From Escherichia phage vB_EcoM-LTH01: a stretch of DNA of 64,000 nucleotides. Below, piece by piece: positions 1 through 64,000 of the stretch (within the stretch, counting starts at the first letter, position 1; the number at the start of each line of letters is the position of its first letter). The translations under genes were made by a program, and so were the position numbers. The stretch lies in sequence record PP430345; one strand, given 5' to 3'. The notes beneath the pieces were generated by a model, which did not search any database, had not been told where the DNA came from, and was given only the letters and a program-made list of their open reading frames with translations.

Positions 1-44
1 AATGTAAAAAGTTATCAGAGAATGAATTAAGTCATCTTCAAGCT

Positions 45-266
45 ATGAGAGAAGCTTGGCATTCAGCAAAAGCTGGACTGAAAGTATGTGTTGTGACTGT
101 TTACGAATGTGACTGGTACACCATTTTGGGGAACTATTACGGAGTAATGAATCAGTATGTGGAAAAAGGCTTGATTTATCATCGTGTGGAAGATAGTATG
201 AATCCTGACTTACAGCTTGTGGCTGAAGATTTGGATAATGTACTAATAACTTTGGAGATGATCTAA
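45..266 (+). CDS. hypothetical protein (frame stays open to window start; may be 5'-truncated)
   Basis: 73-aa ORF; no in-frame stop between position 3 and the ATG at 45. Confidence 0.4.
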   Translation: MREAWHSAKAGLKVCVVTVYECDWYTILGNYYGVMNQYVEKGLIYHRVEDSMNPDLQLVAEDLDNVLITLEMI

Positions 267-409
267 TGAAAGAGTGTAACGATATTGTTGCGTTTGGATT
301 GAACATCGTGGAGTTTGGAACAGTGTGGTTTCTGATGCTAATAGCATTTGGTGTCAGTTTGGTTAAGTATCTTAACAAAGGTATTGGAGAGAGGAAAAGT
401 AAATCATGA
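266..409 (+). CDS. small hydrophobic protein (47 aa)
   Basis: ORF below track cutoff; TAATG overlap with upstream stop and ATGA overlap with next start; hydrophobic core FGTVWFLMLIAFGV. Confidence 0.3.
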   Translation: MKECNDIVAFGLNIVEFGTVWFLMLIAFGVSLVKYLNKGIGERKSKS

Positions 410-705
410 AATTGATCTTTAGTGATGAATTAAGCGAGCAGTTGGAAAACATCTTTCGTGCACAGGAAAAGCCTCGGTTCTACTTGTGGTGTACAGAACT
501 GAATGACCAGTTTAAATACCTCGAAGAAATCCTCGAAGGGAGGGGTGTAGAACTCACTGTGGCGAAAGTAAGACAGAACTGTGACAACTTATGCCTCTCT
601 GTGATTGGTGACGCTGACGAGGTTGCTTGGATGGATATGGCCCTATTGGTCTATTCACATAATCATCGTTATAAGCACCTTCTTGTTTTGGAGCATATGG
701 AATGA
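406..705 (+). CDS. hypothetical protein
   Basis: 99-aa ORF, ATGA overlap with next gene. Confidence 0.5.
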   Translation: MKLIFSDELSEQLENIFRAQEKPRFYLWCTELNDQFKYLEEILEGRGVELTVAKVRQNCDNLCLSVIGDADEVAWMDMALLVYSHNHRYKHLLVLEHME

Positions 706-1040
706 AAAAGTCTATTGTGGCGTACAAGTTGTTTAGAGTCAGGAAAGACGGTACAATAGGCCCCCTATTTATCAATAGATCTTTAGTCGTAGAAAAGAAT
801 AAGTGGATGGAAGCTGAAAATCATCCTACTCGGGGATTTTCTGTACGACCAGGTTGGCATTGTACACTTAAACCTGAAGCTCCTCATCTGAAGATAAACC
901 TTAAATCGGGAGAGATCCGTAAATGGTTCAAGGTTGAAGTTCAAGGCACTGTTAATTTTCAAAGACCTGAATCTCAAGGCGGCACTTGGATATTGGCAGA
1001 AAGATTACGCGTTCTGGAGGAGGTATCTGGCAGTGTGTGA
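702..1040 (+). CDS. hypothetical protein
   Basis: 112-aa ORF in operon-like packing. Confidence 0.5.
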   Translation: MKKSIVAYKLFRVRKDGTIGPLFINRSLVVEKNKWMEAENHPTRGFSVRPGWHCTLKPEAPHLKINLKSGEIRKWFKVEVQGTVNFQRPESQGGTWILAERLRVLEEVSGSV

Positions 1041-1272
1041 ATGTGATAATTGTAAGCTTGGGAAAAGGATCGGGGATGTTCGAGAATACCTGAAAGATCG
1101 CCCTGATCTTGTTGACACTCTTGATGAACTGTATAGTGAATACATTCATGTAAGTACGGATCTTGAGTGGCTTGAGAACGTTGTAAATAAAAGGTGGCCT
1201 AATTACCAGGGGTGTATGAAGGCTTATGGTTGGGTAGAGGACAAAAAGGAGACTAATGATGAAAGTTGTTGA
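1033..1272 (+). CDS. hypothetical protein (GTG start; track ORF begins at 934)
   Basis: track start would overlap upstream gene by >100 nt; in-frame GTG at 1033 preceded by GGAGGAGG. Confidence 0.4.
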   Translation: MCECDNCKLGKRIGDVREYLKDRPDLVDTLDELYSEYIHVSTDLEWLENVVNKRWPNYQGCMKAYGWVEDKKETNDESC

Positions 1273-1450
1273 TATAGAGATCAGTGAGAACATTGCTGGT
1301 GGGTATTCTCTTCTGGTATGTAATCGTGAAGGTGGTGAGATTGTTCACGGCTATAAGGTTGGTGGGATGGACACTGTAGAGTCATTCACTGTTCCTTTGG
1401 ACGTATTACTGGAAGCAATCAAGAATAACACCTACGATACTGAAGAGTGA
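1256..1450 (+). CDS. hypothetical protein
   Basis: 64-aa ORF. Confidence 0.45.
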   Translation: MMKVVDIEISENIAGGYSLLVCNREGGEIVHGYKVGGMDTVESFTVPLDVLLEAIKNNTYDTEE

Positions 1451-1454
1451 TGCT

Positions 1455-1826
1455 ATGACGACAGAGAAGAAGCCTTTTGACAAGACGGCCTTTGTTTTTA
1501 ATACGCCAGTTGAAAAACTTGAAGAATGTTTGTTGACATGCAATGAAGAGTTGAGTAGACTGCTCACTATTCCGAAACCGGACCCTTGGGTACAGGATCG
1601 TATCGACGATCTGTCTTATTGGTTGGGTATTTGGGAGCTACAGCTTCCTGACGCTAAGAGACGGAAGATGACAACCGTTCCTATGAGTGCGATAGAAAGA
1701 GTCGTGCTTGGGCTGTATGAGAAGCCAGAGGAGCCTAAAAAGGCTTGGACCAAACCGAAAAAGAAAGCACCACCAAAGGTGGAAAAGGAGAAGAAACGTG
1801 TCACAAAAAAGAAAAAGTCTGTCTGA
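1455..1826 (+). CDS. hypothetical protein with lysine-rich C-terminus
   Basis: 123-aa ORF; C-terminal KKAPPKVEKEKKRVTKKKK tail. Confidence 0.5.
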   Translation: MTTEKKPFDKTAFVFNTPVEKLEECLLTCNEELSRLLTIPKPDPWVQDRIDDLSYWLGIWELQLPDAKRRKMTTVPMSAIERVVLGLYEKPEEPKKAWTKPKKKAPPKVEKEKKRVTKKKKSV

Positions 1827-2199
1827 GAAATGGCTTAGTAACGGAATGTCAAACCAGTGGATTGATTCTGGATTGGCAACCTGCTTGAAAAAGCCAAACA
1901 AGACGCTCATCGAAGAAGAACCAAAAGATGAAGTTTTCGAATCTCCGAATGGAAGTGTTTGGATTGTGGCTGTCGATTACAGTGGACGGGTAACCGTCCT
2001 TAAAGCACCAAATATTCATCCTGCATTGCTTGACGAGGGTCCTGAAGCGGAGTATATTGGTCTTCCACCTGATTCAGATTCTGGCCCTGGTGTTTACCGT
2101 TGGACGTGTAGTTATCATGAAAGTAAGGATCGAGAATCTAATCTTGTGGACGGTTTTGAGTTTCATGTGGAGAAAGAAGAGGTTCTTTTCTCTGTTTAG
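1798..2199 (+). CDS. hypothetical protein (GTG start; track ORF begins at 1708)
   Basis: in-frame GTG at 1798 preceded by AAGGAG at 7-nt spacing; alternative ATG at 1846. Confidence 0.4.
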   Translation: MSQKRKSLSEKWLSNGMSNQWIDSGLATCLKKPNKTLIEEEPKDEVFESPNGSVWIVAVDYSGRVTVLKAPNIHPALLDEGPEAEYIGLPPDSDSGPGVYRWTCSYHESKDRESNLVDGFEFHVEKEEVLFSV

Positions 2200-2208
2200 G
2201 AGGAAACA

Positions 2209-2430
2209 ATGAGGATAAGTAAGAAGACTCATCCGTTTTATTTCACCAATGTCTATATGGGTGGGGAACTGAAGAAATCCAGCTTTGATGCTTGGTATCG
2301 AGGGATCAAAGCATTCGCATTTCTCCGTCGGAACATTGGTGGCATCATTAAAAAGAATGATCAGTTCTTTAAAGAGAATCCTGATTATGTTGAAGGTGCT
2401 CTTTGTGGAAAACTAAAGGAGACTAAATGA
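2209..2430 (+). CDS. hypothetical protein
   Basis: SD AGGAGG upstream; 73 aa. Confidence 0.5.
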   Translation: MRISKKTHPFYFTNVYMGGELKKSSFDAWYRGIKAFAFLRRNIGGIIKKNDQFFKENPDYVEGALCGKLKETK

Positions 2431-2762
2431 AATATCGGTTCAATGGCTACAAAACTAAATTTACCTCTCTTAAGTTTGTTGTTGGTAAGGTATATGATTT
2501 CAAAGATCGAGTTTTTGAAGTTGCTAATGAAGATGGGATCATGCTATCGGGTAGCGACGAGAATGGTACAACCGGAGTGATCGTATTTTTTAAGGACTAT
2601 GATTTCGAAGTTGTTGGGGAGGGAAGTCCTGAGATACGGTATATTGTTAGTGGCAAGAATGTAACTAAAGAGGTCTTTGAAGAGGTTAAAAAATCCCTAG
2701 AAGATCTTGACAAGATTGGGTTTGGTCTGGCAAAATACACATTAGAAATCAAAGCAAACTAA
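2427..2762 (+). CDS. hypothetical protein
   Basis: 111-aa ORF, ATGA overlap. Confidence 0.5.
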   Translation: MKYRFNGYKTKFTSLKFVVGKVYDFKDRVFEVANEDGIMLSGSDENGTTGVIVFFKDYDFEVVGEGSPEIRYIVSGKNVTKEVFEEVKKSLEDLDKIGFGLAKYTLEIKAN

Positions 2763-2771
2763 GGAGAAGTG

Positions 2772-4139
2772 ATGAGCGTAACTAAGATTATCGAACAACT
2801 GGCAGCAACCGGATCAACAAAAGAAAAAGAAGCGATCTTACGTAGTCATGCGGATAACGATGGCCTGCGTGAAGTATTTCGGGTAGCATATAGCAAAGAG
2901 TTAAACTTCTTTGTTCGCAGTTTTAAGGTTGATCCTGCAACTTTCCACCAAGGAAGCCGTAATCTGCAAGAGAGTATTGATCTTATCGTCAACGATGTTG
3001 CAAGCCGTATGTACACTGGGCATGAAGCTCGTGATGTTCTCACGAATGCCGTTCAACTGTGTGAAGAACCCGAAACCCTGATAAAGATCATCAACCGCGA
3101 TCTTGAGTGTGGTATCCAGACAACTCTGACCAACAAGGTTTGGAAGGACCTGATTACAGAGCCTCCTTACCAGAGCTATACTCTTTTCAAAGAGGATCTC
3201 CTTCGTAATTTCAACTATGAGGGTGCTTTCTCCGACGAGAAGATGGACGGACTTTATGCAGACATTATGGTTTGGCCTGAGCAGGTCATTTATCGTTCAC
3301 GATCAGGGAAAGAGCTTAATTTCCGGTGTATTACTTCACTTGAGCAAAACCTGAAAGAAAAAGCCAATTCTGATGGTCCTTTTGTTATGCACGGGGAAGG
3401 TTTAGTTATTGACCTGTCATACCCGCACGGGGTTCAACCACGAGAGATCGGTAACGGATATCTTAACCAAGATCCTGAAAACATTGATCCTAATCTGGTA
3501 CGTTTGGTTGTTTGGGATGTTGTTTCTATGGACGAGTATATCGCACGTAAATCCAAGAAAAAATATAAAGACCGTCGTAAGCAGGTTGAAAATATTGTCA
3601 ACTATGTTGATGAGTCTTCTCATTTCCAGATGATCCGTGGTCGTCAGATAGGCAGTCTTAAAGAGGCTATTGACCACTTTATCGAAATGCGTTTGCAGAA
3701 GAAAGAGGGTACGGTTCTTAAAGAAGCGAATATGCCTTGGGGAGATAACAAGACTAAGAAAGGGATCAAACTTAAAAATGAGTTCGATGTTGATCTTGAG
3801 GTTGTGGCGACAACGCCTCACAAGAAGAAGCCTGGGCTTATTGGATCTCTGGTCTGCCGGACTCGTGATGGACTTCTTGAAGTTGGTGCTGGGTCTGGAC
3901 TTACTGATGCGCTTCGTAAAAAGCCGAGTGAGTATTTCATTGGGCAGATTATTACGATCAAGGCTAATGACATTACTGATGCGGAGAATAAAGATCTGAA
4001 ATCGCTGTTTTTGCCACGTTTAAATTATAAGTTTGTTGAACTTCGCTTTGATAAGAGCGTAGCCAACAGCCTGGAAGAAGTGATCGAAGCATCGAACTCT
4101 CTTCTGGATCTTCTTCGTAAAATTGCAGAGGAGGTTTAA
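2772..4139 (+). CDS. ATP-dependent DNA ligase (T4 gp30-like)
   Basis: N-terminus IEQLAATGSTKEKEAILR resembles T4 ligase; KMDG (KxDG adenylation lysine motif); RDLECG; NAGSGL-like GAGSGL; LFLPRL C-terminal motif. Confidence 0.9.
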   Translation: MSVTKIIEQLAATGSTKEKEAILRSHADNDGLREVFRVAYSKELNFFVRSFKVDPATFHQGSRNLQESIDLIVNDVASRMYTGHEARDVLTNAVQLCEEPETLIKIINRDLECGIQTTLTNKVWKDLITEPPYQSYTLFKEDLLRNFNYEGAFSDEKMDGLYADIMVWPEQVIYRSRSGKELNFRCITSLEQNLKEKANSDGPFVMHGEGLVIDLSYPHGVQPREIGNGYLNQDPENIDPNLVRLVVWDVVSMDEYIARKSKKKYKDRRKQVENIVNYVDESSHFQMIRGRQIGSLKEAIDHFIEMRLQKKEGTVLKEANMPWGDNKTKKGIKLKNEFDVDLEVVATTPHKKKPGLIGSLVCRTRDGLLEVGAGSGLTDALRKKPSEYFIGQIITIKANDITDAENKDLKSLFLPRLNYKFVELRFDKSVANSLEEVIEASNSLLDLLRKIAEEV

Positions 4140-4141
4140 TA

Positions 4142-4603
4142 GTGGAAGCTTTAATTATCGCTGTTGTGGGGATTACACTTTACCTTTCCGTAATTTTGGG
4201 CGTTCCCGTGTTGCTTACTCGTAAGCCAGCAGGTAAGATCTTGAAGTTGATTCGTGAAGGATCTTCTCGGTTTGAGGTACATTCTGGAGTTTTTGTTCCT
4301 GAGGGCCATGAAGATCCTTGTGAGGATAATGATGATCTTTGGTATGTTGATTATACAATTGTTGATACGGTCACAGGTAAGGTTACTTACATTGAAAAGG
4401 TTTGTGGTATTATCTCCGATAGCCTTTTCGTAAATGGCGATCTGTTCTGGATGAATGATTATGAAGGTACACGACTTTACCACACCTGTCGTCGAATCGT
4501 TAAGCGACGTAATAAGGCTTCAAAAAAGGACAAACGATCTAAGTTCGAGATCGAAAAGGATGAAGCACGTAAAGTTGCACTAGAAACTTATAAAGACTGT
4601 TGA
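4142..4603 (+). CDS. membrane protein (N-terminal TM helix)
   Basis: GTG start after GGAGG; N-terminal ALIIAVVGITLYLSVILGVPVLL. Confidence 0.5.
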   Translation: MEALIIAVVGITLYLSVILGVPVLLTRKPAGKILKLIREGSSRFEVHSGVFVPEGHEDPCEDNDDLWYVDYTIVDTVTGKVTYIEKVCGIISDSLFVNGDLFWMNDYEGTRLYHTCRRIVKRRNKASKKDKRSKFEIEKDEARKVALETYKDC

Positions 4604-4656
4604 CAATGATAAGGGGCCATTATACATGACCCCAAGTTAAACGAAAGGAGATTAAA

Positions 4657-5394
4657 TTGAAATACAATGAATTGAGTACTGATCAAAAAACCTTTATTTC
4701 CGAGATGATTGATGTTAAGGGCAATAGCTTCTTTCGGGAAGCAGCAGAGCGAGTAAAAAATTGGAATTTTGTTGCTCGTGGTTTTCATGACTTCTCTGAA
4801 GATGTTTCAAAATTCCAAAAAACTCTTGTTATGGAAGAGTACAATGAACTTTATGATCTTGGTTTAACTAAAAAGAATCGTAAGGAAATCATAGATGCAC
4901 TTTGCGACTTGTTTGTAGTTGGATCATATTACAACTTCTTGAAAGGTGGTTCTGAAAACATCTGTCCTGCTGACAATGTTGGTACGTATAATCTGACTTC
5001 GCTTTATCGAACTCTTGATCAATTTATCGAGAGTGACAATACAAACGGGATCGTTATGGCGGTTGTTGCAATCATGCAGAACTCCAACTTTAATGCTCAT
5101 CGTGCTTTAAATGAGGTTTTGGATTCAAATGATTCCAAGATCCCAACCGTGAAAGAATTTACAGAAGGTTTCTACAAGACGTATTACTTTTTTGCAGAAG
5201 CTGATTTTGATCTTGATGCCATGATGCGTTTGGAAGCAGAACAGATTGAACTGCGTAACCGTAACCGTTATCATGGTGTGAAGGGAAGTATCGTAAAAGG
5301 TGGTGATGGTATGGATCGAGTAGTATTTAAAGATAAGAACGGCAAGATCATGAAGCCGATCACTTATTTTGAAGCAAACCTAGAGGGAATGTAA
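4657..5394 (+). CDS. hypothetical protein, possible MazG-like NTP pyrophosphohydrolase fold
   Basis: TTG start 9 nt after AAGGAG; EEYNELYDLG...EIIDALCDLFVVG resembles the MazG EExxE...DAxxD pattern (tentative). Confidence 0.5.
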   Translation: MKYNELSTDQKTFISEMIDVKGNSFFREAAERVKNWNFVARGFHDFSEDVSKFQKTLVMEEYNELYDLGLTKKNRKEIIDALCDLFVVGSYYNFLKGGSENICPADNVGTYNLTSLYRTLDQFIESDNTNGIVMAVVAIMQNSNFNAHRALNEVLDSNDSKIPTVKEFTEGFYKTYYFFAEADFDLDAMMRLEAEQIELRNRNRYHGVKGSIVKGGDGMDRVVFKDKNGKIMKPITYFEANLEGM

Positions 5395-5397
5395 TTA

Positions 5398-5574
5398 ATG
5401 CCGTTGTATTCTTACAAATGTGAAAAATGTGGTGAAGTTTTCGATCAAAATAGAAAGATCGCAGAACGTGAAAATGCTCCTTGCAAGTGTGGAGAGATTG
5501 CAGTAAAATGTTTGTCTGCTCCACGAGGAATTAAAAACGGTTATTGTGACCAGGGTAAAATGTTTGTACGATAG
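5398..5574 (+). CDS. zinc-ribbon protein (FmdB-like CxxC...CxC)
   Basis: 58-aa ORF MPLYSYKCEKCGEVFD...CKCGE; below track cutoff. Confidence 0.45.
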   Translation: MPLYSYKCEKCGEVFDQNRKIAERENAPCKCGEIAVKCLSAPRGIKNGYCDQGKMFVR

Positions 5575-5582
5575 GGGGAATT

Positions 5583-5927
5583 ATGAATCAAGAAAAAGAT
5601 GTTGAAAAACCTGGCTTACCTGTGTATGATGGTTCTCAGACTAAAATTTCTTTTGATGGTTTAGTTATTACGGGTCTTGCAAGTGGTAAAAAATATGCTC
5701 GTCGTCCAAACGGTTATCATGAGATCTATGTCAGTGCATTAAGTCCTTTTGTCCGTCAGTTCCAAATTGGACTAAAAGGTAATTTAACCTTGAAGATCCA
5801 TACGGGTTATGAAACATTTGCAACGTGTACTTTACCTTGTGAAACTGTAGCTCTGCTTGTGTCAGAGATCAGTGATGAAATCCCAGTCTTTCAGGTTGTT
5901 TTTAAAGAACTTAAAAATCCTGCTTGA
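5583..5927 (+). CDS. hypothetical protein
   Basis: 114-aa ORF, SD GGGGGAA upstream. Confidence 0.5.
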   Translation: MNQEKDVEKPGLPVYDGSQTKISFDGLVITGLASGKKYARRPNGYHEIYVSALSPFVRQFQIGLKGNLTLKIHTGYETFATCTLPCETVALLVSEISDEIPVFQVVFKELKNPA

Positions 5928-6012
5928 CATAAGATATTGAATGGGGTATTCTTACCCCATCGAAGCAAAGAAGTTAACTTACTATTTAAACATTAAAGAG
6001 GAGAAATACAAA

Positions 6013-6324
6013 ATGGCTAAATCTAAAACTGACCTGATCACTACCCTGCCTTCTGACCTGGAAGTTCGTAAGCGTCTGGCTAACATTGTTCAGGAAGGTG
6101 TTGAAGCTGTTCGTCGTCAGAAAGATGCTGCTGAAGATCTGAAAAGCATCCTGGCGATCACTAAAGAAGACCTGAACATCGACCCTAAATTCCTACGTAC
6201 CCTGATCAACGGTGAATATGATAAGCAAGATGCAGCAGAGAAGAAACGTGCAGCGCTTGAAAGCCAGATTGAACAACTGAACGAACTTGATATCTTGATG
6301 GGCCGTGAAGTTGGTGAAGAATAA
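6013..6324 (+). CDS. hypothetical protein (start moved to internal ATG with strong SD)
   Basis: AAAGAGGAGAAA SD 7 nt before ATG at 6013; track start 5941 lies inside a promoter/hairpin. Confidence 0.55.
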   Translation: MAKSKTDLITTLPSDLEVRKRLANIVQEGVEAVRRQKDAAEDLKSILAITKEDLNIDPKFLRTLINGEYDKQDAAEKKRAALESQIEQLNELDILMGREVGEE

Positions 6325-6364
6325 TATAAAGTTAATATCTTAAACTTCTATAAGGAGAAATTCT

Positions 6365-6586
6365 GTGAATATCAAAGAAGTTAATCCAGGGCAGACAGTT
6401 AAGTTCAACCCACTGGGTAATTATGAGGATCGCTATAATTTGTACGGTGTTCAAGTTGGTGATACAGGTGTTGTTGAATTCGTTGATGAAGAATGTGAAT
6501 ATGTCACTGTTGCATTCACACGTCAGGACGGTGTTATCGTTGATGGTTTCTACGCAGAAGCTGAAGATTTAGAACTCGTAGCTTAA
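6365..6586 (+). CDS. hypothetical protein
   Basis: GTG start after TAAGGAGAAA. Confidence 0.5.
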   Translation: MNIKEVNPGQTVKFNPLGNYEDRYNLYGVQVGDTGVVEFVDEECEYVTVAFTRQDGVIVDGFYAEAEDLELVA

Positions 6587-6649
6587 GTAACGATCGGGCC
6601 ACATTAGTGTGGCCCTTATAATGAAAAATACAAAAAAGGAGATACAAAT

Positions 6650-6892
6650 ATGAATATTAATTTTAACGACGCAACTTACGAAAAACTGAAATACCTGGCT
6701 ACTCTGGAAGGTCGATCAGTTGCAGCGTATATCTCCCAAAAGATGGATGAGCTTACAGGTCAACTGGTAAATGTTGAATATTCACTGAATGATATTCCAG
6801 AAGGTACGCCTCTTGCTCATATGGATCTAACTCCAAAGCCACGAATCGTAGATCGTGACACTGATGAACAAGATGGTTACGCAAATTGGTAA
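6650..6892 (+). CDS. hypothetical protein
   Basis: AAAAGGAGA SD; followed by intrinsic terminator. Confidence 0.55.
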   Translation: MNINFNDATYEKLKYLATLEGRSVAAYISQKMDELTGQLVNVEYSLNDIPEGTPLAHMDLTPKPRIVDRDTDEQDGYANW

Positions 6893-6902
6893 AAATTTTT
6901 AA

Positions 6903-6928
6903 GCCGCCCTTCGGGGCGGTTTTTCTTT
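6903..6928 (+). terminator. intrinsic terminator
   Basis: GCCGCCCTTCGGGGCGG hairpin followed by TTTTTCTTT. Confidence 0.75.
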
Positions 6929-6937
6929 ATCTATCTC

Positions 6938-6965
6938 TTGACACCTGCCTCCAGTTCTGTATAAT
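6938..6965 (+). promoter_or_regulatory. sigma70-like promoter
   Basis: TTGACA - 16 nt - TATAAT. Confidence 0.6.
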
Positions 6966-6994
6966 ACCTATATCAACCAACAACAGGAGATAAA

Positions 6995-7183
6995 ATGAAT
7001 ATTAAACTTACAAAAGAAATGATTGCCGTGTTTATGCAAATTTCGTCAGTTCGTGATGGGATGAGTAAAGAATCTAAGAGTATTAAGTTACCTGAAGTTG
7101 ACTCTCTCGTAACACTTCTTGAAAATGTTGGAGCACTTATTCTTCGTGAAATGACCAAGCAAGATTCTACTACAGAGGGGTGA
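6995..7183 (+). CDS. hypothetical protein
   Basis: first gene after a near-consensus promoter; SD CAGGAGA. Confidence 0.5.
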
Positions 7184-7187
7184 TCAA

Positions 7188-7652
7188 TTGAAAACTTTTA
7201 AAGAACGTATGGAATTGTTAGATAAAGCTTTGTCTCGTGAAACTCCAGAGAGTTTGTTTGAAAAACTACAGTCATACGGAAATGCTGATTACTCTTTCGA
7301 AGATATGATGGATGAGATTCCTGAGATCTGTTGGCAAACATGTTATTGGAATAACGATCAAAAAGTTCAACGTACTATTGTATGTGCAGCTAATCGGTTT
7401 AAATTGAAAGATGGTGGAACTCTGATTATCCCTGGATCTCGTCATTACTCTAAGGATATGGCAGAAGTGCTTGATGTGGTGGGGCCACAATTAGTATCTC
7501 AGCAAGTTTGTGGAGACGATCAAGGCTTTATCGACCAATACGGTAATTATTGGAATCGTGAAGAAGCAATGATTATTGCAACTTATGCCGGACAGGTACG
7601 TATCGAACGTGGTGGAAGTGAGAAAGAACTTTACTCGGAGGACCTTTACTGA
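7188..7652 (+). CDS. hypothetical protein
   Basis: TTG start after GAGGGG; 154 aa; conserved-looking IVCAANRF...GSRH segment of unknown family. Confidence 0.5.
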
Positions 7653-7924
7653 TGAACACTAAACAGCTTACTATTGAAGCTTTGCAGCTTAAGATAAAAC
7701 AAATCGAGTATCTTAACCAGATGATGAAAGAGGGTTGGGGTACGTATACTAATCAGCCTGCCTGGGAGGCTTTAGGTCATCCATACCTGAACGATGCTTG
7801 TAATGGTAATATTCCTCGTGATGGGTTGAAACCTTTCTTACGGGATATGTACATTAAGGTTAACGAAGAGATCATTGATTCCCTTTACTATCAGATCAGG
7901 AAACTCGAAAATGAGAGTAATTGA
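7652..7924 (+). CDS. hypothetical protein
   Basis: 90-aa ORF. Confidence 0.5.
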   Translation: MNTKQLTIEALQLKIKQIEYLNQMMKEGWGTYTNQPAWEALGHPYLNDACNGNIPRDGLKPFLRDMYIKVNEEIIDSLYYQIRKLENESN

Positions 7925-8111
7925 TTCTAAAAGTGATTATTTCAATTCTTTAAATGATAAGGACAAGACTAAGATTCGTCACTTCATCGTAGAGATGGGA
8001 TACACCAACTCTGAAGATTTGAAAGAGCATATTCTCGAATGTTACGTAGCTAAGAAATTTTCTTTGACAAGTAAGTGTTTAAATGAGATTATACAGCACT
8101 ACACGGCTTAA
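7911..8111 (+). CDS. hypothetical protein (start moved to internal ATG)
   Basis: track start 7875 overlaps upstream gene by 50 nt; ATG at 7911. Confidence 0.4.
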   Translation: MRVIDSKSDYFNSLNDKDKTKIRHFIVEMGYTNSEDLKEHILECYVAKKFSLTSKCLNEIIQHYTA

Positions 8112-8124
8112 GGGGGATAGTTGA

Positions 8125-8457
8125 ATGGGTAAATTAGTTGTTTTGGAAGTTCGGGCAGCAGACTTAGCAAAGGCAGTTGGTTTCTTTAAATTTGAAGATT
8201 CTGAATTTCGTGAGCGATGGGGACTTAACTTACCATCCAAAATCTGTGGTCTTTTTAAGGCAAGTCAGATCGAAGACCTGATTATTAAAAAGATTGTTAA
8301 TCTTGATGGTGTGGAATTTAATAATATTGTCGTTTTCGACGAAGACTTTGATTGGTCTGCCTATTGCAGCCTTTCAGATTGGATTGCTAAATTCCCGATG
8401 GCAGAAAACTGTTCTGTTTCAATTCCTGGATCTTTACTGGAGATTGTGAATGTATAA
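8125..8457 (+). CDS. hypothetical protein
   Basis: SD AAGGGGGA. Confidence 0.5.
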   Translation: MGKLVVLEVRAADLAKAVGFFKFEDSEFRERWGLNLPSKICGLFKASQIEDLIIKKIVNLDGVEFNNIVVFDEDFDWSAYCSLSDWIAKFPMAENCSVSIPGSLLEIVNV

Positions 8458-8686
8458 TCAAGATATCGAAACGATTAAAGAAAGGCTTAAGTTGATGACA
8501 GCTTCGCCCAATGTAACGACTAAGGATGTTGATCTTATTCGTCAAACACTTCATGTAATAAATTCATTAGAAGAGGAGATCAAGTCTCTCAATGTTGATG
8601 TAGGTTGTTACAAACATGCTTATGTTGCGTTTGCTGACATTACGAAGATTATGGCTCGGGAGTTAGAAAAATCGAAACATTCTTAG
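8450..8686 (+). CDS. hypothetical protein
   Basis: 78-aa ORF. Confidence 0.5.
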   Translation: MYNQDIETIKERLKLMTASPNVTTKDVDLIRQTLHVINSLEEEIKSLNVDVGCYKHAYVAFADITKIMARELEKSKHS

Positions 8687-8822
8687 GGGTTATCGTTTTA
8701 ATACTGGCATTCTACCTCTTCACAAGAGCGTGCTGGATTGGATTTTTCAGTACGCCTGACGGATTACTTTCGGTAGTGCTATTCTTGATTTCAATATCTG
8801 CATTGGATCTATAGGAGTTTTT

Positions 8823-9374
8823 ATGCGAGTCACTGATAAACATGTGTTCTTTTATTCTTATCGCGATGTTTTTAGTAATCATTACCAGGAGATCTCTCCA
8901 TTCTCAAACTTCGACCAGAAGATGAAGGGGGTTTATTTCCACACTGGTGAGCATTACATGATGTATGAAAAGGCTATGCTTTTCGGTGACAAAGCTTCAG
9001 CGGAAAGGATCATTAAGGCCGTAACGCCGCAAGGTGCTAAAACGCTCGGTCGTAAGGTAAAGAATTTTGATCAGGCAGTTTGGGATGAAAATAAATTTAA
9101 CATTGTGACCCGTTTAGTGTATAGTCGTATGTGTGATAATGGTAATCTCCGTGAACTTGCGGTAGGTTACCGTAAAAAGGGTTTGAAGTTTGTAGAAGCC
9201 TCGCCGAGAGATCGTATATGGGGGATCGGTATGGACGAGAATCATCCTATGGTAGATGATGAAAGTTTCTGGTATGGAGAGAATCTTTTGGGGAAAGCCT
9301 GGGACGAAGCAACGGATATGATTATCGATGTTTCGGAAGCTATGAATATGATTGGTAAATGTGAGGCATACTAA
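8823..9374 (+). CDS. NADAR-family protein (YbiA/DUF1768-like N-glycosidase / ADP-ribose processing)
   Basis: VFFYSYRDVFSNHYQ...FSNF...GEHYMMYEKAMLF...IWGIG pattern typical of NADAR domain. Confidence 0.65.
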   Translation: MRVTDKHVFFYSYRDVFSNHYQEISPFSNFDQKMKGVYFHTGEHYMMYEKAMLFGDKASAERIIKAVTPQGAKTLGRKVKNFDQAVWDENKFNIVTRLVYSRMCDNGNLRELAVGYRKKGLKFVEASPRDRIWGIGMDENHPMVDDESFWYGENLLGKAWDEATDMIIDVSEAMNMIGKCEAY

Positions 9375-9878
9375 ATGAAATTAACTATCGAATTAATCCC
9401 AAGCACAGCTTGGGACAACAACCTTCGGTCTTACCTTACCCAATCTGGTTGGGACAAAGTTCGTCGAAAGTGCTATCAAGAAGCAAACTACCACTGTGAG
9501 GTTTGTGGAGGTCAAGGTGGAAATGGACGTAAGCATCCATGTGAAGCTCACGAGGTATGGGACTTTGTTGATGGGGAAGTTGTGTTAAGGGGTGTGATCG
9601 CTTTATGTCCTCCTTGCCACGAAGTAAAACATATCGGTCGTGCTCAAGCGACTGGTAACATGACTCGTGCAATACGACACTTTATGAAAGTTAACGGTGT
9701 TGACAAGAAGGCTGCTGAAGAATACATTAGGCAAGCTGCGGCATTGTGGCGAGAAAGAAGTAAGCAAGAGTGGTCTTTGAATATCGATTATCTGTATGAA
9801 TACATGGGTAAAGATTTCAAATTCAAGCGACCAGTAAAAGAAGTTAAAGAAGACGAAGATTACGGCGAAGCATTTTAA
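9375..9878 (+). CDS. HNH-like zinc-finger protein (possible nuclease)
   Basis: CEVCGG...HPCEAHEVW...CPPCHEVKH cysteine/histidine motif. Confidence 0.45.
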   Translation: MKLTIELIPSTAWDNNLRSYLTQSGWDKVRRKCYQEANYHCEVCGGQGGNGRKHPCEAHEVWDFVDGEVVLRGVIALCPPCHEVKHIGRAQATGNMTRAIRHFMKVNGVDKKAAEEYIRQAAALWRERSKQEWSLNIDYLYEYMGKDFKFKRPVKEVKEDEDYGEAF

Positions 9879-9891
9879 TAAGGAGAGGTCT

Positions 9892-11001
9892 ATGGGTTAT
9901 CCGGTAATTGAAGATTGGTCAGGTATTATCGAAGACAACGTGGTTGTTGCACTTGATCTCGATCAAACTTGCTATGTTGCTGCGGCTGGTGCAGAAAAAA
10001 GAACGATCATCGCTCGACACAAGGAGACTGGAAGGGAAAAAGAATTTCGCAACAAAACAGAGTTTTGGGGTCGCCAAAAGAATGTTGTTGGTGGATGGTT
10101 AAAAGACCAAAACATTAATATGGAAGCAAAAGCGGTTGCTCGCGGAAAAGAATTTACTCCGTGGACCCGTGATGATTTCGAGATCATTGAAAAGCAAACT
10201 CCAGAACCAGTGGAGAACTGTCTTCACTTATTGAAGATTAAGATCAATGCTATTCTTGAACACGTAGGATCAGCAAACGGGCTTGGTGTTTTAGGTGGGA
10301 GTGGTAACTTCCGTCTTGCACTCCCGACCCCTGAGATCTATAAGGGTAACCGTGAAGATACTTTACGTCCTCTGTTGCTTGGGGAGACTCGTCGATATGT
10401 TCAGCAGAAGTATGGTGCGATCATTGTGGATGGTATTGAGGCAGATGATTATTTATCGATCCTTGGTTACAAAGGTTATTTAAATTATCGAAAGACTGGA
10501 AAGTTCAGTCATATTGTGGCATCCTTTGATAAGGATCAGGTTCAGGTTCCTTCTCTGTTGTTTAACACGATGCGTGATTCAACAGAGCGTACTTGGAAAC
10601 ATCCTGAACTCTGGTTGATTGATGATTCTATGGGTGAGATCTGGATGGAGTCTGGAAAGGTAAAAGGCTGGGGTAAGAAATTCTTCGGTTACCAAATGCT
10701 ATTTGGTGATGCAGCGGATAACGTTAAACCATATCAAACCTTCGAGGGTCTTCGCTTTGGTGAAACATCGGCTTTCCAGGTCATCTCCCCTTGTGCAGAC
10801 GAGAAGAGTATGTGGTTAGCTATTATTGATCAGTATAAGAAGTGGTTTCCTGAGGGTGTTGAATATACAGACCACTTAGGGAATCATCGTAAGTTTTCAG
10901 CGGGTCAGTGGGCTTCTGTCATTTTCCAGTGTGTTTATATGAAGCGCACAGAAAATGATAAGACAACATTATCCTCAACTTTAAAACGGGTAGGTATTTA
11001 A
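9892..11001 (+). CDS. 5'-3' exonuclease / flap endonuclease (FEN, T4 RNase H / T5 D15 family)
   Basis: VVALDLDQTCY acidic N-motif, YKGNRE (YKxNR) and GIEADDYLS (EADD) motifs. Confidence 0.7.
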   Translation: MGYPVIEDWSGIIEDNVVVALDLDQTCYVAAAGAEKRTIIARHKETGREKEFRNKTEFWGRQKNVVGGWLKDQNINMEAKAVARGKEFTPWTRDDFEIIEKQTPEPVENCLHLLKIKINAILEHVGSANGLGVLGGSGNFRLALPTPEIYKGNREDTLRPLLLGETRRYVQQKYGAIIVDGIEADDYLSILGYKGYLNYRKTGKFSHIVASFDKDQVQVPSLLFNTMRDSTERTWKHPELWLIDDSMGEIWMESGKVKGWGKKFFGYQMLFGDAADNVKPYQTFEGLRFGETSAFQVISPCADEKSMWLAIIDQYKKWFPEGVEYTDHLGNHRKFSAGQWASVIFQCVYMKRTENDKTTLSSTLKRVGI

Positions 11002-11312
11002 TGTCAGGCTTTTCTGAGAGTTTTGATGATGTTATGATCGCTGACGAAATTCGTGCAGCACTCGTTCCTGGCGCAAAGCGCCAGGTCTACAAGATTGAAG
11101 AACCTTGGACTATGCTGGAGGAGCCTTGGAGAATTCAATGGTTTGACAAGCGTGTTGATTCTATCTGTCAGGTCTATGTTGTTGGTGATCCGTTCTACGA
11201 TGAGAAATATGTAACTTTTATGGTTTACATGGACGGAGAAGTAAAGAACTATGTGTTCTTAATCGACCAATATCATTATCTTGATAATACCGAAGAAGGG
11301 GAATCAGCGTGA
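11001..11312 (+). CDS. hypothetical protein
   Basis: 103-aa ORF, ATGA-type overlap. Confidence 0.5.
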   Translation: MSGFSESFDDVMIADEIRAALVPGAKRQVYKIEEPWTMLEEPWRIQWFDKRVDSICQVYVVGDPFYDEKYVTFMVYMDGEVKNYVFLIDQYHYLDNTEEGESA

Positions 11313-11887
11313 AAATTTTATCCATCGATCAGAGTATGGCTTCTTGTGCATGTGTAGTTTTTGACGGTAATGAACCGATCTTTAAAGAAGTATTGAAAAC
11401 AACAGGATCTGCAAATGCCAAAGACTGGCAGATTCGTTTTGATAATCCTGTTGAGCAGATGGCATACATTTCTCGACACATTGCGGATATTTGTGAGTCT
11501 TTCCAGGTCGAGAAGATCGTGCTGGAGTCTTTGAGCTTTGGATCTGCTGGTAATGCCACAAGGGATCTTGCAGGATTATTTTTCTGTATTCAGTTGACAC
11601 TACTTCGAGATGGATATAGTATGGACAACATACACACCATTGCACCAACATCTGTTAAATCTTGGGCGCGAGGTAAATTACCTGGTGAGGAACAAGAGGT
11701 GATGAATGCAAAAGGTACGAAGATGGAAAAAATTAAAATGGATAAAGATCAAATGATGAAGGTTTGCGAGTTGATGGAACCTGGGTTTTTAGCTGGATAT
11801 TCAAAGACAGGTAAGAACGGCGGGGCTACAGATCTTGCAGATGCCTACTTAATTGGGAGATGCTACCTTGAACGAAACGGTTATTGA
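11309..11887 (+). CDS. RuvC-like Holliday junction resolvase
   Basis: ILSIDQSMASCACVVFDG start, VLESLSFG acidic motif, C-terminal GATDLADAYLIG (DxxDA). Confidence 0.6.
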   Translation: MKILSIDQSMASCACVVFDGNEPIFKEVLKTTGSANAKDWQIRFDNPVEQMAYISRHIADICESFQVEKIVLESLSFGSAGNATRDLAGLFFCIQLTLLRDGYSMDNIHTIAPTSVKSWARGKLPGEEQEVMNAKGTKMEKIKMDKDQMMKVCELMEPGFLAGYSKTGKNGGATDLADAYLIGRCYLERNGY

Positions 11888-12521
11888 ACGCTACGAATCT
11901 GAAGAGTTTTACCAGAGTAAGAAATTAGTGATCTGTTGGAATACCCTCGAAAGGGGGGATTTCATTGCTAAACTAAAGCACACTGCAAATAAGTTGGGGT
12001 TTGGTTCTTATCAGAAGGATCGTAGTGGTTACGATATAAACCTGTTTAATGAGCGATCTAAGCTGAACATGCACATTCAGACGATCAGTTCTGCACAGTG
12101 GTCTTTTTGGCAAAAAGTCAGAGGTATGTGTTTTGACGAAATCATCATCAGTGGGTATTCTTTTAAGTCTGTTTCTGATAAAGCTTCACTGAAAGAATTA
12201 CTTTATTTGACGAAGCAAAAAGGTAATCCGATTTTTGATAATGCTTTAAGGGTTTTTATAAACTCAAGTCGATCTGAATTCTTTAAGGATTTTGATTCGA
12301 ACGTTCCATCAGAGTTTAAAAATAATGTTGACAACAGTCTGTTTAGTAATATAAACTTTCCAATGTCACTTTATCGCTTCGGAATGGAAGAGTATTTTGA
12401 AAACCCTGTTGCACCTACACACGGTGAGTTCTTAATGGCTTTGGCCTTGGAGGGAGTACATGCGAGTACCGAGAGTGAGGAAGCGGCGGTCAAAGAGGCC
12501 ACTATTCACAGCGAAGGATAA
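11853..12521 (+). CDS. hypothetical protein
   Basis: 222-aa ORF; start uncertain (35-nt overlap with upstream). Confidence 0.45.
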   Translation: MGDATLNETVIERYESEEFYQSKKLVICWNTLERGDFIAKLKHTANKLGFGSYQKDRSGYDINLFNERSKLNMHIQTISSAQWSFWQKVRGMCFDEIIISGYSFKSVSDKASLKELLYLTKQKGNPIFDNALRVFINSSRSEFFKDFDSNVPSEFKNNVDNSLFSNINFPMSLYRFGMEEYFENPVAPTHGEFLMALALEGVHASTESEEAAVKEATIHSEG

Positions 12522-12564
12522 GGCAACTACACCTATCCGTGTTAAATTGAATAAGGATCTTTGG

Positions 12565-13038
12565 GTGAGTGGGTCGAAGGAAATAGCAAAATATCGTGAT
12601 GAAATATTGCTTGACCAACAGGGAGTTTGTGCTATACTAGGTGAAGTTATGGAGAAGCCTTGTTTAGACCATGATCACTTTGATGGAAAGGTTAGGGGTG
12701 TTATTGGAAGCACCCTGAACCTTTTCGAAGGTGGTGTACAAAAACTTTGGTCTAAACACATGGAAGATAAAACAGACTTGACAATGAGTGAAGTTCTACG
12801 TAGAATGGCTGACTATCTCGAAAGGGATTACTCTTCAAGAAAGTTTCATGGTGAGATTGTTGCTGACCTGAAAAAATATTTGAAGAGATTAAAGAAAGAA
12901 ACAATTGCAATGAACGCTTTATTGAGGTACAATGTAGTTATCGATGATAGTTTGGATAAAGGTGAAATGATAACTCTTTATGTGAAAGCGTTTATCGATA
13001 AACTTGAGGAGGGTTATCTGTATGAGTCAAGAAGTTGA
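12565..13038 (+). CDS. recombination endonuclease VII (T4 gp49-like resolvase)
   Basis: CAILGEVMEKPCLDHDHFDGKVRGVIGSTLNLFEG matches the endo VII CxxC...HLDHDH...GKVRG core; GTG start with AAGGA SD gives 157 aa, the length of T4 endo VII. Confidence 0.8.
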   Translation: MSGSKEIAKYRDEILLDQQGVCAILGEVMEKPCLDHDHFDGKVRGVIGSTLNLFEGGVQKLWSKHMEDKTDLTMSEVLRRMADYLERDYSSRKFHGEIVADLKKYLKRLKKETIAMNALLRYNVVIDDSLDKGEMITLYVKAFIDKLEEGYLYESRS

Positions 13039-13249
13039 CAATAACACCTACGGTTTACCAACCCTGCGGTTTTATTATCGCAATTGGAAAGGTGATTGTG
13101 GTTATCGTACTGTAACTGGTACGCCAGTGATGTGGTATGGTGAATCGCCGTATCATCGTGGCGAACAGTGGTTTATGAAAGCGTATGATGTAGATAAACA
13201 AGATATCCGTGACTTTGCTGTTGCCGATGTAATCGAATTTTTTAAATAA
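13022..13249 (+). CDS. hypothetical protein
   Basis: ATG 8 nt after GAGGAGGG; track start 13004. Confidence 0.5.
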   Translation: MSQEVDNNTYGLPTLRFYYRNWKGDCGYRTVTGTPVMWYGESPYHRGEQWFMKAYDVDKQDIRDFAVADVIEFFK

Positions 13250-13259
13250 GGAGTTTTTA

Positions 13260-14354
13260 GTGACTAATAAAGTAACTTTTACTGTTGAACAAGTTCTGCA
13301 ACTGATGAAACACGGTTTGTCTCAGCGCGAAGTAGCTCGCCAATTGGGTAAAGAGTCTCAGGAATCTACGGTTCGTAATATGATCCGTCGTGAAATTCAA
13401 AAGAATGATGTTTCAAGTGTTAAGGAACTCCTTGAAATCACCCCAGCTTATGAAGATTACGAAAACTATGCAGAATATATGCAGCAGAAAGAGTCAGGTG
13501 GGGAGTCTGTCGCTAAGATTGAAAAAGATTTCATTGAAAAGATCAAAGAGCAGAACCCAGGTGCTAAAGTTTTCCTTGGTGACATTGAAACATCTCCTTC
13601 TATAGCATATTCGTTTGGACGATTTAAACAGTTCATTGCACCGAAGCAGGTAATTATGGAACCGTACATGCTGACATTCGCTGGTAAGTGGCTGCACAAC
13701 CCATCGATCTTCAGCCGGAAGCTGACTGACTATCCAGAAGAGTTTGCACGAGATCACCAGTCAGATCGCAAGTTGATCGAAGACCTGTGGAAAGTTCTGG
13801 ACGAATGTGATATCTTTATCGCACATAATGCTCGCTTTGACCGTGGTTGGGCAAATCAGCGTTTCGCATATTACGGTATGCAACCGCCAAGCCCCTACAT
13901 CACGATCGATACATTGGCTGCACTGAAAGAAGCTTTCTCTCTTCCTTCAAATGCACTTGAAGCAGCATGTAACTATTTTGAACTTGATAGTCGTAAGCTG
14001 TCGCATGAAGGTTTCAGTCTGTGGCGACGTTGTGTTGAAGGTGACCCAACCGCATTTGAAGAGATGGAAGAATATAACATTGGTGATATTCCAACGCTGG
14101 AAGAACTGTATCTGACTGTACGACCTTTCATGCGGAAACATCCGAACATTGCATTGTTCCACAAAGATCAATCAACTATGCGTTGTGTTCGTTGTGGTAG
14201 TGACGACTTAGTTATTGAGGAAGGTAAGTCAGCAGTAACGTTCTTGTCTAAGTTCAAGGTGTATCGTTGCCAGGAATGTGGTTCTTGTGCACGAGATCGT
14301 CAGAATGTTCGCGAGAAGGCAGCGATGAAGAAAACGCTGGCAAACATTCTGTAA
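13260..14354 (+). CDS. DnaQ-like DEDD 3'-5' exonuclease with N-terminal HTH and C-terminal zinc ribbon
   Basis: GTG start; LSQREVARQLG HTH; FLGDIETSP (exo I), IFIAHNARFD (exo II), YNIGD (exo III); CVRCGS...CQECGSC. Confidence 0.65.
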   Translation: MTNKVTFTVEQVLQLMKHGLSQREVARQLGKESQESTVRNMIRREIQKNDVSSVKELLEITPAYEDYENYAEYMQQKESGGESVAKIEKDFIEKIKEQNPGAKVFLGDIETSPSIAYSFGRFKQFIAPKQVIMEPYMLTFAGKWLHNPSIFSRKLTDYPEEFARDHQSDRKLIEDLWKVLDECDIFIAHNARFDRGWANQRFAYYGMQPPSPYITIDTLAALKEAFSLPSNALEAACNYFELDSRKLSHEGFSLWRRCVEGDPTAFEEMEEYNIGDIPTLEELYLTVRPFMRKHPNIALFHKDQSTMRCVRCGSDDLVIEEGKSAVTFLSKFKVYRCQECGSCARDRQNVREKAAMKKTLANIL

Positions 14355-14362
14355 TTTTATTT

Positions 14363-14390
14363 AACCGCCCTTCGGGGCGGTTTTTTTTAT
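14363..14390 (+). terminator. intrinsic terminator
   Basis: ACCGCCCTTCGGGGCGG + T8. Confidence 0.8.
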
Positions 14391-14413
14391 TGTGAAAATG
14401 AGAGGAGATTAGT

Positions 14414-15052
14414 ATGAAATTCATTAATTTAAATGGTCCTGCTTTTTCTGGTAAAGATGCTCTTGCTAAAGAGATTGCAGAGTTAGTTACGGTAGATAAT
14501 AACGTAGGTATTCATGTTGAGTTTAAAGGTTCCCTTATCGATCTAGCTATTCGTATTGCAGGTATTAATCGTGAACTGTGGGATGCACTTTACCACCGCG
14601 ATTATAAAGAAGTACCTCAACCATATTTTAATGTTGCAGGTAAACAAGTGTCCCCACGTAACTGGCTGATCCATATCTCTGAGAATGTTGCGAAGCCTCT
14701 CTTCGGAGAAGAATACTTTGGTGTTGCTCTTGCCAAGCGTGTTAAAGATATTGCGAAAGGTATGGAAATGAATGGTTATACCTGTACGTTTATTAGCTCT
14801 GATGGTGGATTTGTTCATGAAAGTGTTCCGGTAGTGAAGGCGGTAAATGGCGATTACACATTGATCCGTCTGCACCGTACTGATCCACGAACTGGTAATA
14901 AATTAACTTTTGAAGGCGATTCTCGTAATTATATTTACTCTGAGAATTTTCCTGAAAGTGCACGACCTAGAGATTTCGACGTTGAAAACGTTAATGGTAA
15001 GCTAACTGAAACTGCAAAATTAATTATCAAACTCTCAGAGGGGAAAGAGTAA
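14414..15052 (+). CDS. deoxynucleoside monophosphate kinase (T4 gp1-like)
   Basis: N-terminal MKFINLNGPAFSGKDALAKEI resembles the T4 dNMP kinase P-loop region. Confidence 0.6.
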   Translation: MKFINLNGPAFSGKDALAKEIAELVTVDNNVGIHVEFKGSLIDLAIRIAGINRELWDALYHRDYKEVPQPYFNVAGKQVSPRNWLIHISENVAKPLFGEEYFGVALAKRVKDIAKGMEMNGYTCTFISSDGGFVHESVPVVKAVNGDYTLIRLHRTDPRTGNKLTFEGDSRNYIYSENFPESARPRDFDVENVNGKLTETAKLIIKLSEGKE

Positions 15053-15658
15053 ATGAAAAAAGCGATCATTGTGGATGTTGACTTAACTATCGTTGATTCT
15101 GGATGGCCTTGGTTGCACTGGATGGAAAGCATCTATAATATGGAGGCTGATTCTGACCTTATGGAAAAGGACATTAGCGAGAATGGGTATTTTGATTACA
15201 ATCTTTCTCGGTACTTTCCTGATCGCTGTAAGAAGGCTATCCCTCCATATGATTATTGGGAAGACCCTTTCTTGTATGATAAGATGTTCCCTATTGCGGG
15301 AGCAGTAGAGGCAATCAATAAGTTACATGCCGCAGGATTCCCTATTCGGTTTGTGTCTTATTGCAAGAAAGGTCATTTTAGTAGTAAAGTTCGTTTCTTG
15401 AAGCGACACTTCCCTAACCTGGATCTTGAAAATGGAACAGACGGGTGTGGTTTTTATGCTACAAAGTACAAGGCTGGAGTTTCGGGTGATTACATCATTG
15501 ATGATCGTAATAAATTTTTGAATCAATTTAGTGACAAGGTAGTAAAAATCAAGTATGATACACCCTTCAGTCAAGACGAAGAAGAGATCGGGTGTTACGA
15601 CTTGGTAACTAGCGATTGGGCATCAATTGCTGAATTTATTTTGGAGAGAGAATCTTGA
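15053..15658 (+). CDS. HAD-superfamily 5'(3')-deoxyribonucleotidase-like hydrolase
   Basis: IIVDVDLTIVD (DxDxT) motif I; C-terminal DD motif. Confidence 0.55.
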   Translation: MKKAIIVDVDLTIVDSGWPWLHWMESIYNMEADSDLMEKDISENGYFDYNLSRYFPDRCKKAIPPYDYWEDPFLYDKMFPIAGAVEAINKLHAAGFPIRFVSYCKKGHFSSKVRFLKRHFPNLDLENGTDGCGFYATKYKAGVSGDYIIDDRNKFLNQFSDKVVKIKYDTPFSQDEEEIGCYDLVTSDWASIAEFILERES

Positions 15659-15840
15659 GATGTGGTAAAGGAAGATGGGTAGTTAGGGAAGGTGATTATG
15701 TAGAGATCCTTTCTAAAGAAAAGGGAAGCCTTTTGGCTTCCTTCAAAGTAAAAAGCGACATGTGCAAAGAAATGTTTGACATGTATCTTCACATTATGTA
15801 CGATATTAGCGTTGATTACAAAATCAGGAAAATAAAATGA
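15655..15840 (+). CDS. hypothetical protein
   Basis: 61-aa ORF with overlapping start. Confidence 0.4.
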   Translation: MRCGKGRWVVREGDYVEILSKEKGSLLASFKVKSDMCKEMFDMYLHIMYDISVDYKIRKIK

Positions 15841-16043
15841 ATATAGTATTTTTCGAAGGTGAAGATTGGGAAGGTATTTATGTTGACGGTAAGTTAGTGT
15901 TAGAAGGCCACAGGGTAGACATTAAGGAATTTATTTCTTACTTGGCAAAGAAAAGACTTGCTAACTTAGAGATTGTAAGGGAAAATGATTTGAGTAGTCC
16001 AATTGAAGATTACTTGCCACAATTTGTTGAAGATTTAAATTAA
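15837..16043 (+). CDS. hypothetical protein
   Basis: 68-aa ORF. Confidence 0.5.
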   Translation: MNIVFFEGEDWEGIYVDGKLVLEGHRVDIKEFISYLAKKRLANLEIVRENDLSSPIEDYLPQFVEDLN

Positions 16044-16059
16044 TAGAGAGGAGATTTGA

Positions 16060-17088
16060 ATGTCCATGATTGAAGCCCGTATTATTGCAGATTCTGTTGG
16101 CTATCGTAGTAAAGCTCGTATCACCACGTTTGAATTGACCTATCCTCGATTCATTCACTCAGAACTTATGACACACCGACTGTTTAGTAGAAATGCAATG
16201 TCTTCTCGTGCAGTGCCGATCAAGACAATGGTTAAACTGATCCGTGAAAATATGGCAATGCCTGTTCGATTTGGTGCTAACCAACCTGGTATGCAGGATA
16301 AAGGAACAGAACATGATGGTAAAGTATGGTATGATTGGGTGGAAGATACAAGTGGCGTGTGTCATGAACTGTACTGTACCGGACGAGAAGCTTGGGCGAA
16401 GGCTGCGGAAAATGCCTGTGAATGGGCAGAACGTTTCGAGGCAGCGGGGTTCCATAAGCAGATTGCTAACCGATTGATCGAGCCGTTCCAGATGATGAAG
16501 ACTATCGTTACAGCAACAGAATTTGAAAACTTCTTCTGGTTACGTGTTGATGCAGACGCAGACCCAACGATCGAAGTATTGGCTAAGAAAATGCACGAAG
16601 CTTATAAAGCTTCTACTCCAGAATGGTTACAACCTGGTGTGTGGCATACGCCTTACGTAGACCATTGTTTCGACTCTGGACCTTTGGGTGATGGGCATAT
16701 TTTTGCAGGGTATTGTGTACAGGATGAAGATGGAAATCACATTATGCTGTCCGAAGAAGAGGCTTTGTCTATCTCTTCCTCTTGTTGTGGACAGGTAAGT
16801 TATCGTCGTCTTAACAATACGAAAGATAAGGCTTTGGATATTTATGCCAAGCTCGTATCCGGTAAAAAGGTCCACGCTTCTCCGTTCGAGCATCAGGCGA
16901 AGGAGATAGAAGAGACATTTGAACCCGATGAAGTACAAGACGGTTACAATATGGTAAATGTCCCTTGGTGTTCAGCATCTTGGGAAGAGGGTATTACTCA
17001 CGTAGATCGTGACGGTAACTTCTGGAGTGGAAACCTGAAAGGGTTTGTTCAACATCGTCAGTTAATTCCTGGTCATGTTGCAAAATAA
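16060..17088 (+). CDS. thyX: flavin-dependent thymidylate synthase ThyX
   Basis: ThyX signature ELMTHRLFSRNAMSSRA (RHR...SxR). Confidence 0.9.
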   Translation: MSMIEARIIADSVGYRSKARITTFELTYPRFIHSELMTHRLFSRNAMSSRAVPIKTMVKLIRENMAMPVRFGANQPGMQDKGTEHDGKVWYDWVEDTSGVCHELYCTGREAWAKAAENACEWAERFEAAGFHKQIANRLIEPFQMMKTIVTATEFENFFWLRVDADADPTIEVLAKKMHEAYKASTPEWLQPGVWHTPYVDHCFDSGPLGDGHIFAGYCVQDEDGNHIMLSEEEALSISSSCCGQVSYRRLNNTKDKALDIYAKLVSGKKVHASPFEHQAKEIEETFEPDEVQDGYNMVNVPWCSASWEEGITHVDRDGNFWSGNLKGFVQHRQLIPGHVAK

Positions 17089-17091
17089 GTG

Positions 17092-17152
17092 TTGACATTG
17101 GTTAGTTAATTTTATATTATTATCGGCGCTGGGGCATATTGCCCCTCTTTTT
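17092..17152 (+). promoter_or_regulatory. promoter followed by short GC hairpin
   Basis: TTGACA - 17 nt - TATTAT, then GGGGCATATTGCCCC + TCTTTTT. Confidence 0.5.
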
Positions 17153-17176
17153 AAAATGTTGTACGAGGAGATTAAA

Positions 17177-17650
17177 ATGGGTTTTAAGAAAGAAGTTAAA
17201 TACGGTGCAGTAACTCTGGATTTCATTTTGGAATGTGCAAAAATCATGAACTTCGACCCGAAGGATGACAAAACTCTTCGTAAAGTCCTTCACCTGATCG
17301 GTTTCCAAGTTTCAATTCTGAATGAAGAGACTGGTGAGTATAAACCTTGCCAGATTGACCGAATTAACCGAGTGAATGTGCGTTGTATTGATAAACCGTA
17401 CCTTTGCCGTGAAACAACAGTGTTTTCTGGACGTTTACGTGACAAATCAGAATTCCCACTGGTAGATATCTACGAAAAGATGGATATCTTAGATGTTAGC
17501 AGTTCTAAAGCAACAGCTTTTGTTAATTCTTTGGATTTTGATATTCCGGTTGTTGAAAAAGTGAATACCCGTAAATACACACGAAAAGAAGATCGTTCTG
17601 AAACAATCGTTATGGATCTTCCTGAGTTTTCTGAGACACTGATTAAATAA
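17177..17650 (+). CDS. hypothetical protein
   Basis: ATG after GAGGAG; track start 17156 lies in promoter/hairpin region. Confidence 0.5.
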   Translation: MGFKKEVKYGAVTLDFILECAKIMNFDPKDDKTLRKVLHLIGFQVSILNEETGEYKPCQIDRINRVNVRCIDKPYLCRETTVFSGRLRDKSEFPLVDIYEKMDILDVSSSKATAFVNSLDFDIPVVEKVNTRKYTRKEDRSETIVMDLPEFSETLIK

Positions 17651-17664
17651 TAAGGAGAAATTTT

Positions 17665-17913
17665 ATGGGTAAAGCTAAATTAACAGTTCCGGTTGAGCAG
17701 ACTAAGTGGTTCCAACGTGGTTTTGCAAGCAAGCATGAATACTTGGGTTGGTTGCAGTTTAATGATCTGGTTGATGATTCGTTTGGTTATGACGACACTT
17801 ACCACGATCAGTACTCTGGATTAACTGTTCGATTAGGTGAACCGACATTTGAAAATGTCGATAAATATGATACACTGATCAACAAGTCTGCAACTAAAAC
17901 TGAAACTAAATAA
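17665..17913 (+). CDS. hypothetical protein
   Basis: TAAGGAGAAA SD. Confidence 0.5.
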   Translation: MGKAKLTVPVEQTKWFQRGFASKHEYLGWLQFNDLVDDSFGYDDTYHDQYSGLTVRLGEPTFENVDKYDTLINKSATKTETK

Positions 17914-17924
17914 GGAGAAATAAA

Positions 17925-20183
17925 TTGGGTATTACTGTTCGTAAGCGTAATGGTTCTGTAGAGAAATTCGAAGCTGAGAAGATCAACCGTGTTGTAGTTT
18001 GGTCTTGTGAAGGGGTTAATGATGTAAGTCCTTCTGATATCCTGATGAAATCTCAGATTCAGATGTATGATGGTGTAGAAACCGACGCGATTCACGATAC
18101 CCTGATCAAGTCCGCAGCGGACCTAATTAGTGTAGAAAGTCCAAACTATCAGTATCCAGCAGCACGTCTGCTTCTGTTTAAACTGCGTAAGCAGGCTTAT
18201 GGTGGTTTTGAACCTCGTCCACTGTACGCTCACATTCTTATGACTGTAGCTCGCGGTAAATACGATGAACATCTGATTTCAGATTACACGAAAGAAGAGA
18301 TTGAATTTTTAGATACAGTTATCGATCATGACCGTGATTTTGATTACACTTACGCAGCTATGCGTCAGTACGAAGATAAATATCTGGTCAAGGATCGTGT
18401 AACAGGTGAAATCTTTGAATCTCCTCAGACAGCACTGATGCTGATCGCAATGTGCTTGATGAGTAAAGAAGATCCTAAGAAGCGTCTACAAAAAGTGATT
18501 GATCTGTACAACATGGTTTCTACCATGAAGGTTTCTCTGCCTACTCCGATTATGGGTGGTGTACGAACTCCGACTCGCCAATTCAGTTCTTGTGTTCTGA
18601 TTGAATCAGGTGATGATATTAACCAGATCTTTGCAGCAGTTGAAGCACAAGGTAAGTATGCAGCACAGCGAGCAGGCATTGGTTTGAACTTTGGCGCTAT
18701 TCGTGGACAGGACGCTCCTATTCGCGGTGGGGAAGTTAAACATGCAGGTACGGTCGGCATTGTTCGAATGTATCAAGAATCTTTAGGTTGGGCATCTCAA
18801 GGTGGTCTGCGTAAAGCTTCAGCTAACTACTTTTATCCGATTTGGCACTGGGACTTTGAAAACCTGATCGTAATGAAGAACAACCGTGGTACTGAAAGCA
18901 CCCGTGCACGACATGTTGATTATGGTGTGCAGATCAATAAGTTCTTCTATACTCGCTTACAGAAAGGTGGCAAGATCAGTTTCTTCCATCCAAACGTAGC
19001 AAACGGTGATCTGTATAAATACTTCTTCTCGGATCAAGAAGCATTTGCAGAACTGTATGAGAAATTGGAGGCAGATCCTTCCATTCCTCGCAAAGAGCTT
19101 GAAGCGACTGATGCTTTCACTCGTTTAGCTCAAGAACGTAGCCAGACAGGTCGTATTTATATTCAGAACGTTGACCATTGCAATAGCAACAGTCCGTTCC
19201 TTCCTGATGTGGCTCCGATTAAGCAGTCTAACCTGTGTATGGAAATTGCATTACCTACGGCTCCGATCAATAACATTAAGGACCCGAAAGATTCTGGTGA
19301 AGTTGCACTGTGTACTTTATCAGCAATCAACCTCGGGAAGATTGAGAAGCTTGAAGATTTAGAAGAACCTGTTATGATCACGGTACGTGCTCTTGATAAC
19401 CTACTTGATTATCAGAACTATCCTGTTCTTGCAGCAGAGAAAACGTTACTGCGTCGTACTTTGGGTATTGGCTGGACTAACTTGGCGTATTACTTAGCTA
19501 AACGTGGACTTAAATATAGTTCGCCGGAAGCTGCCAATGAAGTTCATAAACTTGCGGAAGCATTCCAGTTCTACCTGCTGAAAGCTTCTGTTCAGTTGGC
19601 GAAAGAGCGTGGTGCTTGTGAGTGGTACGATCAAACATCTTATTCTCGTGGCATCTTACCTATCGATCGCTACAAGAAAGAAGTTGATCAGTTACATACC
19701 GCAGAATTGCAACAAGATTGGGAAAGTTTGCGTCTGGATATCGCATTGCACGGATTACGTAACTCAACGTTGTCCACAATGATGCCTTGTGAAACATCAA
19801 GCCAGATTACTAACTCTACCAACGGCATTGAACCTCCTCGTGGTCCAGTGACGTTTAAGAAGTCACCTGCGGGTATGCTTCCGACGCTGGTTCCTGGTGT
19901 TGGTGAGGAAGGTGTGGTGTACGAGTACAAATGGGATATGAATGGACCGACAGCTTATCTTAACCTGATGGCTATCATCCAGAAGTTTATTGACCAGTCG
20001 ATCTCGACCAATACTTTCTACAAACCTTGGGATTATCCAGGTGGCAAACTGCCGATTAAGATTGTACTGCGTGATCTGATGTATGCTTACAAGATTGGCC
20101 TGAAGACCGTTTACTATCAAGAAACTCGTGATGGTGAAGATGAAGAAGATGATGGCTGCGAATCAGGGGCTTGTAAATTGTGA
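17925..20183 (+). CDS. nrdA: ribonucleoside-diphosphate reductase alpha subunit (class Ia)
   Basis: TTG start after AAGGAG; ATP-cone VRKRNGSVEKFEAEKI; conserved catalytic core and C-terminal CxxxxC. Confidence 0.95.
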   Translation: MGITVRKRNGSVEKFEAEKINRVVVWSCEGVNDVSPSDILMKSQIQMYDGVETDAIHDTLIKSAADLISVESPNYQYPAARLLLFKLRKQAYGGFEPRPLYAHILMTVARGKYDEHLISDYTKEEIEFLDTVIDHDRDFDYTYAAMRQYEDKYLVKDRVTGEIFESPQTALMLIAMCLMSKEDPKKRLQKVIDLYNMVSTMKVSLPTPIMGGVRTPTRQFSSCVLIESGDDINQIFAAVEAQGKYAAQRAGIGLNFGAIRGQDAPIRGGEVKHAGTVGIVRMYQESLGWASQGGLRKASANYFYPIWHWDFENLIVMKNNRGTESTRARHVDYGVQINKFFYTRLQKGGKISFFHPNVANGDLYKYFFSDQEAFAELYEKLEADPSIPRKELEATDAFTRLAQERSQTGRIYIQNVDHCNSNSPFLPDVAPIKQSNLCMEIALPTAPINNIKDPKDSGEVALCTLSAINLGKIEKLEDLEEPVMITVRALDNLLDYQNYPVLAAEKTLLRRTLGIGWTNLAYYLAKRGLKYSSPEAANEVHKLAEAFQFYLLKASVQLAKERGACEWYDQTSYSRGILPIDRYKKEVDQLHTAELQQDWESLRLDIALHGLRNSTLSTMMPCETSSQITNSTNGIEPPRGPVTFKKSPAGMLPTLVPGVGEEGVVYEYKWDMNGPTAYLNLMAIIQKFIDQSISTNTFYKPWDYPGGKLPIKIVLRDLMYAYKIGLKTVYYQETRDGEDEEDDGCESGACKL

Positions 20184-20223
20184 CAATGAATAACCACCCT
20201 TTGGGGTGGTTCTGAGGAGGAAT

Positions 20224-20412
20224 ATGAAGTTTATCTCGTGGTTCTTTATTGATCGTTGGACATTTAAACGGCAGGCAAAAAGATTCGGAACGAAATATCC
20301 AGGTTGTGGCACAGAGATCTATATGGCTGCACTTCGTAACAATCTTGCTGGTTGTCGAGACAATAAATATATTGCAAAAGATATGTTTAAGATTCTCAAC
20401 AAGTACAATTGA
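20224..20412 (+). CDS. hypothetical small protein
   Basis: ATG after GAGGAGG; track GTG start 20206 lies in a hairpin. Confidence 0.4.
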   Translation: MKFISWFFIDRWTFKRQAKRFGTKYPGCGTEIYMAALRNNLAGCRDNKYIAKDMFKILNKYN

Positions 20413-20418
20413 AATTAA

Positions 20419-20469
20419 CCGCCCTTCTGGGCGGTTTTTTATTGACTTTGATAACGTAATCTGTATAAT
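20419..20469 (+). promoter_or_regulatory. fused terminator-promoter module
   Basis: CCGCCCTTCTGGGCGG + T6 running into TTGACT - 16 nt - TATAAT. Confidence 0.65.
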
Positions 20470-20498
20470 AAACCACATAAAAGAGACAGGAGGAAAAG

Positions 20499-20840
20499 AT
20501 GAAGATTTGGCTTGATGATTTGAGAGATCCGAAAGATTACGGGCATGATGATGCCACCTGGTTTAAAAATTCTGACCAGTTTATCGAGTTCCTTGAGGAC
20601 CCTAATAAAATGTATCGTCGGGTAACAGAATGGCATTTCGACAATGACCTCGGTGAAGATTCAAAAGAAGGTTACCGCTGCTTAGAAATGTTAGAAGAAA
20701 AGCTTGTGTTTGGCAAACCGATCCTGTATCCTGCTGTTCTGTTTGTTCACACTTCAAATCCGAGTGCCGCACAAAAGTTTATGGCAGCAAAGGAAGTCTT
20801 TAAGCGATATGGGATTGAAATTTTAAGAAATAACTATTGA
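20499..20840 (+). CDS. hypothetical protein
   Basis: first gene after terminator-promoter module; SD AGGAGGAAAAG. Confidence 0.55.
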   Translation: MKIWLDDLRDPKDYGHDDATWFKNSDQFIEFLEDPNKMYRRVTEWHFDNDLGEDSKEGYRCLEMLEEKLVFGKPILYPAVLFVHTSNPSAAQKFMAAKEVFKRYGIEILRNNY

Positions 20841-20864
20841 TTTCCTGGTAAGTTTAGGTATAAT
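20837..20864 (+). promoter_or_regulatory. promoter upstream of nrdB
   Basis: TTGATT - 16 nt - TATAAT. Confidence 0.5.
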
Positions 20865-20895
20865 GGTTTTCAGATTAGCGAAGAGGAGATAATAA

Positions 20896-21993
20896 GTGAG
20901 TTACACAACTTTTAACAAAAACCAGTTTGATTTTATGGAACAACCGATGTTCTTTGGCGAGTCTGTTAACGTTTCTCGTTATGACAAGCAAAAACACAAC
21001 AAATTTGAAAAGCTGACAGAAAAGCAGTTGGCATTCTTCTGGCGACCGGAAGAAATCGATGTGACCCGTGACCGAATTGACTTTATGGGATTACCTGATC
21101 ATGAAAAACATATTTTCATTAGTAACCTTAAGTATCAAACATTGCTTGATTCAGTTCAAGGGCGTGGCCCGAATGCAGTATTACTTCCAATTGTTTCTGA
21201 CCCAGCTTTGGAAACTTGGATTGAGACTTGGGGTTTCAGTGAAACAATCCACAGCCGTTCATATACACACATTATTCGAAATGTATTTAGTGATCCTTCT
21301 GCAATTCTTGATGAGATCATGAAAACTCCAGAAATTCTGGAACGTGCAGATGCAGTTACGAAGCTGTATGACGATTTATTCCAGTTGAACAGTCGTTACG
21401 CTTTGAACTTGCCAGTCGATCGTTATGCACATGCACGAGCACTGTATCTGTGTATGCACAGTATTAATGCTTTGGAAGCAATCCGCTTCTATGTGAGTTT
21501 TGCATGTTCGTTTGCATTTGGTGAGCGTAGTATCATGACTGGCAACACCAACATTATCGAACTGATCGCTCGTGATGAAGCATTGCATTTGTCGGGTACT
21601 CAGTATATTCTGAACGAAATGCAGAGTGGTCGTGAAGGTGACCTTATTGCACGAGTCGCAGAAGATTGTAAAGATGAAGCCCGTGAGTTGTTCTTACAGG
21701 CACGACAGCAAGAACGTGATTGGGCAGAATACCTGTTCAAAGATGGTTCGATGGTTGGACTGAATAAAGAGATCCTGTGGCAATACGTAGATTATATGGC
21801 TGACCAACGTATGCGAGCAGTTGGTTTAGATAGTTTCATCGGTAAGCCACTGAAGAACCCGATCCCTTGGATCAATAGCCACCTGAATACTAAAAACGTC
21901 CAGGTGACTCCACAGGAACTAGAAAATGGTCAATATCTGTCTGGTCAGGTTGACTCTTCAGTAAGTGCATCTGACTTCGATTTCGAACTTTAA
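20896..21993 (+). CDS. nrdB: ribonucleoside-diphosphate reductase beta subunit
   Basis: GTG start; di-iron ligand helices (EALHL... ERSIMTG), own promoter upstream. Confidence 0.95.
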
Positions 21994-22033
21994 TAAGCTG
22001 GGCCGAAAGGCCCTTAACCTGGAGATTCTAAAA

Positions 22034-22228
22034 GTGAAAAAACTTATTTGTACTTTTGCAGTGGAAGGTTTTGTGTTTGAACAGAATTCTGTTTATGAGG
22101 GATCAGATGATCTCCAATATGTGAGCACTGATCTTGGTGTACCTTGGGCATTGAATGAAGATATTAAAGTTCGTGAAAATTATTACGAAATTGAATCAAC
22201 AGTGCTTGCAACGTTCAAAGAAGTGTGA
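22034..22228 (+). CDS. hypothetical protein
   Basis: GTG start after GGAG; track start 21965 overlaps nrdB. Confidence 0.35.
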   Translation: MKKLICTFAVEGFVFEQNSVYEGSDDLQYVSTDLGVPWALNEDIKVRENYYEIESTVLATFKEV

Positions 22229-22265
22229 TTAAATAGTTTTGTTTTCTGGATAAAGGAGATTGATA

Positions 22266-22553
22266 ATGAGTAATGTGATTTTTGGTAAAGTAAACTGCCC
22301 ATTCTGTGACAATGCAAAAACCCTCCTTGGTCAGAAAGGTTATGAGTATGAGTATATTGACGTGGGTGCAAACTCTGGCAATCTGCAAGAGATGGTTAAA
22401 AAGGTAAGCGATGCTGTTGGTTATGTTCCACGTACAGTTCCTCAGATTTTTATTGACAGCGAGTACGTTGGTGGCTACACTGAACTGGTAGCAAAGAATT
22501 TGCCGAGCAAAGTAGAACTTGACTTCAATAACGATGACCTGGGAGATCTGTAA
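22266..22553 (+). CDS. glutaredoxin (NrdC-like)
   Basis: CPFC active site in VIFGKVNCPFCDNAK; AAGGAG SD. Confidence 0.8.
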   Translation: MSNVIFGKVNCPFCDNAKTLLGQKGYEYEYIDVGANSGNLQEMVKKVSDAVGYVPRTVPQIFIDSEYVGGYTELVAKNLPSKVELDFNNDDLGDL

Positions 22554-22963
22554 TGACTAATACCGTTGATAAAATTGAAAAAGAACTGACTGATCGTGAG
22601 CGTCTGCTTCATAAAATTGCAAAGTACGTTGTTGGTAAGGCAATTGACGCAAACCTTGAGGTGGCAGTGATGACACTGGACTTCCTGAAAGGTATTGAAG
22701 ATAAGACAGAAGAAGATATCATTAAGGTCCGAAATCAACAGAAGATCGTTGAAGCGATGACTTCTGAAAATTACGAAAAGGTAATGCAGAATGCGATCGT
22801 GGAAAATATGGATTCGTTATCCACTGAACATCTTCAACGCTTTGTAGACGAAATTGAATATTCAGAAGCTATCGCTGAAGTTCAGTTGAAAATGTCTGTG
22901 GCGATGAAAGAGATCCAAGATGATTTGATCTTGGGGTATGTAAAAACTGAAGTTACTCACTAG
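22553..22963 (+). CDS. hypothetical protein
   Basis: 136-aa ORF. Confidence 0.5.
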   Translation: MTNTVDKIEKELTDRERLLHKIAKYVVGKAIDANLEVAVMTLDFLKGIEDKTEEDIIKVRNQQKIVEAMTSENYEKVMQNAIVENMDSLSTEHLQRFVDEIEYSEAIAEVQLKMSVAMKEIQDDLILGYVKTEVTH

Positions 22964-22971
22964 GAGACTTA

Positions 22972-23355
22972 ATGGGATTTGTATTAGGTAAACGGAGTAT
23001 TGAACGTCTTAAGGGCGTTCATCCCGACTTGGTTGAAGTTGTGAAACTGGCAATCAAAAAGAGTACGATTGACTTTACTGTTGGTGAAGGTCTACGTACA
23101 ATAGAAACCCAACGTAAGTATGTTGCAGAAGGTAAGAGTAAGACGATGAATAGTCGTCATCTGACCGGACATGCTGTAGATTTGTGGCCTTTGGTTAACG
23201 GATCGGTTACTTGGGACTGGAAATATTATTACCCGATGGCAGAAGCTGTTAAGGATGCAGCAAAAGAATTAAACATCCCGATTGAGTGGGGCGGTGATTG
23301 GACTTCATTTAAAGATGGTCCTCATTTCCAACTCCCTCATAAACTCTACCCTTAA
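22972..23355 (+). CDS. peptidase M15 family (L-alanyl-D-glutamate peptidase, endolysin-like)
   Basis: GLRTIETQ...SRHLTGHAVDLWP...GGDW...GPHFQ resembles the T5-type endolysin zinc-ligand pattern. Confidence 0.7.
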   Translation: MGFVLGKRSIERLKGVHPDLVEVVKLAIKKSTIDFTVGEGLRTIETQRKYVAEGKSKTMNSRHLTGHAVDLWPLVNGSVTWDWKYYYPMAEAVKDAAKELNIPIEWGGDWTSFKDGPHFQLPHKLYP

Positions 23356-23370
23356 GAAGCGAGGTACTCT

Positions 23371-24123
23371 ATGCAACGTCATACTAATCGTAAATCTCGT
23401 CAGGATCGTCGTGAAGAGAAGCGTTCAAAAGGCCGTCAGGTAACACCTAAAGCATATGAAGAGTTGAAAAAACCTATTACTCCAAAGAACCGATTCCAAA
23501 AGGAATTGTTATCCCTGGTTAACGAGAAGGAAGTTGTTTTCGTTAACGCTCCGGCGGGTACAGGTAAGACATTTGTCATTATGAGTACCGTTATTGATTG
23601 GCTGAAGCAAGGTAAGATTGAAAAGATCGTCCTTACTCGACCAACATTGGGAATGGGGAACAGCCTCGGGTTACTACCTGGGACTATCCGTGAGAAATTC
23701 GAGCCTTTCCTTCAGGCACTTATTCAGGTTATTCAGCAACGCTACGGTCACGGTTTCTTTGAAACTCAGTTGGGTTGTGGTAACATTGAATTTGTTCCTC
23801 TGGAATATATCCGTGGACGTTCTTTCGATAATGCGGTTGTTATTGTCGATGAGTTTCAGAACACAGATGAAGATACGGCTTACACGATTATGACTCGTAA
23901 AGGTGAAAGTTCTAAGCTGTTCTGCTTAGGCGATATCACACAGAACGATATGCGTAATCGTGAAACTGGATTAGAATGGGCAATCGAATTCATTGATCGT
24001 CATGAACTTTACGACTTTGCTGACTATGTGGAAGCAACAAGTGAAGAAATTGTCCGTAGTCCATTCTGTAAGGCAGTTGTTAAAGCTCGTGAAAGGGATC
24101 TTAAAGGAGGTAATTTAGTTTGA
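23371..24123 (+). CDS. phoH: PhoH-like ATPase
   Basis: Walker A NAPAGTGKT, Walker B VIVDEFQN. Confidence 0.9.
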   Translation: MQRHTNRKSRQDRREEKRSKGRQVTPKAYEELKKPITPKNRFQKELLSLVNEKEVVFVNAPAGTGKTFVIMSTVIDWLKQGKIEKIVLTRPTLGMGNSLGLLPGTIREKFEPFLQALIQVIQQRYGHGFFETQLGCGNIEFVPLEYIRGRSFDNAVVIVDEFQNTDEDTAYTIMTRKGESSKLFCLGDITQNDMRNRETGLEWAIEFIDRHELYDFADYVEATSEEIVRSPFCKAVVKARERDLKGGNLV

Positions 24124-26198
24124 TTATTGCAAAACGTGACGGGCGTGAAGAAACCTTGTGCACGGATAAGATCGGAGCAGCCCTTCGGGGCGCTCTTTTA
24201 TCTGCTGGCACTAAAGCCGATATTGATAAACTTATTGCTAAAGTTGTCAGCCAGATTGAAGGGAAAGACCGTGTATCGGTAGAAGAGATTCATAAGGTTG
24301 TTGAAAATACTCTAATGAGTCAGAAAAATCTTCAAGATGCTGCTCGATGCTATATCGAATATCGTCATGACAGAGATTCAATTCGTGAAGGTAAAGGTAA
24401 ACTTTATGCGGATATTAGTGGATTTTTGGATCAGACGGCTGAAGAATTTACTCGTGAGAATGCGAATAAGCCCAGCAACTTGGTAAATACTCATCGAGAT
24501 TTACTGGCAGGTATTTTGAGTAAACATATTAGTGTTAATCAAATCTTACCGAAAGATCTTGCGGCTTGGCACAATGACGGATACGGCCACATTCATGATT
24601 TGGATTATCTGGTTAGTCCTTTGACAAACTGTTGCCTGGTTAACTATCGGGATATGCTGGAAAATGGTTTTAAGATTGGTAACGCAAAGATTGAAAAACC
24701 TAAATCTATTGGTGTAGCAACAACAGTTCTAACACAGATTATTCAGGCTGTAGCATCCAGTCAATACGGAGGACAAACATGTGCTCATATTGATGAGGGT
24801 TTGAAAACATATGTTGAGATGAGCCACAAAAAGAATGTTGAGTTTTTAGAAAAGATCGGAAAACCTAATGAATCTTTAGCAATGGAAATGACAGACAGGG
24901 ATGTGTATGATGCAATGCAAACTCTGGTTTATCAGGTTAATACTTTAATGAGTGTTAACGGTCAATCACCTTTCATTACGATCAGCATGGGTCTTGAAAC
25001 TTCAGAGTTTGGGAGAATGATTACCAAAAACTACCTAAAGGTCCATACCGAGGGGCTTGGTAAAGATAAGGTAACTCCAGTTTTTCCGAAGGTTGTCTTC
25101 TTTTTGCAAGATGGTGTAAACCTGAAGCCAGATGATGTTAATTATGATCTGAAACAAATGGCAATGCAGTGCTGTGTTGAAAGGATCTATCCTGACTTCA
25201 TCTCTGTGCCATTAAATAAAGAGGTTACTGGATCTTCAGATGGGAAAGTTACAAGTATGGGTTGTAGGAGCTTCCTTTCCAAATTTACGACAGAACATGG
25301 AGAGAAGTATGATGGGAGGTTCAACCTGGGTGTTGTGTCGATCAACCTACCATTGATTGCGGCAGAGTATAAAGCCAAAGGTGGTAATTTTTATGCACTT
25401 CTTGACCAGCACATGGAAAACGCATATGAATCGCATATGGTTCGTGTCAACCGACTTAAAAATGTAAAAGCTTCTCAAAACCCCACGCTTTTTATGGAAG
25501 GAGCTTTGGCAAGACTGGGAGCTAACGAAAAGATCGGTAAGTTATTCTACGATGGGTATGCCTCAATCAGTGTCGGGTATGTGGGATTATCTGAAACTGT
25601 TGAGATTATTGTTGGGAAAAAGGATAAGGGTTTGGCGGTAATGATCCTCAATCACATGAAAATAAAATGTGATGAATTTAAAGAGCGCTCACGTATTTCC
25701 TTTAGCCTCTACGGAACACCTGCTGAGAGTTTATGTTATCGTTTCGCTACCAAGCTTAAGGAAAAATATCCAGGGGTTCTTGATCGGGATTACCTTACAA
25801 ACTCCTTTCATGCACCTGTTTGGGAACATTCAGATCCTTTCAGTAAATGGAAGTACGAGTCAGGTTTTGCAACAATAAGTTCTGGTGGTAATATCGGGTA
25901 CGTTGAAACGCCAAACTTGAAAAATAACATTAAGGCGCTTGAAACATTGATCGACTATGGTTATGATACTATACCTTACTTTGGTGTCAATCAACCTGTG
26001 GACCAGTGCTTTAAGTGTAACTTTAGTGGTGAGTTTCATGCAACAGCAAAAGGTTTTGAATGCCCTTGTTGCGGGAATAAAGAAGAAGGAACAATTTCAG
26101 TAATCCGACGGGTTTCTGGTTATTTATCGGCTCCGAATGCAAGACCTTATAATAAGGGTAAGATGCAGGAGGTCTTACAAAGGGAAAAACACGTTTGA
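24120..26198 (+). CDS. nrdD: anaerobic ribonucleoside-triphosphate reductase
   Basis: TTG start; ATP-cone; C-terminal glycyl-radical motif RVSGYL and Cys cluster CFKCNF...CPCCG. Confidence 0.9.
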   Translation: MIIAKRDGREETLCTDKIGAALRGALLSAGTKADIDKLIAKVVSQIEGKDRVSVEEIHKVVENTLMSQKNLQDAARCYIEYRHDRDSIREGKGKLYADISGFLDQTAEEFTRENANKPSNLVNTHRDLLAGILSKHISVNQILPKDLAAWHNDGYGHIHDLDYLVSPLTNCCLVNYRDMLENGFKIGNAKIEKPKSIGVATTVLTQIIQAVASSQYGGQTCAHIDEGLKTYVEMSHKKNVEFLEKIGKPNESLAMEMTDRDVYDAMQTLVYQVNTLMSVNGQSPFITISMGLETSEFGRMITKNYLKVHTEGLGKDKVTPVFPKVVFFLQDGVNLKPDDVNYDLKQMAMQCCVERIYPDFISVPLNKEVTGSSDGKVTSMGCRSFLSKFTTEHGEKYDGRFNLGVVSINLPLIAAEYKAKGGNFYALLDQHMENAYESHMVRVNRLKNVKASQNPTLFMEGALARLGANEKIGKLFYDGYASISVGYVGLSETVEIIVGKKDKGLAVMILNHMKIKCDEFKERSRISFSLYGTPAESLCYRFATKLKEKYPGVLDRDYLTNSFHAPVWEHSDPFSKWKYESGFATISSGGNIGYVETPNLKNNIKALETLIDYGYDTIPYFGVNQPVDQCFKCNFSGEFHATAKGFECPCCGNKEEGTISVIRRVSGYLSAPNARPYNKGKMQEVLQREKHV

Positions 26199-26677
26199 AC
26201 ATCTGCGGATATGAAAGCACAGACTTCATCAACGGGGAGGGTGTAAGAACCTCCCTGTGGGTTAGTGGATGCAGTCATAAGTGCAAAGGCTGTTTTAATC
26301 AAAAGGCATGGTCATATAGTTACGGAAAAGAATTTGCAGATGAAGATATGGAGAGATTGAAAAAAGATCTTTCTCGTAATTTTATCAGTGGATTATCGAT
26401 CATGGGTGGAGAACCTCTTGACCCTGAGAATATTGATATTGTAAAAAGAATCATCAAGGAAGTAAAGTCGTCCTTTGGTGAGAGTAAAGATATCATGGTG
26501 TGGACAGGGTATCTTTTTGAAGATTTAGATGAGGAAATAAAGAAACACGTTGACTTAATCATGGACGGTAAGTATAATGAAAACAAACCTACAACTAAAA
26601 GATTCAGGGGATCAGATAACCAAAGGCTTTGGAAAAAAGTTAATGGGTACTGGTCAACTGAAGATGAAGGAGGTTAA
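26195..26677 (+). CDS. nrdG: anaerobic RNR activating protein (radical SAM)
   Basis: CSHKCKGC radical SAM cluster motif; overlapping start with nrdD stop. Confidence 0.85.
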   Translation: MNICGYESTDFINGEGVRTSLWVSGCSHKCKGCFNQKAWSYSYGKEFADEDMERLKKDLSRNFISGLSIMGGEPLDPENIDIVKRIIKEVKSSFGESKDIMVWTGYLFEDLDEEIKKHVDLIMDGKYNENKPTTKRFRGSDNQRLWKKVNGYWSTEDEGG

Positions 26678-26678
26678 A

Positions 26679-27296
26679 GTGCCAGCTTATACAGGAATAG
26701 GTTCAAGGGAGACTCCTGAAGAAATATTAAAAATTATGGAAGATGCAGGTTGGAGATTAGCAAGAGTTGGGTACACATTACGATCTGGTGGTGCAGGTGG
26801 CGCAGATGCAGCATTCCAAAGGGGTATGCAGAGGTTTCATGAAGATTGTAATATGACCCAATCACCGAGTAGACTTGCAGAGATATATGTTCCTTGGAAT
26901 AACTTTAAAGGTGGACAGGGACTTAAGGACCTGTATAATATCTCTCTGAATGAAATCGACAAAGATTTCCCACAGCATAAAGAGATGCGTTGGGATTGGG
27001 TGAAAGAAGTTCATGGTGGTTGGGATAAGTTGAGTCAGGGAGCAAGGAAGTTGCACGAAAGAAACGTACACCAGATTTTTGGTAAAAATCTTTCAAATGC
27101 ATACTTGATGCAAAGTAAATTTGTGATATACTACGCAAAGGAAACAAGAACGGGCAATCCCAAGGGTGGCACTGCTACAGCAGTCAATCTTGCAAAGAAG
27201 AGTGGAGTAAGAACACTTAATCTTTGGAAAGAAGACAACATCACAGTGCTTGAGAATTTCTTAGTTAACTTGGAGTCAAAACGTGGTCTTAGATAA
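26679..27296 (+). CDS. DprA/Smf-like (SLOG-superfamily Rossmann) protein
   Basis: GTG 5 nt after GAAGGAGG; GIGSRETP...GYTLRSGGAGGADAAFQRG and C-terminal GGTATAVNLAKKSG. Confidence 0.5.
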   Translation: MPAYTGIGSRETPEEILKIMEDAGWRLARVGYTLRSGGAGGADAAFQRGMQRFHEDCNMTQSPSRLAEIYVPWNNFKGGQGLKDLYNISLNEIDKDFPQHKEMRWDWVKEVHGGWDKLSQGARKLHERNVHQIFGKNLSNAYLMQSKFVIYYAKETRTGNPKGGTATAVNLAKKSGVRTLNLWKEDNITVLENFLVNLESKRGLR

Positions 27297-27600
27297 AGCA
27301 AAGATGTTAAACAACACTTATGCACTTGGTCGTCCTAAAAAAGAAAAGAATTTCGTTGTTGGTATGTGGGTCAATCAGGACCTTTGGACGACAGATGGCA
27401 AAAATAAACTAATCTGTAATTTTAAAGACATGGTTCAGTGGAAGTATTTTCTTGAAAGTAAGGAGTACGTTTCCGAGGTTGAGTTGAAAACTGGTGATCG
27501 TGTGAAAGAGGAAGATGAAGACGGAATTGAAAATTGGTTCTATGTAATCCACAAGATCGCAGAGAACGACGGGAAGTTTAAATATTTAATCGGAATTTAA
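27283..27600 (+). CDS. hypothetical protein
   Basis: 105-aa ORF. Confidence 0.45.
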   Translation: MVLDKAKMLNNTYALGRPKKEKNFVVGMWVNQDLWTTDGKNKLICNFKDMVQWKYFLESKEYVSEVELKTGDRVKEEDEDGIENWFYVIHKIAENDGKFKYLIGI

Positions 27601-27608
27601 GGGGTGAT

Positions 27609-28079
27609 ATGGATAAGGGTATGTACGCAACAGTTGATCATCGTAAACTGATGGAATTGAAAAATTGTGGGGCTATTGTTCCTGATCGTATTGAAGAAAT
27701 CGCAACAGCCCTGTTCGAAGAGTTAATATTTGGAATTAAGACTTTGCGTAAAAACAACGATGAGTATCGTGGATGGTTTTCTCGCTTATTCTTAGGCTCT
27801 CTTAGTATCGATCAGGAAGTTGATATTATGTTCTCTACTCGAAAAGAGTTGATAGAGCATTTATCAGCCATTGAGGTCCCAAGTAAGTTATGTCCAATCA
27901 CGGAAGAACTTAAAGAGCAGATTATCTTTTTAGATCGTGCGGCACTTTACACTGCCGAAGCAGCAAAGATTCTTGATATGTTCAAACGTCATCATGAAGT
28001 AATTGTTGACTCTGATCATTCTGTCGTAGTAGACTGGGTTCTGCAAAACGCTACCCGCATCCGTACTTTAATTAGCTAA
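27609..28079 (+). CDS. hypothetical protein
   Basis: 156-aa ORF. Confidence 0.5.
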   Translation: MDKGMYATVDHRKLMELKNCGAIVPDRIEEIATALFEELIFGIKTLRKNNDEYRGWFSRLFLGSLSIDQEVDIMFSTRKELIEHLSAIEVPSKLCPITEELKEQIIFLDRAALYTAEAAKILDMFKRHHEVIVDSDHSVVVDWVLQNATRIRTLIS

Positions 28080-28091
28080 GGGGGAATTAAT

Positions 28092-28937
28092 ATGGAAGAA
28101 ATCGTAATGAATGGTCCGGCAAAAAACATTTGGGTGTCTCCAGTAACTTCTAACGATTGGCGTATTTATGTTACGGATCTGCACAATTCACCTGAAGCAC
28201 ATATCGAGGCTGTTGACCTGATTCGTTCAGCACCAGAAGGTGATATTGTAAATCTGTACATTACTTCTTGCGGTGGTTATTGTGATATCGCAGATATGTA
28301 CATGACAGCGATCTCTGAAGCTAAGGCGACTGTTGTGACACACGGCATTGGTGAAGTGGCAAGTGCTGCAACAATGATCTTCTTATCTGGTCATGTTCGA
28401 ATTTGTCGTCCAGGTTCTCATTACATGTTTCACAACGTCCAGATGAGTATGGGTGGTGACTCGGCGCTGGTATTTAAACGTAGCGATTTCTACAAAGACC
28501 TGTTCAAAGAGAAATACTACGATCTGTACAAGGGTGTTATGACAGAAGATGAACTCGTTGAACTGTTTGATCGTGCTGGCGAAATTTACTTCACTTCCTC
28601 TCAGATGCAAGCCCGTTTGACCGCTGAAGATGAAGCAATTAAAAAGCAAATGGAAGCCGATCAACAAAATACAGGGGGGATTAAGGTTGAAGGGTCAATC
28701 GAATCGAGTGATGTTGATGATGCGAAGGAAATCGGAGAGGGAGAATTTGAAATCGTCCTCGACGAAGGCTACGCCAAAAAATTCAACATCTTTACTCTTA
28801 ACCCGCGAGACTTTGACGAGTACAACCTCGACGAACTAGACGAGATTGCGGAATGTTTCGGTGTTGAACAGTACGTTTATTATCGTGACGAGTTAATTGA
28901 ACAGATCATCACTGCGGCGAAAGAAGGGGGCAAATAA
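28092..28937 (+). CDS. ClpP-like serine protease with acidic C-terminal extension
   Basis: ITSCGGYCDIADMYMT...GEVASAATMIFLSG...MFHNV catalytic Ser/His context; acidic tail. Confidence 0.7.
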   Translation: MEEIVMNGPAKNIWVSPVTSNDWRIYVTDLHNSPEAHIEAVDLIRSAPEGDIVNLYITSCGGYCDIADMYMTAISEAKATVVTHGIGEVASAATMIFLSGHVRICRPGSHYMFHNVQMSMGGDSALVFKRSDFYKDLFKEKYYDLYKGVMTEDELVELFDRAGEIYFTSSQMQARLTAEDEAIKKQMEADQQNTGGIKVEGSIESSDVDDAKEIGEGEFEIVLDEGYAKKFNIFTLNPRDFDEYNLDELDEIAECFGVEQYVYYRDELIEQIITAAKEGGK

Positions 28938-28939
28938 GA

Positions 28940-29449
28940 GTGGCAGCATTGAAACCTAAAGCAGAGCGCCGTGAAAATGATCGCTATGAAACTCCGAAAT
29001 GGGCAGTAGATGCTTTCTTGAATTTAGTTCCAATCCGTCAGGATTGGACTTATCTGGAACCTTGCAGAGCCTCTGGAAGTTTTTATAATGAAATGCCAAT
29101 TGGTTCAGCCTGGGGAGAGATTCAAGAAGGTGTTGATTATCTTGCAACTAAATACAATAAGGTAGATTGTGTGTTAACTAATCCACCTTACAATTTAGCT
29201 CAAGAGTTTGTAGAAAAAGCGCACAAGGATGCTGATGTAGTGATCATGCTTCTTCGTTTAGGTTTCCTTGAGAGTACCAAACGTGTTGAGTTCTGGAAGC
29301 AATACCCTGTTGATCACTTAGTTACTTTATCTAAGCGACCTTCTTTTACTGACGATGGTAAAACAGATGGTGCAGCATATGGTTATTTTATTTGGGATAA
29401 AAAAGGTAAACTTGGTTTAACAAAACCTTTTTACTGGATTCACCCTTAA
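28940..29449 (+). CDS. DNA N6-adenine methyltransferase (short phage Dam type)
   Basis: YETPKWAVDAF, EPCRASGSF (motif I) and LTNPPYN (motif IV NPPY). Confidence 0.7.
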   Translation: MAALKPKAERRENDRYETPKWAVDAFLNLVPIRQDWTYLEPCRASGSFYNEMPIGSAWGEIQEGVDYLATKYNKVDCVLTNPPYNLAQEFVEKAHKDADVVIMLLRLGFLESTKRVEFWKQYPVDHLVTLSKRPSFTDDGKTDGAAYGYFIWDKKGKLGLTKPFYWIHP

Positions 29450-29455
29450 ATTTAA

Positions 29456-29509
29456 AGGTCACCTTTGGGTGGCCTTTTTTATTGACTTGAATTCATGGAT
29501 GTGTATAAT
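29456..29509 (+). promoter_or_regulatory. fused terminator-promoter module
   Basis: AGGTCACCTTTGGGTGGCCT + T6 running into TTGACT - 16 nt - TATAAT. Confidence 0.65.
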
Positions 29510-29534
29510 GATAGTCATCAACTAGGAGAACATA

Positions 29535-29864
29535 ATGAAATATTACATTTACTTTCGAAGAGTGTTTGGTATCAAGACAAAGAAATTAGAAGGCTACGAG
29601 ATGAAGGTCACCCTTGAAACTCTCAACAACCTTGAAGATTACGATGTTATTCCTGTTGCACCAAAGTCAGAAGATGAGTATAATCGTTTTGAAAGGATGC
29701 TTAAGTTAGTTGAGTGTCCGATCGATAATATTTCTTTTGTTAAGCAAGACCCGCTTGAAATCATCAACTATCTTCGTGGTCAAAAGCAAGACATTAAGAG
29801 AAATACAAACTGGAAAGAAGAAATAAAAGATTGGTCTTTAAACTTAAGAGGGGAAAGAGTATGA
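29535..29864 (+). CDS. hypothetical protein
   Basis: first ORF after terminator-promoter module. Confidence 0.5.
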   Translation: MKYYIYFRRVFGIKTKKLEGYEMKVTLETLNNLEDYDVIPVAPKSEDEYNRFERMLKLVECPIDNISFVKQDPLEIINYLRGQKQDIKRNTNWKEEIKDWSLNLRGERV

Positions 29865-30025
29865 CTAGAAATGGTAGTTCAGCATACGAGAAGGGCCGAG
29901 CAGCCGGATTCAAGTTTGGGATGTTCAAGAGAAACAACCCGTATGATCCAAACACCATGCCGGAGCAATTTCAAGATTGGGAATCAGGATTTACAAAAGG
30001 GTATCAAGAAAAGGGGTGGTTATGA
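29861..30025 (+). CDS. hypothetical small protein
   Basis: ATGA overlap; SD GAGGGGAAAGAG; track start 29831. Confidence 0.4.
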   Translation: MTRNGSSAYEKGRAAGFKFGMFKRNNPYDPNTMPEQFQDWESGFTKGYQEKGWL

Positions 30026-30066
30026 GTGGATATGTGGGGATGGAAATAATAGGAGAAGAGAGAGTA

Positions 30067-31317
30067 ATGAAAGTTTACTTGGTAGGTGGCGCAGTTCGTG
30101 ATGAACTGATGAGTGTTGAAAGTAAGGATCGGGACTATGTAGTCGTCGGCGCGACCCATGAAGAAATGATTGAAAAGGGATTTACTAAGGTTGGTGCAGC
30201 TTTCCCTGTGTACCTTGAACCAAACACAAAAGAAGAGTACGCTCTTGCTCGAACGGAAAGATCAACAGGTCCTGGTTATCACGACTTCGAGGTTGTGTTC
30301 TCTCCCGACGTTACAATTGAACAAGACCTGATGCGAAGAGATTTGACCATTAATGCTATTGCCAAGGATCTTTCTACGGGTGAAATTATTGACCCTTGCG
30401 GTGGTGTACTCGATATTGAACTTCGTCGGTTACGTTGTGTATCCACTAAAGCATTTATCGAAGACCCTTTACGTGTATACCGATTAGCCAGATTACATGC
30501 CAGATACGGCGGCGAGTTTACAATTGATCCTGAGACTTGGGGAATGTGCAAGGATGTTGATTTAAGTGCATTGCCAAAAGAGCGTAAATTTGCAGAGATT
30601 AAGAAATGCTTTAGTGATCAGTCAGAAATGAATAAACCTTCGGTAATGATCCGTATGTTGACTCAACTGGGAGAATTTCCTGAGCTTGTGGATTTATACG
30701 ATGTTGTTCAACCCAAGGAGCACCACCCTGAAGGTGATGCATTTGTTCACACTTTACTTTGCATGGATTATGCCCAAGCGACTCGTGCAAGTGAAGCTGT
30801 GAAGTGGGCAGTTCTGTGTCACGACTTAGGGAAATGCATTTATTGGTTAACAGGTAAATTGCACGGGCATGAAGAACATGGTATCAAGTTGACTGAACAA
30901 GTTTGCGATCGCTTTGGTGTTCCTAACAATTGGAAGAAGTTAGCTTTAGCTGTAACTGAGCACCATACACGACTTCACCGTATCAAAGAGATGAAGCCAA
31001 AGAAAGTTTACGACTTGTTGGTAGCCTTACGTGGTGAAAAGGACCAGGCATTCCTTTCTGAGTTTATTGACGCTTGCATCTGTGATGCTCGTGGTCGTGG
31101 CCCTGAAAAAATGTTTGACAACTACACCCAGCCTTTGGTATTATTCTCAGCACTGGCGGGGATTGTTCAAAACAGCGTTGCAATCTCAAAAGAAAGTAAA
31201 GAGATTTCTGAAAGATTTGCTGGACGTCCAGAAGAGATCAAGAATAGAATCCGAAATGTAAAAGTAAGGTACGTTACACAATACATCGATAAGATGAAGG
31301 AGAGTGAAAATGGTTGA
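30067..31317 (+). CDS. cca: CCA-adding tRNA nucleotidyltransferase with HD domain
   Basis: MKVYLVGGAVRDELM head motif; HD motif LCHDLGK; ~416 aa like bacterial Cca; track start 29977 is an upstream extension. Confidence 0.85.
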   Translation: MKVYLVGGAVRDELMSVESKDRDYVVVGATHEEMIEKGFTKVGAAFPVYLEPNTKEEYALARTERSTGPGYHDFEVVFSPDVTIEQDLMRRDLTINAIAKDLSTGEIIDPCGGVLDIELRRLRCVSTKAFIEDPLRVYRLARLHARYGGEFTIDPETWGMCKDVDLSALPKERKFAEIKKCFSDQSEMNKPSVMIRMLTQLGEFPELVDLYDVVQPKEHHPEGDAFVHTLLCMDYAQATRASEAVKWAVLCHDLGKCIYWLTGKLHGHEEHGIKLTEQVCDRFGVPNNWKKLALAVTEHHTRLHRIKEMKPKKVYDLLVALRGEKDQAFLSEFIDACICDARGRGPEKMFDNYTQPLVLFSALAGIVQNSVAISKESKEISERFAGRPEEIKNRIRNVKVRYVTQYIDKMKESENG

Positions 31318-31633
31318 AGGTTATTTGATCGGTTGTCTTATTAGTTGCCCACTTTGGTTCTTACTGATCAAATTACGGCAGAAGGGTTTTAACATTCCGT
31401 TCCCCAAGGATAGTGAAGACCTGTATATCCTAGAACCCCTGAACAATGAAAATGTAAATTTACGTATGGTCATGGTTGGTTGGCTATGTGCAACATTCTT
31501 CTGGTATCTTGTTTACCCAATTATTATCTGTGTTGCAATTGGGTCGTACTTGGTGTTCGGTATAAAAAGTTTATGTGGCCTTACTATAGGGAATGATAAA
31601 TTACTAACTAAGATCTTTGGGGTTAAAAAATGA
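31310..31633 (+). CDS. small membrane protein (paralog 1 of tandem pair)
   Basis: WFLLIKLRQKGFNIPFP motif and two TM segments. Confidence 0.5.
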   Translation: MVEGYLIGCLISCPLWFLLIKLRQKGFNIPFPKDSEDLYILEPLNNENVNLRMVMVGWLCATFFWYLVYPIIICVAIGSYLVFGIKSLCGLTIGNDKLLTKIFGVKK

Positions 31634-31950
31634 CAAGTTTATTAACGTATATTTTATGTTGCATTATAAGTTCTGCCGCTTGGTTCTTGTTAATCAAGCT
31701 TCGCCAGGGTGGGTTTCGTATCCCTTTGCCAGAAAACAGTAACTTACTCGACCCTTTAAATCACGGAAATGTTAATTATAAACTCCTGATGCTAGGTTGG
31801 TTAATAATGACTGTATTCTGGTTTGTAGGGTGGCCTTTCTTGATTTTGTTTTATGCTCTTGCGTGGATTGTTTATTCAACTATGGTTGTTTATAATCTAA
31901 CGATTGGTAATGAAAAGTTTGCAAAACGAATTTTTGGAGGTAAGAATTGA
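31630..31950 (+). CDS. small membrane protein (paralog 2 of tandem pair)
   Basis: WFLLIKLRQGGFRIPLP motif shared with upstream gene. Confidence 0.5.
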   Translation: MTSLLTYILCCIISSAAWFLLIKLRQGGFRIPLPENSNLLDPLNHGNVNYKLLMLGWLIMTVFWFVGWPFLILFYALAWIVYSTMVVYNLTIGNEKFAKRIFGGKN

Positions 31951-32402
31951 AAACTCGGATGTACGTATTGGTAAACAGCTACATGATGGGAATCCAAGCA
32001 GGTATCCAAGCAGCACATGCAGCAGCAAACCTTGTAGGTCATTATGGCTTTGCCTATGCCGATCGATATGATGACAGATACAACCTTGTAGATCAGTGGC
32101 AAAGCAAAGACCAAACAATGATCTTGTTGAACGGAGGCTATCAATCGAAGATGCTTAATTTTGCAGAAGGATTTTTAGCTCCAAACATAGAGAAGATTCC
32201 TTACGCATTTTTCTGCGAGGAGAATGATTCTTTGAATGGTGCACTTACGGCTATTGCTTTTATTCTTCCTCAACATATGTGGGATGTTAAGTTAGTTGAT
32301 GGTCGTTGTCCTCTTTTCTCTGATACAATCGATCATAAGTATACGCAAAAAGAAATGGACTTTATCGAAGCATTTAAATCTTTCAAGCTTAAGCAGGGGT
32401 AA
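31947..32402 (+). CDS. hypothetical protein; tentative PTH2-like peptidyl-tRNA hydrolase fold
   Basis: MYVLVNSYMMGIQAGIQAAHAA loosely resembles the PTH2 VVRxDLxMxxGKxAAQxxHAA motif. Confidence 0.45.
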   Translation: MKTRMYVLVNSYMMGIQAGIQAAHAAANLVGHYGFAYADRYDDRYNLVDQWQSKDQTMILLNGGYQSKMLNFAEGFLAPNIEKIPYAFFCEENDSLNGALTAIAFILPQHMWDVKLVDGRCPLFSDTIDHKYTQKEMDFIEAFKSFKLKQG

Positions 32403-32404
32403 CT

Positions 32405-32803
32405 ATGAAAGTTTCTGAATTGATTGAAGAGTTGCAGAAGTGCCGACCAGATGATAAGGTGTCCATCCCTGTTGAGGTAGGGCATGTAACAATTGGCGGG
32501 ACACCACGCCGTGAAGTAGAGGCAGTGTACAGAGGATTTGACTGGGACAGCAAGCAAGTATTTTTGCATATTTGTGCAGATGAACGCTTGACAGTAATGT
32601 CTAAAGAGGAGTATATTGAACTCATCCGATACAAGCAGTTGGTTAGCGGAATGCGTGGTAAGCAGGACATTGAGCATCTGTCGGATGTATTTGTGAAGAA
32701 AGACTTTGTTATCGAGCGCCTCCAGCGCTTGTCACACGTCGAAGAGTTAGAAACTTTCGAGATCTCGAATCTCATTTCTGAAATTATTGAGGAGAAATTA
32801 TAA
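32405..32803 (+). CDS. hypothetical protein
   Basis: 132-aa ORF. Confidence 0.5.
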   Translation: MKVSELIEELQKCRPDDKVSIPVEVGHVTIGGTPRREVEAVYRGFDWDSKQVFLHICADERLTVMSKEEYIELIRYKQLVSGMRGKQDIEHLSDVFVKKDFVIERLQRLSHVEELETFEISNLISEIIEEKL

Positions 32804-33198
32804 TGACTGCACCAATTTTTGAATACGTTACACTGATCTCTTTCTTTATCTTGGGGCTGATTATCCAGATAGTGGCAGTTGCCTATTACAATCTGAACAT
32901 CGATACCATGAAAAATAAAATCGTATATCAGAAAAAGAAAAGTGTAATTGGTTATTTGTTTACATTCCTTCTATCAGGTTTTGCAATGTACCTCTCATAC
33001 TCTCTGATGCTTTGGGCGGGTAATGTTTCAGATATTGCCACCGCGATTTTAGTGATTCACTGGACTGGTGTAATTTATAGTACAATGATGTGCTTTAAGA
33101 AAAAGCTTAAAATCACCAGTCATGGACTTTATGGGAGCTTCTTTTATACGTTGACACTTGTTGTGTTGATGATCATTTATGGTGTGAAATGCCTATAA
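32803..33198 (+). CDS. membrane protein (multi-pass)
   Basis: four hydrophobic segments. Confidence 0.5.
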   Translation: MTAPIFEYVTLISFFILGLIIQIVAVAYYNLNIDTMKNKIVYQKKKSVIGYLFTFLLSGFAMYLSYSLMLWAGNVSDIATAILVIHWTGVIYSTMMCFKKKLKITSHGLYGSFFYTLTLVVLMIIYGVKCL

Positions 33199-33288
33199 AT
33201 AAAAAAGATTGCACAAGCTGCGTAAACTTTATAAAGATTAAACAGGCCAACTGGGTTGGCTTGTGTGACTTACATGATTGGAGGATAA

Positions 33289-34416
33289 ATGGAAAATTCA
33301 GTTGTGAGTGCTGGAAAGGTAAAAAGTATCGTAGAGAAGATGGAAAAGCATCCAGACGTAGCAAAGGTCTTGATGTTGAGTCTGGCAGGATCTCATGCGT
33401 ATGGTACGAATAACGAAGGCAGTGATATTGATATTCGTGGGGTTTTTGTTGCAACTCCAAATGTGGTTCGTACCCCATTCAAAGAGGTTACTGAATTAAA
33501 CATCCCTGGTGAAGAGGATGCCAAGATCTACGAGTTGGGAACTTTCCTTCAACTGTTTTCGAAGATGAACCCAAATATCATTGAACTGGGTTTTACTGAT
33601 CCGAAAGCCACATTGTACGAGCACGAAGCTTGGAAAGAGATGAAAGAACATTTCTACTCCTTACTGTCTCGTGAAGTTGCATTTCGCTTCAGTGGTTATG
33701 CAATGTCTCAGTTAAAGCGGATCAAGGGTCACAACAAACACATTAATAATCCGCAACCAAAAGAGCCACCAACTCAATTTGACTATTTCCGTCTGGTGCA
33801 GAGCTATCTCGGAGAAGGTGAGTTGAAGTATGAAGACTTTGTTCGTAAATTTAAAAACATGGAAGGCTTCTGTACTCTGGTTCCTTACGGTGGTAACATT
33901 TACGGTGTTGTAGAAGATCGTAGTGAAGATGTTCAACCAATGTTTAATAAAGATGGTTCTATCCGTAAGCTGGATTATGAAGAAATCCCAGAGGAGGTTA
34001 AAAGAGGTAAGACACTGATGATTGTTAAGTATTGTGCAGACGATCATAAATGGGCCAAGGATAAACATCACAACTACTGGGAGTGGGTTAAGAATCGTAA
34101 CGAGAAGCGTCATGAACTGGAAGAGAAGTTCGGTTACGACACTAAACATGCTATGCATTTGGTCCGGCTTCTTCGGATGGGTGAAGAAATCCTCACAGAA
34201 GGTAAAGTTTTAGTGAATCGACCAGACGCTGAAGAACTCCTCGCAATCCGAAATGGTGAATACCGCTATGAAGAAATTGTTGACTGGGCTGAAGAAAAAG
34301 ATAAAATGATCACAGATGTTCTTTATAAGCAATCGAGCTTACCGAAGAAAACAGATCTGAAGATTGTTGAAAAACTTATTCTGGAGGCACAAGACAAGGT
34401 ATGGAAGGAAACCTAA
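33289..34416 (+). CDS. Pol-beta-superfamily nucleotidyltransferase
   Basis: LSLAGSHAYGTNNEGSDIDIRGVF = GS-x(9)-DxD NTase motif; ~300-aa helical C-terminal region. Confidence 0.6.
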   Translation: MENSVVSAGKVKSIVEKMEKHPDVAKVLMLSLAGSHAYGTNNEGSDIDIRGVFVATPNVVRTPFKEVTELNIPGEEDAKIYELGTFLQLFSKMNPNIIELGFTDPKATLYEHEAWKEMKEHFYSLLSREVAFRFSGYAMSQLKRIKGHNKHINNPQPKEPPTQFDYFRLVQSYLGEGELKYEDFVRKFKNMEGFCTLVPYGGNIYGVVEDRSEDVQPMFNKDGSIRKLDYEEIPEEVKRGKTLMIVKYCADDHKWAKDKHHNYWEWVKNRNEKRHELEEKFGYDTKHAMHLVRLLRMGEEILTEGKVLVNRPDAEELLAIRNGEYRYEEIVDWAEEKDKMITDVLYKQSSLPKKTDLKIVEKLILEAQDKVWKET

Positions 34417-34889
34417 TCTATGAAAAAATAATCACTGCTCTGAACATGGATGTTCAGCGAGAAAGATTTTTCGTTATCCGATGGATTGAGGAAAGATTAG
34501 CAAAAGATCAAGATAACGAAAAAGAATTGATAGAGGAAGTTACTGTAAGACTTACTGAGGAGTTTTCTTACAAGGTAAGCAACGGTATAGTTCAAAACGT
34601 GATTTTGTTTTCCGAGATAGATGACTTCTTCATGGAGAAAGATAAGCCTACGATCGATGAACTTAAACTTCTTGAAGCTTCTATGCCAAAAATGTTCGCT
34701 TGGTTAAGTAGACTCTGTGTTGAAATACAGGAGGCATTTGATCATCCTCACTCTTGCAGTATAGACTATCATCCTCGTGAGGCTGTTTGTAGTGGACAAG
34801 GGTGCGGAAGGATAGGTTTTGTAAACTACAAAGATTCAGAAACCAATTGGCAATTCTTCTGTGGAAGATCTCCACGGTGTTGCCCATAA
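34401..34889 (+). CDS. hypothetical protein with Cys/His-rich C-terminus
   Basis: HPHSCSIDYHPREAVCSGQGCGRIG...FCGRSPRCC. Confidence 0.45.
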   Translation: MEGNLIYEKIITALNMDVQRERFFVIRWIEERLAKDQDNEKELIEEVTVRLTEEFSYKVSNGIVQNVILFSEIDDFFMEKDKPTIDELKLLEASMPKMFAWLSRLCVEIQEAFDHPHSCSIDYHPREAVCSGQGCGRIGFVNYKDSETNWQFFCGRSPRCCP

Positions 34890-34902
34890 GGGGAGAGGAA
34901 AA

Positions 34903-35406
34903 ATGAAAATTTTAAAATTACTAACGAAACTCCATAACGAAAATAAGGTTATCGAATTTCATACGGAGCAAGAACTCAACTTCTTCGGAAGTTTCAGTAC
35001 AGAGGACAATCTTGTCGAAGGATTTTTTAAATTTAAAAATTTCGATACCCTCTTTGTTGTGGAGTCTTTAGAATACATTGTGTATTTCGAAGGTGTTTGG
35101 CGTTTAGCTGCTGGAAAATTTCGTGTTGTCGGACATGAAGAGATCGAAGAACAAAAACCAGGTTATCATCTGGATACTTTCCCTCGTGGAGAACTTGGAG
35201 AGATCACTAAGATTCAAGAAGAACTTGATGAACTTAAGGATGCAGCCAAACAAAAATGCAAGATCATGGAGTTGGTAGAGCTTTCTGATCTGGTCGGTGC
35301 TATGGAAGCCTACCTGAATAAGCATCATCCAAACACTTCACTGGAAGACCTGATGGTTATGTCAAAAATCACTAAACGTGCATTCCAGAATGGTAAGCGA
35401 GGCTAA
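34903..35406 (+). CDS. hypothetical protein, possible MazG-like helical domain
   Basis: ATG after AAGGGGAGAGGAAAA; ELGEITKIQEELDELKD...ELVELSDLVGAMEAYL. Confidence 0.5.
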   Translation: MKILKLLTKLHNENKVIEFHTEQELNFFGSFSTEDNLVEGFFKFKNFDTLFVVESLEYIVYFEGVWRLAAGKFRVVGHEEIEEQKPGYHLDTFPRGELGEITKIQEELDELKDAAKQKCKIMELVELSDLVGAMEAYLNKHHPNTSLEDLMVMSKITKRAFQNGKRG

Positions 35407-35407
35407 A

Positions 35408-35986
35408 ATGTCAAACATTGACTTCACATTATTTATTGATGCTCATAGTTGGTGGAAATGTAAAGGTTTCAATGATAAGGTTGTCCCAAGCTATGTAGAT
35501 GATGAAGCTATGGACCATACATGCCCCGAAGATGTTACTGATCTTCGCATTGTCCAGAACGGGAAATATGCAGTGGCTTCAGCAGAGCAATCATTCCTTC
35601 AACTCGACAAAGAGGGGAAGTTGGAAGATGGCAGTTGGATGGCTGTGACTCCATGCTTTCGTGATGAGATGGTTCTTGATGATATTCATTTCAATATTTT
35701 CTTAAAGATGGAACTGTTTAGAAGTGCCAGTAGTAAAAAGAATGCAGAGAAGATTTCTCACGAGATCGCAAAAGATGCCATATCGATGTTTACCCTCTTA
35801 GGGATTCCTCGTGACGTACTCTTTTTAGTTAAGACTCCGATCGGTTACGATGTTTATTGTGACGATATGGAGATTGGGTCCTACGGTGCTCGAAAAACAC
35901 TCACTGGTAAATGGTATGCATACGGAACTGGCCTGGCTGAACCAAGGACTTCGATCGCGATTCAAAAATATCGAGGAAATGAATAA
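35408..35986 (+). CDS. hypothetical protein; tentative minimal class-II aminoacyl-tRNA-synthetase-like core
   Basis: VTPCFRDE...HFNIF (motif-2-like fRxE) and YGTGLAEPRTSIA (motif-3-like GxGxxxxR); start moved to ATG after stop overlap. Confidence 0.45.
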   Translation: MSNIDFTLFIDAHSWWKCKGFNDKVVPSYVDDEAMDHTCPEDVTDLRIVQNGKYAVASAEQSFLQLDKEGKLEDGSWMAVTPCFRDEMVLDDIHFNIFLKMELFRSASSKKNAEKISHEIAKDAISMFTLLGIPRDVLFLVKTPIGYDVYCDDMEIGSYGARKTLTGKWYAYGTGLAEPRTSIAIQKYRGNE

Positions 35987-36187
35987 AATTTCACATTAAG
36001 GTATACCCTATGGGTCAGATCTGGTCCATAGGTATTTTCTATGTATTAAAATCGATTTAAGTTATTTAAATACTTTTTTGAAGTCTTGTTGTAAAAATTA
36101 ACAACATAGTGTTCATGACCGATCTTCGCTGTTGTATTTTTTCATAATATGATAAAATGTGTTCAGCTTAGTGGAAGGATGGTCATT

Positions 36188-36646
36188 ATGTACTTTACAT
36201 ATGTAAGTCAACTCCCTATGTTAGCTGACAACGTGGAACTAAATTCTGGAAAGAGATTGGAGTTTTTTGACGGATTCGTCAGAAGGGCCAGTCCCGATCA
36301 GGAAGGATTTAGAGCATACGTTTTTTATGACAAGTTCCGTTCGGTCAGTTATCGGGTGACAAAGGATGGTCTTCTCATAGAAAGTTATGATGGTAAAAAG
36401 TATCACAGCAGCTTTGTCGCAAACACAGAAGGTACATTTAAGTACACACCTTTTGCGGAAAATGCTGAAGATATCCATGTTAACTCTTTCATTATTTTGA
36501 CAAACAAGATGGAGAAGGAGTACAGACGCAGATCAACTTTCATGGGAAAACTTAAGCGAGTAACCTCTGACCCCATTATGATAATTTTTGTTGCAATTGG
36601 ATTTCTGTATGCTATAGTTACTGCATTCGTGGTGATTAGTAGCTAA
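36188..36646 (+). CDS. tail-anchored membrane protein
   Basis: C-terminal IMIIFVAIGFLYAIVTAFVVISS; ATG after GGAAGGA; track start 36149. Confidence 0.45.
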   Translation: MYFTYVSQLPMLADNVELNSGKRLEFFDGFVRRASPDQEGFRAYVFYDKFRSVSYRVTKDGLLIESYDGKKYHSSFVANTEGTFKYTPFAENAEDIHVNSFIILTNKMEKEYRRRSTFMGKLKRVTSDPIMIIFVAIGFLYAIVTAFVVISS

Positions 36647-36652
36647 CTTTAG

Positions 36653-36684
36653 GCCAGTCACCGAAAGGTGGCTGGCTTTTCTTT
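36653..36684 (+). terminator. intrinsic terminator
   Basis: GCCAGTCACCGAAAGGTGGCTGGC + TTTTCTTTT. Confidence 0.7.
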
Positions 36685-36697
36685 TATGGGGGTTTTA

Positions 36698-37219
36698 ATG
36701 AGTAAACGTAACATTGAGAATCATGTTCTGAATGCGTATGGTAAAGGTGCTCGTTGGATTGGTTGGGATCATTGGATCAAGCACCAGCCTTTCTTTAAGG
36801 CGGCAGAAAAGAAAATTGAAGAGTCTGTTGCAGTTGGGAATCGCAAAAGCATCTACGTTTATGCGATATCTGAATCAAATTGGTCAACTCCTGCAATAAC
36901 TTTGTATCTTGATGGAAACACAGGAGAACTGGAATGTGTCAAAATCCTGAGCGTAGATGATGTTTACACGGTATTAAATATCTATCGTGATTCAACTGTA
37001 TTGATTAAAAGAAATGAGGCCCAAGTGGTGTTTGAGGACTTATTTCAAAACCCTACGCATCCGACAGATGAAGAACTCGATCTTTTCACGGCGTTGTATG
37101 GGGATGATGATATTCTTCTTGACTTGAACCCAATGTTCTTCCAGCGTGTTCAACATCTGAACAAAGCTGCTGTAAAGAATGCTATGAAATTTATTGTTGA
37201 CGAGGACATACCATTTTGA
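36698..37219 (+). CDS. hypothetical protein, member of C-terminal ALYPE-motif paralog family
   Basis: C-terminal DEELDLFTALYGDD; ATG after terminator; track GTG start lies inside the hairpin. Confidence 0.5.
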   Translation: MSKRNIENHVLNAYGKGARWIGWDHWIKHQPFFKAAEKKIEESVAVGNRKSIYVYAISESNWSTPAITLYLDGNTGELECVKILSVDDVYTVLNIYRDSTVLIKRNEAQVVFEDLFQNPTHPTDEELDLFTALYGDDDILLDLNPMFFQRVQHLNKAAVKNAMKFIVDEDIPF

Positions 37220-37671
37220 AAACTAAAGAGATAATCGAGAGATTGAGCAGGCAGTGGACTTTTAATGCCCTAGGTAAAAACAGATACCGGAACAATATTT
37301 TTAAGAAGGGTGAAAAATGGACTCAATCCGAAGGAATGTCGGCATCCGTGAGTTTTAGAATCCCACTGGACAAGGCTGACAAAAGGATAAACATAAGTTC
37401 AAACAGGCATCTTTTTCAATGGAGAACATCCAAAGATTCTATTGGGAAACCTGATCGTTTCGTTTTTGTTACTTATGGCGACAAGAGCGGGACAAAACGA
37501 ATAGTCCTTGAAGAGTATTTCTTCGATCCAACAGATATACTTGAAGAGGAGATAGAGATGTTTGAAGCGTTGTTCCCTGAAATTTCAAGGTATATCCTTG
37601 CAATGGGGGAAGCTTTAGATGAGGCAGAGATAAAAATTCAAGAGAGGGTAGAAAATGTCATTGTACGATAA
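37216..37671 (+). CDS. hypothetical protein, ALFPE-motif family member
   Basis: TTG start; C-terminal EEEIEMFEALFPEI. Confidence 0.5.
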   Translation: MKTKEIIERLSRQWTFNALGKNRYRNNIFKKGEKWTQSEGMSASVSFRIPLDKADKRINISSNRHLFQWRTSKDSIGKPDRFVFVTYGDKSGTKRIVLEEYFFDPTDILEEEIEMFEALFPEISRYILAMGEALDEAEIKIQERVENVIVR

Positions 37672-38026
37672 AAATATGAAAGGTTTCTTCAATAATACCG
37701 GAGGGAATACCTTTGTGAAGACAGGTGCATCGCCATTACCTATGACGGGTTTTCCTATTCCAAATCCCCCAACTACGACAATTGATAGGGAGGGAGCAAT
37801 ATCTCAAGGTTTTATGACAAAACGTTTGACGTTGAAATACAAAGGGATTTTGATAGAGGGTGTCTTCAATGAGCAGATTTTGGATTTCTTTGCTGACCCT
37901 ATGAACATAGAGAAAGAAGAGATACTTCTCTTAGAGGCTGCAAATCCAAAGTGGGCAGAGGTCCTCAAGGGGGCTTTTCGACAAGGTTGGTTGAATGAAC
38001 AAGCAGATAAACTTTTTTACGAATAA
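37655..38026 (+). CDS. hypothetical protein, family member (degenerate motif)
   Basis: KEEILLLEAANPKW. Confidence 0.5.
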   Translation: MSLYDKNMKGFFNNTGGNTFVKTGASPLPMTGFPIPNPPTTTIDREGAISQGFMTKRLTLKYKGILIEGVFNEQILDFFADPMNIEKEEILLLEAANPKWAEVLKGAFRQGWLNEQADKLFYE

Positions 38027-38035
38027 GGTGATAAA

Positions 38036-38275
38036 ATGGTTGACGAGAGGAAGCTGAATCTTGTATATTATCTCTTACCGGAGCGGGATAGAGAAGAATA
38101 CTTCACTTCCCAAACCACAGAAGGGAGAGCAGAGGATTGGAAATTCTATGAATCTGTTCATCCCGAAAAGGTAAGAGAGATACTCATGGTTTGTGAGAAA
38201 ATCGATGGTGATCTCGCAAAATCTTTAATCGAATACGTAAAAATAAAAGAAAACTTAACAAAATCAGGAGACTAA
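38036..38275 (+). CDS. hypothetical protein, family member
   Basis: YYLLPERDREEYFTSQ...AEDWKFYESVHPEK. Confidence 0.5.
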   Translation: MVDERKLNLVYYLLPERDREEYFTSQTTEGRAEDWKFYESVHPEKVREILMVCEKIDGDLAKSLIEYVKIKENLTKSGD

Positions 38276-38278
38276 CGA

Positions 38279-38440
38279 ATGAATACCAAATTTTTGAAAC
38301 GTGTAATTGCTATCTGGGCGGGTTCTGTTGTTGTTGGTGCAGCATGTGTTGCAGCAGATCTCAAAATGGTTGAAGCTATCATTGTCGCAGTCCCTGCTGG
38401 GTTCCTTATCGGTACAGCTGCTGCTCGGTACATCAAATGA
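38279..38440 (+). CDS. small membrane protein (53 aa)
   Basis: ATG after GGAG; hydrophobic; ATGA overlap with next gene. Confidence 0.35.
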   Translation: MNTKFLKRVIAIWAGSVVVGAACVAADLKMVEAIIVAVPAGFLIGTAAARYIK

Positions 38441-38745
38441 AAAATGAAACTTGGCGTTATGGTGAATTCGGTTATTACTTTGTTGACAGCATCGAAAGAG
38501 ATCGGTACTTTACATCGGGAGACTCTTACGAAGACCGACTGGAAGATTGGAACCTCTTTGCAGCGTTGTTTCCAGAAAGGGCGAATCAAGTTTACAAGTT
38601 GATCGAAGAGAAAATTCTTCGTGCTGAAGAAGAAATGAAGTACAAGATGATGATTCGTGATTTCTCAGAAAGAAACGAGTCAAGGGCGGCAACCCTTCTT
38701 GAAGTCAGAACTGCACTGGCTAATTTGGAGGAAAATGATGATTAA
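38437..38745 (+). CDS. hypothetical protein, family member
   Basis: YYFVDSIERDRYFTSG...LEDWNLFAALFPER. Confidence 0.5.
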   Translation: MKNETWRYGEFGYYFVDSIERDRYFTSGDSYEDRLEDWNLFAALFPERANQVYKLIEEKILRAEEEMKYKMMIRDFSERNESRAATLLEVRTALANLEENDD

Positions 38746-38989
38746 GATATTCAGTTTGGATGGTGGTCAGGGTTGGGCAACAGATGCGAAAACCGCAATT
38801 CTTTTGATGTTTCCTGGTTTAAAGGGTAGCGATATCTTTTTGTCAGGGGAAGTGGTAAAAGAGATGGAGAAGATAGATAATGAGACTCATGAAATCTTCT
38901 TCAATGAGCCAGAAGAGGGGAAACCCGTGCTGTTCAACTCTACTAAAGAAGGGTTGTTAAAAGAGATGAATTTGCTAGGTATGATTTAA
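38738..38989 (+). CDS. hypothetical protein
   Basis: ATG 6 nt after GGAGG; track start 38657. Confidence 0.45.
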   Translation: MIKIFSLDGGQGWATDAKTAILLMFPGLKGSDIFLSGEVVKEMEKIDNETHEIFFNEPEEGKPVLFNSTKEGLLKEMNLLGMI

Positions 38990-39111
38990 ACGCTCTCAGA
39001 ACGATTCTAACGAGGTCTACGACGAGGTAAGGTGATTTATCATTCCCTTAAGAAAACCTCGTCAAAATCGCTTCTGCGGGGCTTATATTTGATATGTAGA
39101 GAGATTATTAA

Positions 39112-39468
39112 ATGACGACGATTGTAATTAACGAAGTTACGGGACAAGTGTACAAGGAGAGAGGTCCTGTTACAGAAGAACATGTAGACTGGTACGGCTT
39201 TGAAGCTCTCGGGATGGAGATCGATAGTATGATCGCTAACCGGATATTTGAAGATAACTCTGTCGAAGAGGAGTACAGAGGTATCTACGATGCAATTAAG
39301 CGGGAAGGTAAATTCACCAAAGGGCTTAAAAAACGGGCAGCGGATTTGGAGAATGTCGTGATATTTTTCAGGATGCCTCTTAGAGCACAAAGAGAATTAC
39401 TTGCCAAACAAAGATTAGAGAGAGGGGTATTTGAATATGAAACTGAAATGTCTGAACGTGATTGCTGA
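39112..39468 (+). CDS. hypothetical protein
   Basis: 118-aa ORF after 120-nt intergenic region. Confidence 0.5.
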   Translation: MTTIVINEVTGQVYKERGPVTEEHVDWYGFEALGMEIDSMIANRIFEDNSVEEEYRGIYDAIKREGKFTKGLKKRAADLENVVIFFRMPLRAQRELLAKQRLERGVFEYETEMSERDC

Positions 39469-39670
39469 TTTTAAAGAAGTTTTTCCGAAAGGTGAATTGT
39501 TTGATGCAACAGAACTTCGGAATGATTTCTGCGATGTGGTTGGTAAGCGGCCTAAGAAGAATGATACTCCGTGGACAGGAGTCCAATCGCTAGGGCATGT
39601 GGTTGTCCTTGGCGTAGCAAAGTTCGAGATTGTTGGTGCTCTAGATAAGGAATCCTCCGATGGCGTATGA
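39437..39670 (+). CDS. hypothetical protein
   Basis: ATG after AGAGAGGGG; track start 39431 (TTG). Confidence 0.4.
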   Translation: MKLKCLNVIADFKEVFPKGELFDATELRNDFCDVVGKRPKKNDTPWTGVQSLGHVVVLGVAKFEIVGALDKESSDGV

Positions 39671-40163
39671 AGCATTTAAGGAAGTCTATGAAATACTCAT
39701 TCGAGATTGGAATTGGAAAAAGATCAGACATACTCAGTATCTTCGTCAACTGATCTATACGGGGGACCACAGCTTTCGCCGAGATATGAAGATTAGTCAA
39801 AGAGTGGGAAAGACCAAGTTTAAATTTCAACGTGGTCGTGGATACTATGACGAGGGTTTTAAGGTTCAGGAAGTACCACGCTTCTGTGTTTCAACATTGC
39901 CGAATGCGAATGGTAAAGGATCTAGGATCTCCTGGATGGCTACCTGTAACAATGAAATCTTCATGGGTGTCCGAAAGGCAGGGTGTAAGGATTGGCAGAT
40001 ATTCAATCTTGACGAGTATTTCGAAGATATTCAAAAACCCACAGATGATGAGATTGACTTCGTTAATGTCCTCTATCCTGAGTTTATAAGAGATCTTCCA
40101 AAACTGAAACCAGGGTTGGATGAGGTTCATAAAGAGTTGCGATGGAGGTTCGGTGGATATTAA
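39660..40163 (+). CDS. hypothetical protein, family member
   Basis: C-terminal DDEIDFVNVLYPEF. Confidence 0.5.
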   Translation: MAYEAFKEVYEILIRDWNWKKIRHTQYLRQLIYTGDHSFRRDMKISQRVGKTKFKFQRGRGYYDEGFKVQEVPRFCVSTLPNANGKGSRISWMATCNNEIFMGVRKAGCKDWQIFNLDEYFEDIQKPTDDEIDFVNVLYPEFIRDLPKLKPGLDEVHKELRWRFGGY

Positions 40164-40359
40164 ATATGAGAATGGTACAAGGGTAAGGATCACAAGAGGG
40201 AAGAATAAAGGCATGACAGCGAGGATAAGTTATATGGCTGATCCACATCACCTCTCGTCAGAGCGAAGATTCTATCTTGTTTTAGACAATCGTAAGGATT
40301 TCTTCGGTAAATCCTTTGTCCTGATGAACGAATCAGGATTCTATGTAATCAGGGGTTAA
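40150..40359 (+). CDS. hypothetical small protein
   Basis: GTG after GGAGG; track start 40120 overlaps upstream by 44 nt. Confidence 0.4.
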   Translation, partial: SVDIKYENGTRVRITRGKNKGMTARISYMADPHHLSSERRFYLVLDNRKDFFGKSFVLMNESGFYVIRG

Positions 40360-40360
40360 T

Positions 40361-40576
40361 ATGCTTAAGCTGGCTAAGGGTTTGAAATTTAGGGGGAAAG
40401 AAATAAATTGCCTTCTACCTATCCCTGTGGTAGAATACTTGGAAATGGAAGAGTGCGAAGATATCGATGAGGATATTTACATCATGATTTGTGCTCTCTA
40501 TCCCGAATGGAAAGATATGGTTGATCAAGCATTTATGACTTTTGGAGGATTGTATAATGAAAGTTCGGATCGTTAA
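40361..40576 (+). CDS. hypothetical protein, family member
   Basis: EDIDEDIYIMICALYPEW. Confidence 0.5.
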   Translation: MLKLAKGLKFRGKEINCLLPIPVVEYLEMEECEDIDEDIYIMICALYPEWKDMVDQAFMTFGGLYNESSDR

Positions 40577-40769
40577 AGTTCGGAAAGGTGAATCAACGCA
40601 TTACGAAGTTCATCGTAAAGTGTTTAACTTGTTTTGGGTAACTGTCCGTATTGGCCCACACGAAGAGTGGAAATTTGAAACATACGGTGAGGCTGTTGGT
40701 GTAGTTAATACGATGAAAGGATGGTACAGCGCAGATCATCGTGAGATTCTTAAAGAGGAGGTCATTTAA
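40557..40769 (+). CDS. hypothetical protein
   Basis: ATG 8 nt after GGAGG; track start 40542. Confidence 0.45.
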   Translation: MKVRIVKVRKGESTHYEVHRKVFNLFWVTVRIGPHEEWKFETYGEAVGVVNTMKGWYSADHREILKEEVI

Positions 40770-41107
40770 TGGTCGAACAAACAGAGATTGAACATCTGAT
40801 TGAAATGGCTAAAAAAGACCATGAACTTGCCAAAGAACTGACGACTGTTTTTATGTGGGAATACAACGCAGAAAAATACTTTCGTATTGAAAACATGGTA
40901 GAAGATTACTTCCCTTTGCTCTACAAGGTGAGCTATATCGTTAAGTTTCTGATTACGAACATCAGCGTACATAGCCGGATGGAAGAGTTAGCCGATTCGA
41001 AGTTTAAGAGCCAAATTGCAGAGGCTCTTGTTGAATCGTACACCATTGGCTTGAAAGATTTCTTGAGTGAACTGGCTCATGCTGTGGAAAATACTGAAGA
41101 ATTATAA
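40769..41107 (+). CDS. hypothetical protein
   Basis: 112-aa ORF. Confidence 0.5.
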   Translation: MVEQTEIEHLIEMAKKDHELAKELTTVFMWEYNAEKYFRIENMVEDYFPLLYKVSYIVKFLITNISVHSRMEELADSKFKSQIAEALVESYTIGLKDFLSELAHAVENTEEL

Positions 41108-41124
41108 TAACTAAGGAGAATAAA

Positions 41125-41304
41125 ATTAAAAATTTAACGAAAGTAATTGACAACATCATTCGTAACGGGCATTATGAAGACCAAGAAGACGAGATGCTTT
41201 ACAGCTACGAAGACTCTGAACTGACTGGTAATTTTGGTGTGTGGAATGAATCAAGTAGTCTGGGGGTTTTTCGTGGTGATGAGTTCATCTTAGGTATTTA
41301 CTAA
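41125..41304 (+). CDS. possible small protein with non-canonical ATT start
   Basis: 180-nt open frame; AAGGAG 6 nt upstream of ATT; no ATG/GTG/TTG near the 5' end. Confidence 0.2.
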   Translation: MKNLTKVIDNIIRNGHYEDQEDEMLYSYEDSELTGNFGVWNESSSLGVFRGDEFILGIY

Positions 41305-41318
41305 ACGAGGAGAAATTT

Positions 41319-41426
41319 ATGAGCATTTGGAAAAACAACGTGCCTGCAACAAACAAAGTGACTTTTACCAAAACCGAGATCACTGTGATGGTCATTGCAA
41401 CATTCATCGTTTTAGTGCTGCTGTGA
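41319..41426 (+). CDS. tiny hydrophobic peptide (35 aa)
   Basis: GAGGAGAAAT SD then ATG; TM-like EITVMVIATFIVLVLL. Confidence 0.3.
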   Translation: MSIWKNNVPATNKVTFTKTEITVMVIATFIVLVLL

Positions 41427-41433
41427 TGTTACT

Positions 41434-41661
41434 ATGCTTAAGTTCATGAATAGATTTGTGAATAGATACAGGATCGTACTAATTGAATATAATCATACAC
41501 ATGCAGGCAAAAAGGTTACTTATGCCTTGCAAAAACGAATAGGTTTTTTCTTTTGGTACACAATGACAAAGTGTGATAGTAAATCTCAGACTGAATACTA
41601 TTACAGCAGGGTAAAAGATAAATCCGACAAACTGGTAAAGATCATAGGTTACAGAGAATAA
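41434..41661 (+). CDS. hypothetical protein
   Basis: 75-aa ORF. Confidence 0.45.
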   Translation: MLKFMNRFVNRYRIVLIEYNHTHAGKKVTYALQKRIGFFFWYTMTKCDSKSQTEYYYSRVKDKSDKLVKIIGYRE

Positions 41662-41671
41662 GGGGCAAAAC

Positions 41672-41878
41672 ATGATTTCTTCAGAGCAGGTTCAATTTTG
41701 TGAATTAAAACAGGATTTCGGGCAGCACAAGAAAGGTGATCGATTTGAGTTTCACTTTGGTAACACTTATCGTGACCCACGTAGAACTTTCGTTGTTGAT
41801 ACCCACTCTGGAGCAATGGTGTTTTGGGAAGAGGACTTTATGAAATTGTTTTTCACGGAGGGTATCGTTGAAATTTGA
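41672..41878 (+). CDS. hypothetical protein
   Basis: 68-aa ORF, SD AAGGGG. Confidence 0.5.
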   Translation: MISSEQVQFCELKQDFGQHKKGDRFEFHFGNTYRDPRRTFVVDTHSGAMVFWEEDFMKLFFTEGIVEI

Positions 41879-41939
41879 AAATAATGAAGAAAAACAAGGG
41901 TATGTGTCTACAGTACCTGAAAGTAAGTCTCGCTCCTTT

Positions 41940-41969
41940 TTGGACTTTGTAAGGAAAAACAGGTATAAT
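41940..41969 (+). promoter_or_regulatory. promoter upstream of RCC1-like gene cluster
   Basis: TTGGAC - 18 nt - TATAAT, followed by GGAACC...GGTTC hairpin and SD. Confidence 0.5.
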
Positions 41970-42044
41970 AGTAAAGTAGATAATGAAACAAAGGAACCTC
42001 TTTATGGGGTTCTTTGTGGTATTCCAAAACAACAGGAGAATTAA

Positions 42045-43244
42045 ATGTTAGAAATGTTGAACTTAGGTGCTGTGGCCTCTCTACCGCCGATTGATGGTGA
42101 AATTTCACCTGAATTTATCCAAGCGCAGCAATCGATAGTTATGTATCTTCACAGGCCAACTGGCAATCTTTACGGGTATGGTAATGCACCTGTATACCGA
42201 TTCGGAGACGGTATCCCAACAGAAGTGCCGAGCTTTAAACTTATCTATTCAAACTGTAAATATTTCTGGTTGGGTCAGGCTAGTACACTTGTTGCAACAA
42301 ACGATGATAAATTCTATTATGCTGGGGTCAGAAACGCATTTCCACCACTGGGGACAGGTGGTGGTAACGTTGCTTACTTTACTGAAGTTACAGTACATTT
42401 TAACAATATTGGTGTGACACCTGATGATATAAAAACTCTGGCGCTCGGTAGCGGATCTTGTAGGCTTCTGACAAAAGATGGTCGTGTTTTCTGCTGTGGT
42501 CTTAACTCTAATGGTGAGTGTGGGAACGGTACAAGAAATATGATTGCAAACTTTGTCCAGATCACCAATATGGGACCTATATCTCAATTGGCTACAAGGG
42601 CTTTCGGTACTCATTTCTTAACTGAAGATGGCAGGGAATTCTTTGCAGGGTACGATGCTTACGGGGAAAGTGGCCTAGGTGCTCTTAACAGCCACTTACA
42701 AACTCCAACATTGGTTACTTCGGGTGTTAAAAACATAATTGTTGCTACGGTATGTACTTGGAGAATAATGCAAAATGGAGACGTGTATTGGAGCGGTTTG
42801 AATACTCAAGGTTCTGCGGGAACAGGTTCATTTAACAACGCAGGTACGGTCCTAAGACCTATAAAAAACGATGCCTTGAGTGGAAACTTACCGGAGGGTG
42901 ATTTATTATATCCATCAGGCATCCAAACAGGTGATGCAACGGGTGCTCCGATCATTTGTTTCGGGAGAAACACTATCAAAAACGGTGGTGAAAACGGATC
43001 AGGTCAAGTGGGTGATGGTGTAAGTTATACATCGGTATATAACTATGTGGACATGTACAAACCTGCAACCTTCGGAGATAAAAAGGTTATTGGGGTGGCT
43101 AAAGATTATGTACGATCATTTATCTTAACTGAAGATTATCAATTGTTTGCCGCAGGTGGTAGAACAGCAAGTGGATGGACACTCCCTGATGGAGGGACCA
43201 GTGTTACACCCATGCGCCTCATGGCTAGTATGCCTTGGTACTAA
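42045..43244 (+). CDS. RCC1-like Gly-rich repeat protein, paralog 1 of 4
   Basis: starts MLEMLNLG; repeated G-x-N-x-x-G-x-x-G-x-G units such as CCGLNSNGECGNGT and WSGLNTQGSAGTGS. Confidence 0.7.
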   Translation: MLEMLNLGAVASLPPIDGEISPEFIQAQQSIVMYLHRPTGNLYGYGNAPVYRFGDGIPTEVPSFKLIYSNCKYFWLGQASTLVATNDDKFYYAGVRNAFPPLGTGGGNVAYFTEVTVHFNNIGVTPDDIKTLALGSGSCRLLTKDGRVFCCGLNSNGECGNGTRNMIANFVQITNMGPISQLATRAFGTHFLTEDGREFFAGYDAYGESGLGALNSHLQTPTLVTSGVKNIIVATVCTWRIMQNGDVYWSGLNTQGSAGTGSFNNAGTVLRPIKNDALSGNLPEGDLLYPSGIQTGDATGAPIICFGRNTIKNGGENGSGQVGDGVSYTSVYNYVDMYKPATFGDKKVIGVAKDYVRSFILTEDYQLFAAGGRTASGWTLPDGGTSVTPMRLMASMPWY

Positions 43245-43257
43245 TAAGGAGAATAGA

Positions 43258-44391
43258 ATGTTAGAGATGTTAAATTTATCTGGCGCGGCAGGGAAGGTCC
43301 CATTTAAGTTGAAAAAGTTTGATATTACAGCAAGCGAAAGTATTCACTTGCTTAGTGAAGCTGGCAATCTGTACTCAATATCACCTACAAATGTAAACTT
43401 ATCGGGAACGGGTGTTACCACAACGCAGTGGACGTTAGTCTCTTCGGGTGTAGATGACTTCTGGGCTGGGCAAGCTTCGCTCTTGTTCAAAACAAAAGGG
43501 GGATCGTGGTTTATTACAGGGTATAACTTCTTCGTACCTAGAGTAGAGAATACGCCCGTTGACGTAACGGCTAAGGTAATGGCAATCAATAAGCCGATAA
43601 GAAAAATAGAAATGGGTGCTAATGCGATCGCTTTCCTTTATACAGATAATACTCTGGCAGTTGCGGGATCAGGCCCCCATTTAGGCTTAGGTTCCAATAC
43701 TTCAGTCCCGAATTTAACTTATGTTGAACCACCAAATACTTCGTTGGGTATCAAAGATGTTGCGATATTGGATACTTCAGTTACTACCTGGATTATAAGC
43801 GGGGGTGATGTATACGGATGTGGAAACGGGGCTTACTCTAAGTTTTCTTCTTCCAACGGGACAGGCCAAAGGACCTCTTTTGTTAGGATACCAAACCCAA
43901 TAAACTCAGCACCACTTGCATTAAAGACTGGATATGAGTGCGTGTATATTTCAGGCTCACGCACAGACGGGGATGAATTGATACTCGGCTTAGGTAGCAA
44001 CGCATATGGGTCATTAGGTGCAGCATCTACTGTTGCAACTGTAACTGACATATCTGTAGTCACAAGCAGTGTTTATTCACCCGCTTACGGGTTTTACCCT
44101 CTCGCCCAAGGTCTTGTGAGGAGAATAAATAACAATATCGGTATTACGGGGAGGACTGCGGGGACAGGCTGGGGATTGGGAACTCAGACGTATTACGGTA
44201 TTACTAGAATAACCACTACAGCAAGTCCGTTATGGGGTCAAATATTTCAAAGGGGTGAGTATACAAACACTTACGTTCTGGCAGAAGATGGTATTTTGTA
44301 TGGGTCGGGTGGGGCTTCAACAGGTAAATTACCTGGTTACACAACAGATCAGTCAACCTATGTGCCACTGGACCTTACCGGACTTGAATAA
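43258..44391 (+). CDS. RCC1-like Gly-rich repeat protein, paralog 2 of 4
   Basis: AAGGAGAATAGA SD then MLEMLNLSG; track start 43147 overlaps paralog 1. Confidence 0.7.
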   Translation: MLEMLNLSGAAGKVPFKLKKFDITASESIHLLSEAGNLYSISPTNVNLSGTGVTTTQWTLVSSGVDDFWAGQASLLFKTKGGSWFITGYNFFVPRVENTPVDVTAKVMAINKPIRKIEMGANAIAFLYTDNTLAVAGSGPHLGLGSNTSVPNLTYVEPPNTSLGIKDVAILDTSVTTWIISGGDVYGCGNGAYSKFSSSNGTGQRTSFVRIPNPINSAPLALKTGYECVYISGSRTDGDELILGLGSNAYGSLGAASTVATVTDISVVTSSVYSPAYGFYPLAQGLVRRINNNIGITGRTAGTGWGLGTQTYYGITRITTTASPLWGQIFQRGEYTNTYVLAEDGILYGSGGASTGKLPGYTTDQSTYVPLDLTGLE

Positions 44392-44400
44392 GGAAAAATT

Positions 44401-45540
44401 ATGTTAGAGATGATGAACTTAGGTTCTGTCGAATTGCCAGAAGTGGAAGGTAACGTTAAGAAATTCGCCGCCGGAGGTACGGGGATTGTTGTACTTATGA
44501 AATCCGGCAACGCCTACGGTATCGGAGATCAATACTTCAGCGGTACAGGGGGGAATGTTACAACATGGAGGCTTCTGGCAAGAAACGTTGCAGATATATG
44601 GGCTGCAACTGGCTCTGTGCTTATGAGGACAACCGCAGATAGATGGTTGTTTATGGGGTTTAACCAATATTTTAATACTGGTTTTGGAACTACGATAACC
44701 ACCCCCAGAGATATAACTACAGATATGCCTATACCCGAAGGATTTGAGATCAAGCAGTTGGTACTCGGGTATCGTAACTTGGCTGTTGTCTTTACCAATG
44801 GGCGGTATGCAATGTGCGGGACTAATAACGCAGGAGGTCTGGGGACAGGGGACACTTTTGCAGTAAGAACCTTAACCTTAAGAACTGACTTCACAAACGT
44901 TGAAAAAATAGATCTTGATTGGGCAACCTACGACACATCTTATCTTCTTACCCAAGCTGGTGAAGTTTATGTATCAGGTGTTTCAAATAATGGACAAAAC
45001 GGGACAACTTCAAACACTACAACTTGGTTTAGGCAAAGCCCAATTAGTGGTGGTACGGTAGTTGACATAATCGCGACAACGCTTGGGTTTTTTAGGGTTG
45101 TACTTTTAAATGGTAATTACTACGTCTACGCACAAGGGCGAAGTTCGTCAGGGAGTCTTGGGGTAAATAACTCAGGTAACATAAACGTTCTTTCACCCTC
45201 ATTGGTATTTTCTAATGTACCTTCAAGACCTCCTTTGTACATTGGTCACCTTAGCGCCCGTATTCTCCACCCCGAAGAAAGGGTATACTATACAGGGGCG
45301 GCTACGGGTAGTTTACAAGGAGCAGGTGCACAATTTCAGTCGTCGTATTCAGTATTTACACGGCTTGCAGAGACTGTACCGTATGGTGGAGAATATTCAT
45401 CCCTAAAAGGTGGCTATGTTGCACACTACTATGTAGATAAAGGAAACCTATATGGTGTCGGTAATAGCAGTGCAGGATTGCTCCCAGGTTACATAGGTAC
45501 ACAACTCTTCGAATTTACACCGTTGGAATTGCCGGAGTAA
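44401..45540 (+). CDS. RCC1-like Gly-rich repeat protein, paralog 3 of 4
   Basis: MLEMMNLG start; CGTNNAGGLGTGDT; C-terminal LLPGY...LELPE. Confidence 0.7.
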   Translation: MLEMMNLGSVELPEVEGNVKKFAAGGTGIVVLMKSGNAYGIGDQYFSGTGGNVTTWRLLARNVADIWAATGSVLMRTTADRWLFMGFNQYFNTGFGTTITTPRDITTDMPIPEGFEIKQLVLGYRNLAVVFTNGRYAMCGTNNAGGLGTGDTFAVRTLTLRTDFTNVEKIDLDWATYDTSYLLTQAGEVYVSGVSNNGQNGTTSNTTTWFRQSPISGGTVVDIIATTLGFFRVVLLNGNYYVYAQGRSSSGSLGVNNSGNINVLSPSLVFSNVPSRPPLYIGHLSARILHPEERVYYTGAATGSLQGAGAQFQSSYSVFTRLAETVPYGGEYSSLKGGYVAHYYVDKGNLYGVGNSSAGLLPGYIGTQLFEFTPLELPE

Positions 45541-45562
45541 AAAACTTCAAAAGGGGAATTAA

Positions 45563-46714
45563 ATGTTAGAAATGATGAACTTAGGCACTGTTAAACTTCC
45601 TGCGGGAGGAGGCAGGGTCAAGAAGTTTGCAGCGGGGCAACAAGGCATCGTTGTACTTATGGAGTCTGGGAAACTCTATGGTCGCGGAAGTCAGTATTTT
45701 AGTGGTACAGGGTCTACTGTAAACACTTGGAAACTGCTAGGAACAGATATCGCAGACGTATGGACGGGTCCCGTATCAACTCTTGCAAGGACAACAGACG
45801 ACAGATGGTTGTTTATGGGATTGAACCAATATTTTAACACTGGTTTTGGGACAACATGGTCCGCGCTGACGGATGTTACAGTGGATATGCCTATCCCTGT
45901 TGGCCTTACGGTTAAGCAGGTAGTGATGGGATACATAAACGTTGCAGTAGTCTTTGCAAATGGACAATATGCCATGTGTGGGACAAATGTCTCCGGTGGA
46001 TTGGGTGTTGGTAACACATCACCTGTGAGAACCTTAACATTAAGGACCGATTTTACGAACGTGGAGAAGATAGACCTCGATTGGGGGACATATGATACCT
46101 CCTATCTTCTTACCCAAGCTGGTGATGTTTATGTGGCCGGACAATCTTCTTATGGTCAAAACGGAACACAGTCTAGCTCCACAACTTGGTTCAGGCAAAG
46201 TTCAGTTAGCGGCGGGACAGTGGTAGATATAGTTGCAACAACCTTAGGGTTCTTCAGGATCGTTCTTTCATCAGGGAGTTACCGAATATATGCGCAAGGG
46301 AGGGACATAAACAATAGTCTTGGAACTAACACCACAAGCAACACACCTCGACTGGCCCCTGTATTAGTTCTTTCGGGAATAGCAAGTGCAGTAAGACCAA
46401 GGGTATATATCAGTCACTATGCTGCCCGAGTTATAGATAGCGATGGAGTAGTATACTTTACAGGACAAGGGACGGGAGATCTACAGGGTGTTGGGACCAC
46501 ACCTCAACCAACGTATCGTGTTTTTTCACAGCTTGACCCAATAGTTCCGTCCGTAGGTGATTATTTTTCCACAAGATCTCAGTACCTGACTAACTATTAT
46601 TTGGAAGATGGTGTTCTGTATGGTGTTGGTCAGGGTGCTCAAGCAACACAGTTACTACCTGGTTATGGAACGACACAGGTTCTGACTTTCTCTGTTCTGG
46701 AATTACCGGAATAA
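45563..46714 (+). CDS. RCC1-like Gly-rich repeat protein, paralog 4 of 4
   Basis: MLEMMNLG start; CGTNVSGGLGVGNT; C-terminal LLPGY...LELPE; followed by terminator. Confidence 0.7.
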   Translation: MLEMMNLGTVKLPAGGGRVKKFAAGQQGIVVLMESGKLYGRGSQYFSGTGSTVNTWKLLGTDIADVWTGPVSTLARTTDDRWLFMGLNQYFNTGFGTTWSALTDVTVDMPIPVGLTVKQVVMGYINVAVVFANGQYAMCGTNVSGGLGVGNTSPVRTLTLRTDFTNVEKIDLDWGTYDTSYLLTQAGDVYVAGQSSYGQNGTQSSSTTWFRQSSVSGGTVVDIVATTLGFFRIVLSSGSYRIYAQGRDINNSLGTNTTSNTPRLAPVLVLSGIASAVRPRVYISHYAARVIDSDGVVYFTGQGTGDLQGVGTTPQPTYRVFSQLDPIVPSVGDYFSTRSQYLTNYYLEDGVLYGVGQGAQATQLLPGYGTTQVLTFSVLELPE

Positions 46715-46730
46715 CAAATTAATAAACACA

Positions 46731-46754
46731 AACCGCCTTTGGGCGGTTTTTTAT
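46731..46754 (+). terminator. intrinsic terminator
   Basis: AACCGCCTTTGGGCGGTT + T6. Confidence 0.8.
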
Positions 46755-46924
46755 TACCTATCGCTTCACAGAACGCATCGTAACGACCTAAACTGACTAA
46801 CCTACCCGAATGTATACCCTACTTAAATAACCTCGTGAGAAGCCTTCTAAGAGGCTTTAAAAAGTTCTTGCATTCTCCCATTTTGTCCTGTACATTAAGT
46901 TCATCAACTAAACAGGAGGCTAAC

Positions 46925-47089
46925 ATGACACCACAAGAAAAATACTTTGACCTAATGGCAATGATCGAGGCATACGCAAACGCTGTTTCTGACTTCGAGG
47001 ATAAACCTTGGGACAGGGATAAAGTACGGAAAGTGGCGACAATGCACACAGAATTACAAGAAAAGGTTGCAGAGTACACCGGAAACTAA
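46925..47089 (+). CDS. hypothetical small protein
   Basis: ATG after ACAGGAGG; track start 46835 has no SD. Confidence 0.4.
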   Translation: MTPQEKYFDLMAMIEAYANAVSDFEDKPWDRDKVRKVATMHTELQEKVAEYTGN

Positions 47090-47124
47090 TATACTGGGCA
47101 TATCAAATCAAAGAGGAGAACAAA

Positions 47125-47592
47125 ATGTACAGCTTAACAGTCTATCGTCGTGAATTTCCTGAACATACATCCAGCTATTTCTTTGCTTTCTGCACCCCTG
47201 ATCGTAAAGAACTGATCCAGAAGCTTGCAGATGAGATGTTCAAAGAAGCCTTAGCTCAGGATTATGACATTTCTAAAGGGGTTAGCTACTATACTAACTG
47301 GAATGATTTTATCGTCGGCATTGATGGCTATATGGGTGCTTGCTGGTCAAGTGGCAAGACTGCAACGCCGGAATGTTTAGAACTCGACGACAAAATCGAT
47401 GCTATTCTGGCAGAGGCATATGATATCTCTGAGCAAATGCTGAAAGATAAGTATGGCGAACTTCTTAAAGAGGTGCAAGAAGAGCGCAATCAAGAAGCAA
47501 AAGCAAAACTTCTGGCATTGATCGAAGAATATGAAATTCCTTTCGACCAAGCCGTTGAAAACATTCAGAAATTAATCATTAGCAAAAAGTGA
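47125..47592 (+). CDS. hypothetical protein
   Basis: AAAGAGGAGAA SD. Confidence 0.5.
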   Translation: MYSLTVYRREFPEHTSSYFFAFCTPDRKELIQKLADEMFKEALAQDYDISKGVSYYTNWNDFIVGIDGYMGACWSSGKTATPECLELDDKIDAILAEAYDISEQMLKDKYGELLKEVQEERNQEAKAKLLALIEEYEIPFDQAVENIQKLIISKK

Positions 47593-47602
47593 GGAGGTTA
47601 TA

Positions 47603-47887
47603 ATGGAAAAGAAACGTCGTGCGGGTATGTTAGATAATCAATTTTTCTGTCCATTTAAGTTCCATGCGGAGTATAATCGAGGAGAATTTGAGATGAACGC
47701 TACTAATCTGGCAAGCATTCAAGAGGTGATCTACGGTGATGGTCACGTAGAGTACATCTTTTGGGATGAGTCAGACCTCGCTATGCCAGCAGGGTTTACT
47801 CTGGAAGATGCAAAGACCTCATTCCGTACTTATTGCACAGATTACCTCGGTGATCCTAAGCCAGTGGACTTCTATGACTGGAAATAA
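47603..47887 (+). CDS. hypothetical protein
   Basis: GAGGAGG SD. Confidence 0.5.
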   Translation: MEKKRRAGMLDNQFFCPFKFHAEYNRGEFEMNATNLASIQEVIYGDGHVEYIFWDESDLAMPAGFTLEDAKTSFRTYCTDYLGDPKPVDFYDWK

Positions 47888-48023
47888 AGACAACCCGAAC
47901 GCCCTTTGGGAGAATTGTGACTACCTTTTATGGCCTAACTGGTATCATTACTTGACTTATGGCATTATCTTAGTGTTAATCGCATCCGTCGCCGTACTGT
48001 CGGCTATGGAGCAACTACGATGA
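47874..48023 (+). CDS. small membrane protein (49 aa)
   Basis: internal ATG of track ORF 47766; TM segment LTYGIILVLIASVAVL. Confidence 0.3.
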   Translation: MTGNKDNPNALWENCDYLLWPNWYHYLTYGIILVLIASVAVLSAMEQLR

Positions 48024-48206
48024 CTGCTGGGGTAGTGATCGCGCTACCACTACTGATACTGGCGTTCTCCATGATTATGGTGGACATTATGGAGAAAGGA
48101 CGATGAATCACACTGACACAAAGAAGGGTCAGTGGGGCACTTGGTGAACACTTAACATCAGGGTTTAAATCATAATTACCCTATCGACAATAAAGAGGAA
48201 ATTACT

Positions 48207-48416
48207 ATGAAAACTGTACGCATTGAAGACGTTGATTTCGACGAAACCGAGGTTAGCATCAAGAAGTCTGGGATCGGCAACCTCGTCTCTGTAGACTTCA
48301 ATCCCGATGAATATGAAGAAGGAAATACATTAATGTATTATACACCAGAGGCAGCACGTAAGCTTGCGGCAGCACTTATCACCGCAGCAGACGAAGCAGA
48401 GCAGGGTGAGAAGTGA
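48207..48416 (+). CDS. hypothetical protein
   Basis: AAAGAGGAAA SD. Confidence 0.5.
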   Translation: MKTVRIEDVDFDETEVSIKKSGIGNLVSVDFNPDEYEEGNTLMYYTPEAARKLAAALITAADEAEQGEK

Positions 48417-48419
48417 GAT

Positions 48420-48539
48420 ATGAACATTTACGAAATGGTAACAGTTGAGCACGTCCTGTTTGACCTTAATAACGGATACATTAACGTTTGTTGCGGTGAT
48501 ACATTAACTTCAATTGTTAAATTGGAAATTGAAGATTAG
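48420..48539 (+). CDS. small protein (39 aa)
   Basis: ORF packed exactly between neighbours. Confidence 0.3.
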   Translation: MNIYEMVTVEHVLFDLNNGYINVCCGDTLTSIVKLEIED

Positions 48540-48541
48540 AT

Positions 48542-48736
48542 ATGGTATACCGTACATTTGAAGAATGGAAAAAGAAAGGTCGTGTCGTCGTAAAAGGAGA
48601 GGAAGCTGCGGGATTCCTTAAGGACGGCACGGCATTGTTCTCTAAAGAGCAGACAAAGAAAACACCAACTAAATTATACACTCACAACCAAGGGTACGAC
48701 TCATGGTACATGGGTGATGAGTATGAATACTATTGA
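48542..48736 (+). CDS. hypothetical protein
   Basis: 64-aa ORF. Confidence 0.45.
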   Translation: MVYRTFEEWKKKGRVVVKGEEAAGFLKDGTALFSKEQTKKTPTKLYTHNQGYDSWYMGDEYEYY

Positions 48737-48747
48737 TAAGAGGTAAT

Positions 48748-48984
48748 ATGGCACACTATAACTTTCAAGAAATTAAAAGAGGTGCATACTTCGGTCATGT
48801 GGACGGCCCTAATGACGAAGTGTTCAGGAAATCGGGGACGTTTACGTTCTACGATGTTAAGAGCAAAGACTGTCTGGACATTCGAGAGACGACTTGGAGA
48901 CATAACTTCAGTAGTGATGAACGTCCTTTCGTGTTGGCACAGGTAGAAATTAAGGTCGATATCACTTGGAGGCCGGAATGGTAA
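48748..48984 (+). CDS. hypothetical protein
   Basis: ATG after AAGAGG; track start 48733. Confidence 0.45.
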   Translation: MAHYNFQEIKRGAYFGHVDGPNDEVFRKSGTFTFYDVKSKDCLDIRETTWRHNFSSDERPFVLAQVEIKVDITWRPEW

Positions 48985-49364
48985 ATAAAATCGCACATCG
49001 TTGGAATGGTACACGTAAATCTTTGGCAGAAGAGGCCGAAAGGCGTAAAGAACAAGAGGAGAAGATTGTTTCTGGCTCTGTACGTAGGATCTATATAGAA
49101 CCGAAAGATAAGAAGGTAATTTATGACGGAACAGAGGCGCAATTTGTCTACGAAATAGCTAAGAAGGATGCAGATGCCCTTGGGTTTACTCAGAGCTACC
49201 TTGAGTATGCCTACGATAATGGAATTGAATCTATCATCCTTCAAGAAGATAAAGATAAATCTCAATACAAGTCAGTAAAAGCACAGAGCTACAGAATTGT
49301 TAAGCTTGTCAATCTATTTGACATTGACAATCCAACGTATGCCCTCAGACGACTGGCTGTATGA
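48978..49364 (+). CDS. hypothetical protein
   Basis: ATG after GGAGG; last + strand gene, followed by terminator. Confidence 0.5.
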   Translation: MVNKIAHRWNGTRKSLAEEAERRKEQEEKIVSGSVRRIYIEPKDKKVIYDGTEAQFVYEIAKKDADALGFTQSYLEYAYDNGIESIILQEDKDKSQYKSVKAQSYRIVKLVNLFDIDNPTYALRRLAV

Positions 49365-49377
49365 TCCTGAACTACAG

Positions 49378-49404
49378 AGAGCACCCCAAAAGTGGGTGCT
49401 TTTT
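49378..49404 (+). terminator. intrinsic terminator closing the + strand block
   Basis: GAGCACCCCAAAAGTGGGTGCT + TTTTT. Confidence 0.75.
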
Positions 49405-49429
49405 GCATCTGGATTGCAACCAAACTCAT

Positions 49430-50400
49430 CTGCTCATCCCAAAATGTTGTACACCTCTCCAAAATGTTGTGCCCACCAAACTATATAGTCCTTCCAAACT
49501 GTTGTACTCCAGCTACAATAATGCCCAAATATCGTACAACGATTCCCACAAATATCGATTCATCCCAAAATTAGGTAGTTTGCCTAAAGAGTAACCACTA
49601 CTTGGCCTACTGAGGCGCATCTTTTGCCACAGAGTTACCTCCCTTCCCTATACATCCATCCCTCATAGTTTAGAATTTCCAGTATATGTCTACTCTGAGT
49701 GGACCTCCATCATGAATTTTAAACGACAACTTTTTAGTTTTTATACCCTCCCGCCAAAATTTTGAGTCACCTCTTATGGGGTATGCCGCCTGTGAATATC
49801 CCACAAAATATCTCACAGGTCATAAAATATACCTCCCCGCCAAATTTTATGATGGATACTCCACGGGGGTGGGTCCATTATTTATCCTGCCCAAATATAT
49901 CTAAAGGGGGTAGCCTAAAGAGGCTCGCCAGTAGTGTCCCTTGACCTTGTTCCTCGTCAGCAAGAAAGAAGAGGATGTTTGCATCTTTTTTGTTGAGTGC
50001 GTTGGCACTGTTGCCAGGCACGGCGACCGTGGGGGAGGGGGAGGGGGTCGGATGTTTTCAAAATATCCAGGAAGTCAAGCATTATTTCTATTTATTTTCA
50101 ATCCACAATACATCTTTGATTCGACTTGTCAAGAAAAATGTTGTGCTCTTCCAACAATAAAGTTAAAGATTTCTATTGACTTCTGAATCTGATTTAGAAT
50201 ACTGATTTCAATCTGCATTTAACATAATACAACTTATACGCACTACAAGCGACTTGCAAGCGCCCTTCTTCCAGTCCAACAAGTGAGGCGACCTCAAGCC
50301 CCGCCAGGTCTGGCCCCTTCCAACTTGTGAGAAGAATAATCCCAACTTGTTACTATCCAACTGTGAATTATTCCAACTGTACAGAAGCGACTCCATCAGG
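49430..50400. repeat. iteron-like short direct repeats (CCAA-N-TGT family)
   Basis: CCAAAATGTTGT x2, CCAAACTGTTGT, CCAACAAGTG, CCAACTTGTG, CCAACTTGTT, CCAACTGTG, CCAACTGTAC in an ORF-free region. Confidence 0.5.
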
Positions 50401-50534
50401 GCCATCAATAGCCTGAGCGCCCCGCCATACTCTGGCAATAAAAGCAAGAAAAAATTTATTTTGGGAGAGAAGAGAGAAGAGAGTTTTACCTAGCAATATT
50501 CTATTGTCTGTTCATTCTGTGGGCAAGTAACAGC

Positions 50535-50600
50535 CTTTTACGGCCTCTTTGTGTACTGTGCATCCTCTTTGTGTACCCTACAGCCTCTTTGTGTGGTCAC
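50535..50600. repeat. triple direct repeat CCTCTTTGTGT
   Basis: three copies at ~22-bp spacing. Confidence 0.55.
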
Positions 50601-50714
50601 ACTAACGGCCTTCCTATTGACTAGCTATTCACTTTATATGAATAACAAAGCATTAAATAATTCAATATTATCTTCGATAATGTATTGACAAAAGATAAAA
50701 GATTACTACAAGTA

Positions 50715-50828
50715 GACACTATAAAACGAGGAAACGAAGAGAACAGATAGCAACAATCTGTTTCGTTGATATCGGTTATCACCGATGACCGCATAGCGGT
50801 AGGAGGGGTATACTCGTTTTATAGTGTC
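50715..50828. repeat. nested inverted repeat (long hairpin/cruciform)
   Basis: GACACTATAAAACGAG ... CTCGTTTTATAGTGTC 16-bp perfect inverted repeat enclosing ACAGAT/ATCTGT and ATCGGT/ACCGAT palindromes. Confidence 0.55.
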
Positions 50829-51084
50829 GCTCCCTACGGTCGCGCCACCTCCATACTCTGGCAATGGTATCTCTTTAAAACTGCTTTCTTTGTGGGCAAG
50901 ATAGTTCTTTCTTTGTGTGTTTTGTTGTGGTAAGCTATCAGATTAGTTTTGATTTTTGGGAGAGAGATTCCAAAGGGTGATTGGATTGATGGGTAAAGTA
51001 AGTTAGAGGGGTTAGATAGGATAAGATGATCCAAATAGGGAAGAGATTAATAGAGTTGGGAGAGTCACGCCGATGGATATGATA

Positions 51085-51105
51085 AGGGCCGCTATTGCGG
51101 CCCCT
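51085..51105 (-). terminator. intrinsic terminator closing the minus-strand block
   Basis: minus strand GGGCCGCAATAGCGGCCC followed by TTATCAT. Confidence 0.5.
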
Positions 51106-51119
51106 GATTATGTTACCTC

Positions 51120-51539
51120 TTAAAGTGCTTCATAGATTTCATAGTAGCGATTTGCCAGATCATTACGAAAGCGGAATTTTTCATCACGTTTGATAATCAG
51201 GTCTTTAAAGCCAAAATCTTTCAGTGCTTCATTAACTTTACTGCGGCTTACTTTCATGTTGTCCTGTGCATCACCGATAAATTTGTTGCTGTGCTGCATT
51301 GCTTTAATTTCTTCTTCCAGAACCAGGGCAACTACACGAACCGGATCAAGGCGATAATCGTTAACATCCATACGGCATTGTAAACGGCTTTTAACGTCTG
51401 CCACTGGATAAACTGCAACCTCTTCCCCATCAACATTGACGATAACCAGTTTACCATCAATTTCAAAACCTTTGGCGGCGCTACCGTGACAAAAAGCGTT
51501 ATCGAAAGAGTAAGCCGGATTAGTTGATTTGATGTTCAT
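51120..51539 (-). CDS. hypothetical protein (possible KilA-N/Bro-N-like N-terminal domain)
   Basis: 139-aa ORF with promoter upstream; FEIDGKLVIVNVDGEEVAVYPVADV loosely Bro-N-like. Confidence 0.55.
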   Translation of the reverse strand: MNIKSTNPAYSFDNAFCHGSAAKGFEIDGKLVIVNVDGEEVAVYPVADVKSRLQCRMDVNDYRLDPVRVVALVLEEEIKAMQHSNKFIGDAQDNMKVSRSKVNEALKDFGFKDLIIKRDEKFRFRNDLANRYYEIYEAL

Positions 51540-51671
51540 GTCGTTGTCCTTTGTTTTGTTGTTTGCTGCTAGAGATATAACTATACTGCAAAATTGACTT
51601 TCTTGTCAATAGAGGGAATTGTAAATTAATGGAATATTTACAAAGGGGGCATATAACCCCCGTTTTCGATA

Positions 51672-51941
51672 TTACTTAGTATACCCTTTAAACCACTCCT
51701 GCCAGGCCTGGTTATGTTCTGCCTCATCACGACGAATCTGTTTTTGCTCCGCAAGTCGGATCTCATCTTCGAGGTAGCCCAGGATATCGGCCTTTTTGAC
51801 TTTCTGCAACTTCCAATCATCAGCTTTGTGGCTGAATACCTTATAAGCCTTCTCACATACTTCTTTTTTGCTCCCTTTCTGAACTTCAAGGATACGGTAA
51901 GCCATATGCTGAACTACTTTAAGCTGGTCGATGCGATTCAT
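51672..51941 (-). CDS. hypothetical protein
   Basis: 89-aa ORF with balanced composition; preferred over overlapping 51638..51889. Confidence 0.5.
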   Translation of the reverse strand: MNRIDQLKVVQHMAYRILEVQKGSKKEVCEKAYKVFSHKADDWKLQKVKKADILGYLEDEIRLAEQKQIRRDEAEHNQAWQEWFKGYTK

Positions 51942-51996
51942 GATGTTAATCCTGTTAGGTCAGTTAGTGGGCCTTTCGGCCCGTTTGATTATTCTA

Positions 51997-52272
51997 TTAT
52001 GAGCGTCTGGCAAATTCAAGAGTTTTTTCTTCGAAATCTTCTTGAGCTTGCCACAATACTGATTGCATCATGTGATTAGCATCAGTGAAACCGTTGCTTT
52101 TAGCAAACTTATCCGCGCCGCCTTCTTCTGCGTATTCTGCATTCATAGCTGCAACATTATGATACTCGATGTTATTGAGGTAAGGACTTGCTACACCGTC
52201 AACATCTGTAGCCACTACCATATCCCAAAACTCAGTGATTTCTTTGTCTAATTTGGCGTTAAGTTGTAACAT
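51997..52272 (-). CDS. hypothetical acidic protein
   Basis: 91-aa ORF downstream of TTGACA promoter. Confidence 0.55.
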   Translation of the reverse strand: MLQLNAKLDKEITEFWDMVVATDVDGVASPYLNNIEYHNVAAMNAEYAEEGGADKFAKSNGFTDANHMMQSVLWQAQEDFEEKTLEFARRS

Positions 52273-52792
52273 TTTGTACCCTTTTTGATGTTTTGAATGT
52301 TTGCCCTACGAGAGATATAATAGTATACAACTTACTTTTGTGTCAACAATCTTTTTAACTTCTTTTCTTGTTTCTTTCTTTCTTTCCTGGTGCTCTTTTG
52401 TTTCTCACAGTTTAACACTTCGATCGCAATCTCAGTAGAAGGTGTCTAGGAGCGCCCCTTTTCGGGACTTACTCAACGTGCCCTTTCTCAACACTTGCCA
52501 GCCTTTTTCATCTGGACGATTCGAAAACTTAGAAACTTTCTGATACTTTATCGGATTCGACTTCTCAGAACTTACATCATAGAGTAACTACTTTGCATCA
52601 CTGCTTCGCTGCCCTACGTGATAAATAATAATATAACGGTAGTCCGGTGTCAATAGGTAGAATTGTAAAGATTTGATAGATTTTATTTTATTTTTGGTGA
52701 GTATTGATAGTTATTTACTATCGCCATATAGAGGGGTCGTCCAGTGATTACCTTCCCCTGTCCCCAGTTGCCGCCCGTTTGATAAGAATAGC

Positions 52793-52823
52793 AAAAAAGG
52801 GCCGAACAAGTCAAGCCCTTTTG
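52793..52823 (-). terminator. intrinsic terminator
   Basis: minus strand AAGGGC...GGCCCTT hairpin + T6. Confidence 0.55.
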
Positions 52824-52829
52824 TTGAGG

Positions 52830-53090
52830 TTAATAAACAGACCAGGGTATTTTTAACATTCCGTTAATCTCTATCGTTTGCTCAAGTATGGCCCTGTTGA
52901 TAAATGATGTTATTGCTTTAATGTCTACTTGTTCGAACGTATCAGAGTAGCACCAACTATAAGCGCCAGAATCATCCTTTGAAGGATACACTTGTACAAG
53001 GAGATCGCCACCTGGTTGATCAATCAGTTCAACACATAACTTTAATGCTTTTGCCTCTTCTACCGCATTAATTAACATTGCAATGCTCAT
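52830..53090 (-). CDS. hypothetical protein
   Basis: 86-aa ORF; terminator downstream. Confidence 0.5.
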   Translation of the reverse strand: MSIAMLINAVEEAKALKLCVELIDQPGGDLLVQVYPSKDDSGAYSWCYSDTFEQVDIKAITSFINRAILEQTIEINGMLKIPWSVY

Positions 53091-53293
53091 ATTTCGCCCC
53101 CTATGAAGTCTGATCGATTGCTTTCTGTCATGCGTTTATGTAAATCAGATAATTTTGAAATGGCTTCCAATGTATCGCTTTCTAACGATGAATCTAGATA
53201 GCTCTCATCGTTGATAACCTTCCGTCTATGGTGATAGCGTAATACAGATAAAGCCTTTTTAATGTCGGATGAGCTAATCATTGAAATACTCAT
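53087..53293 (-). CDS. hypothetical protein
   Basis: 68-aa ORF, overlapping stop/start with downstream gene. Confidence 0.5.
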   Translation of the reverse strand: MSISMISSSDIKKALSVLRYHHRRKVINDESYLDSSLESDTLEAISKLSDLHKRMTESNRSDFIGGEI

Positions 53294-53341
53294 TATTGTT
53301 TCTCTTTGGTTGACTTGGGGCGTTGCCGCCCCTTATTAATA

Positions 53342-53587
53342 TTAGAATTGGCGAGTAAGGCGGTCGGTGTTTTCCTGCATTACAACCTTACCTGTTGCTA
53401 CCATTTCTTTGATTTTTTCATCATTAATAATGTTGTTGTTCTCTTTAATCCACTTCCAACGATTACCCATCAAGGTATCCCCTTTTAATGCATAATACCA
53501 AACGTTGTTGGGCATCTTGATCCAGGCTGTACCGCGTGAATTTTTAGGATCGTGATAGATATTGCCAATTTTAGTTGTCTGGTACAT
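53342..53587 (-). CDS. hypothetical protein
   Basis: 81-aa ORF with promoter, palindrome and SD AAAAGG. Confidence 0.5.
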   Translation of the reverse strand: MYQTTKIGNIYHDPKNSRGTAWIKMPNNVWYYALKGDTLMGNRWKWIKENNNIINDEKIKEMVATGKVVMQENTDRLTRQF

Positions 53588-53686
53588 GATTTTTTACCTT
53601 TTCCAGTGGGCTGCACCATTGCCGCCCTACGTGATAAATATTAGCATATTGACGATCCGTGTCAATAGTTTTCCATTAATATTTCA

Positions 53687-54088
53687 TTACAGACCTAGGA
53701 TAGCCCGTACTTCGTTACGTTCTTTGGCCTCAGTCATGATCATACTTAAAATAGCTGGATTAATATAACCTTTTTCCATAGCCTCGCGAACTGGAACATC
53801 ATAAGCCCCAAAACCAGTGCGAACGATACGCACATCATTAAGATTAGTATTATAGATACCGCCCAAATACACGGCCTTGAATACTGCATCAACGCTATAC
53901 TCGATGTTACCATCATTTACGTTTTCAATCTCGATGTTACGAGATACCGCCCAACGTTTACAGCTTCCAATCAGGTAACATTGCTCTTTTGTCAGATTAC
54001 CATTGGATACTGCATATTTGAGGGCTTCAGGGCCGAAAGTTTTAGCAATGTTGGCAACGTCAGCGTAAGAGGTGATTGTAAAGTTCAT
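53687..54088 (-). CDS. hypothetical protein
   Basis: 133-aa ORF; promoter and GCGGCA palindrome upstream; SD GGAG. Confidence 0.55.
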   Translation of the reverse strand: MNFTITSYADVANIAKTFGPEALKYAVSNGNLTKEQCYLIGSCKRWAVSRNIEIENVNDGNIEYSVDAVFKAVYLGGIYNTNLNDVRIVRTGFGAYDVPVREAMEKGYINPAILSMIMTEAKERNEVRAILGL

Positions 54089-54172
54089 GATGATAACTCC
54101 AGTCAGTGAGCGGCAACATTGCCGCCCCTACAAGATGAATATTAACAGATTAAGGATTTATGTCAATACTTT
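54089..54172 (-). promoter_or_regulatory. early promoter + GC palindrome unit
   Basis: minus strand AAAAAGTATTGACA - 16 nt - TAATAT, then GCGGCAATGTTGCCGC palindrome, SD GGAG. Confidence 0.55.
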
Positions 54173-54559
54173 TTATTCGATATTGATTAAATTGTTGTTG
54201 TCAATGTAGGCTGACACGTTCGGCATAAATTTAGCGGCATTTGTTAAACGGTTAGCCGTGTTAGTGGTGTATGTTTCAGGACGATCCCAAAAGCCTACGC
54301 CGTGACCGTTGCGTGTAAGATGTAAATCATTCCCTATCTGGATCGCTGTTGCACCGTCAGCCATTGCCTCAGAGATAGCGGCGATATTGGCATTAATGAA
54401 GGCTGTTACATCCTGGGCGATCCGGTCGTTTGCGTCCTGGGAGAAGTCATAAGGATCAAGGTTATCGATATGCTCCCCGTGCTGATCCGTTGCTGATTCA
54501 GCGAAAATAAAGGCTTCTTTGTAACCGTCGATAATTGTATTGATGATTTCTTGTTTCAT
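54173..54559 (-). CDS. hypothetical protein
   Basis: start moved to MKQEI; track N-terminus (54586) runs through the palindrome. Confidence 0.5.
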   Translation of the reverse strand: MKQEIINTIIDGYKEAFIFAESATDQHGEHIDNLDPYDFSQDANDRIAQDVTAFINANIAAISEAMADGATAIQIGNDLHLTRNGHGVGFWDRPETYTTNTANRLTNAAKFMPNVSAYIDNNNLINIE

Positions 54560-54603
54560 TTCATTTATTCCTTTATATGGCGGCATTGTTGCCGCCCTGT
54601 TGA

Positions 54604-54777
54604 TTAGTAGTCTTCTTCTTCGCTGTTGTAATACTTGATCCCGTTCTCATCTGTAACGGTGATGTTTTCCTGGCCTAACAAGGAAAGCTCATGAGCGTAG
54701 CGAATTGCATCGCTTAAATTGTCCATCCAATGGATGTTAATGCCTTTGCGAGAGATGTGGAAAATAGTCGGGATCAT
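54604..54777 (-). CDS. small protein (57 aa)
   Basis: SD AAGAGGAAAC upstream; below track cutoff. Confidence 0.35.
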   Translation of the reverse strand: MIPTIFHISRKGINIHWMDNLSDAIRYAHELSLLGQENITVTDENGIKYYNSEEEDY

Positions 54778-54790
54778 TTGTTGTTTCCTC

Positions 54791-54895
54791 TTAACCGATA
54801 CCGTGGGAAGATAGGATCATATTAGCCATAGTTGCAATCACTCCAACCGATAAAGTTAAACCGATAATTGCTACCGTGAAAACTTTCTCTGACAT
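54791..54895 (-). CDS. tiny membrane peptide (34 aa)
   Basis: hydrophobic MSEKVFTVAIIGLTLSVGVIATMANMIL; SD AAAGGG; follows promoter/palindrome unit. Confidence 0.3.
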   Translation of the reverse strand: MSEKVFTVAIIGLTLSVGVIATMANMILSSHGIG

Positions 54896-54970
54896 GATTT
54901 TACCCTTTTTCAGTGAGCGGCGCTATTGCCGCCCTACGTGGTACACTTTACCAGATTATTAATTGCCGTC
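54896..54970 (-). promoter_or_regulatory. early promoter + GC palindrome unit
   Basis: AAAAAAGTAGTTGACG ... TAAAGT ... GGGCGGCAATAGCGCCGCTC. Confidence 0.55.
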
Positions 54971-55098
54971 AACTACTTTTTTCGAATTATTTTGTGCCCT
55001 TTTAAAAGCCCGAGGGTAAGCCAGGGCGTAAATAGCGTCAAGTAAGGTGATTGCATACTTTCGCCGTTTTAGGCTGTTACAGGACCATTTATCGCCTC

Positions 55099-55377
55099 TT
55101 AACGGTTATAAATATTGTGGATAGTGATAAAGGTTCTACGACCATACGCCGCCAAATCGGGATTGATCCAGGCATTATCTAACATCGTTTCAAGGATGAT
55201 AGAATCATCATGCAAAGCATCATAGAAATCAGCATGAACGATCGTTTCAATATCGTCTGATGTTAGCTCTGTATTCAGCTTACAGGTTGCTTGCAAATCA
55301 GCTTCACGCTTCCAATCTCCAAGATTAGTAGTCAGAATGTTGGTGATCTCTTCGGTGGATAATTTAGTAATAGTCAT
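55099..55377 (-). CDS. hypothetical protein
   Basis: start moved to MTITKL after SD AGAGAGGA; track N-terminus crosses palindrome. Confidence 0.5.
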   Translation of the reverse strand: MTITKLSTEEITNILTTNLGDWKREADLQATCKLNTELTSDDIETIVHADFYDALHDDSIILETMLDNAWINPDLAAYGRRTFITIHNIYNR

Positions 55378-55435
55378 GATAGATATCCTCTCTTTTCTCT
55401 TTAATAAGGCGGGAACTATTCCCGCCGCTTTATGA

Positions 55436-55675
55436 TTATTTGATAATGAAAGCGTAGCCGCTGCCGTCCGGTGTTTCACCGCTTGCAACGATATTCCAAT
55501 CAATATCTGTTGTCATCTTCAATTTTGTAATTAACACTTCTGCCGCCAGTTTATGGGCTTCGTTGATCTCGGCTACCGGATAGGCTATAGTGATATCTGT
55601 CAACCAACATTTTGCTTTGATGCGAGCGCCACGGGTATTAGTAGGAGGAAGAAATTTAGTGATAATAGTTTGCAT
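55436..55675 (-). CDS. hypothetical protein
   Basis: 79-aa ORF; TTTACA-N16-TACAAT promoter upstream. Confidence 0.5.
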   Translation of the reverse strand: MQTIITKFLPPTNTRGARIKAKCWLTDITIAYPVAEINEAHKLAAEVLITKLKMTTDIDWNIVASGETPDGSGYAFIIK

Positions 55676-55751
55676 GGTCTTTACCTTTCTTTGGTTGGCT
55701 TTATTGCCTGATTTGTATTGTACTTACTTTGTTGTTTTTGTAAAGCTATTT

Positions 55752-55970
55752 TTAAATCTTTGTGAGGATTATACACTCAGTGGGGATGTTCCCCACACTT
55801 ACGATCATTGACCTGATTTGTGTAACCTTCATATTCAGCCGACAACAAATGGCGGTGAATAATCTCATCTGTTTTTCTACTTCTCCATCTTTGCAGATCC
55901 ATACGGTGGATTCACCTGGCGCAAGATTCTTAAGGATCTCGGTCTTACCTGTAATGTTGACAATATTCAT
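55752..55970 (-). CDS. hypothetical protein
   Basis: SD GAGGAATAA upstream of ATG. Confidence 0.4.
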   Translation of the reverse strand: MNIVNITGKTEILKNLAPGESTVWICKDGEVEKQMRLFTAICCRLNMKVTQIRSMIVSVGNIPTECIILTKI

Positions 55971-56195
55971 TTTATTATTCCTCAGTGTAGCGAGTGTCGT
56001 AAAGTACAGCGGCGGCAGTAGCAGAACATACAGCGACCAGGAGAGAAACTAAGAAAATTGCCATCATGATAATCACCTTTGAGTTTTTTCGTTTTGGGCT
56101 ATCTCGCCCCGTTGAAAGTACTATACTACTACCCAATGTTTGTTGCAACTACTTTTTAAAACTTTTTATAACTTTCTTTTAAGTGCATGAATTAA

Positions 56196-56348
56196 TTAAA
56201 ATTCATAAAGGATAACATTAAATTCATCAATGATTTGGGCCTTATGATATCCTCCCTTTGCCAGCTTGTAAGCCGTGCACAAATCAAAAAAGGTCCGGCT
56301 GATCGGTGACGATGATTCTGTTTCCCAGGTCAATAACTTATACACCTT
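56196..56348 (-). CDS. hypothetical small protein (GTG start)
   Basis: track start 56411 overlaps upstream gene by 53 nt; GTG after GAGG. Confidence 0.3.
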   Translation of the reverse strand, partial: KVYKLLTWETESSSPISRTFFDLCTAYKLAKGGYHKAQIIDEFNVILYEF

Positions 56349-56358
56349 ACACCTCAAT

Positions 56359-56565
56359 TTAGTTTGAATATTTATAATCTTCTGACCAGTAAATAACTTT
56401 AATCCCTGCATATCCTGTAAAAACAGACAATGCAGCGAAAGCTATGCTAATACCTATTGCCCCAGGAAACAAAGATCCTATGGCGACGATTAAAGATAGC
56501 CCTGCAATAGCCAGGAGGGTAGTCGCAATAAAGCTAACAAAGTTATATACAATTTTCTTTTTCAT
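56359..56565 (-). CDS. small membrane protein
   Basis: two TM segments; promoter TTGACG-N17-TATAAT upstream. Confidence 0.5.
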   Translation of the reverse strand: MKKKIVYNFVSFIATTLLAIAGLSLIVAIGSLFPGAIGISIAFAALSVFTGYAGIKVIYWSEDYKYSN

Positions 56566-56591
56566 TTCTATAAATCCTATTTCGTTTGCCT

Positions 56592-56637
56592 ATGCCGTCC
56601 ATTATAGGTACGGCACAAGCCAACGTCAACAAGTTTT
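56592..56637 (-). promoter_or_regulatory. promoter with palindrome spanning the -10
   Basis: TTGACG - 17 nt - TATAAT with TGCCGT...ACGGCA inverted repeat around the -10. Confidence 0.45.
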
Positions 56638-56802
56638 TTAAATTAGTTTAGTACCTGGCTTGTTAAGGTGGCGCTTTGCCATTTTAACCGCTGTTACTTT
56701 ACTATGACCAGCTTCACGATAAAAGTTAACCAGACGTTTCAAGTTTTCTTTCTTCTCAGCCTTATTGGGCCAATTTACATAAGATAAATTTTGCGGATTC
56801 AT
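56638..56802 (-). CDS. hypothetical basic protein
   Basis: start at MNPQN with ATGA overlap to upstream stop. Confidence 0.45.
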   Translation of the reverse strand: MNPQNLSYVNWPNKAEKKENLKRLVNFYREAGHSKVTAVKMAKRHLNKPGTKLI

Positions 56803-57101
56803 TTGCTTTTTTCCTCGTAGAAACAAGCTGCAACAAAACCAATAATTACAGTGTTCACTTCCGATTTTGGGATCGGATGGCTACTACCTGATGCGATAAC
56901 TTCACCGCCGTTGGTCAAGGTATAGATTAAAACAGACGTAGCAGGTTCTTTACCTTCCTTGACTGTTAGCACGGCTTCGCTATCTTCAAAGTCACCATTA
57001 TCTTTTTTGCGTTTAAAGACCATTGACTTTTTGCCCATAGCTACAAAGATACTTTCGTCAAGTGAATCTAAAAAGAAATACTCATTTGCTTTGGTAAACA
57101 T
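56799..57101 (-). CDS. hypothetical protein
   Basis: 100-aa ORF; TTGACG promoter upstream. Confidence 0.5.
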   Translation of the reverse strand: MFTKANEYFFLDSLDESIFVAMGKKSMVFKRKKDNGDFEDSEAVLTVKEGKEPATSVLIYTLTNGGEVIASGSSHPIPKSEVNTVIIGFVAACFYEEKSK

Positions 57102-57161
57102 GATTATGCCTCATTTGTCGATTTGTTACAGTTTAAATTAAAATGACCTTCACGTCAACTA

Positions 57162-57341
57162 TTAATTTGCTACTTTTTTCTGATAGCCTTCACGAAAGTA
57201 AGCGCGGATTTGGCCCAAAGATAAACGCATGTCGTTTTTGAGGGAGCTAATAGAGTAAGCCTTGTTTTTTATGATTTCGTGGTGTCCGGTTCCGTTACCA
57301 ATGATAATGTTTACAGTAGCTACCATCATACTTGCTTTCAT
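57162..57341 (-). CDS. small protein (59 aa)
   Basis: follows promoter + GGCGGGGA palindrome unit; below track cutoff. Confidence 0.4.
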   Translation of the reverse strand: MKASMMVATVNIIIGNGTGHHEIIKNKAYSISSLKNDMRLSLGQIRAYFREGYQKKVAN

Positions 57342-57402
57342 TTTGTTGGCCTTTCGTTTTGTGGCGGGGAAACACTCCCCGCCTGATGTGATATATTATA
57401 CT

Positions 57403-57654
57403 TTACGCTTTTAACTTTGCAAGTGATTTATTAAACATTTCAGCGGTAATATTTTTACCCGTTGGTTGTACTTTATCCAGGATCTTTTGGTGTGCACTAC
57501 GTCCGAAAGAATAAGATCCATAAGCCGTTAGCCAATAGTCGCCATTTTGGTTTACATGCACCGCACAATAAGGTACTCCACGGGATTCATCACTAATGAA
57601 GTGAGATACTGTACCCGTTACATTAGCCGTCGTAGTTTTGATTTGTTCTAACAT
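57403..57654 (-). CDS. hypothetical protein
   Basis: 83-aa ORF; promoter/palindrome/SD CCTAGGAG unit. Confidence 0.5.
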   Translation of the reverse strand: MLEQIKTTTANVTGTVSHFISDESRGVPYCAVHVNQNGDYWLTAYGSYSFGRSAHQKILDKVQPTGKNITAEMFNKSLAKLKA

Positions 57655-57741
57655 TTCTCTTACTCCTAGGACATAGGCGGGAAGTGTTCCCGCCTTCTAT
57701 GTAATATAGTTTACTCGTTTTCTCTATGCTGTCAATGATAA
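57655..57741 (-). promoter_or_regulatory. early promoter + GC palindrome unit
   Basis: TTGACA ... GGCGGGAACACTTCCCGCC ... SD. Confidence 0.5.
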
Positions 57742-58122
57742 TTACATATCTTTTTTGCGTTTAACATCAACAGCGTTCGAATAAACAGGGATGTTATTGT
57801 CACGGCAAAAGCGGGAAAGGTAACTATACTCTGAAAACTCTTTTCCTTCCAGGTTGATAACCTTGCTAAATTCTTCCAGTGCCACGGTATCGAAATGATC
57901 ACCATAGCCATATTTGAACGGCACGCTAACTACCTCAACCAATTTACCAGCGATCTCCACGTCTACACTTAAAGAGAAATAAGTATTACCGTATGATTGT
58001 TGGAACCAACGGCGGGCCAGGACGTGCACCGCTTCCACGTTTGACAGCTTGATTTTAGAATCTGCATTCAGAGTAACCATATCAGCATAATCGCAAACGT
58101 TAGTATTTTTAGCCATTTTCAT
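57742..58122 (-). CDS. hypothetical protein
   Basis: 126-aa ORF; promoter TTGACT-N17-TAAATT and palindrome upstream. Confidence 0.55.
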   Translation of the reverse strand: MKMAKNTNVCDYADMVTLNADSKIKLSNVEAVHVLARRWFQQSYGNTYFSLSVDVEIAGKLVEVVSVPFKYGYGDHFDTVALEEFSKVINLEGKEFSEYSYLSRFCRDNNIPVYSNAVDVKRKKDM

Positions 58123-58205
58123 AATCTCTTTTTGTTTAGCGGGGCCATTCCCCGCCTGATGTGATTAATTTACTTGTTTTGTTTCTTTCAGTCAACTACT
58201 TTTTC
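58123..58205 (-). promoter_or_regulatory. early promoter + GC palindrome unit
   Basis: AAAAAGTAGTTGACT - 17 nt - TAAATT, GGCGGGGAATGGCCCCGC. Confidence 0.55.
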
Positions 58206-58208
58206 AAA

Positions 58209-58502
58209 TTATTTTTGCAATGCACGTTGTAAGTTTTCAGCGTCCAGATTATCAATCATGTAGCTCATAACTTCTTTTACTTCTTGCAAGTCTTCCTCTG
58301 TTAATTCCTCACCTTCCGGCATAGGTTCAACCTCAGGCGATGCGATACAGGCCGGATTAATCCAACGGCGATCTTGCTCATACGCCGTAGTAACAATCTC
58401 ACACGCTAAAGGATCATCGAATGACTCAACTACATAATCATCACATTGGCGAACGGCGGCAGCACCATAAAAACAAAATCCTGCAAAAACTTCGTATAAC
58501 AT
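58209..58502 (-). CDS. hypothetical acidic protein
   Basis: start moved to MLYEVF after SD AAAGGTGA. Confidence 0.5.
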   Translation of the reverse strand: MLYEVFAGFCFYGAAAVRQCDDYVVESFDDPLACEIVTTAYEQDRRWINPACIASPEVEPMPEGEELTEEDLQEVKEVMSYMIDNLDAENLQRALQK

Positions 58503-58587
58503 AATAATCACCTTTGGGTTATCTTCATCTCGTCTTGATGAAACTAATATACATCCTCTCAAAAATGGATGCAAGAAGTTTTTTAAA

Positions 58588-58815
58588 TTATTTTCTAATT
58601 ATCTTTACTGCCTGGATAGTCTCGCAAGATGACGGATCAACAATCAACAATTGGCTTACGCTGACCTTTATTTCTTCCCTAGAGGCCGTAGCAGTGATTG
58701 AACGTGTAACGCTGGTATAATCCTTACCTTGCGGGATTAGATACGTTATAGACGTTCCCAGGGCGTTGTTTTTGAGGAAGCGGATCACTTCTGTAAGTGA
58801 AAGAATATTGATCAT
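58588..58815 (-). CDS. hypothetical protein
   Basis: start moved to MINIL (SD GGAG); track N-terminus lies in terminator hairpin. Confidence 0.45.
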   Translation of the reverse strand: MINILSLTEVIRFLKNNALGTSITYLIPQGKDYTSVTRSITATASREEIKVSVSQLLIVDPSSCETIQAVKIIRK

Positions 58816-58834
58816 GTCTGTTCTCCATAAAGAA

Positions 58835-58862
58835 AGGCCCACATTATAGCGGGCCTTGATTG
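58835..58862 (-). terminator. intrinsic terminator
   Basis: minus strand AGGCCCGCTATAATGTGGGCCT + TTCTTT. Confidence 0.6.
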
Positions 58863-59003
58863 TTAAAGATCGATTGTATTAGTGATCCATTCGTGCCGCT
58901 TGTTCTCTCGCTTATCTTTTACTTTCTTCTTCTTACATTCTTGATAAGTATTGAAATCAAGTTTTTTAGTTTTGATGATTTTTTGTCGGTTTGTATTAGT
59001 CAT
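58863..59003 (-). CDS. small basic protein (46 aa)
   Basis: K/R-rich ORF followed by intrinsic terminator. Confidence 0.35.
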   Translation of the reverse strand: MTNTNRQKIIKTKKLDFNTYQECKKKKVKDKRENKRHEWITNTIDL

Positions 59004-59006
59004 ATG

Positions 59007-59318
59007 TTAAGCCCTGCGTTTAGTTTGTTGTTCGTGGTAATATTGACGCTCGTCAATAATGTCGTGAATCTCTTCTTCTGTACTGCGGTACACTTCAAAA
59101 ATTATCTCAGCCCCAAGTGACTGGCGATACTGCATAGCGCCAACCGCATCAATCTCTAACATCGGACCATAGTCACGGGATGATCCAACCTTACCACGGT
59201 AACGATACTCAAAGTAACAAAACATTTTATCACGCCTTTTATTGAAGTAACTCATTGTAATTGATGTGGCGATGTAACCTATGCCGAGTAAACCTATGAT
59301 GCTAACAATATCATTCAT
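59007..59318 (-). CDS. membrane-anchored protein
   Basis: start at MNDIVSIIGLLGIGYIA (TM) after SD AAGGA. Confidence 0.45.
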   Translation of the reverse strand: MNDIVSIIGLLGIGYIATSITMSYFNKRRDKMFCYFEYRYRGKVGSSRDYGPMLEIDAVGAMQYRQSLGAEIIFEVYRSTEEEIHDIIDERQYYHEQQTKRRA

Positions 59319-59382
59319 CTTTGTGTCCTTGTTTCTTTTAATCTTGCCCCTGAATACTAATAGGGGCAATGTTAAAAGTCAA

Positions 59383-59592
59383 TCAAAAACTTTCTTTAAT
59401 GATTTGGTCGAGGCGCTCACTTGTTTTCAGTTTTCCCATTTGTTCAAGTTTAACGCTGACCTGATTGAGAATATTTTCGGCTTGCTCAGGGTAAAGATCA
59501 GTAGCTTTCCAAAATGCCTGACGTGCGCCAGATTCTACGGCAACGGCTAAAACTTCCTCTCGAACGTCATTGATTGTTTTTTCATTGATCAT
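59383..59592 (-). CDS. hypothetical protein
   Basis: 69-aa ORF, SD AAAGGTGA. Confidence 0.5.
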   Translation of the reverse strand: MINEKTINDVREEVLAVAVESGARQAFWKATDLYPEQAENILNQVSVKLEQMGKLKTSERLDQIIKESF

Positions 59593-59622
59593 TTTATCAC
59601 CTTTCTATTTTTGCGTTGTATA

Positions 59623-59805
59623 TTAACGATAGTCATCATAAGCAATATTGATAAGTTCGAAATATTTTTCGAAAGCTTCATCAATGCAATCAAGTTCTGC
59701 GATCATTCTGCCATATTTCACAACATAAACCAGACTAGAAGAATCATAGGACAAAGTAACATCGTTAACGCCTTCGATCTTTGTAGTTGCAATCAGTTCT
59801 GTCAT
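59623..59805 (-). CDS. hypothetical protein
   Basis: 60-aa ORF after promoter and GGGGGAA palindrome. Confidence 0.5.
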   Translation of the reverse strand: MTELIATTKIEGVNDVTLSYDSSSLVYVVKYGRMIAELDCIDEAFEKYFELINIAYDDYR

Positions 59806-59900
59806 TTTTCAATCTCTCTTTTTGTTTATGGGGGAAGATGTTTCCCCCTATTCGTTAATTATCTTACTTCTTTATACTCTTTCCGTCAACTACTTTTTTA
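59806..59900 (-). promoter_or_regulatory. early promoter + GC palindrome unit
   Basis: AAAAAAGTAGTTGACG - 17 nt - TAAGAT, GGGGGAAACATCTTCCCCC. Confidence 0.55.
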
Positions 59901-59903
59901 ATC

Positions 59904-60236
59904 TTAGTTTTCTTCTTCTTCTGATTCATCACTGTAAGCACTTTCTAACGTCTCGCCAGTGTAATCATCGATTAAAGAGTCATCATTGTAGTTCACCTGG
60001 ACACCGACGATATAGAATGAGCGCTCATCGGGATCATTGAAATTAATGTTTTGGATATTAGCCATCACCGTATTGATACCTAAAACACTTCCATCGTCAG
60101 TTACAAAATACTGGTATCTCTCATAACCACCACTATTGAAACCAAAATTGATATTTGGGATACCTTTGTCAATGTTGATAGCTTGAGCAATAAAATCATT
60201 TTCAAAGTTAGTCTGCACGATAGATAAAAAGCCCAT
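59904..60236 (-). CDS. hypothetical protein with poly-acidic C-terminus
   Basis: start at MGFLSIV after SD AAAGAGAAGAGAG; C-terminal SDESEEEEN. Confidence 0.5.
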   Translation of the reverse strand: MGFLSIVQTNFENDFIAQAINIDKGIPNINFGFNSGGYERYQYFVTDDGSVLGINTVMANIQNINFNDPDERSFYIVGVQVNYNDDSLIDDYTGETLESAYSDESEEEEN

Positions 60237-60325
60237 TTTGATTTCTCTCTTCTCTTTTGGCGGGGCCATTCCCCGCCTGATGTGATTAATTTACTTGTTT
60301 TGCTTGTTTGTGTCAACTACTTTTT
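60237..60325 (-). promoter_or_regulatory. early promoter + GC palindrome unit
   Basis: AAAAAGTAGTTGACA - 17 nt - TAAATT, GGCGGGGAATGGCCCCGCC. Confidence 0.55.
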
Positions 60326-60329
60326 CTTT

Positions 60330-60569
60330 TTACATTCCAACCATCGCGGCACGGATTGCAGTAGTACTATATTTGAAGCCGTCCGGTGTTTTATCTTGTC
60401 CAGTTTGGCCTAAAAATAACATCATATCACGGGCCGCCTCATTACGGTTAGTATTAGCATGGATAAATTCTTTTGCCATCTGATATAATGACTCTTCGTT
60501 ATTAATCCATAATGAAACATTCCAATGAGTTTTGTTTTTGTGACCGTTGAAAGTTTTAGATTTAGCCAT
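60330..60569 (-). CDS. hypothetical protein
   Basis: 79-aa ORF; promoter TTGACT-N17-GATAAT upstream. Confidence 0.5.
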   Translation of the reverse strand: MAKSKTFNGHKNKTHWNVSLWINNEESLYQMAKEFIHANTNRNEAARDMMLFLGQTGQDKTPDGFKYSTTAIRAAMVGM

Positions 60570-60660
60570 GATGATATTCTCTCTTTTTGATTTTTACTAC
60601 TTGATAAAAGTTATTATCCCAGCACTATCGGCTTAAGTCAATAGTGCTAGATTAAAACTT

Positions 60661-60873
60661 TCAACTAACAATAGTTAATGTGAAATTATAATCACCATTT
60701 TGATAAAGGACTTTATCCCCGAAAGTGCCAACACGTTTCATATTCAAGCGGATACCAAAAAGATCCTGGATATCTTTGAGATTCCGAACGCCTGTAATAT
60801 CTTTATTCAATACTTCATGGTCAGAGAATAAAACTTGTTTTGCATGTTTTAACAGTGTCACGATATTAGCCAT
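60661..60873 (-). CDS. hypothetical protein
   Basis: 70-aa ORF; full promoter/palindrome/SD unit. Confidence 0.5.
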   Translation of the reverse strand: MANIVTLLKHAKQVLFSDHEVLNKDITGVRNLKDIQDLFGIRLNMKRVGTFGDKVLYQNGDYNFTLTIVS

Positions 60874-60951
60874 TTTGATTTCTCTCTTTGATTTGGCGGC
60901 GCTATTGCCGCCCTACGTAATACAGTTTACTCTTTTTCTTCTTGCTGTCAA
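60874..60951 (-). promoter_or_regulatory. early promoter + GC palindrome unit
   Basis: AAAAAAGTAGTTGACA ... GGGCGGCAATAGCGCCGCC. Confidence 0.55.
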
Positions 60952-61092
60952 CTACTTTTTTGCTTTCTTTTCTGCTTCAACCTGGTCAGCCCACGTTTTA
61001 CCCCATACTTGACTATTGTAATGATACTGGCATAAAGCAACACCGCGACGCAGACCAGCAATAGACTTTTTACCACACTGGCAAGTTTTCAT
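60952..61092 (-). CDS. small zinc-finger-like protein (46 aa)
   Basis: MKTCQCGKK...CQYHY; SD AAGAGGAAA; below track cutoff. Confidence 0.35.
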   Translation of the reverse strand: MKTCQCGKKSIAGLRRGVALCQYHYNSQVWGKTWADQVEAEKKAKK

Positions 61093-61176
61093 CTTAGTTT
61101 CCTCTTAGTGGGGAGAACTATTCTCCCCTTGATGTAATGTATTATACTTTATTCGTTTTACTTTGCAACTACTTTT
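61093..61176 (-). promoter_or_regulatory. early promoter + GC palindrome unit
   Basis: AAAAAAGTAGTTGCAA - 16 nt - TATAAT, GGGGAGAATAGTTCTCCCC. Confidence 0.55.
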
Positions 61177-61404
61177 TTAAATCAATTCATCCAGGCATAA
61201 CAGGCGATCAACATTGAGATCGGTTAGGCTGATAGTTGGCACCTGGTAAGATTCGATATACTCGACGCTCGACCATTGACCAAAGTTAGCAACGGCCCAT
61301 TCGTTCAAGATTTTAGAAGATTCATTAATCTTTTTGCTTGTTACAACTGCTACAACCTGGGAGTTACCAACTGTACCGGATACACGAACAATAAGGATAG
61401 CCAT
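61177..61404 (-). CDS. hypothetical protein
   Basis: start at MAILIV after SD AAAGAGA; track N-terminus crosses palindrome. Confidence 0.5.
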   Translation of the reverse strand: MAILIVRVSGTVGNSQVVAVVTSKKINESSKILNEWAVANFGQWSSVEYIESYQVPTISLTDLNVDRLLCLDELI

Positions 61405-61500
61405 AATTTTAATCTCTTTGATGTGAGGCGGCACTATTGCCGCTCTCGATGTAAAACATTATACGTTAATCTAATTACTTTGCAAGTACTATTTGCTACA
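61405..61500 (-). promoter_or_regulatory. early promoter + GC palindrome unit
   Basis: TTGCAA - 16 nt - TATAAT, GAGCGGCAATAGTGCCGCCTC. Confidence 0.55.
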
Positions 61501-61530
61501 AAATTCGTAAATCTTGCCGCTGTCAATTAC

Positions 61531-61803
61531 TTACAATAAGAAATCTACATCTTTCGCTTTTAGGTTAGTATCAACCATCAAAGGATTGTTATAGTCAACA
61601 AAACGAGTAGTTTTCTCAATAGCGAAGCCTAGATACTCTTGCTTGTTGAAAATACATTCTTTCTTAAATGTTTCTTGCGCTACGGCGATCGCTGCATCCA
61701 GGGATAAACGTCCGTCAATATTGATGTTAGCAAATGATCCGCCACCGCTCATAGGTTTACCAGTAAGGCCAGTTACGATCATTGTTGCGCTATATGATGC
61801 CAT
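61531..61803 (-). CDS. hypothetical protein
   Basis: 90-aa ORF with palindrome and SD AGAAGAGAAA. Confidence 0.5.
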   Translation of the reverse strand: MASYSATMIVTGLTGKPMSGGGSFANINIDGRLSLDAAIAVAQETFKKECIFNKQEYLGFAIEKTTRFVDYNNPLMVDTNLKAKDVDFLL

Positions 61804-62018
61804 AATATTTTCTCTTCTATTTGTGAGTCGGGAACTATTCCCGCCTTGATGTAAGTATCTTATTACTATTTGTATTTCATTTCAAGCTATTTTTGACGGT
61901 CACTTGTTTTTCTTATGACTTACAAGTTGTCTACTTATGTTGCCCCGTCTTGATGTGATACATTCTACGCTTTTAATCAGCACTGTCAACAACATTTTCA
62001 ATATTATTTTCATAAAAG

Positions 62019-62046
62019 AAAGGCCCGCACAATGGCGGGCCTTAAC
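62019..62046 (-). terminator. intrinsic terminator
   Basis: minus strand AGGCCCGCCATTGTGCGGGCCT + TTCTTTT. Confidence 0.65.
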
Positions 62047-62049
62047 ATA

Positions 62050-62349
62050 TTAATTGCAGATTATTTTACCTGAAAACTCTTCCACGCCTTCAACCTGGAT
62101 TGATAAGCTACCTTTCTTTGTCGCTGGATCGTAATGGATTATCAGCGTACTGGCTTTACCTTCCTGATATAAAACACCGTCAGTAAATGCCGCCGGATTG
62201 ATCTGGAAAGGCTTAACAAATTTGTTGCCTGTTTCATGGTCCAGCATATGAGCTTTACAATCTATCAAGTTAGCACCGTAAAACTTAGTACCGTGCGCCA
62301 AAAATGGTATACACAATAAAGCAGTAAGTGCAATAACTTTAATCATCAT
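62050..62349 (-). CDS. secreted/periplasmic protein (signal peptide)
   Basis: N-terminal MMIKVIALTALLCIPFLAHG signal-peptide-like; terminator downstream. Confidence 0.55.
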   Translation of the reverse strand: MMIKVIALTALLCIPFLAHGTKFYGANLIDCKAHMLDHETGNKFVKPFQINPAAFTDGVLYQEGKASTLIIHYDPATKKGSLSIQVEGVEEFSGKIICN

Positions 62350-62504
62350 TCTTGATCCGCTGTAAATTCACAAAAGGCCCGCTTTGTACTGCGATCGCGT
62401 TTAGTTTTATTCAGCTTCTTACCTTTGAGATTCAATGTTTCATTCCATGCTTTACGCTCTTTCGTAATGTTGATTTTTTCAATGTTAGTGTTTTGGCTAG
62501 TCAT
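62346..62504 (-). CDS. small basic protein (52 aa)
   Basis: ATGA overlap with downstream gene; SD CAGGAG. Confidence 0.35.
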   Translation of the reverse strand: MTSQNTNIEKINITKERKAWNETLNLKGKKLNKTKRDRSTKRAFCEFTADQE

Positions 62505-62567
62505 GTTAATACTCCTGGATAATGTTATTTAGTGAGGGGCAAATTTGCCCCGTTAATGTTTTGGCTA
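62505..62567 (-). promoter_or_regulatory. GC palindrome in 5' leader
   Basis: GGGGCAAATTTGCCCC upstream of SD CAGGAG. Confidence 0.4.
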
Positions 62568-62780
62568 TTAGTGTTTATTGATCGACAGTGTACCGGATTT
62601 AATAGATACCTTCCATCCTTCTTGTGTTTTGGTCGGTGCACTTACAGTTAAGCCACGGGCTTTAATCTGTTTTGCAACGCTTCGGGCTTCCTCGCGAGTC
62701 CGGTAGCCTGGCATGGTATTTACCATTTCGACGCGAGCAACAGAAGATACACGGGATTTTTTAATGATGATTTTAGCCAT
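62568..62780 (-). CDS. hypothetical basic protein
   Basis: start at MAKIIIKK after SD AGGA. Confidence 0.5.
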   Translation of the reverse strand: MAKIIIKKSRVSSVARVEMVNTMPGYRTREEARSVAKQIKARGLTVSAPTKTQEGWKVSIKSGTLSINKH

Positions 62781-62868
62781 TTTGTTCATTCCTATCAGTT
62801 TTATTGCCGCACCGTTGCGGCGTTACGTGGTATAATTTAATTTACTTCTTTCTTTCTGTCAATACTTT

Positions 62869-63204
62869 TTATTTAAAATATTTGCTTTCGTACTGGTAAG
62901 GCTTACCGTCAGCAGTGTAAACAACAAAGTAACCCGCACGATCCGATTGTTTCAATGTGATCAATTTGTCGTTGCATTCTTTAACAGTCCCCACATAAAC
63001 TATTTGCGGCGATGCCTGGTAGGAGGTAACAGGCTTGCCCACTGGATCGGATTCGAAGCGTAGGACCATTGCATCACGGTTTACACTATCGTAACCCTTG
63101 AAAAATTCAATCTTGTTTTCTTCTTTCTTGTAACGAGTAACACGGCTGTAACCTTGTTGCGCCGCTTGCTGGCCTTCAATGAAATACTTAGTGACTAGTG
63201 CCAT
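62869..63204 (-). CDS. hypothetical protein
   Basis: 111-aa ORF. Confidence 0.5.
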   Translation of the reverse strand: MALVTKYFIEGQQAAQQGYSRVTRYKKEENKIEFFKGYDSVNRDAMVLRFESDPVGKPVTSYQASPQIVYVGTVKECNDKLITLKQSDRAGYFVVYTADGKPYQYESKYFK

Positions 63205-63215
63205 TTTAAAAATCC

Positions 63216-63401
63216 TCAGAAAGTTTTAACTGTTTTATTTGCTTGGAAAGTGTAAGTCTGTACGATACCAAAACGATCGCGAAGTTGCAAGATATTTCTA
63301 TTTACTCTTACAGTATGCTCTTTGTTGCTTACTACAGTGTGCAAATGCCCCTCATGTTGGAAACGTTCGCCAGGATTTACGTTTGTAATTCTTTTATTCA
63401 T
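63216..63401 (-). CDS. hypothetical protein
   Basis: 61-aa ORF; TTGACG-N17-TAGTAT promoter upstream; SD AAAGGG. Confidence 0.5.
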   Translation of the reverse strand: MNKRITNVNPGERFQHEGHLHTVVSNKEHTVRVNRNILQLRDRFGIVQTYTFQANKTVKTF

Positions 63402-63597
63402 TTTGTTGTTGCCCTTTTATTTGTTTACTTGTTGGCATGTCGCCGTTCGATGAGATGAATACTACGCTACCAGATTCACCACGTCAACATTATTTTCAAT
63501 CTTTTTTAATTTCTTTTTCCTTGCTATATAAAGGAAGATCATTTATAGTCTTTTTACCGCGCCAACCAGGGCGCACAATAGAAGAAAGGGCGATACT

Positions 63598-63876
63598 ATG
63601 ACTACCATCACTACTGCTACTACTTTGCATCTTATGCACTCGTTAGGCTGGCAAGGTGGCACGGTCTACCAAGTAGCAAGCGCAACAGGCTTAGACGTTA
63701 ATACTATCCTTAACCTGGCGGATCGAAAGGTGGAAGATATGGACTACCTTGATACGTTTACCGATGGTTACCTTTGGGCGTGTGCTGGCGGGAAAGAAAG
63801 CAAGATACCGCCGAACGCTAAGGGCGACGTGTATTTTTGGTTAGGCGTTCTTACCTGGCAAGAAGATAAAAAATAA
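63598..63876 (+). CDS. hypothetical protein (divergent from minus-strand array)
   Basis: 92-aa ORF; SD AAAGGG. Confidence 0.5.
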   Translation: MTTITTATTLHLMHSLGWQGGTVYQVASATGLDVNTILNLADRKVEDMDYLDTFTDGYLWACAGGKESKIPPNAKGDVYFWLGVLTWQEDKK

Positions 63877-63878
63877 TG

Positions 63879-63907
63879 TTGACAACGGCCCCGCCAGGGG
63901 CCATAAT
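63879..63907 (+). promoter_or_regulatory. promoter with GC palindrome in spacer
   Basis: TTGACA - 17 nt (GGCCCCGCCAGGGGCC palindrome) - CATAAT. Confidence 0.45.
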
Positions 63908-64000
63908 GCTTACATAGGAAAACAATCGCCATCCCCACGGCGTAAAGGCGGGGCTAACATACCAGGCATCGCCGCCAGGTTGTAAGGTGGATCGCCGGTA

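Follow-up and report, generated by a model that had tools for sequence, protein, structure and literature searches.

The genome ends of a septuagintavirus-like phage, together with a direct terminal repeat (DTR), very probably lie in a gene-free gap at 49365-51119 of the 64-kb stretch of Escherichia phage vB_EcoM-LTH01 DNA analysed here (PP430345; hereafter referred to as the window). Homology to the repeats of relatives places the putative DTR at 50017-50490 on the + strand, with a length of 474 bp. It is present as a single copy, the two ends having been joined or collapsed here. We regard it as likely, with good confidence, that the gap is a joined-ends (concatemer-junction) region, belonging to a phage whose packaged DNA is of unit length and bears short direct terminal repeats. 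The repeat carries a near-perfect copy of dif, which suggests that the phage borrows the host recombinases XerC and XerD, and a long covarying inverted repeat lies beside it. As far as the searched literature goes, the dif-like site in the DTR and the covarying inverted repeat are new: published reports on rV5-like DTRs give lengths only and describe no cut-site consensus, dif-like site or inverted repeat, and for septuagintaviruses no determined genome ends were found in that literature.

The window derives from a Septuagintavirus-like phage (Vequintavirinae) with 81-91% identity to A5-4, A7_1, A73, W70 and UPEC06. Its gap, which a preliminary description had called free of ORFs, is bounded by two terminator hairpins, is enriched in same-strand short repeats and forms the most ORF-poor part of the window. 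Stop-free runs in 49365-51119 reach at most 93 codons, the smallest maximum among 125 segments of equal size (median 200), bearing out the earlier claim. The small ORFs within the gap were ruled out as genes, as frameshifts or stops interrupt them in the five closest relatives and changes are not in excess at third codon positions. ORF 49975-50160 is open in four relatives, but it spans the putative left cut and has no convincing coding signal, and we rejected it as well. By contrast, the flanking genes are intact, with ~3-5 times more third-position changes. The last gene of the + block (48966-49364, + strand, 132 amino acids) is intact in 5/5 relatives with a third-position substitution bias; searches of PHROG and Pfam with its product gave zero matches. 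The last gene of the minus-strand block (51120-51539, - strand, 139 amino acids) belongs to phrog_12277, and its homologue is gene 1 in phapecoctavirus records that open at the terminal repeat.

Folding confirmed both hairpins that had been taken as convergent terminators, although a consensus scan listed neither. The hairpin ending the + block (49375-49405, within a feature at 49375-49410, + strand) resembles an intrinsic terminator, with a free energy of -18.8 kcal/mol (z = -3.98) and a U5 run. That of the minus block (51084-51105, - strand; -18.0 kcal/mol, z = -4.5) is stable but is followed by a poor U tract, UUAUCAU. Gotham, PVP-SE1, Av-05, TH18 and CR3 show an ORF-free gap of the same convergent kind; judged by these comparisons, the subfamily as a whole retains the gap between convergent gene blocks. 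In rV5, an unexplained 'non-coding' box has been depicted (PMC3606486). A scan of the window for tRNAs gave no tRNA or tmRNA, and exact-match scans of IMG/VR and metagenomes with septuagintavirus-specific 21-mers and 44-mers returned no match. A Logan contig carrying the neighbour gene stops at 50364, inside the CCAAC repeats described below; we set this arbitrary break aside as uninformative.

The preliminary description had offered a genome-end junction or packaging region as one reading of the gap, and this reading is the one that comparison with relatives upheld. The homologous gaps of Gotham, UPEC06 and an IMG/VR contig hold terminal repeats of 459-519 bp with aligned boundaries. In Gotham (Vequintavirus), the DTR of 459 bp is both annotated and published, and its authors reported the same specific packaging start for all virions, in contrast to three permuted phages without a region of 2x coverage (PMC7471380). 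In the UPEC06 record, a 462-bp sequence stands at both ends with 100% identity and maps to 50017-50487/50490 (86.7% identity); an assembly overlap could in principle explain this repeat, but its length does not correspond to a k-mer and the edges agree with those of Gotham. The IMG/VR contig has a 519-bp terminal repeat. Further repeats measure 475 bp in Jab (PMC13538427), 328 bp in Phapecoctavirus Mt1B1_P17 (Schickermooser / Mt1B1_P17) and, in the literature, 342 bp in Justusliebigvirus BME3, which was typed by PhageTerm. The DTRs of rV5-like phages resemble the one proposed here in length, lie in the same convergent ORF-free gap, and share with it homologous boundary nucleotides and a CAAAATATC element, and within the Vequintavirinae also the dif-like site. 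A cos site, which had been named as another option, is unlikely because relatives carry long repeats instead of cohesive ends.

The repeat edges in Gotham, UPEC06 and the IMG/VR contig align nucleotide for nucleotide with the 50016/50017 and 50490/50491 junctions of the window (slashes in sequences and junctions mark cuts), and conservation rises at ~50000 and falls at ~50500, coinciding with the proposed edges. The putative left terminase cut, TGCCA/GGC (50012-50019, + strand), would make 50017 the left end of the virion DNA. The left edge reads gtgctgcca/GGCGGACGG in Gotham, actgctgcca/GGCACGGCGACCG in UPEC06 and actgttgcca/GGCACGGCGACCG here, and the IMG/VR contig opens exactly at tta/GACGGAC, which is the position that aligns in Seuna- and Avunavirus. 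The aligned nucleotide is the start of three independent records that belong to different genera. The right side follows the layout of known right boundaries, with a purine tract running into the putative cut TTTTACC/TAGC at 50490/50491 (50462-50494, + strand). The corresponding boundaries are gagaagagagTTTTGTC/TAGC in UPEC06, gaggagaaaaaCTTGTC/TGAC in Gotham and aagagaagaTGCT/CAAC in Mt1B1_P17; across records, the right edge takes the form purine tract-TTTT(G/A)(T/C)C/T, with TTTTACC here versus TTTTGTC in UPEC06. The boundaries are probably right to within a few nucleotides. To the left of the DTR lies a variable spacer (49600-50006; conservation 0.11-0.73) that is replaced or rich in indels in relatives. 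W70 carries a different insert of ~900 bp within this spacer, with homology resuming at 50007. By family annotation of its ORFs, the 64-kb window contains no terminase genes.

Short repeats surround and populate the proposed DTR. At least eight CCAA-N2-4-TGT iterons had been counted in the gap; the strict pattern gave five, while a CCAA-N1-4-TGT version gave seven, each of them on the + strand, where the remainder of the window predicts 1.0 (P ~1e-4). Over the window as a whole, the latter pattern is not enriched (33 found, 31 expected). The iterons are real, but heterogeneous, with one set outside the DTR beside the left cut and another set inside. The outer cluster (49434-49581, + strand; same-strand enrichment) is of the CC(C)AAA(A/C)T(G/A)T(T/C)GTAC type and includes CCCAAATATCG and CCCACAAATATCG; the iteron block at 49500-49600 is 94-96% conserved in relatives. 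We consider the repeats at 49434-49581 candidates for terminase (pac-type) recognition. A better-defined family, CAAA(W)TATC, has four members against 0.14 expected. Every genus examined has copies of the CAAA(A)TATC type next to the left DTR edge or within it, and in all genera, Phapecoctavirus Mt1B1_P17 included, a copy is found at 40-75 nt from the left end; here, it is the CAAAATATC element at 50059-50067 (+ strand), ~45 nt inside the DTR.

The remaining listed features, namely duplicated boxes, a G-tract, a triple repeat and a nested inverted repeat, are all present. Two TATACC(C)TCCCGCCAAA(A)TTTT boxes occupy 49742-49762 and 49828-49848 on the + strand; they form a repeat family and correspond to the CCCGCCAAA(A)TTTT boxes at 49750 and 49836. 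The first is ~90% identical to a site ~85 nt to the left of the homologous boundary in Certrevirus CR3. Inside the DTR, the G-tract GGGGGAGGGGGAGGGGG (50031-50047, + strand) holds two overlapping KOPS-type GGGNAGGG motifs. At a distance of 76-137 bp from the dif-like site, towards its XerC arm, stand four (T)CCAAC(T)TGT repeats (50320-50381, + strand; 86-90% conserved). Box 1, CCGCCATACTCTGGCAAT (50422-50439, + strand), contains the CCATACTCTGGCAAT box at 50425 and recurs at 50848-50865 (CCATACTCTGGCAAT at 50851). It is part of a block at 50400-50450 that is 100% conserved, and its analogue in Gotham is the duplicated box GCCATGCCATTCGTTTGCAT. The triple repeat consists of 2.8 copies of a 20-bp unit (…CCTCTTTGTGT…; 50539-50594, + strand) immediately beyond the right boundary, and is poorly conserved (0.42-0.64) and prone to indels; Gotham has a (G)TTTACA(C/T) array in the matching place. 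Further right, two CTTTCTTTGTG repeats and a TGTGGGCAAG box (50884-50917, + strand) are 92-100% conserved, and the duplication of the TGTGGGCAAG boxes in the gap was confirmed.

Within the DTR, the only sequence conserved across all five genera examined is the dif-like site, which lies at 50217-50244 on the - strand. It consists of the XerC arm AGTGCGTATAA, the central region GTTGTA and the XerD arm TTATGTTAAAT. Compared with E. coli dif, GGTGCGCATAATGTATATTATGTTAAAT (PMC2731167), the XerD arm matches at 11/11 positions and the XerC arm at 9/11. The match is the only one in the window, with 2 mismatches in 22 arm positions and 0.00 matches expected by chance. The site is conserved in every Vequintavirinae genus examined, with 27/28 nucleotides invariant in six septuagintaviruses and a XerC arm of 11/11 in Gotham and Av-05, and in each of the three records whose ends are known it falls within the terminal repeat. 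In all lineages the central region has a length of 6 bp, and it differs from that of the host at 2-3 of the 6 positions in every vequintavirus lineage examined. Because the pattern used for the collection-wide search required GTA as the XerD-proximal half of the central hexamer, hits from that search are biased; Gotham, PVP-SE1, Av-05 and the Erwinia phages were found independently of it, via BLAST or annotated DTRs. We consider it somewhat more likely than not that the dif-like site is a functional XerCD target.

Chromosomal-type dif sites normally need FtsK at the septum. The KOPS-type GGGNAGGG motifs, at -185/-179, aim at the XerD side here, and Certrevirus has one at -193; in Vequinta-, Seuna- and Avunavirus such motifs are absent or reversed. 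As their polarity holds in two genera only, we gave it low weight as a general feature. The UPEC06 homologue of 51672-51941 (- strand) is labelled 'DNA translocase FtsK', a label that we rejected, as the protein has no Pfam match at E<=10 and no PDB relative. Among the 25 of 31 matched families listed for the 124 ORFs of the window (~45% of the genome), there was no tyrosine recombinase, FtsK-gamma domain, XafT-like protein or Xer activator; endonuclease VII is present among the ORFs of the window. Inspection by eye for ArgR, ArcA and PepA sites near the dif-like site recognised no ARG or ArcA box. In phapecoctaviruses, a similar repeat lacks any dif-like site; packaging therefore does not require it.

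To the right of the DTR, at a distance of ~225 bp, a perfect inverted repeat, GACACTATAAAACGAG / CTCGTTTTATAGTGTC, encloses three small hairpins (50715-50828) and would form a four-way junction when single-stranded. The fold has a free energy of -48.8 kcal/mol (z = -4.5), and both strands fold alike. Every genus has a perfect repeat of 16-21 bp here, with arm sequences that differ and complementarity that is kept; a GTC at the outer end of the arm is conserved. All 16 scored pairs show compensatory changes, and 112/112 pairs, counted by a custom script, are Watson-Crick with zero G-T; as perfect pairing was a search criterion, the real evidence is the presence of the repeat at the same place in every genus. 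The inner hairpins are not conserved, even within a genus. The preliminary description had recorded this element only as a 'nested inverted repeat' and had missed both its covariation and the dif-like site, the two most informative elements of the gap.

Several elements flank the inverted repeat. A block at 50616-50662 contains the palindrome TATTCA-N7-TGAATA (50626-50644) and is 74% identical to Seunavirus, with the palindrome kept. A sigma-70-like promoter read from the sequence, TTGACA-16-TACAAG (50686-50713, + strand), has its predicted start at the inverted-repeat arm. UPEC06 has TATAAG in this promoter, Certrevirus has TTGAC(A/T) at equal distance and Vequintavirus has the -10 element only, and the promoter is absent in Seuna- and Avunavirus. 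Beyond the repeat, a tail, GCTCCCTACGGTCGCGCCACC, and box 2, CCTCCATACTCTGGCAAT (together 50829-50865, + strand), are 100% conserved among septuagintaviruses and 86-97% identical to Avuna- and Seunavirus phages (for example Av-05, TH18, PVP-SE1 and Cronobacter phages). We also considered the tail (50829-50847) as an inverted copy of the DTR start, and rejected this: 29/300 shuffles scored equally, and in other genera the best matches lie elsewhere.

From these elements, we propose how the junction may be processed. The terminase would recognise the flanking same-strand repeats, presumably the CAAA(A)TATC / CCAAAATGT family and the CCCGCCAAAATTTT boxes, and would cut at both edges of the single junction repeat, which DNA synthesis would duplicate, as in T7-type phages. 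Owing to the central position of the dif-like site in the repeat, each virion DNA would carry two direct copies, to which host XerC and XerD may bind. The hexamer is unlike that of host dif and the two DTR copies are identical by definition; the partner in recombination would thus be another phage copy, not the chromosome, and the non-host hexamer would block crossover with chromosomal dif. The most likely use of the site would be phage-to-phage recombination that cyclises the injected linear genome or frees circles from concatemers, although cyclisation as its actual purpose is a tentative suggestion. The inverted repeat, ~225 bp inside the left unique end, would most likely act as a single-stranded-DNA hairpin for end processing or priming, with a structured RNA as the alternative. 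We offer only speculatively the full scenario, in which the whole Vequintavirinae placed a dif-type site in the DTR, XerCD circularises or excises the genome, endonuclease VII might finish the XerC Holliday junctions, the altered hexamer blocks crossover with the chromosome and the inverted repeat is a hairpin for duplication or priming.

The proposed arrangement shares features with several known systems. In T7 and T3, short-repeat arrays flank the terminal repeat. Their concatemer junction is alike in having such arrays, a nearby inverted repeat and a single junction repeat that needs cuts on both sides and duplication. There is no sequence similarity, however, and the repeat here is three times longer; the T7 RNA polymerase pause signal has no counterpart because this is a myovirus without a phage RNA polymerase. 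Models for T7 invoke nicking, strand displacement or primase-initiated synthesis, and a hairpin (PMC4281155). The phage site has the same 28-bp layout (11 + 6 + 11) as chromosomal dif; it differs in its central region (GTTGTA versus TGTATA), in being on a virulent phage and in being present, as proposed, twice per virion DNA. In phage P1, a Cre/loxP site inside the terminal redundancy circularises incoming DNA without homologous recombination. P1 uses its own recombinase and headful packaging, and only some of its virions have two lox sites, whereas this phage would use a host recombinase and have two sites in every virion DNA. The plasmid sites cer (ColE1) and psi (pSC101) are also non-chromosomal users of XerCD, and recombination between direct repeats on one molecule would likewise give a circle. 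The phage arms are closer to dif than theirs, and the central region is 6 bp here versus 8 bp in cer. Both plasmid sites have ~180-bp accessory sequences on the XerC side (PMC5357621), and by analogy we infer a resemblance in the position of the CCAAC(T)TGT repeats. Integrative elements exploiting Xer (IMEX; CTXphi, VGJphi, TLCphi and GGI) and Xer-using gokushoviruses are alike in their dif-like sites and XerCD exploitation, but these integrate at dif and are temperate or chronic, whereas this is a virulent tailed myovirus with no sign of integration.

Four other explanations bear on parts of the gap. Headful (pac) packaging with circular permutation would leave a pac site only and make the terminal repeats in databases assembly artefacts. 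rV5 was originally described as having a circularly permuted genome (PMC3606486), the overlap in ECO340P2 is of k-mer type and spans only 55 bp, and most relatives were deposited without repeats. The fixed start of Gotham, set against permuted phages (PMC7471380), the PhageTerm typing of BME3, the start of three independent records at the aligned nucleotide and repeat lengths of 328-519 bp, which are not k-mer sizes, make this explanation very improbable. Only slightly less remote is a role of the dif-like site in chromosome integration (IMEX-like lysogeny), or as a decoy that titrates XerCD/FtsK and disturbs segregation. The near-perfect arms would suit either role, and CTXphi, VGJphi and TLCphi exploit Xer and integrate at dif (PMC5357621). 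Yet among 5,426 complete E. coli genomes and 72,556 plasmids we found no copy of the region, integrated or plasmid-borne; the hexamer, 2-3/6 positions off that of the host, should disfavour exchange with dif; and relatives are described as strictly lytic (PMC12942863).

An origin of replication, which the preliminary description had also suggested, found no specific support and is unlikely, but it would not exclude the joined-ends reading, since an origin and genome ends could coexist. It could be activated by transcription (T7/T4-like) or by a gp4-like primase priming at the hairpin. The region has 15 promoter-like sites against 6.9 expected, an AT-rich stretch at 50070-50250, same-strand iterons and hairpins, and unrelated metagenomic contigs have the same type of dif-like site beside DnaA boxes. 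T7 primase recognises GTC-containing sites, and a GTC stands at the outer end of the hairpin arm; rV5 encodes a gp4-like primase-helicase (PMC3606486). By contrast, TTWTNCACA DnaA boxes are absent from the region, no initiator gene adjoins it, and the skew change follows the switch in transcription direction, as the rV5 authors also concluded (PMC3606486). The features in favour of an origin are explained equally well or better as end-processing signals, and an AT-rich stretch alone is not specific. We give similarly low odds to a non-coding RNA locus, with a small RNA at 50715-50847 made from the 50686-50713 promoter, or with the tandem units (TTTCTATTGACT, CCATACTCTGGCAAT box, TTTTGGGAGAGA) as two RNA genes. 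The strong fold, its wholly covarying closing stem, the promoter-like site that puts the start at the stem in Septuaginta- and Certrevirus, and the repeated unit layout, including the promoter-like TTTCTATTGACT, would all fit. However, a scan of 48500-52000 against Rfam 15 gave no match at E<=1, no promoter is present in Seuna- or Avunavirus, no terminator follows the domain and the internal hairpins are unconserved. Moreover, the stems, entirely Watson-Crick with zero G-U in 112 pairs, fold equally on both strands, so a palindrome acting at the DNA level fits better than an RNA.

With the joined-ends reading, septuagintaviruses and their relatives gain a defined genome start, where most related records are circles opened at an arbitrary point, with spurious small ORFs called over their ends, and the whole subfamily gains a testable cut-site consensus. 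The covarying inverted repeat beside the DTR provides a handle on the old question of how short terminal repeats are duplicated during packaging. A dif-type site in the terminal repeat of phages that are therapeutic candidates points to an unrecognised dependency on XerC, XerD and perhaps FtsK, which could affect host range and routes to resistance. If true, Xer exploitation, known from temperate phages of the filamentous, micro- and DJR types, would extend to virulent phages with tails, and this would be the first case in which a lytic tailed phage is shown to rely on the chromosome-dimer-resolution machinery of its host.

The region and its flanks share 81–91% identity with Escherichia phages A5-4, A7_1, A73, W70 and UPEC06, which belong to the Vequintavirinae, the first four in or near the genus Septuagintavirus (PMC11370258, PMC12942863). 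A plus-strand block, with genes for a ligase, ribonucleotide reductases and a tRNA nucleotidyltransferase among others, stops at 49364, and a minus-strand block terminates at 51120. The GC skew flips at the intervening gap (49365–51119) solely because the direction of transcription switches there, the explanation given for rV5 at the equivalent place (PMC3606486). The preliminary description had called this gap an ORF-free, repeat-rich region between convergent terminators, and the observation is confirmed. Its longest stop-free run, 93 codons, is the lowest among all 1755-bp windows (median 200). Its small ORFs are disrupted in relatives and lack third-position bias, while the two flanking genes behave as genuine genes. 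Both terminator hairpins fold strongly, the minus-strand one with a poor U tract. The analysis likewise recovered the duplicated boxes, the G-tract, the 20-bp triple repeat, the nested inverted repeat and the CCAA-N2–4-TGT iterons, the last in lower number than the at least eight first counted (five, or seven with N1–4). The CCAA-N1–4-TGT copies in the gap all lie on the plus strand, where ~1 is expected locally; CCAA-N2–4-TGT is not enriched over the whole window.

A convergent ORF-free gap of 1.5–2.5 kb is common to several genera, namely Vequintavirus (Gotham), Seunavirus (PVP-SE1), Avunavirus (Av-05, TH18, 18-1-2) and Certrevirus (CR3); on the rV5 map, its equivalent is a 'non-coding' box without explanation. 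Short direct terminal repeats (DTRs) have been published for this group and its neighbours, measuring 328 bp in Schickermooser (PMC6563267), 342 bp in BME3, from PhageTerm (PMC12210895), and 475 bp in Jab (PMC13538427). The Gotham repeat (1–459 = 136567–137025) lies within the gap, with ~1 kb of non-coding DNA on either side. Mt1B1_P17 has 328 identical bp at both ends, and its gene 1 is the homologue of 51120–51539 in the window. In the UPEC06 record, the same 462 bases stand at both ends, and an IMG/VR contig of 148,842 bp has a 519-bp repeat.

The UPEC06 repeat maps to 50017–50487/50490 at 86.7% identity. The left edges (marked by a slash) of Gotham (gtgctgcca/GGCGGACGG), UPEC06 (actgctgcca/GGCACGGCGACCG) and the window (actgttgcca/GGCACGGCGACCG) coincide to the nucleotide, and the IMG/VR contig starts exactly at tta/GACGGAC, which is where PVP-SE1 (gtgcta/GACGGAC) and Av-05 align. 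The right edges share a layout of purine tract, T-rich bases and cut (UPEC06, TTTTGTC/TAGC; Gotham, CTTGTC/TGAC; window, TTTTACC/TAGC). Conservation within the genus steps up from 0.73 to 0.95 near 50000 and drops from 0.91 to 0.64 near 50500, and W70 homology picks up again at 50007, after an unrelated insert. On the basis of the UPEC06 mapping, the aligned edges and these conservation steps, we place the repeat at 50017–50490 (474 bp); its single copy in the window is as expected from a circularised or rotated assembly. The region had been proposed to be a genome-end junction, a packaging region or a replication origin. The terminal repeats of relatives, mapping here with aligned edges, argue strongly for the junction or packaging reading, whereas the origin reading found no support.

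Several further features were observed at these ends and elsewhere in the window. A 61-aa ORF (49975–50160, plus strand) with a signal-peptide-like start (MFASFLLSALALLPGTA…) straddles the inferred left cut at 50017 and would be whole only when the genome ends are joined; it is open in four of five relatives and annotated in A5-4, with too few substitutions to judge coding. In W70 (L005 1326–2221), ~900 bp with a 160-aa ORF (W70_248) replace the variable spacer at 49629–50006, marking the position left of the repeat as an insertion hotspot. A73 (L004 2112, 2215, 2633) has three rather than two CCATACTCTGGCAAT boxes, the third owed to a duplication of ~100 bp close to where the repeat ends on the right; the genes of A73 were originally numbered so that the count wraps around at the gap. 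Just upstream of the genome end, four consecutive paralogues of 379–414 aa (42045–46714, plus strand) all match PHROG families with the label 'regulator of chromosome condensation' (RCC1-like repeats), an unusual tandem expansion. ARAGORN found no tRNA genes in the whole 64-kb window despite a CCA-adding enzyme (tRNA nucleotidyltransferase) gene at 29977–31317 (plus strand); relatives reportedly have 5–6, at other places in the genome.

Short repeats lie on both sides of the terminal repeat. To its left are CC(C)AAA(A/C)T(G/A)T(T/C)G iterons (49434–49581) and two CCCGCCAAA(A)TTTT boxes; to its right are short tandem repeats, 3 × 20 bp in the window and a (G)TTTACA(C/T) array in Gotham. Every genus, Phapecoctavirus included, has CAAA(A)TATC-type copies immediately outside the left edge and 40–75 nt inside it, and one CCCGCCAAAATTTT box is common to the window and CR3. 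By analogy with T7-type junctions, where a single repeat needs cutting on either side as well as duplication and a hairpin intermediate has been reported (PMC4281155), these flanking repeats would be the obvious elements for terminase to recognise.

About 225 bp right of the terminal repeat, GACACTATAAAACGAG (50715–50730) pairs with CTCGTTTTATAGTGTC (50813–50828), enclosing three small hairpins. The fold reaches −48.8 kcal/mol (z −4.5). In every genus, a perfect 16–21-bp repeat occupies this place and leads into a conserved tail (…GTCGCGCC); the arms differ between genera (GACACAATAACGCAGTAG, GACACTATAACACGAGAG, GACCAATAGAAAACAGGT, GACATAATATAAAAGCAG, CCGCCATAGTCAGTTATGGAG). Each of the 16 scored pairs has changed on both sides, and Watson–Crick pairs account for 112 of 112, against just 22–40% pairing in slid registers; as perfect pairing was a search criterion, the real evidence is that all genera have such a repeat at the equivalent place. 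A structured RNA would fit the promoter-like site that would start transcription at the arm in three genera, but this site is missing in two. Because G–T wobble pairs are absent, both strands fold equally well and the interior is not conserved, we prefer a DNA hairpin to an RNA; such a hairpin may act in end processing or priming.

The only sequence of the repeat conserved between genera, ATTTAACATAATAC-N3-TTATRCGCAC, also occurs at 16 IMG/VR, 34 metagenomic and 11 bacterial genome loci, with non-conserved flanks. It is the reverse complement of a dif site, the XerC/XerD recombination site of the host chromosome (GGTGCGCATAA-TGTATA-TTATGTTAAAT in E. coli; PMC2731167). The 28-bp dif-like site of the window (50217–50244, minus strand; AGTGCGTATAA-GTTGTA-TTATGTTAAAT) has two mismatches in 22 arm positions and is the sole one in the window, where chance predicts 0.00. 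The XerD arm matches at 11/11 positions in all Vequintavirinae genera examined and the XerC arm at 9–11/11, both arms being fully matched in Gotham and Av-05. The central hexamer in these genera varies among GTTGTA, TGGGTA, CGTGTA and GGTGTA and is in no case the TGTATA of the host; the search pattern fixed GTA on one side of the hexamer, and those genera that came from BLAST or annotated DTRs were found independently of it. Among six septuagintaviruses, 27 of 28 nt are invariant and the window has an indel abutting the XerC arm, an 11-nt insertion (TACAAGCGACT, 50245–50255) relative to all five relatives that starts right at the arm's outer edge.

In each of the three records whose ends are known, the dif-like site falls within the repeat (Gotham, 170–197 of 459; UPEC06, 201–228 of 462; IMG/VR contig, 204–231 of 519), so each virion DNA should carry two direct copies. 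Phapecoctavirus junctions lack it (best match 14/22, chance level); it is thus not part of the cutting machinery. No integrated or plasmid copies of the region were found in 5,426 E. coli genomes and 72,556 plasmids. The window encodes an endonuclease VII, and no tyrosine recombinase or FtsK-gamma domain appeared among the Pfam families listed (25 of 31 matched; 124 window ORFs). The 'DNA translocase FtsK' label on UPEC06 QUL77437.1, a homologue of the 89-aa ORF at 51672–51941 (minus strand), would be intriguing near a dif-like site, yet it has no Pfam/PDB sequence support and looks like an annotation artefact. A literature search found no paper connecting Xer or dif to these phages. To the searchable literature, our comparison would add putative nucleotide-level ends for the genus, a subfamily-wide cut-site consensus, the dif-like site and the covarying hairpin.

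Dif-like sites elsewhere have varied surroundings. An unrelated jumbo-size contig (Ga0209953_1000001, 261,806 bp; L044/L022, L058) has central TGTGTA, two perfect DnaA boxes (TTATCCACAgcTTATCCACA) within 12 nt after the site and a partial inverted copy upstream, perhaps a module of dif and origin from another phage or plasmid lineage. Metagenome contigs L050, L055 and L069 carry tandem dif-like sites ~85 nt apart (ATTTAACATAATACACATTATGCGCAC … ATTTAACATAATATATTATATGCG), resembling IMEX-type junctions; L050 also has three tRNA genes within a few kb. In Pseudomonas and Pantoea chromosomes (L071, L075, L076, L078, L073), an NNNGTA-type site is followed ~45–55 nt on by another conserved motif, (G)CA(G/C)ATTTGAAGCC; the L076 site adjoins remnants of tyrosine-recombinase genes. 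Fur-box-like palindromes (e.g. AATGAGAATAATTATCATT), of which the window has none, lie in the DTRs of Gotham (L010 1–459) and Mt1B1_P17 (L006 1–328) and, as GATAATGATAATCATT, beside the dif-like site of CR3 (L019/L027).

Since dif requires FtsK, activation poses a difficulty for a functional dif-like site. Plasmid Xer sites instead work with PepA and either ArgR or ArcA on ~180 bp of accessory DNA, and XerC forms a Holliday junction that another resolvase completes (PMC5357621). Four CCAAC(T)TGT repeats of the window, 76–137 bp from the XerC arm, occupy the position of such accessory DNA; inspection recognised no ArgR or ArcA boxes. The G-tract contains two KOPS-type motifs aimed at the XerD side, likewise in Certrevirus, an arrangement that other genera lack. 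A third KOPS-type motif in the gap (49641–49648, minus strand; GGGAAGGG) lies on the opposite strand, directed away from the dif-like site, and three of the five GGGNAGGG motifs of the window fall within the 1.75-kb gap region.

Xer recombination partners share an identical central region, which makes the two phage copies suitable partners and excludes the chromosome. By recombining, these direct copies would close the incoming genome into a circle or release circles from concatemers, the role that Cre/loxP plays for the terminally redundant DNA of P1.

Follow-up and report, generated by a model that had tools for sequence, protein, structure and literature searches.

The pRNA of phage phi29 is an RNA of ~120-170 nt that is encoded next to the physical genome end and has a multi-branch fold closed by a helix between its 5' and 3' ends; this structure is kept while the sequence diverges. 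In the C4 antisense RNA of phages P1 and P7 the ends pair, the gene itself supplies a CCA-type 3' tail, RNase P carries out the processing and the variable loops determine specificity. In phage T7, arrays of short repeats and a hairpin-forming inverted repeat reportedly lie next to the terminal repeat (the accounts are said to be those of Dunn and Studier from 1983 and of Chung, Nardone and Hinkle from 1990). The injection-stop-signal region of phage T5 is non-coding, is found near the terminal repeat and contains direct and inverted repeats as well as palindromes (PMC13250531). Folded single-stranded DNA sites (integron attC, CTXphi attP and plasmid single-strand origins) are imperfect inverted repeats of 60-150 nt.

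The element described here lies in 64,000 nt of DNA from Escherichia phage vB_EcoM-LTH01 (PP430345; the whole of this stretch is referred to as the window), and genome comparisons demonstrate a family of such predicted folded elements common to the rV5-like myoviruses (Vequintavirinae and Stephanstirmvirinae). It is similar to phi29 pRNA in the size of its putative RNA, in its siting at the genome end, in a multi-branch fold closed by a helix of the 5' and 3' ends and in keeping its structure as the sequence diverges between relatives. However, protein-primed genomes and the lack of a classical terminase small subunit set phi29-like phages apart from rV5-like phages, which package concatemers and have terminal repeats; the element has no match to pRNA in Rfam, and phage FV3 is without it, so that it would not be an essential part of a motor. 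C4 RNA is likewise a small phage RNA with paired ends and a CCA-type 3' end, but the element has no C4 match in Rfam and no complementary target in the 64-kb window, and its context is that of a lytic phage, adjoining the terminal repeat. The T7 neighbourhood (SRL/SRR arrays, phiOL/phiOR) shares with our locus a non-coding zone inside a short terminal repeat, with short direct-repeat arrays, a gene-less promoter and an inverted repeat as its components; there is no sequence similarity between the two, and the T7 features presumably work at the DNA level, whereas the inner helices of the rV5-like element show one-strand covariation of the RNA type. The T5 region is also a repeat-rich non-coding block near a terminal repeat, but it is located at the inner end of a 10-kb repeat with pre-early genes, and in LTH01 the DNA from the genome end to the element is free of genes; we know of no two-step DNA transfer in rV5-like phages. 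Like the folded single-stranded DNA sites, the element conserves structure rather than sequence and appears to have one functional strand; those sites, however, depend on a single-stranded stage and on a recombinase or primer system of their own, for the element there is no sign of either, and we found no reason for its + strand to become single-stranded.

The locus beside the terminal repeat

The window comes from a Vequintavirinae phage of Septuagintavirus/Jab-like type, and the only close relatives of the region in GenBank are A73, W70, A5-4 and A7_1 (Septuagintavirus) and UPEC06. Phage Jab, a further relative described in 2026, has a genome of 142.1 kb with 40% GC and terminal repeats of 475 bp, and encodes class I and class III ribonucleotide reductases (PMC13538427); the window fits this description, with NrdA and NrdD present and an inferred terminal repeat of 474 bp. 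The features of the locus around the element are the following.

50017-50490, no strand: inferred direct terminal repeat, 474 bp, matched by the two ends of the UPEC06 record, which are identical over 462 bp
50425-50439, + strand: direct repeat, left copy, inside the terminal repeat, lineage-specific
50544-50594, + strand: iteron-like repeat CCTCTTTGTGT, three copies spaced at 20 bp, in the stretch that separates the element from the terminal repeat
50685-50690, + strand: TTGACA, a -35-like box, invariant in 6/6 phages
50707-50712, + strand: TACAAG, a weak candidate -10 box after a 16-nt spacer, with a putative promoter role
50851-50865, + strand: direct repeat, right copy CCATACTCTGGCAAT, lineage-specific
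51086-51104, - strand: GC-rich terminator-like hairpin after the 139-aa gene; its loop varies and its stem is conserved in relatives
51120-51539, - strand: highly conserved 139-aa gene that adjoins the element, phrog_12277 (a PHROG of unknown function)

The junction motifs of the terminal repeat, TGCCA/GGC at the outer edge and TTGTC/T at the inner edge (the slash marks the junction), recur in the records of bov10K2, FV3 and UPEC06. In bov10K2 they are found at position 1 and position 459/460, and the terminal repeat of Gotham has the same length as this junction position, 459 bp (PMC7471380). Helix P1, which closes the element, begins 225 nt inwards from where the inferred terminal repeat ends and ~700 nt from the physical genome end, and the 5' side of the element is towards the terminal repeat.

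The element lies in a repeat-rich, ORF-free block of 1.1 kb (~50020-51105), which is conserved in 6/6 phages and has mosaic flanking genes; the rV5 paper of 2013 labels the region 'non-coding' (PMC3606486). All ORFs of at least 150 aa are on the + strand up to ~47.6 kb, and small - strand genes with many strong sigma-70 promoters begin at 51120; the element locus is the point at which two gene blocks converge, and the cumulative GC skew peaks there. 142 phage records contain the 139-aa gene at 84-99% identity, and several of them start 1.1-1.6 kb before it. The 139-aa protein has no significant Pfam match and no PDB relative, and a scan of the immediately flanking ORFs gave no significant Pfam match. 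A tRNA nucleotidyltransferase is encoded by the phage at 29977-31317.

The inverted repeat and its predicted fold

An earlier note on this DNA had called attention to nested inverted repeats at 50700-50830 and had suggested that they could form a structured small RNA or else, at an origin or pac site, a DNA cruciform. The perfect 16-bp inverted repeat that it named is present, with a gap of 82 nt between the arms, and the + strand can be divided as follows.

50715-50730, + strand: 5' arm of P1, GACACTATAAAACGAG, starting with GACA, which is kept across lineages
50733-50767, + strand: hairpin 1, AACGAA-ACAGAT...ATCTGT-TTCGTT, in the MFE fold, with a hypervariable tip (50750-50769)
50770-50787, + strand: hairpin 2, UAUCGGU-UAUC-ACCGAUG, in the MFE fold
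50788-50800, + strand: hairpin 3, ACCGC-AUA-GCGGU, in the MFE fold
50801-50812, + strand: purine-rich unpaired segment AGGAGGGGUAUA, invariant within the genus
50813-50828, + strand: 3' arm of P1, CTCGTTTTATAGTGTC, the exact complement of the 5' arm
50829-50843, + strand: P4, a small conserved hairpin GCTCCCTACGGTCGC, the first part of a conserved 3' extension
50844-50847, + strand: GCCA after P4, where conservation across lineages ends on the right

As a single strand, the + strand is predicted to fold into a four-way junction in which P1 encloses three hairpins, with an energy of -47.2 kcal/mol compared with -26.3 +/- 3.5 for dinucleotide shuffles (z = -6.0; 0/200 shuffles were equally stable); the - strand of the element folds nearly as stably in LTH01. 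The P1 repeat is the longest perfect inverted repeat with a gap of 20-200 nt in the 64-kb window (in 40 composition-preserving block shuffles the longest was at most 15 nt, usually at most 13), and its arms have no extra copies elsewhere in the window, where the element is single-copy. Both palindromes reported between the arms were found: ATCGGTTATCACCGAT at 50771-50786, and ACAGAT (50743-50748) with ATCTGT (50756-50761), which is extended by AACGAA/TTCGTT. The second of these is not conserved, as it sits in the hypervariable 50750-50769 region, and the third hairpin and the 3' extension had been missed in that description.

Conservation within the genus was assessed by comparing the LTH01 window with five GenBank relatives (six phages). 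A block at ~50695-50894 is ~100% identical in the six phages, with flanks of 40-90% identity, and both P1 arms are identical in 5/5 relatives. The 20 nt at 50750-50769 are replaced in relatives by unrelated 11-nt or 9-nt sequences, each of which forms its own small hairpin, so the ACAGAT/ATCTGT hairpin is a tip specific to the window. Hairpin 2 is invariant within the genus save for its first base (different in UPEC06 and A5-4), and the substitutions in hairpin 3 affect the loop only (ATA to AGG in A5-4). Helices that do not vary inside the genus are uninformative on covariation.

Counterparts in other phage lineages

Counterparts of the element were collected from the following groups.

Vequintavirus (rV5, bov10K2, ECP2303 and others; 120 records): perfect 18-bp arms GACATAATATAAAAGCAG, 116-149 nt between the arms
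Phapecoctavirus, Justusliebigvirus (phi92) and Klebsiella phages (133 records): arms of 15-16 bp made up of GCTAATAATA and an inner end that varies, ~97-118 nt between the arms
Metagenomic contigs, found via the conserved 3' motif: arms of 13, 17, 18 and 26 bp, elements of 73-245 nt

The metagenomic lineages with a counterpart are L013, L031, L073 and L080 (13-26-bp arms), and the 139-aa gene adjoins the element in three metagenomic contigs. Exact-arm and inner-hairpin patterns in IMG/VR and an exact-arm pattern in metagenomes gave no matches; a pattern for the P4 motif, unlike the exact-arm patterns, later recovered the metagenomic counterparts, and this motif (GCTCCCTNCGGTCGCGCCA) is identical in all four types.

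Conservation across lineages extends from GACA to TGTC and continues with a small hairpin (GCTCCCTNCGGTCGC, or in Vequintavirus a clean 5-bp P4 hairpin, GCGAC-UCC-GUCGC) and GCCA, i.e. the conserved core is 5'-GACA...TGTC, P4, GCCA. A G-run directly precedes the 3' arm in most lineages (none is apparent in L080), the motif ATCACCGATG in hairpin 2 is common to the tip of hairpin B in Phapecoctavirus, and L031 and L073 have a hairpin of other sequence at the place of hairpin 3. The interior between the arms spans 47-211 nt, and hairpin tips carry insertions: 33 nt in rV5, 47-130 nt in L113 and L036, and 20 nt in phi92. In five lineages a distance of ~180-285 nt separates the element from the terminal repeat, and its orientation never changes; terminal repeats were established independently for UPEC06 (462 bp), P17 (328 bp), phi92 (343 bp, annotated), BME3 (342 bp, PhageTerm) and Gotham (459 bp), and for P17, phi92 and BME3 the distance comes to 188-283 nt.

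A covariance model built on the Stephanstirmvirinae alignment matched the Vequintavirus element over its full length (E = 1e-4, 26.2 bits) and scored 17.6 bits on L013; at 49900-51200 of the window its best match was a weak one (8 bits), on the + strand at 50716-50848.

Searches for known families

Rfam 15, which includes pRNA, C4, 6S, Y RNA-like and ribozyme families, gave no match at gathering thresholds in the whole window, a search of 50100-51200 at E <= 10 gave only a chance miRNA fragment outside the element, and nothing in Rfam overlapped the counterparts in four other lineages. ARAGORN found no tRNA or tmRNA genes in the window; the GCCA after P4 bears only a resemblance to a tRNA 3' end. 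As for host origin or mimicry, the element is unmatched in 5,426 E. coli genomes. There are no antisense targets of at least 12 nt in the 64-kb window save the element's own tail repeat (50851 versus 50425), and 10-11-mer matches of the RNA in the window are as many as expected by chance.

Several other candidates were tried and rejected. A retron msr-msd would come with a reverse transcriptase, and none was found (no ORF exceeds 155 aa within ~3 kb on either side). For a MITE-like element, the direct repeats are off the arms and lineage-specific, and the element is single-copy in the window. A coding role is rejected: in UPEC06 and A5-4 the length differs by 11 nt within the 52-aa - strand ORF that overlaps the element, and this disrupts the ORF. 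The left end of the terminal repeat (GCGACCGTGGGG) matches the reverse complement of P4 (GCGACCGTAGGG) at 11/12 positions, with p ~0.04 in the window only, and the match is absent in bov10K2 and P17. A resemblance to SP6/T7-type promoters (GACACTATA) and a T4-late-like TATAAAA in the arm have no conservation in other lineages and are regarded as coincidence; we know of no single-subunit RNA polymerase in the rV5-like phage group.

Covariation and strand preference

The alignments demonstrate that the predicted pairing of P1 is kept by compensatory change across ten lineage variants: 170/170 bp are Watson-Crick over ten different arm sequences. Helix covariation was counted on eight aligned Stephanstirmvirinae sequences (RNAalifold and explicit pair counting); the strong covariation stems from this sister subfamily, the window's own genus being nearly without informative variation. 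Their counterpart has 53 pairs in five helices, with 99.8% of cells paired. Compensatory double changes are found in 14 of the 53 pairs and all five helices covary (P4 with three pairs); 0/500 shuffles match the observed covariation, and slid partners are only 23-52% paired. Folding with covariation in relatives, the check proposed in the earlier note, gives pairing upheld by compensatory changes to an extent that neither the shuffled nor the slid controls reach, a generic mark of structured ncRNAs, both in Stephanstirmvirinae and for P1 overall.

The Stephanstirmvirinae alignment contains 40 G·U cells, including four invariant wobble pairs, and no A·C. G·U pairs are mismatches on the complementary strand, so selection appears to act on the + strand only, and such a one-strand pattern argues for RNA rather than a cruciform. 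The MFE folds have 25 G·U pairs on the + strand and 8 on the - strand, and the + strand is at least as stable in 9/9 elements of one set and 9/10 of another. P1 alone is strand-symmetric, its G·U content being 0 of 170 bp compared with ~13% in the inner helices. G·T-containing hairpins in single-stranded DNA would be an alternative source of a + strand wobble pattern.

Of the two forms suggested earlier, the structured small RNA is the better supported, through the compensatory changes and the G·U pairs, although its candidate promoter is weak; the confinement of G·U to the + strand in the inner helices argues against a two-stranded cruciform. A DNA cruciform or palindromic protein site, for which equal pairing on both strands and a short spacer are expected, does not match the inner helices (40 G·U and 0 A·C cells) or the spacer of 82 nt (47-211 nt elsewhere).

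A + strand RNA or a DNA site

P1 is probably the closing helix of a selected + strand RNA structure at ~50715-50847, as judged from the pairing patterns. Such an RNA would be transcribed rightward, from a TTGACA promoter at 50685 or from a promoter in or near the terminal repeat, and a transcript of the latter kind would then be processed at the two conserved edges, GACA and GCCA. Once mature, the RNA would be stable and ~130 nt long, with a conserved core (P1 base, P4 and GCCA) that may be recognised by a protein or processing enzyme; the variable hairpins would be peripheral decoration, with tips free to vary and to accept insertions. It could serve as an accessory trans-acting RNA, a decoy or an RNA with a tRNA-like end, made from DNA next to the genome end. 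As FV3 is without the element, an accessory trans role is preferred over an essential cis site and, given also the very plastic interior, an accessory trans-acting or protein-binding role seems the most likely; an accessory protein-binding RNA is proposed as the specific role only tentatively.

Several observations count against a + strand RNA: the wobble-free P1 fits constraint on both DNA strands or identical protein-binding sites, the arm-like copies nearby look like DNA iterons, no promoter position is common to the genera, the window has no intrinsic terminator after the element and no antisense target of at least 12 nt beyond the tail repeat, the strong covariation comes from the sister subfamily, and the covariance model matches the window only weakly. 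The wobble-free P1, the arm-like iterons nearby and the fixed distance to the terminal repeat lend some weight to models at the DNA level. The arms and iterons would then be binding sites, or a hairpin or cruciform substrate, of a DNA-level genome-end element that would serve a terminase, resolvase or replication protein in concatemer processing, terminal-repeat duplication or packaging, by analogy with the repeat arrays and the inverted repeat described beside the T7 terminal repeat. This would fit the fixed spacing between the terminal repeat's inner edge and the element (180-285 nt, five lineages) and the 170/170 Watson-Crick pairs of P1. It would also fit the iterons between the terminal repeat and the element, which vary in copy number among relatives and resemble each lineage's own arm (arm-like extra copies are found near the element in L013, KP13-26 and L073), and the T7 gp4-like primase-helicase reported for rV5 (PMC3606486). 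We nevertheless consider it unlikely, since the inner helices are under one-strand selection, the 82-nt spacer (47-211 nt elsewhere) disfavours cruciform extrusion, FV3 is viable without the element, the hairpin loops take insertions of 20-130 nt and the arms have no extra copies in the window. As for the origin or pac site of the earlier note, the location near the genome end is apt (225 nt from the terminal repeat, in a repeat-rich non-coding block), but an essential role is weakened: the gene blocks converge at the physical ends rather than diverge, FV3 is without the whole element, and the interior varies from 47 to 211 nt between lineages.

A narrower version of the + strand RNA reading, which we regard as quite unlikely, is a tRNA-like-ended RNA (5'-G...P1...P4-GCCA-3') for a tRNA-handling or nucleic-acid-sensing machine, or for terminal-repeat processing or packaging. 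Its ends would be produced by processing at the very points where conservation across lineages begins and ends, and its candidate partners would be the phage CCA-adding enzyme, RNase P and host tRNA-targeting defence; the packaging version would be an RNA cofactor in a terminase phage. The phage tRNA nucleotidyltransferase and the GCCA boundary together are a lead, not evidence.

Promoters and terminators

The TTGACA box that had been placed near 50686, in front of the repeat, is present at 50685-50690 and is the left edge of the conserved block (the sequence upstream is wholly divergent in A5-4 and A7_1). The candidate -10 box differs among relatives (TACATA, TATAAG and TACAGA), the TTGACA/TACAAG pair is not listed by the promoter scanner, and transcription driven by TTGACA would begin ~4-6 nt inside the P1 helix; across the other genera examined there is no sigma-70 promoter at a conserved position. 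Given the weak -10 box, the start inside P1 and the lack of a positionally conserved promoter, processing from a longer transcript is as likely. We found no RNA-seq on these phages in the literature.

It is decidedly unlikely that the element is a compound terminator or insulator at the convergence of the gene blocks, keeping transcription out of the terminal repeat, although the locus is a convergent junction at which the rV5 authors expected a bidirectional terminator and found none (PMC3606486). Transcription in each direction would end in a hairpin and then a U-rich arm, both strands exiting as ...CUCGUUUUAUAGUGUC. In the Murica record hairpin A is covered by an annotated - strand terminator, in the Vequintavirus counterpart (bov10K2) the scanner marks hairpin B together with the 3' arm as terminator-like (one borderline + strand site), and a hairpin tip that is free to vary is typical of terminators. 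The scanner finds, however, no intrinsic terminator in the window at 50700-50830 on either strand and none after the element, and 16 nt lie between hairpin 3 and the U-run on the + strand. Moreover, wobble favours the + strand and strong early transcription is on the - strand, the terminator-like hairpin at 51086-51104 already follows the 139-aa gene, and termination requires neither exact complementarity of 13-26-bp arms nor a P4-GCCA core.

A primer or origin transcript is very unlikely. By analogy with ColE1 RNA II and the T7 phiOL and T4 ori transcripts, a promoter-proximal structured RNA with a G-rich segment would stay hybridised and act as primer for rightward DNA synthesis close to the genome end, and this would agree with the promoter-like box directly before the structure, the AT-rich stretch at 50600-50710 with the iterons upstream, and the conserved G-run near the C-rich P4. 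But the peak of cumulative GC skew and the convergent genes are terminus-like rather than origin-like, FV3 is without the element, no DnaA boxes or initiator gene were identified nearby, and no promoter is conserved across genera.

Direct repeats and the absence of the element in FV3

Three lineages have the unit between direct repeats of 15-21 nt, which are absent in L031, L073, L080 and Stephanstirmvirinae; in the window they are 23 nt and 275 nt away from the P1 arms. In phage FV3 the whole 260-bp unit is absent, and the direct repeat is present in one 20-nt copy, which runs straight into the sequence otherwise found after the right copy. In YN3, SophiaRose and ECP2303 a single base distinguishes the left copy from the right, and FV3 has the left-type base; the junction fits a deletion by recombination between the direct repeats, to judge from these bases, and the element is apparently dispensable, given its absence from FV3. 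The direct repeats were rejected as terminal-repeat boundaries or target-site duplications, as their spacing (426/259 nt) is unlike the terminal-repeat lengths and they are missing in several lineages.

A small non-autonomous mobile or cassette insertion between the direct repeats, with FV3 as the empty site, is scarcely credible: the flanking repeats in three lineages, the single copy in FV3 with nothing between and a GC-rich hairpin module at differing places in different phages would suit it, but the repeats are absent in the four groups just named, the inverted arms are not at the unit ends, the unit is always at the same genomic position, no copies occur elsewhere in the window or in E. 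coli genomes, and the left-type base with right-flank sequence in FV3 is as expected for deletion between repeats.

Implications for rV5-like phages

The element is a previously unannotated RNA-type motif and, as a phage structured ncRNA, is outside any described family. Myoviruses similar to rV5, phAPEC8 and phi92 are among the commonest isolated therapeutic phages of E. coli and Klebsiella, and their 'non-coding' block of 1-2.6 kb, blank since the 2013 rV5 paper, holds a covariation-supported element at a fixed distance from the terminal repeat. Annotators gain a new feature and experimenters a small deletable target, for which FV3 provides a natural knockout junction. If the element is only a stable by-product or an insulator, it is still a useful annotation; if it does have a partner in tRNA processing, defence or end processing, it would add an RNA player to the description of a phage group that has so far been protein-only.

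Pairing pattern of the closing helix and a possible alternative helix

The closing helix P1 of the folded element (arms at 50715–50730 and 50813–50828 of the window) is free of G·U pairs: we found none among 170 bp, counted over ten variants from all lineages, as compared with ∼13% in the element's inner helices. At 50828–50849 of the window and in the counterparts of this stretch, the five bases that follow P4, the small 3' hairpin, read GCCAN and mimic the first five bases of the 5' arm of P1, GACAN; the N of GCCAN and GACAN covaries among lineages (C, U or A). The same relationship is seen in the Stephanstirmvirinae, the sister subfamily, where the 5' arm begins with GCUAAU, the bases that also follow P4. 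Because the bases after P4 resemble the start of the 5' arm, the sequence would allow an alternative helix, built from the outer segment of the 3' arm together with P4 and the tail, to compete with the outer part of P1.

Loss of the element and insertions into it

Phage FV3 (NC_019517, about 890–925) lacks the whole unit between two 20-nt direct repeats (compare 543–821 of L009, another of the compared loci): a single copy of the direct repeat, GCCATGACATTCGTTTGCAT, is followed directly by AGTTGCCTTATTG. FV3 thereby carries a natural deletion of the element.

A GC-rich terminator-like hairpin module (CGCTGGCTATGCCAGGTG...CACCCC..GGGTG) is found upstream of P1 in rV5 (about 1090–1139), bov10K2 and Murica, and is absent from other Vequintaviruses. 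In two metagenomic phages (L113 and L036) the module is inserted within the hairpin loops of the element. Its behavior is that of a small insertion module.

Putative terminal repeat and short direct repeats

The surrounding non-coding block contains a direct terminal repeat, inferred from the UPEC06 record, whose two ends are identical over 462 bp and map here, and three sets of short direct repeats:

50017–50490, inferred direct terminal repeat, 474 bp
50318–50380, (T)CCAACT(T)GT repeat, four copies, within the terminal repeat
50544–50594, CCTCTTTGTGT repeat, three copies with a spacing of 20 bp, just inside the terminal repeat
50884–50918, CTTTCTTTGTG repeat, two copies, right of the element

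The junction motifs of the terminal repeat, TGCCA/GGC at the outer edge and TTGTC/T at the inner edge, recur in the bov10K2, FV3 and UPEC06 records, but the inner-edge junction in the window reads TTACC/T. A G-rich tract, GTGGGGGAGGGGGAGGGGGTC, lies at 50029–50049 (12 nt inside the outer edge) and is kept in relatives; it is a candidate G-quadruplex. The elements of two metagenomic loci (L031 and L073) contain GGGGGAGGGG, which resembles this tract.

The copy number of the short direct repeats varies among relatives, and the equivalent place in Vequintavirus is occupied by arrays of ACTGTTTACA. In phage A73 (about 4200–4330) the region of the left one of the two direct repeats that flank the element (CCCCGCCATACTCTGGCAATAAAAGCAAG...) is locally duplicated, with ∼50 nt separating the copies, and the locus-tag numbering wraps at this duplication (from A73_264 to A73_1); the duplication is either genuine or the mark of an assembly seam.

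Neighboring genes and transcription signals

A terminator-like hairpin lies on each side of the non-coding block, the right one adjoining the gene of a 139-aa protein:

49972–49993, + strand, AGGATG-TTTG-CATCTT followed by TTTTGTT, just left of the terminal repeat
51086–51104, GGGCCGC-TATT-GCGGCCC, directly after the 139-aa gene (loop inverted in some relatives)
51120–51539, − strand, 139-aa protein, phrog_12277 (unknown function)

In Vequintavirus, Phapecoctavirus, Septuagintavirus and metagenomic phages the 139-aa protein is 84–99% identical, despite the mosaic nature of the early genes around it. Neither a significant Pfam match nor a PDB relative was found for it, and its GenBank labels vary ('DNA translocase' or 'Rel homology domain').

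Elsewhere in the window, four tandem paralogous genes (42045–46714, + strand; 379–414 aa) have their match in a PHROG family that is labeled 'regulator of chromosome condensation' (RCC1-like), and immediately precede the small-gene region, which ends at the terminal repeat. There are no tRNA genes in the 64-kb window, and two nucleotidyltransferase genes are found:

29977–31317, + strand, tRNA nucleotidyltransferase (phrog_2244, E = 7e-132)
33289–34416, + strand, second nucleotidyltransferase (phrog_388)

Near-consensus sigma-70 promoters (TTGACA-N16-18-TAnnnT) are unusually dense on the − strand of 51100–64000, where they precede small ORFs. Such a density of predicted promoters is typical of an early region, which would be transcribed towards the genome end.

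Follow-up and report, generated by a model that had tools for sequence, protein, structure and literature searches.

The window analysed here, a 64,000-nucleotide stretch of DNA from Escherichia phage vB_EcoM-LTH01 (PP430345), carries about 40 small genes on the minus strand between 51084 and 63497, as counted with a catalogue script and by reading of that strand; a preliminary description had put their number at ~38. Approximately 27 sigma-70-like promoters serve these genes, and about 20 GC-rich hairpins are distributed among them (Table 1). The units follow a common order: an A-tract (AAAAAGTAG), a -35 box of the form TTGAC(A/G/T) or TTGCAA, a 16-18 nt spacer, the -10 box, a CACGTAG, CACATCA or ACATAGA context, a GC stem-loop (5-9 bp stem, 3-6 nt loop), a leader rich in A and G, and then the SD and start codon (ATG). 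The promoters are near-consensus and the proximal A-tract is UP-like, as had been proposed, and both the minus-strand reading and the scripted catalogue bear out the repeated promoter, palindrome, and SD architecture of the preliminary description. Its figure of at least 20 units holds only if promoter-overlapping variants are counted, as a promoter followed by a leader hairpin occurs in 14 canonical units (16 on a lenient count). Besides these, five units show the overlap between palindrome and promoter that it had seen in a few cases, about six promoters in the array lack a hairpin, and four intergenic hairpins lack a promoter, with one more lying 3' of the last gene.

Table 1. Promoter, hairpin, and terminator features of the array (all on the minus strand; single -35 coordinates as catalogued).
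Feature	Span	-35	-10	Hairpin or palindrome	ATG	Remarks
Canonical unit	62778..62872	62862-62857	62839-62834	62821-62806 (GCCGCA acgg TGCGGC)	62780	
Canonical unit	61801..61895	61885	61862-61857	61846-61826	61803	tandem promoter at 61989, 5' of unit
Canonical unit	61402..61495	61485	61463-61458	61443-61428 (GCGGCA atag TGCCGC)	61404	
Canonical unit	61090..61178	61168		61128-61110 (GGGGAGAA tag TTCTCCCC)	61092	
Canonical unit	60871..60961	60951 (TTGACA)		60912-60895 (GGCGGC aatagc GCCGCC)	60873	AAAAAGTAG present
Canonical unit	60234..60326	60316		60277-60259 (GGCGGGG aatgg CCCCGCC)	60236	90% identity to unit 58195 across 81 nt
Canonical unit	59803..59899	59889		59848-59830 (GGGGGAA acatc TTCCCCC)	59805	
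Canonical unit	58114..58205	58195		58156-58138	58116	
Canonical unit	57652..57745	57735		57695-57675 (AGGCGGGAA cac TTCCCGCCT)	57654	
Canonical unit	57339..57432	57422		57383-57363	57341	
Canonical unit	54893..54982	54972		54934-54915	54895	
Canonical unit	54086..54176	54166		54127-54108	54088	
Canonical unit	53585..53675	53665		53627-53608	53587	one G.A stem mismatch
Canonical unit	51939..52029	52019		51982-51969 (GGGCC gaaa GGCCC)	51941	-35 inside 3' end of preceding ORF
Weak unit		56148				promoter and leader hairpin
Weak unit		55744				promoter and leader hairpin
Variant unit	60567..60655	60641-60636		60648-60621 (AGCACTAT/ATAGTGCT)		8-bp inverted repeat flanks -35
Variant unit	59316..59392	59382	TAGTAT	59369-59344 (TTGCCCCT/AGGGGCAA)		palindrome around -10
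Variant unit	58500..58585	58574				weak 5-bp palindrome in spacer, no leader hairpin
Variant unit	56563..56640	56629	TATAAT	56615-56593 (TGCCGTACC/GGACGGCA)		imperfect palindrome around -10
Variant unit		52814		52793..52822 (AAAAGGGC...GCCCTTTTTT)		terminator-like hairpin, TTGACT -35 within loop
Promoter-less hairpin	62536..62551			GGGGCA aatt TGCCCC		intergenic, between stop codon and next gene's SD
Promoter-less hairpin	55408..55426			GGCGGGAA tag TTCCCGCC		intergenic
Promoter-less hairpin	54579..54596					intergenic
Promoter-less hairpin	53317..53332			GGGGCG gcaa CGCCCC		intergenic
Hairpin	51084..51105			AATAG loop		3' of array's last gene, no U-run
Intrinsic terminator	62020..62043			9-bp stem + TCTTTT		canonical, within array
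Intrinsic terminator	58834..58857					canonical, 86% identity to terminator 62020-62043

The position of the hairpin is tightly constrained, lying 10.6 +/- 1.1 nt from the -10 box and about 20 nt upstream of the ATG. In the predicted 5'UTRs of 42-49 nt it begins at +2 to +7, and the SD is mostly unpaired. Open reading frames that extend through the palindromes start artefactually early, as had been suspected: the frame at 61177..61434 takes its GTG from the stem, and those at 59904..60269 and 54173..54586 take their ATG from the loop. All ten of the array proteins that were checked belong to PHROG families of unknown function.

The combination of promoter and hairpin occurs far above chance. 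Perfect GC hairpins number 16 in 51120-63480, compared with 0.28 +/- 0.57 in dinucleotide shuffles. Of the 38 promoter-like sites that the array contains, 16 come with a hairpin; the corresponding figures for the other strand and other regions are 4/79, 1/44, and 1/20. Likewise, AAAAAGTAG is present in eight copies in the array and in none in the remainder of the window. A covariance model (R1) returned 16 minus-strand matches with E<0.01, all inside 53600-62831, and none in positions 1-51000; the hairpin had no match among Rfam families.

What is conserved in the hairpin is its pairing and not its sequence. The 77 instances collected from five phages fall into 36 types by stem and 25 by loop, with AAUAG and AUGG as recurrent loop motifs. 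Covariation scored 0.289, compared with 0.157 after shuffling (0/500), and 66 cells showed double changes; stems contained 26 G.U against 10 A.C pairs, although these counts are not independent, related copies being among them. Between close orthologues, 4.6% of stem nucleotides had changed, compared with 13.5% in loops and 6.6% in flanks, and five distinct double compensatory changes were found, by which pairing is maintained. In 55 of the 77 instances the hairpin is more stable as sense RNA than as its complement.

The units also occur in UPEC06, A73, phiWec188, tuntematon, and rV5, where the stems differ but the offset is unchanged. Their hairpins mark the breakpoints of cassette differences between close relatives: of 26 block ends, 20 lie at most 15 nt from a unit. 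For example, a two-gene cassette missing from A73 has unit 54893..54982 at its upstream edge and hairpin 54579-54596 at its downstream edge; the crossover maps within the 3' arm of this hairpin, and the A73 unit is chimeric. At unit 54086..54176, UPEC06, A73, and A7_1 carry insertions or replacements of 0.9-2 kb, and hairpin 53317..53332 borders a gene that A7_1 has lost and that has been replaced in A73.

This organization matches that of the promoter-early stem-loop (PeSL) cassettes of the T4-like phages RB49/phi1, PST/T4, and nt-1/KVP40 (Arbiol et al, 2010, PMC2839356; Comeau et al, 2014, PMC4122927). Both have an A-rich tract abutting the -35 box (AAAAAGTTGTTGACA in RB49, AAAAAGTAGTTGACA in the array), a near-consensus sigma-70 promoter with the same -35 context, a Gn-loop-Cn stem-loop containing G.T pairs, and, at their 3' end, an SD followed by the ATG; both cluster among small ORFans and are tied to indels between close relatives. 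Moreover, the 14-nt leader CATCAAGACGAGAT (58540-58527, unit 58574) is identical in RB49 PeSL leaders, and in the RB49 unit at 22322 (L011) the hairpin lies 10 nt 3' of the -10 box, as in the array. The preliminary description had overlooked this kinship, the sequence shared with RB49, and the cassette breakpoints inside the hairpins. Unlike the T4-like PeSL phages, the array phage is rV5/phAPEC8-like, labelled Vequintavirinae. The stem-loop is also placed differently: among 16 promoter-like sites in 9.8 kb of RB49, it lies in the -35/-10 spacer in seven and overlaps the -10 box in three, whereas in 14-16 array units it falls in the transcribed leader and would therefore belong to the cassette's own mRNA.

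We favor, at roughly even odds and on predicted start sites, a reading in which the hairpin is a barrier to RNA decay, 5'-terminal on each cassette's own transcript; of the three options in the preliminary description, the leader-stabilizing hairpin is the best supported. Host RNA polymerase would start about 7 nt 3' of the -10 box, giving an mRNA that opens with 1-6 unpaired nucleotides and a hairpin of -8 to -16 kcal/mol, followed by the unstructured purine-rich leader, strong SD, and small gene. Stabilizing stem-loops of this type are reportedly found at the 5' ends of the E. coli ompA and papA mRNAs, as described by Emory, Bouvet and Belasco in 1992, and T7 gene 10 transcripts also begin with a stem-loop. 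Similar to these, the array leaders combine a stable hairpin a few nucleotides from the (predicted) 5' end with an open leader and a strong SD. They differ in that those are single, experimentally mapped cases, whereas the array element, with its predicted ends, is repeated ~16 times and is also present without a promoter. In E. coli, 5' secondary structure stabilizes mRNA because RppH and the 5' sensor of RNase E, which require single-stranded 5' ends, are blocked (PMC3997798). By hindering this 5'-end-dependent pathway, the hairpin would prolong early mRNA life; at the four sites that lack a promoter, and in any transcript that reads through, it would stand between cistrons and block exonucleolytic or end-dependent decay. 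On the other side, the 3-6 predicted unpaired nucleotides may suffice to admit RppH, the minimum being 2-3 for the Bacillus subtilis enzyme, to which alone the review's figure applies, and RppH loss affects only ~10% of E. coli mRNAs, while RNase E acting by direct entry is indifferent to the 5' end (PMC3997798). Furthermore, 5' capping is not the general function of PeSLs, since the RB49 stem-loop lies mostly in the promoter spacer, outside its own transcript, and the tight spacing in the array could be the legacy of a founder cassette.

The hairpins share with intrinsic terminators a GC-rich stem of 5-9 bp and a small loop, and in a rival reading they act, as proposed for PeSLs, as attenuators or insulators, partly stopping or pausing polymerases from upstream cassettes and so preventing a build-up of transcription along the array. 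With the PeSL211/210 stem-loop of RB49, lacZ read-through fell as far as with rrnB T1 (PMC2839356), a result that also weighs against the decay barrier; annotators of phage ASO2A labelled orthologous hairpins as rho-independent terminators (WebGeSTer), and the hairpins are intergenic. However, as the preliminary description had noted, they follow the promoter instead of closing the unit and lack a U-run (mean of 1.2 T, maximum of 4, in the next 8 nt), and no unit hairpin was called terminator-like on the sense strand. Their 5' arm is G-rich, whereas the window's plus-strand terminators have a C-rich 5' arm and a T-run, and where ends are needed, both within the array and elsewhere in the window, they are formed by proper U-tract terminators. 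Efficient termination is inferred to be absent, because each cassette's own transcript, lying 3' of the same promoter, would be halted equally and the genes behind the four promoter-less hairpins would lose expression; as these genes have no promoter of their own scoring at least 10/12, read-through must occur. We regard attenuation as unlikely. Still less probable is a mainly DNA-level role, in which mobile cassettes are exchanged at the GC palindrome, whether this acts as a cruciform or just as a conserved repeat, and any effect on RNA is incidental. The A73 crossover, the cassette flanked by two hairpins, the block ends at units, and the 14-nt leader common to different phage families speak for it, as do the RB49/phi1 PeSL mini-circles with their crossover in the loop (PMC2839356). 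Yet the breakpoint association is confounded, because viable breakpoints must be intergenic and units occupy most intergenic space; selection for evolvability is weak next to the clear purifying selection on pairing, and the G.U pairs and higher sense-strand stability indicate RNA.

A protein binding site in RNA or DNA, be it an early-gene shut-off operator (also suggested in the preliminary description), a boxB-like antitermination site, or a translational repressor site, would fit the hairpin center at about +14, a classic operator position, and the recurrent loop motifs. We consider it very unlikely, given the diversity of stems, loops, and loop lengths (3-7 nt), the G.U pairs, the missing Rfam match, and compensatory changes that alter the sequence any protein would read. 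The earlier suggestion of an RNase III site, cutting polycistronic early RNA into units, draws on the intergenic location, which recalls the early region of T7. This enzyme requires substrates of about 20 bp, roughly two helical turns, and stems of just 5-10 bp with small loops make such processing highly improbable. Finally, the phAPEC8 GenBank record tags a 20-mer as 'putative promoter determined with PHIRE', which finds it as a repeat. That it is a phage-specific promoter is hardly credible: it always lies 3' of a complete sigma-70 promoter, varies in sequence while keeping its pairing, and is also present where no start site is needed.

A host-takeover early module is a plausible description of the array. 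Such a module has reportedly been described in the Bacillus phage SPO1 by Stewart and colleagues in 1998, and shares with the array a dense series of small early genes, in groups that each have strong ribosome binding sites and strong promoters of the host type. It differs in having no sequence relation to the array and several genes of known function, where the array has none, and we know of no conserved leader hairpin described for it. The 80-100 bp repeats would, as a by-product, provide recombination homology for the insertion, deletion, and swapping of cassettes. The array is most likely a hyperplastic early region, made of PeSL-type cassettes, in a coliphage of the rV5/phAPEC8 type, and, judged by their sequence features, its units represent a kind of mobile cassette already known in T4-like phages and now found in a different phage group.

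The minus-strand array comprises ~40 small genes and ~27 sigma-70-like promoters, and its recurrent unit starts at the stop codon of the upstream gene and ends with an SD and start codon. Fourteen units follow one strict layout: an A-tract, a TTGAC(A/G/T) or TTGCAA -35 element, a spacer of 16-17 nt and a -10 element, followed by a CACGTAG, CACATCA or ACATAGA context, a hairpin with a 5-9 bp GC stem and a 3-6 nt loop, and a purine-rich leader that runs into the SD and ATG. Two further units have weak stems, in five the palindrome overlaps part of the promoter (-35, spacer or -10), four intergenic hairpins have no promoter, and one more is found past the last gene. The hairpins have free energies of about -8 to -17 kcal/mol and often take a Gn-loop-Cn form, in or adjoining the promoter. 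The A-tract AAAAAGTAG is present in eight copies in the array, seven of which adjoin a -35, and is absent from the rest of the window.

Several analyses confirm the minus-strand repeat architecture of promoter plus hairpin proposed in the preliminary description, namely a reading of the minus strand, a scripted catalogue, shuffling and a covariance model. On the minus strand of the array, 16 sites with sigma-70-like -35 and -10 elements and a spacer of ~17 nt match at least 10 of 12 promoter positions. Perfect GC hairpins number 16, compared with 0.28 +/- 0.57 in dinucleotide shuffles, and a hairpin begins 6-16 nt past the -10 at 16/38 promoter-like sites of the array versus 4/79, 1/44 and 1/20 on the other strand and in other regions. 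A repeat finder also groups the units into families, including one 81-nt copy pair with 90% identity. Since a MAFFT alignment of the units left stems of unequal length out of register, we relied instead on a covariance-model alignment and per-instance hairpin calls. The model, trained on 54 units, yields 16 sense-strand matches with E<0.01, all within 53.6-62.8 kb and none in 1-51 kb; three of them are promoter-less hairpins outside the training set. With a permissive cut-off, Rfam gave only two sub-threshold chance matches over 49.5-64 kb, none of them at the units.

The window belongs to a large lytic phage of E. coli. The closest records over 51120-63480 are those of phages UPEC06, A73, A7_1, A5-4 and W70, which match at 93.5-95.5% identity and cover just 43-68% of this region, in several pieces. 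GenBank places UPEC06, A73, A7_1 and W70 in the Vequintavirinae, and Phapecoctavirus phages such as phiWec188 and tuntematon give patchy matches at ~82%. Units recur in these relatives (21 in UPEC06, 17 in A73, 18 in phiWec188 and 21 in tuntematon), and rV5 carries ~9 with an unchanged offset and quite different stems. In the rest of the window, plus-strand genes for DNA and nucleotide metabolism (ligase, exonuclease, NrdA, NrdD, tRNA nucleotidyltransferase) occupy 1-49 kb, and a non-coding stretch at ~49.3-51.1 kb separates them from the array. The rV5 genome has a matching layout, in which a 2.6-kb non-coding gap is followed by the 139-aa ORF164 and then by small ORFs. The gap in the window (49300-51080, ~1.8 kb without a convincing ORF) contains three repeats with a 20-bp period at 50539-50594 (CCTCTTTGTGT), 21-nt inverted repeats at 50715-50735 and 50808-50828, and a C-rich tract at ~50030-50045; it could be an origin or packaging region. 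A tRNA scan detected no tRNA.

Comparison among relatives, which the preliminary description had named as a check, indicates that pairing is kept by compensatory change. The 90 model matches reduce to 77 distinct instances, among which there are 36 different stems and 25 different loops, the latter 3-7 nt long. For the model alignment we obtained a covariation score of 0.289 versus 0.157 after shuffling (0/500 as high), all slid controls score lower, and 66 cells carry changes on both sides; because the structure itself guided this alignment and the copies are not independent, these values speak for pairing and should not be read as probabilities. Close orthologues diverge at 4.6% of nucleotides in stems, 13.5% in loops and 6.6% in flanks, and they show five different double compensatory changes besides four switches between G-C and G.U. 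The first position beyond the Watson-Crick core is G.U 26 times and A.C or C.A 10 times, and in 55/77 instances the sense RNA is more stable than its complement. Together, covariation, compensatory changes, G.U excess and sense-strand stability lead us to favour, on comparative sequence grounds, a hairpin that acts as base-paired sense-strand RNA over a DNA palindrome read by a protein.

Database labels give the hairpin two other identities. In the ASO2A record, orthologous hairpins are annotated as "rho-independent terminator predicted by WebGeSTer". However, the 8 nt 3' of the stem contain 1.2 T on average and never more than 4, so that no unit hairpin has a U-run, and each lies downstream of its own promoter. 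A consensus scan of the array for sense-strand terminators recovered only 62043-62020 and 58857-58834, neither of them a unit hairpin. Furthermore, the genes after the four promoter-less hairpins have no promoter scoring at least 10/12, and efficient termination there would silence them. This logic speaks against efficient intrinsic termination at the unit hairpins and upholds the earlier reasoning, from the missing U-runs and the position after the promoter, that the palindromes are probably not terminators. Classic terminators of the plus-strand region have the opposite design, in which the 5' arm is C-rich and the stem leads into a T-run (e.g. CCGCCC ttcg GGGCGG TTTTT), sometimes followed by a promoter; examples lie at 6904-6919, 14363-14382, 20417-20436 and 46730-46749, and a TTGACT promoter element immediately follows the one at 20417. 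In the phAPEC8 record, the hairpin 20-mer is instead a "putative promoter determined with PHIRE", listed straight after a "host dependent promoter". We reject a phage-specific promoter, since the hairpin follows a complete sigma-70 promoter and varies in sequence while its pairing is kept.

Two further options raised at the outset find no support. An RNase III substrate needs ~20 bp of double-stranded RNA, and the array stems, at 5-10 bp, are too short for a processing site of this type. A palindromic operator should present a conserved half-site at fixed spacing, yet the stems come in 36 sequences and the loops range from 3 to 7 nt. Likewise, a lambda-type nut/boxB element, with a conserved pentaloop hairpin and adjacent boxA, is not matched by 25 loop types without an Rfam match.

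The most likely role of the hairpin, judged from predicted transcription starts, is that of an RNA decay barrier. With the start placed 7 nt past the -10 by standard sigma-70 geometry, the predicted 5'UTRs measure 42-49 nt, with a hairpin of -8 to -16 kcal/mol starting at +2 to +7 and an SD that is mostly unpaired. The spacing is regular, at 10.6 +/- 1.1 nt from -10 to hairpin (n=58 distinct units) and 20.6 +/- 2.5 nt from hairpin to ATG. Secondary structure at the 5' end has long been known to stabilise mRNA, and the reason is that RppH and the 5' sensor of RNase E both require an end that is single-stranded (PMC3997798); this favours the decay-barrier role. The barrier would be 5'-terminal on the transcript of the cassette itself and intercistronic on read-through transcripts. 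Thus, of the earlier proposal of a stabilising leader hairpin, the leader placement holds under the predicted start geometry, and the stabilising effect is what we infer from it. Three points weaken the decay-barrier role: the 3-6 unpaired 5' nucleotides may still let RppH in, most mRNAs of E. coli do not respond to RppH (PMC3997798), and the comparison with RB49 given below speaks against 5' capping as the general role of stem-loops of this type.

The unit as a whole fits a cassette of a known kind, the promoter-early stem-loop (PeSL) element, here in another phage group. PeSLs have been described in the T4-like phages RB49/phi1, PST/T4 and nt-1/KVP40; in them an AT-rich tract and a sigma-70-like promoter are combined with a Gn-loop-Cn stem-loop and with an SD and start codon. 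They fall into five subclasses by stem-loop position, cluster among ORFans of hyperplastic regions, and are tied to indels and mini-circles (PMC2839356; PMC4122927). Each part has its counterpart in the array: the AT-rich tract 5' of the -35 (AAAAAGTAG), the promoter with a spacer of ~17 nt, the stable stem-loop in or next to it, and the flanking upstream stop codon and downstream SD and start codon. The setting also matches, as model hits are confined to 53.6-62.8 kb and Pfam and PHROG searches assigned no function to any of the ten array proteins checked.

We scanned the RB49 ORF185-211 region directly and found 16 promoter-like sites, with units that read AAAAAGTTGTTGACA followed by the leader CATCAAGACGAGAT. 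The hairpin lies in the spacer at 7/16 sites and overlaps the -10 at 3/16, and one unit has it 10 nt past the -10, as in the window. The window elements differ from the RB49 PeSLs in that their stem-loop is consistently in the transcribed leader; 5' capping therefore cannot be the general role of PeSL-type stem-loops. The 14-mer at 58540-58527 is identical to an RB49 unit leader at the same offset from the -10 which, with the RB49 alignment, shows that the two groups have sequence as well as design in common. In the rV5 record, several array ORFs are annotated as similar to RB49 hypothetical proteins, which fits an exchange of whole cassettes between the groups. The PeSL papers in the searchable literature concern T4-type and related large myoviruses, and none treats rV5/phAPEC8-like phages. 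Literature searches on promoters, stem-loops or transcription starts of rV5, phAPEC8, PVP-SE1 and the Vequintavirinae turned up neither the composite element nor start-site data; the rV5 paper lists promoters and terminators without it.

PeSLs are also marked by indels and replacements that leave chimeras, and relatives of the array match this pattern, with the confounding need for intergenic breakpoints. For example, an A73 chimeric unit equals window unit 54972 up to the 3' arm of the hairpin and then continues as the sequence following promoter-less hairpin 54579, so that the two window genes at 54604-54895 are bracketed by two hairpins. Collinear blocks shared with UPEC06, A73, A7_1 and W70 end within 15 nt of a unit in 20/26 cases, an association that is confounded because viable breakpoints must be intergenic.

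Annotation of the array is affected by the hairpins as well. ATG or GTG codons in hairpin loops or stems (e.g. the loop AATGG) produce spurious N-terminal extensions at 59904-60269, 54173-54586 and 61177-61434, which bears out the earlier view that ORF tracks running through the palindromes are artefacts. Some GenBank records of relatives apparently use such extended starts (A73_26 has 363 nt, the same gene in UPEC06 312 nt).

Unusual elements and annotations within the array (window coordinates)
Feature	Position	Strand	Remark
Near-consensus promoter 52653 with decayed hairpin (GGGCAGCGAAGCAG)	52375-52653	minus	~250 nt follow with no ORF of at least 30 aa
Two true terminators	58834-58857, 62020-62043	minus	copies 86% identical
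Terminator-like hairpin AAAAGGGC...GCCCTTTTTT	52793-52822	minus	12-nt loop holds a TTGACT -35 hexamer
37-aa ORF annotated in UPEC06	61900-62013	minus	overlaps promoter 61989 and its leader
70-aa product	60661-60873	minus	UPEC06 and tuntematon homologues annotated "phosphoribosylpyrophosphate synthetase"
Likely gene for ~30-aa hydrophobic peptide (MMAIFLVSLLVAVCSATAAAVLYDTRYTEE)	55975-56066	minus	behind promoter 56148

The ~250 nt behind promoter 52653 show no more folding than shuffled sequence does (z = 0.31), and we make no structured-RNA claim for them. The matching promoter in phiWec188 and tuntematon retains an intact hairpin, with SD and ATG ~48 nt past the -10, which indicates that the window element is probably a degraded cassette. 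The loop of one true terminator (58857-58834) contains TATAAT. An SD and ATG (58815) come immediately after this terminator, and the gene, which lacks a promoter, would rely on terminator read-through. In the terminator-like hairpin, promoter and terminator are nested within one element. The 37-aa ORF is probably not a gene; promoter 61989 stands in tandem with promoter 61885. The synthetase label is implausible for so short a protein, and the peptide gene is stretched to 55-57 aa in ORF lists and in UPEC06.

A bolder reading, which we consider improbable, takes the leader hairpin as a "self" mark, a portable 5' structural cap that would spare phage early mRNAs from a (possibly phage-stimulated) RNase E purge of host mRNA; two unrelated coliphage families, that of T4-like RB49 and that of the rV5/phAPEC8-like phages, would exchange the cassette as a finished module for expression and protection. 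RNase E is activated by the Srd protein of T4, and rV5 has an Srd-like protein (PMC3606486; PMC4980113). This protein, gp11, has relatives in 203 phage records, and a Pfam search found no domain in it. A link between Srd and the LTH01 hairpins is speculation.

In large lytic phages, tiny early genes of unknown function form long rows, and how these rows are expressed and reshuffled is poorly understood. The kind of element reported here is already known; it occurs here in another phage group, with the stem-loop placed consistently in the leader, and this extends the PeSL mobile regulatory cassette from T4-like phages to the rV5/phAPEC8 group. The comparison also exposes the conflicting database labels given to one hairpin. 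The ~90 natural variants have the stem-loop inside the transcript, which makes the function of PeSL stem-loops directly testable, and the units could serve as compact strong expression parts. Cassette sequence common to both groups supports the view that ready-made promoter modules are exchanged between unrelated coliphages.
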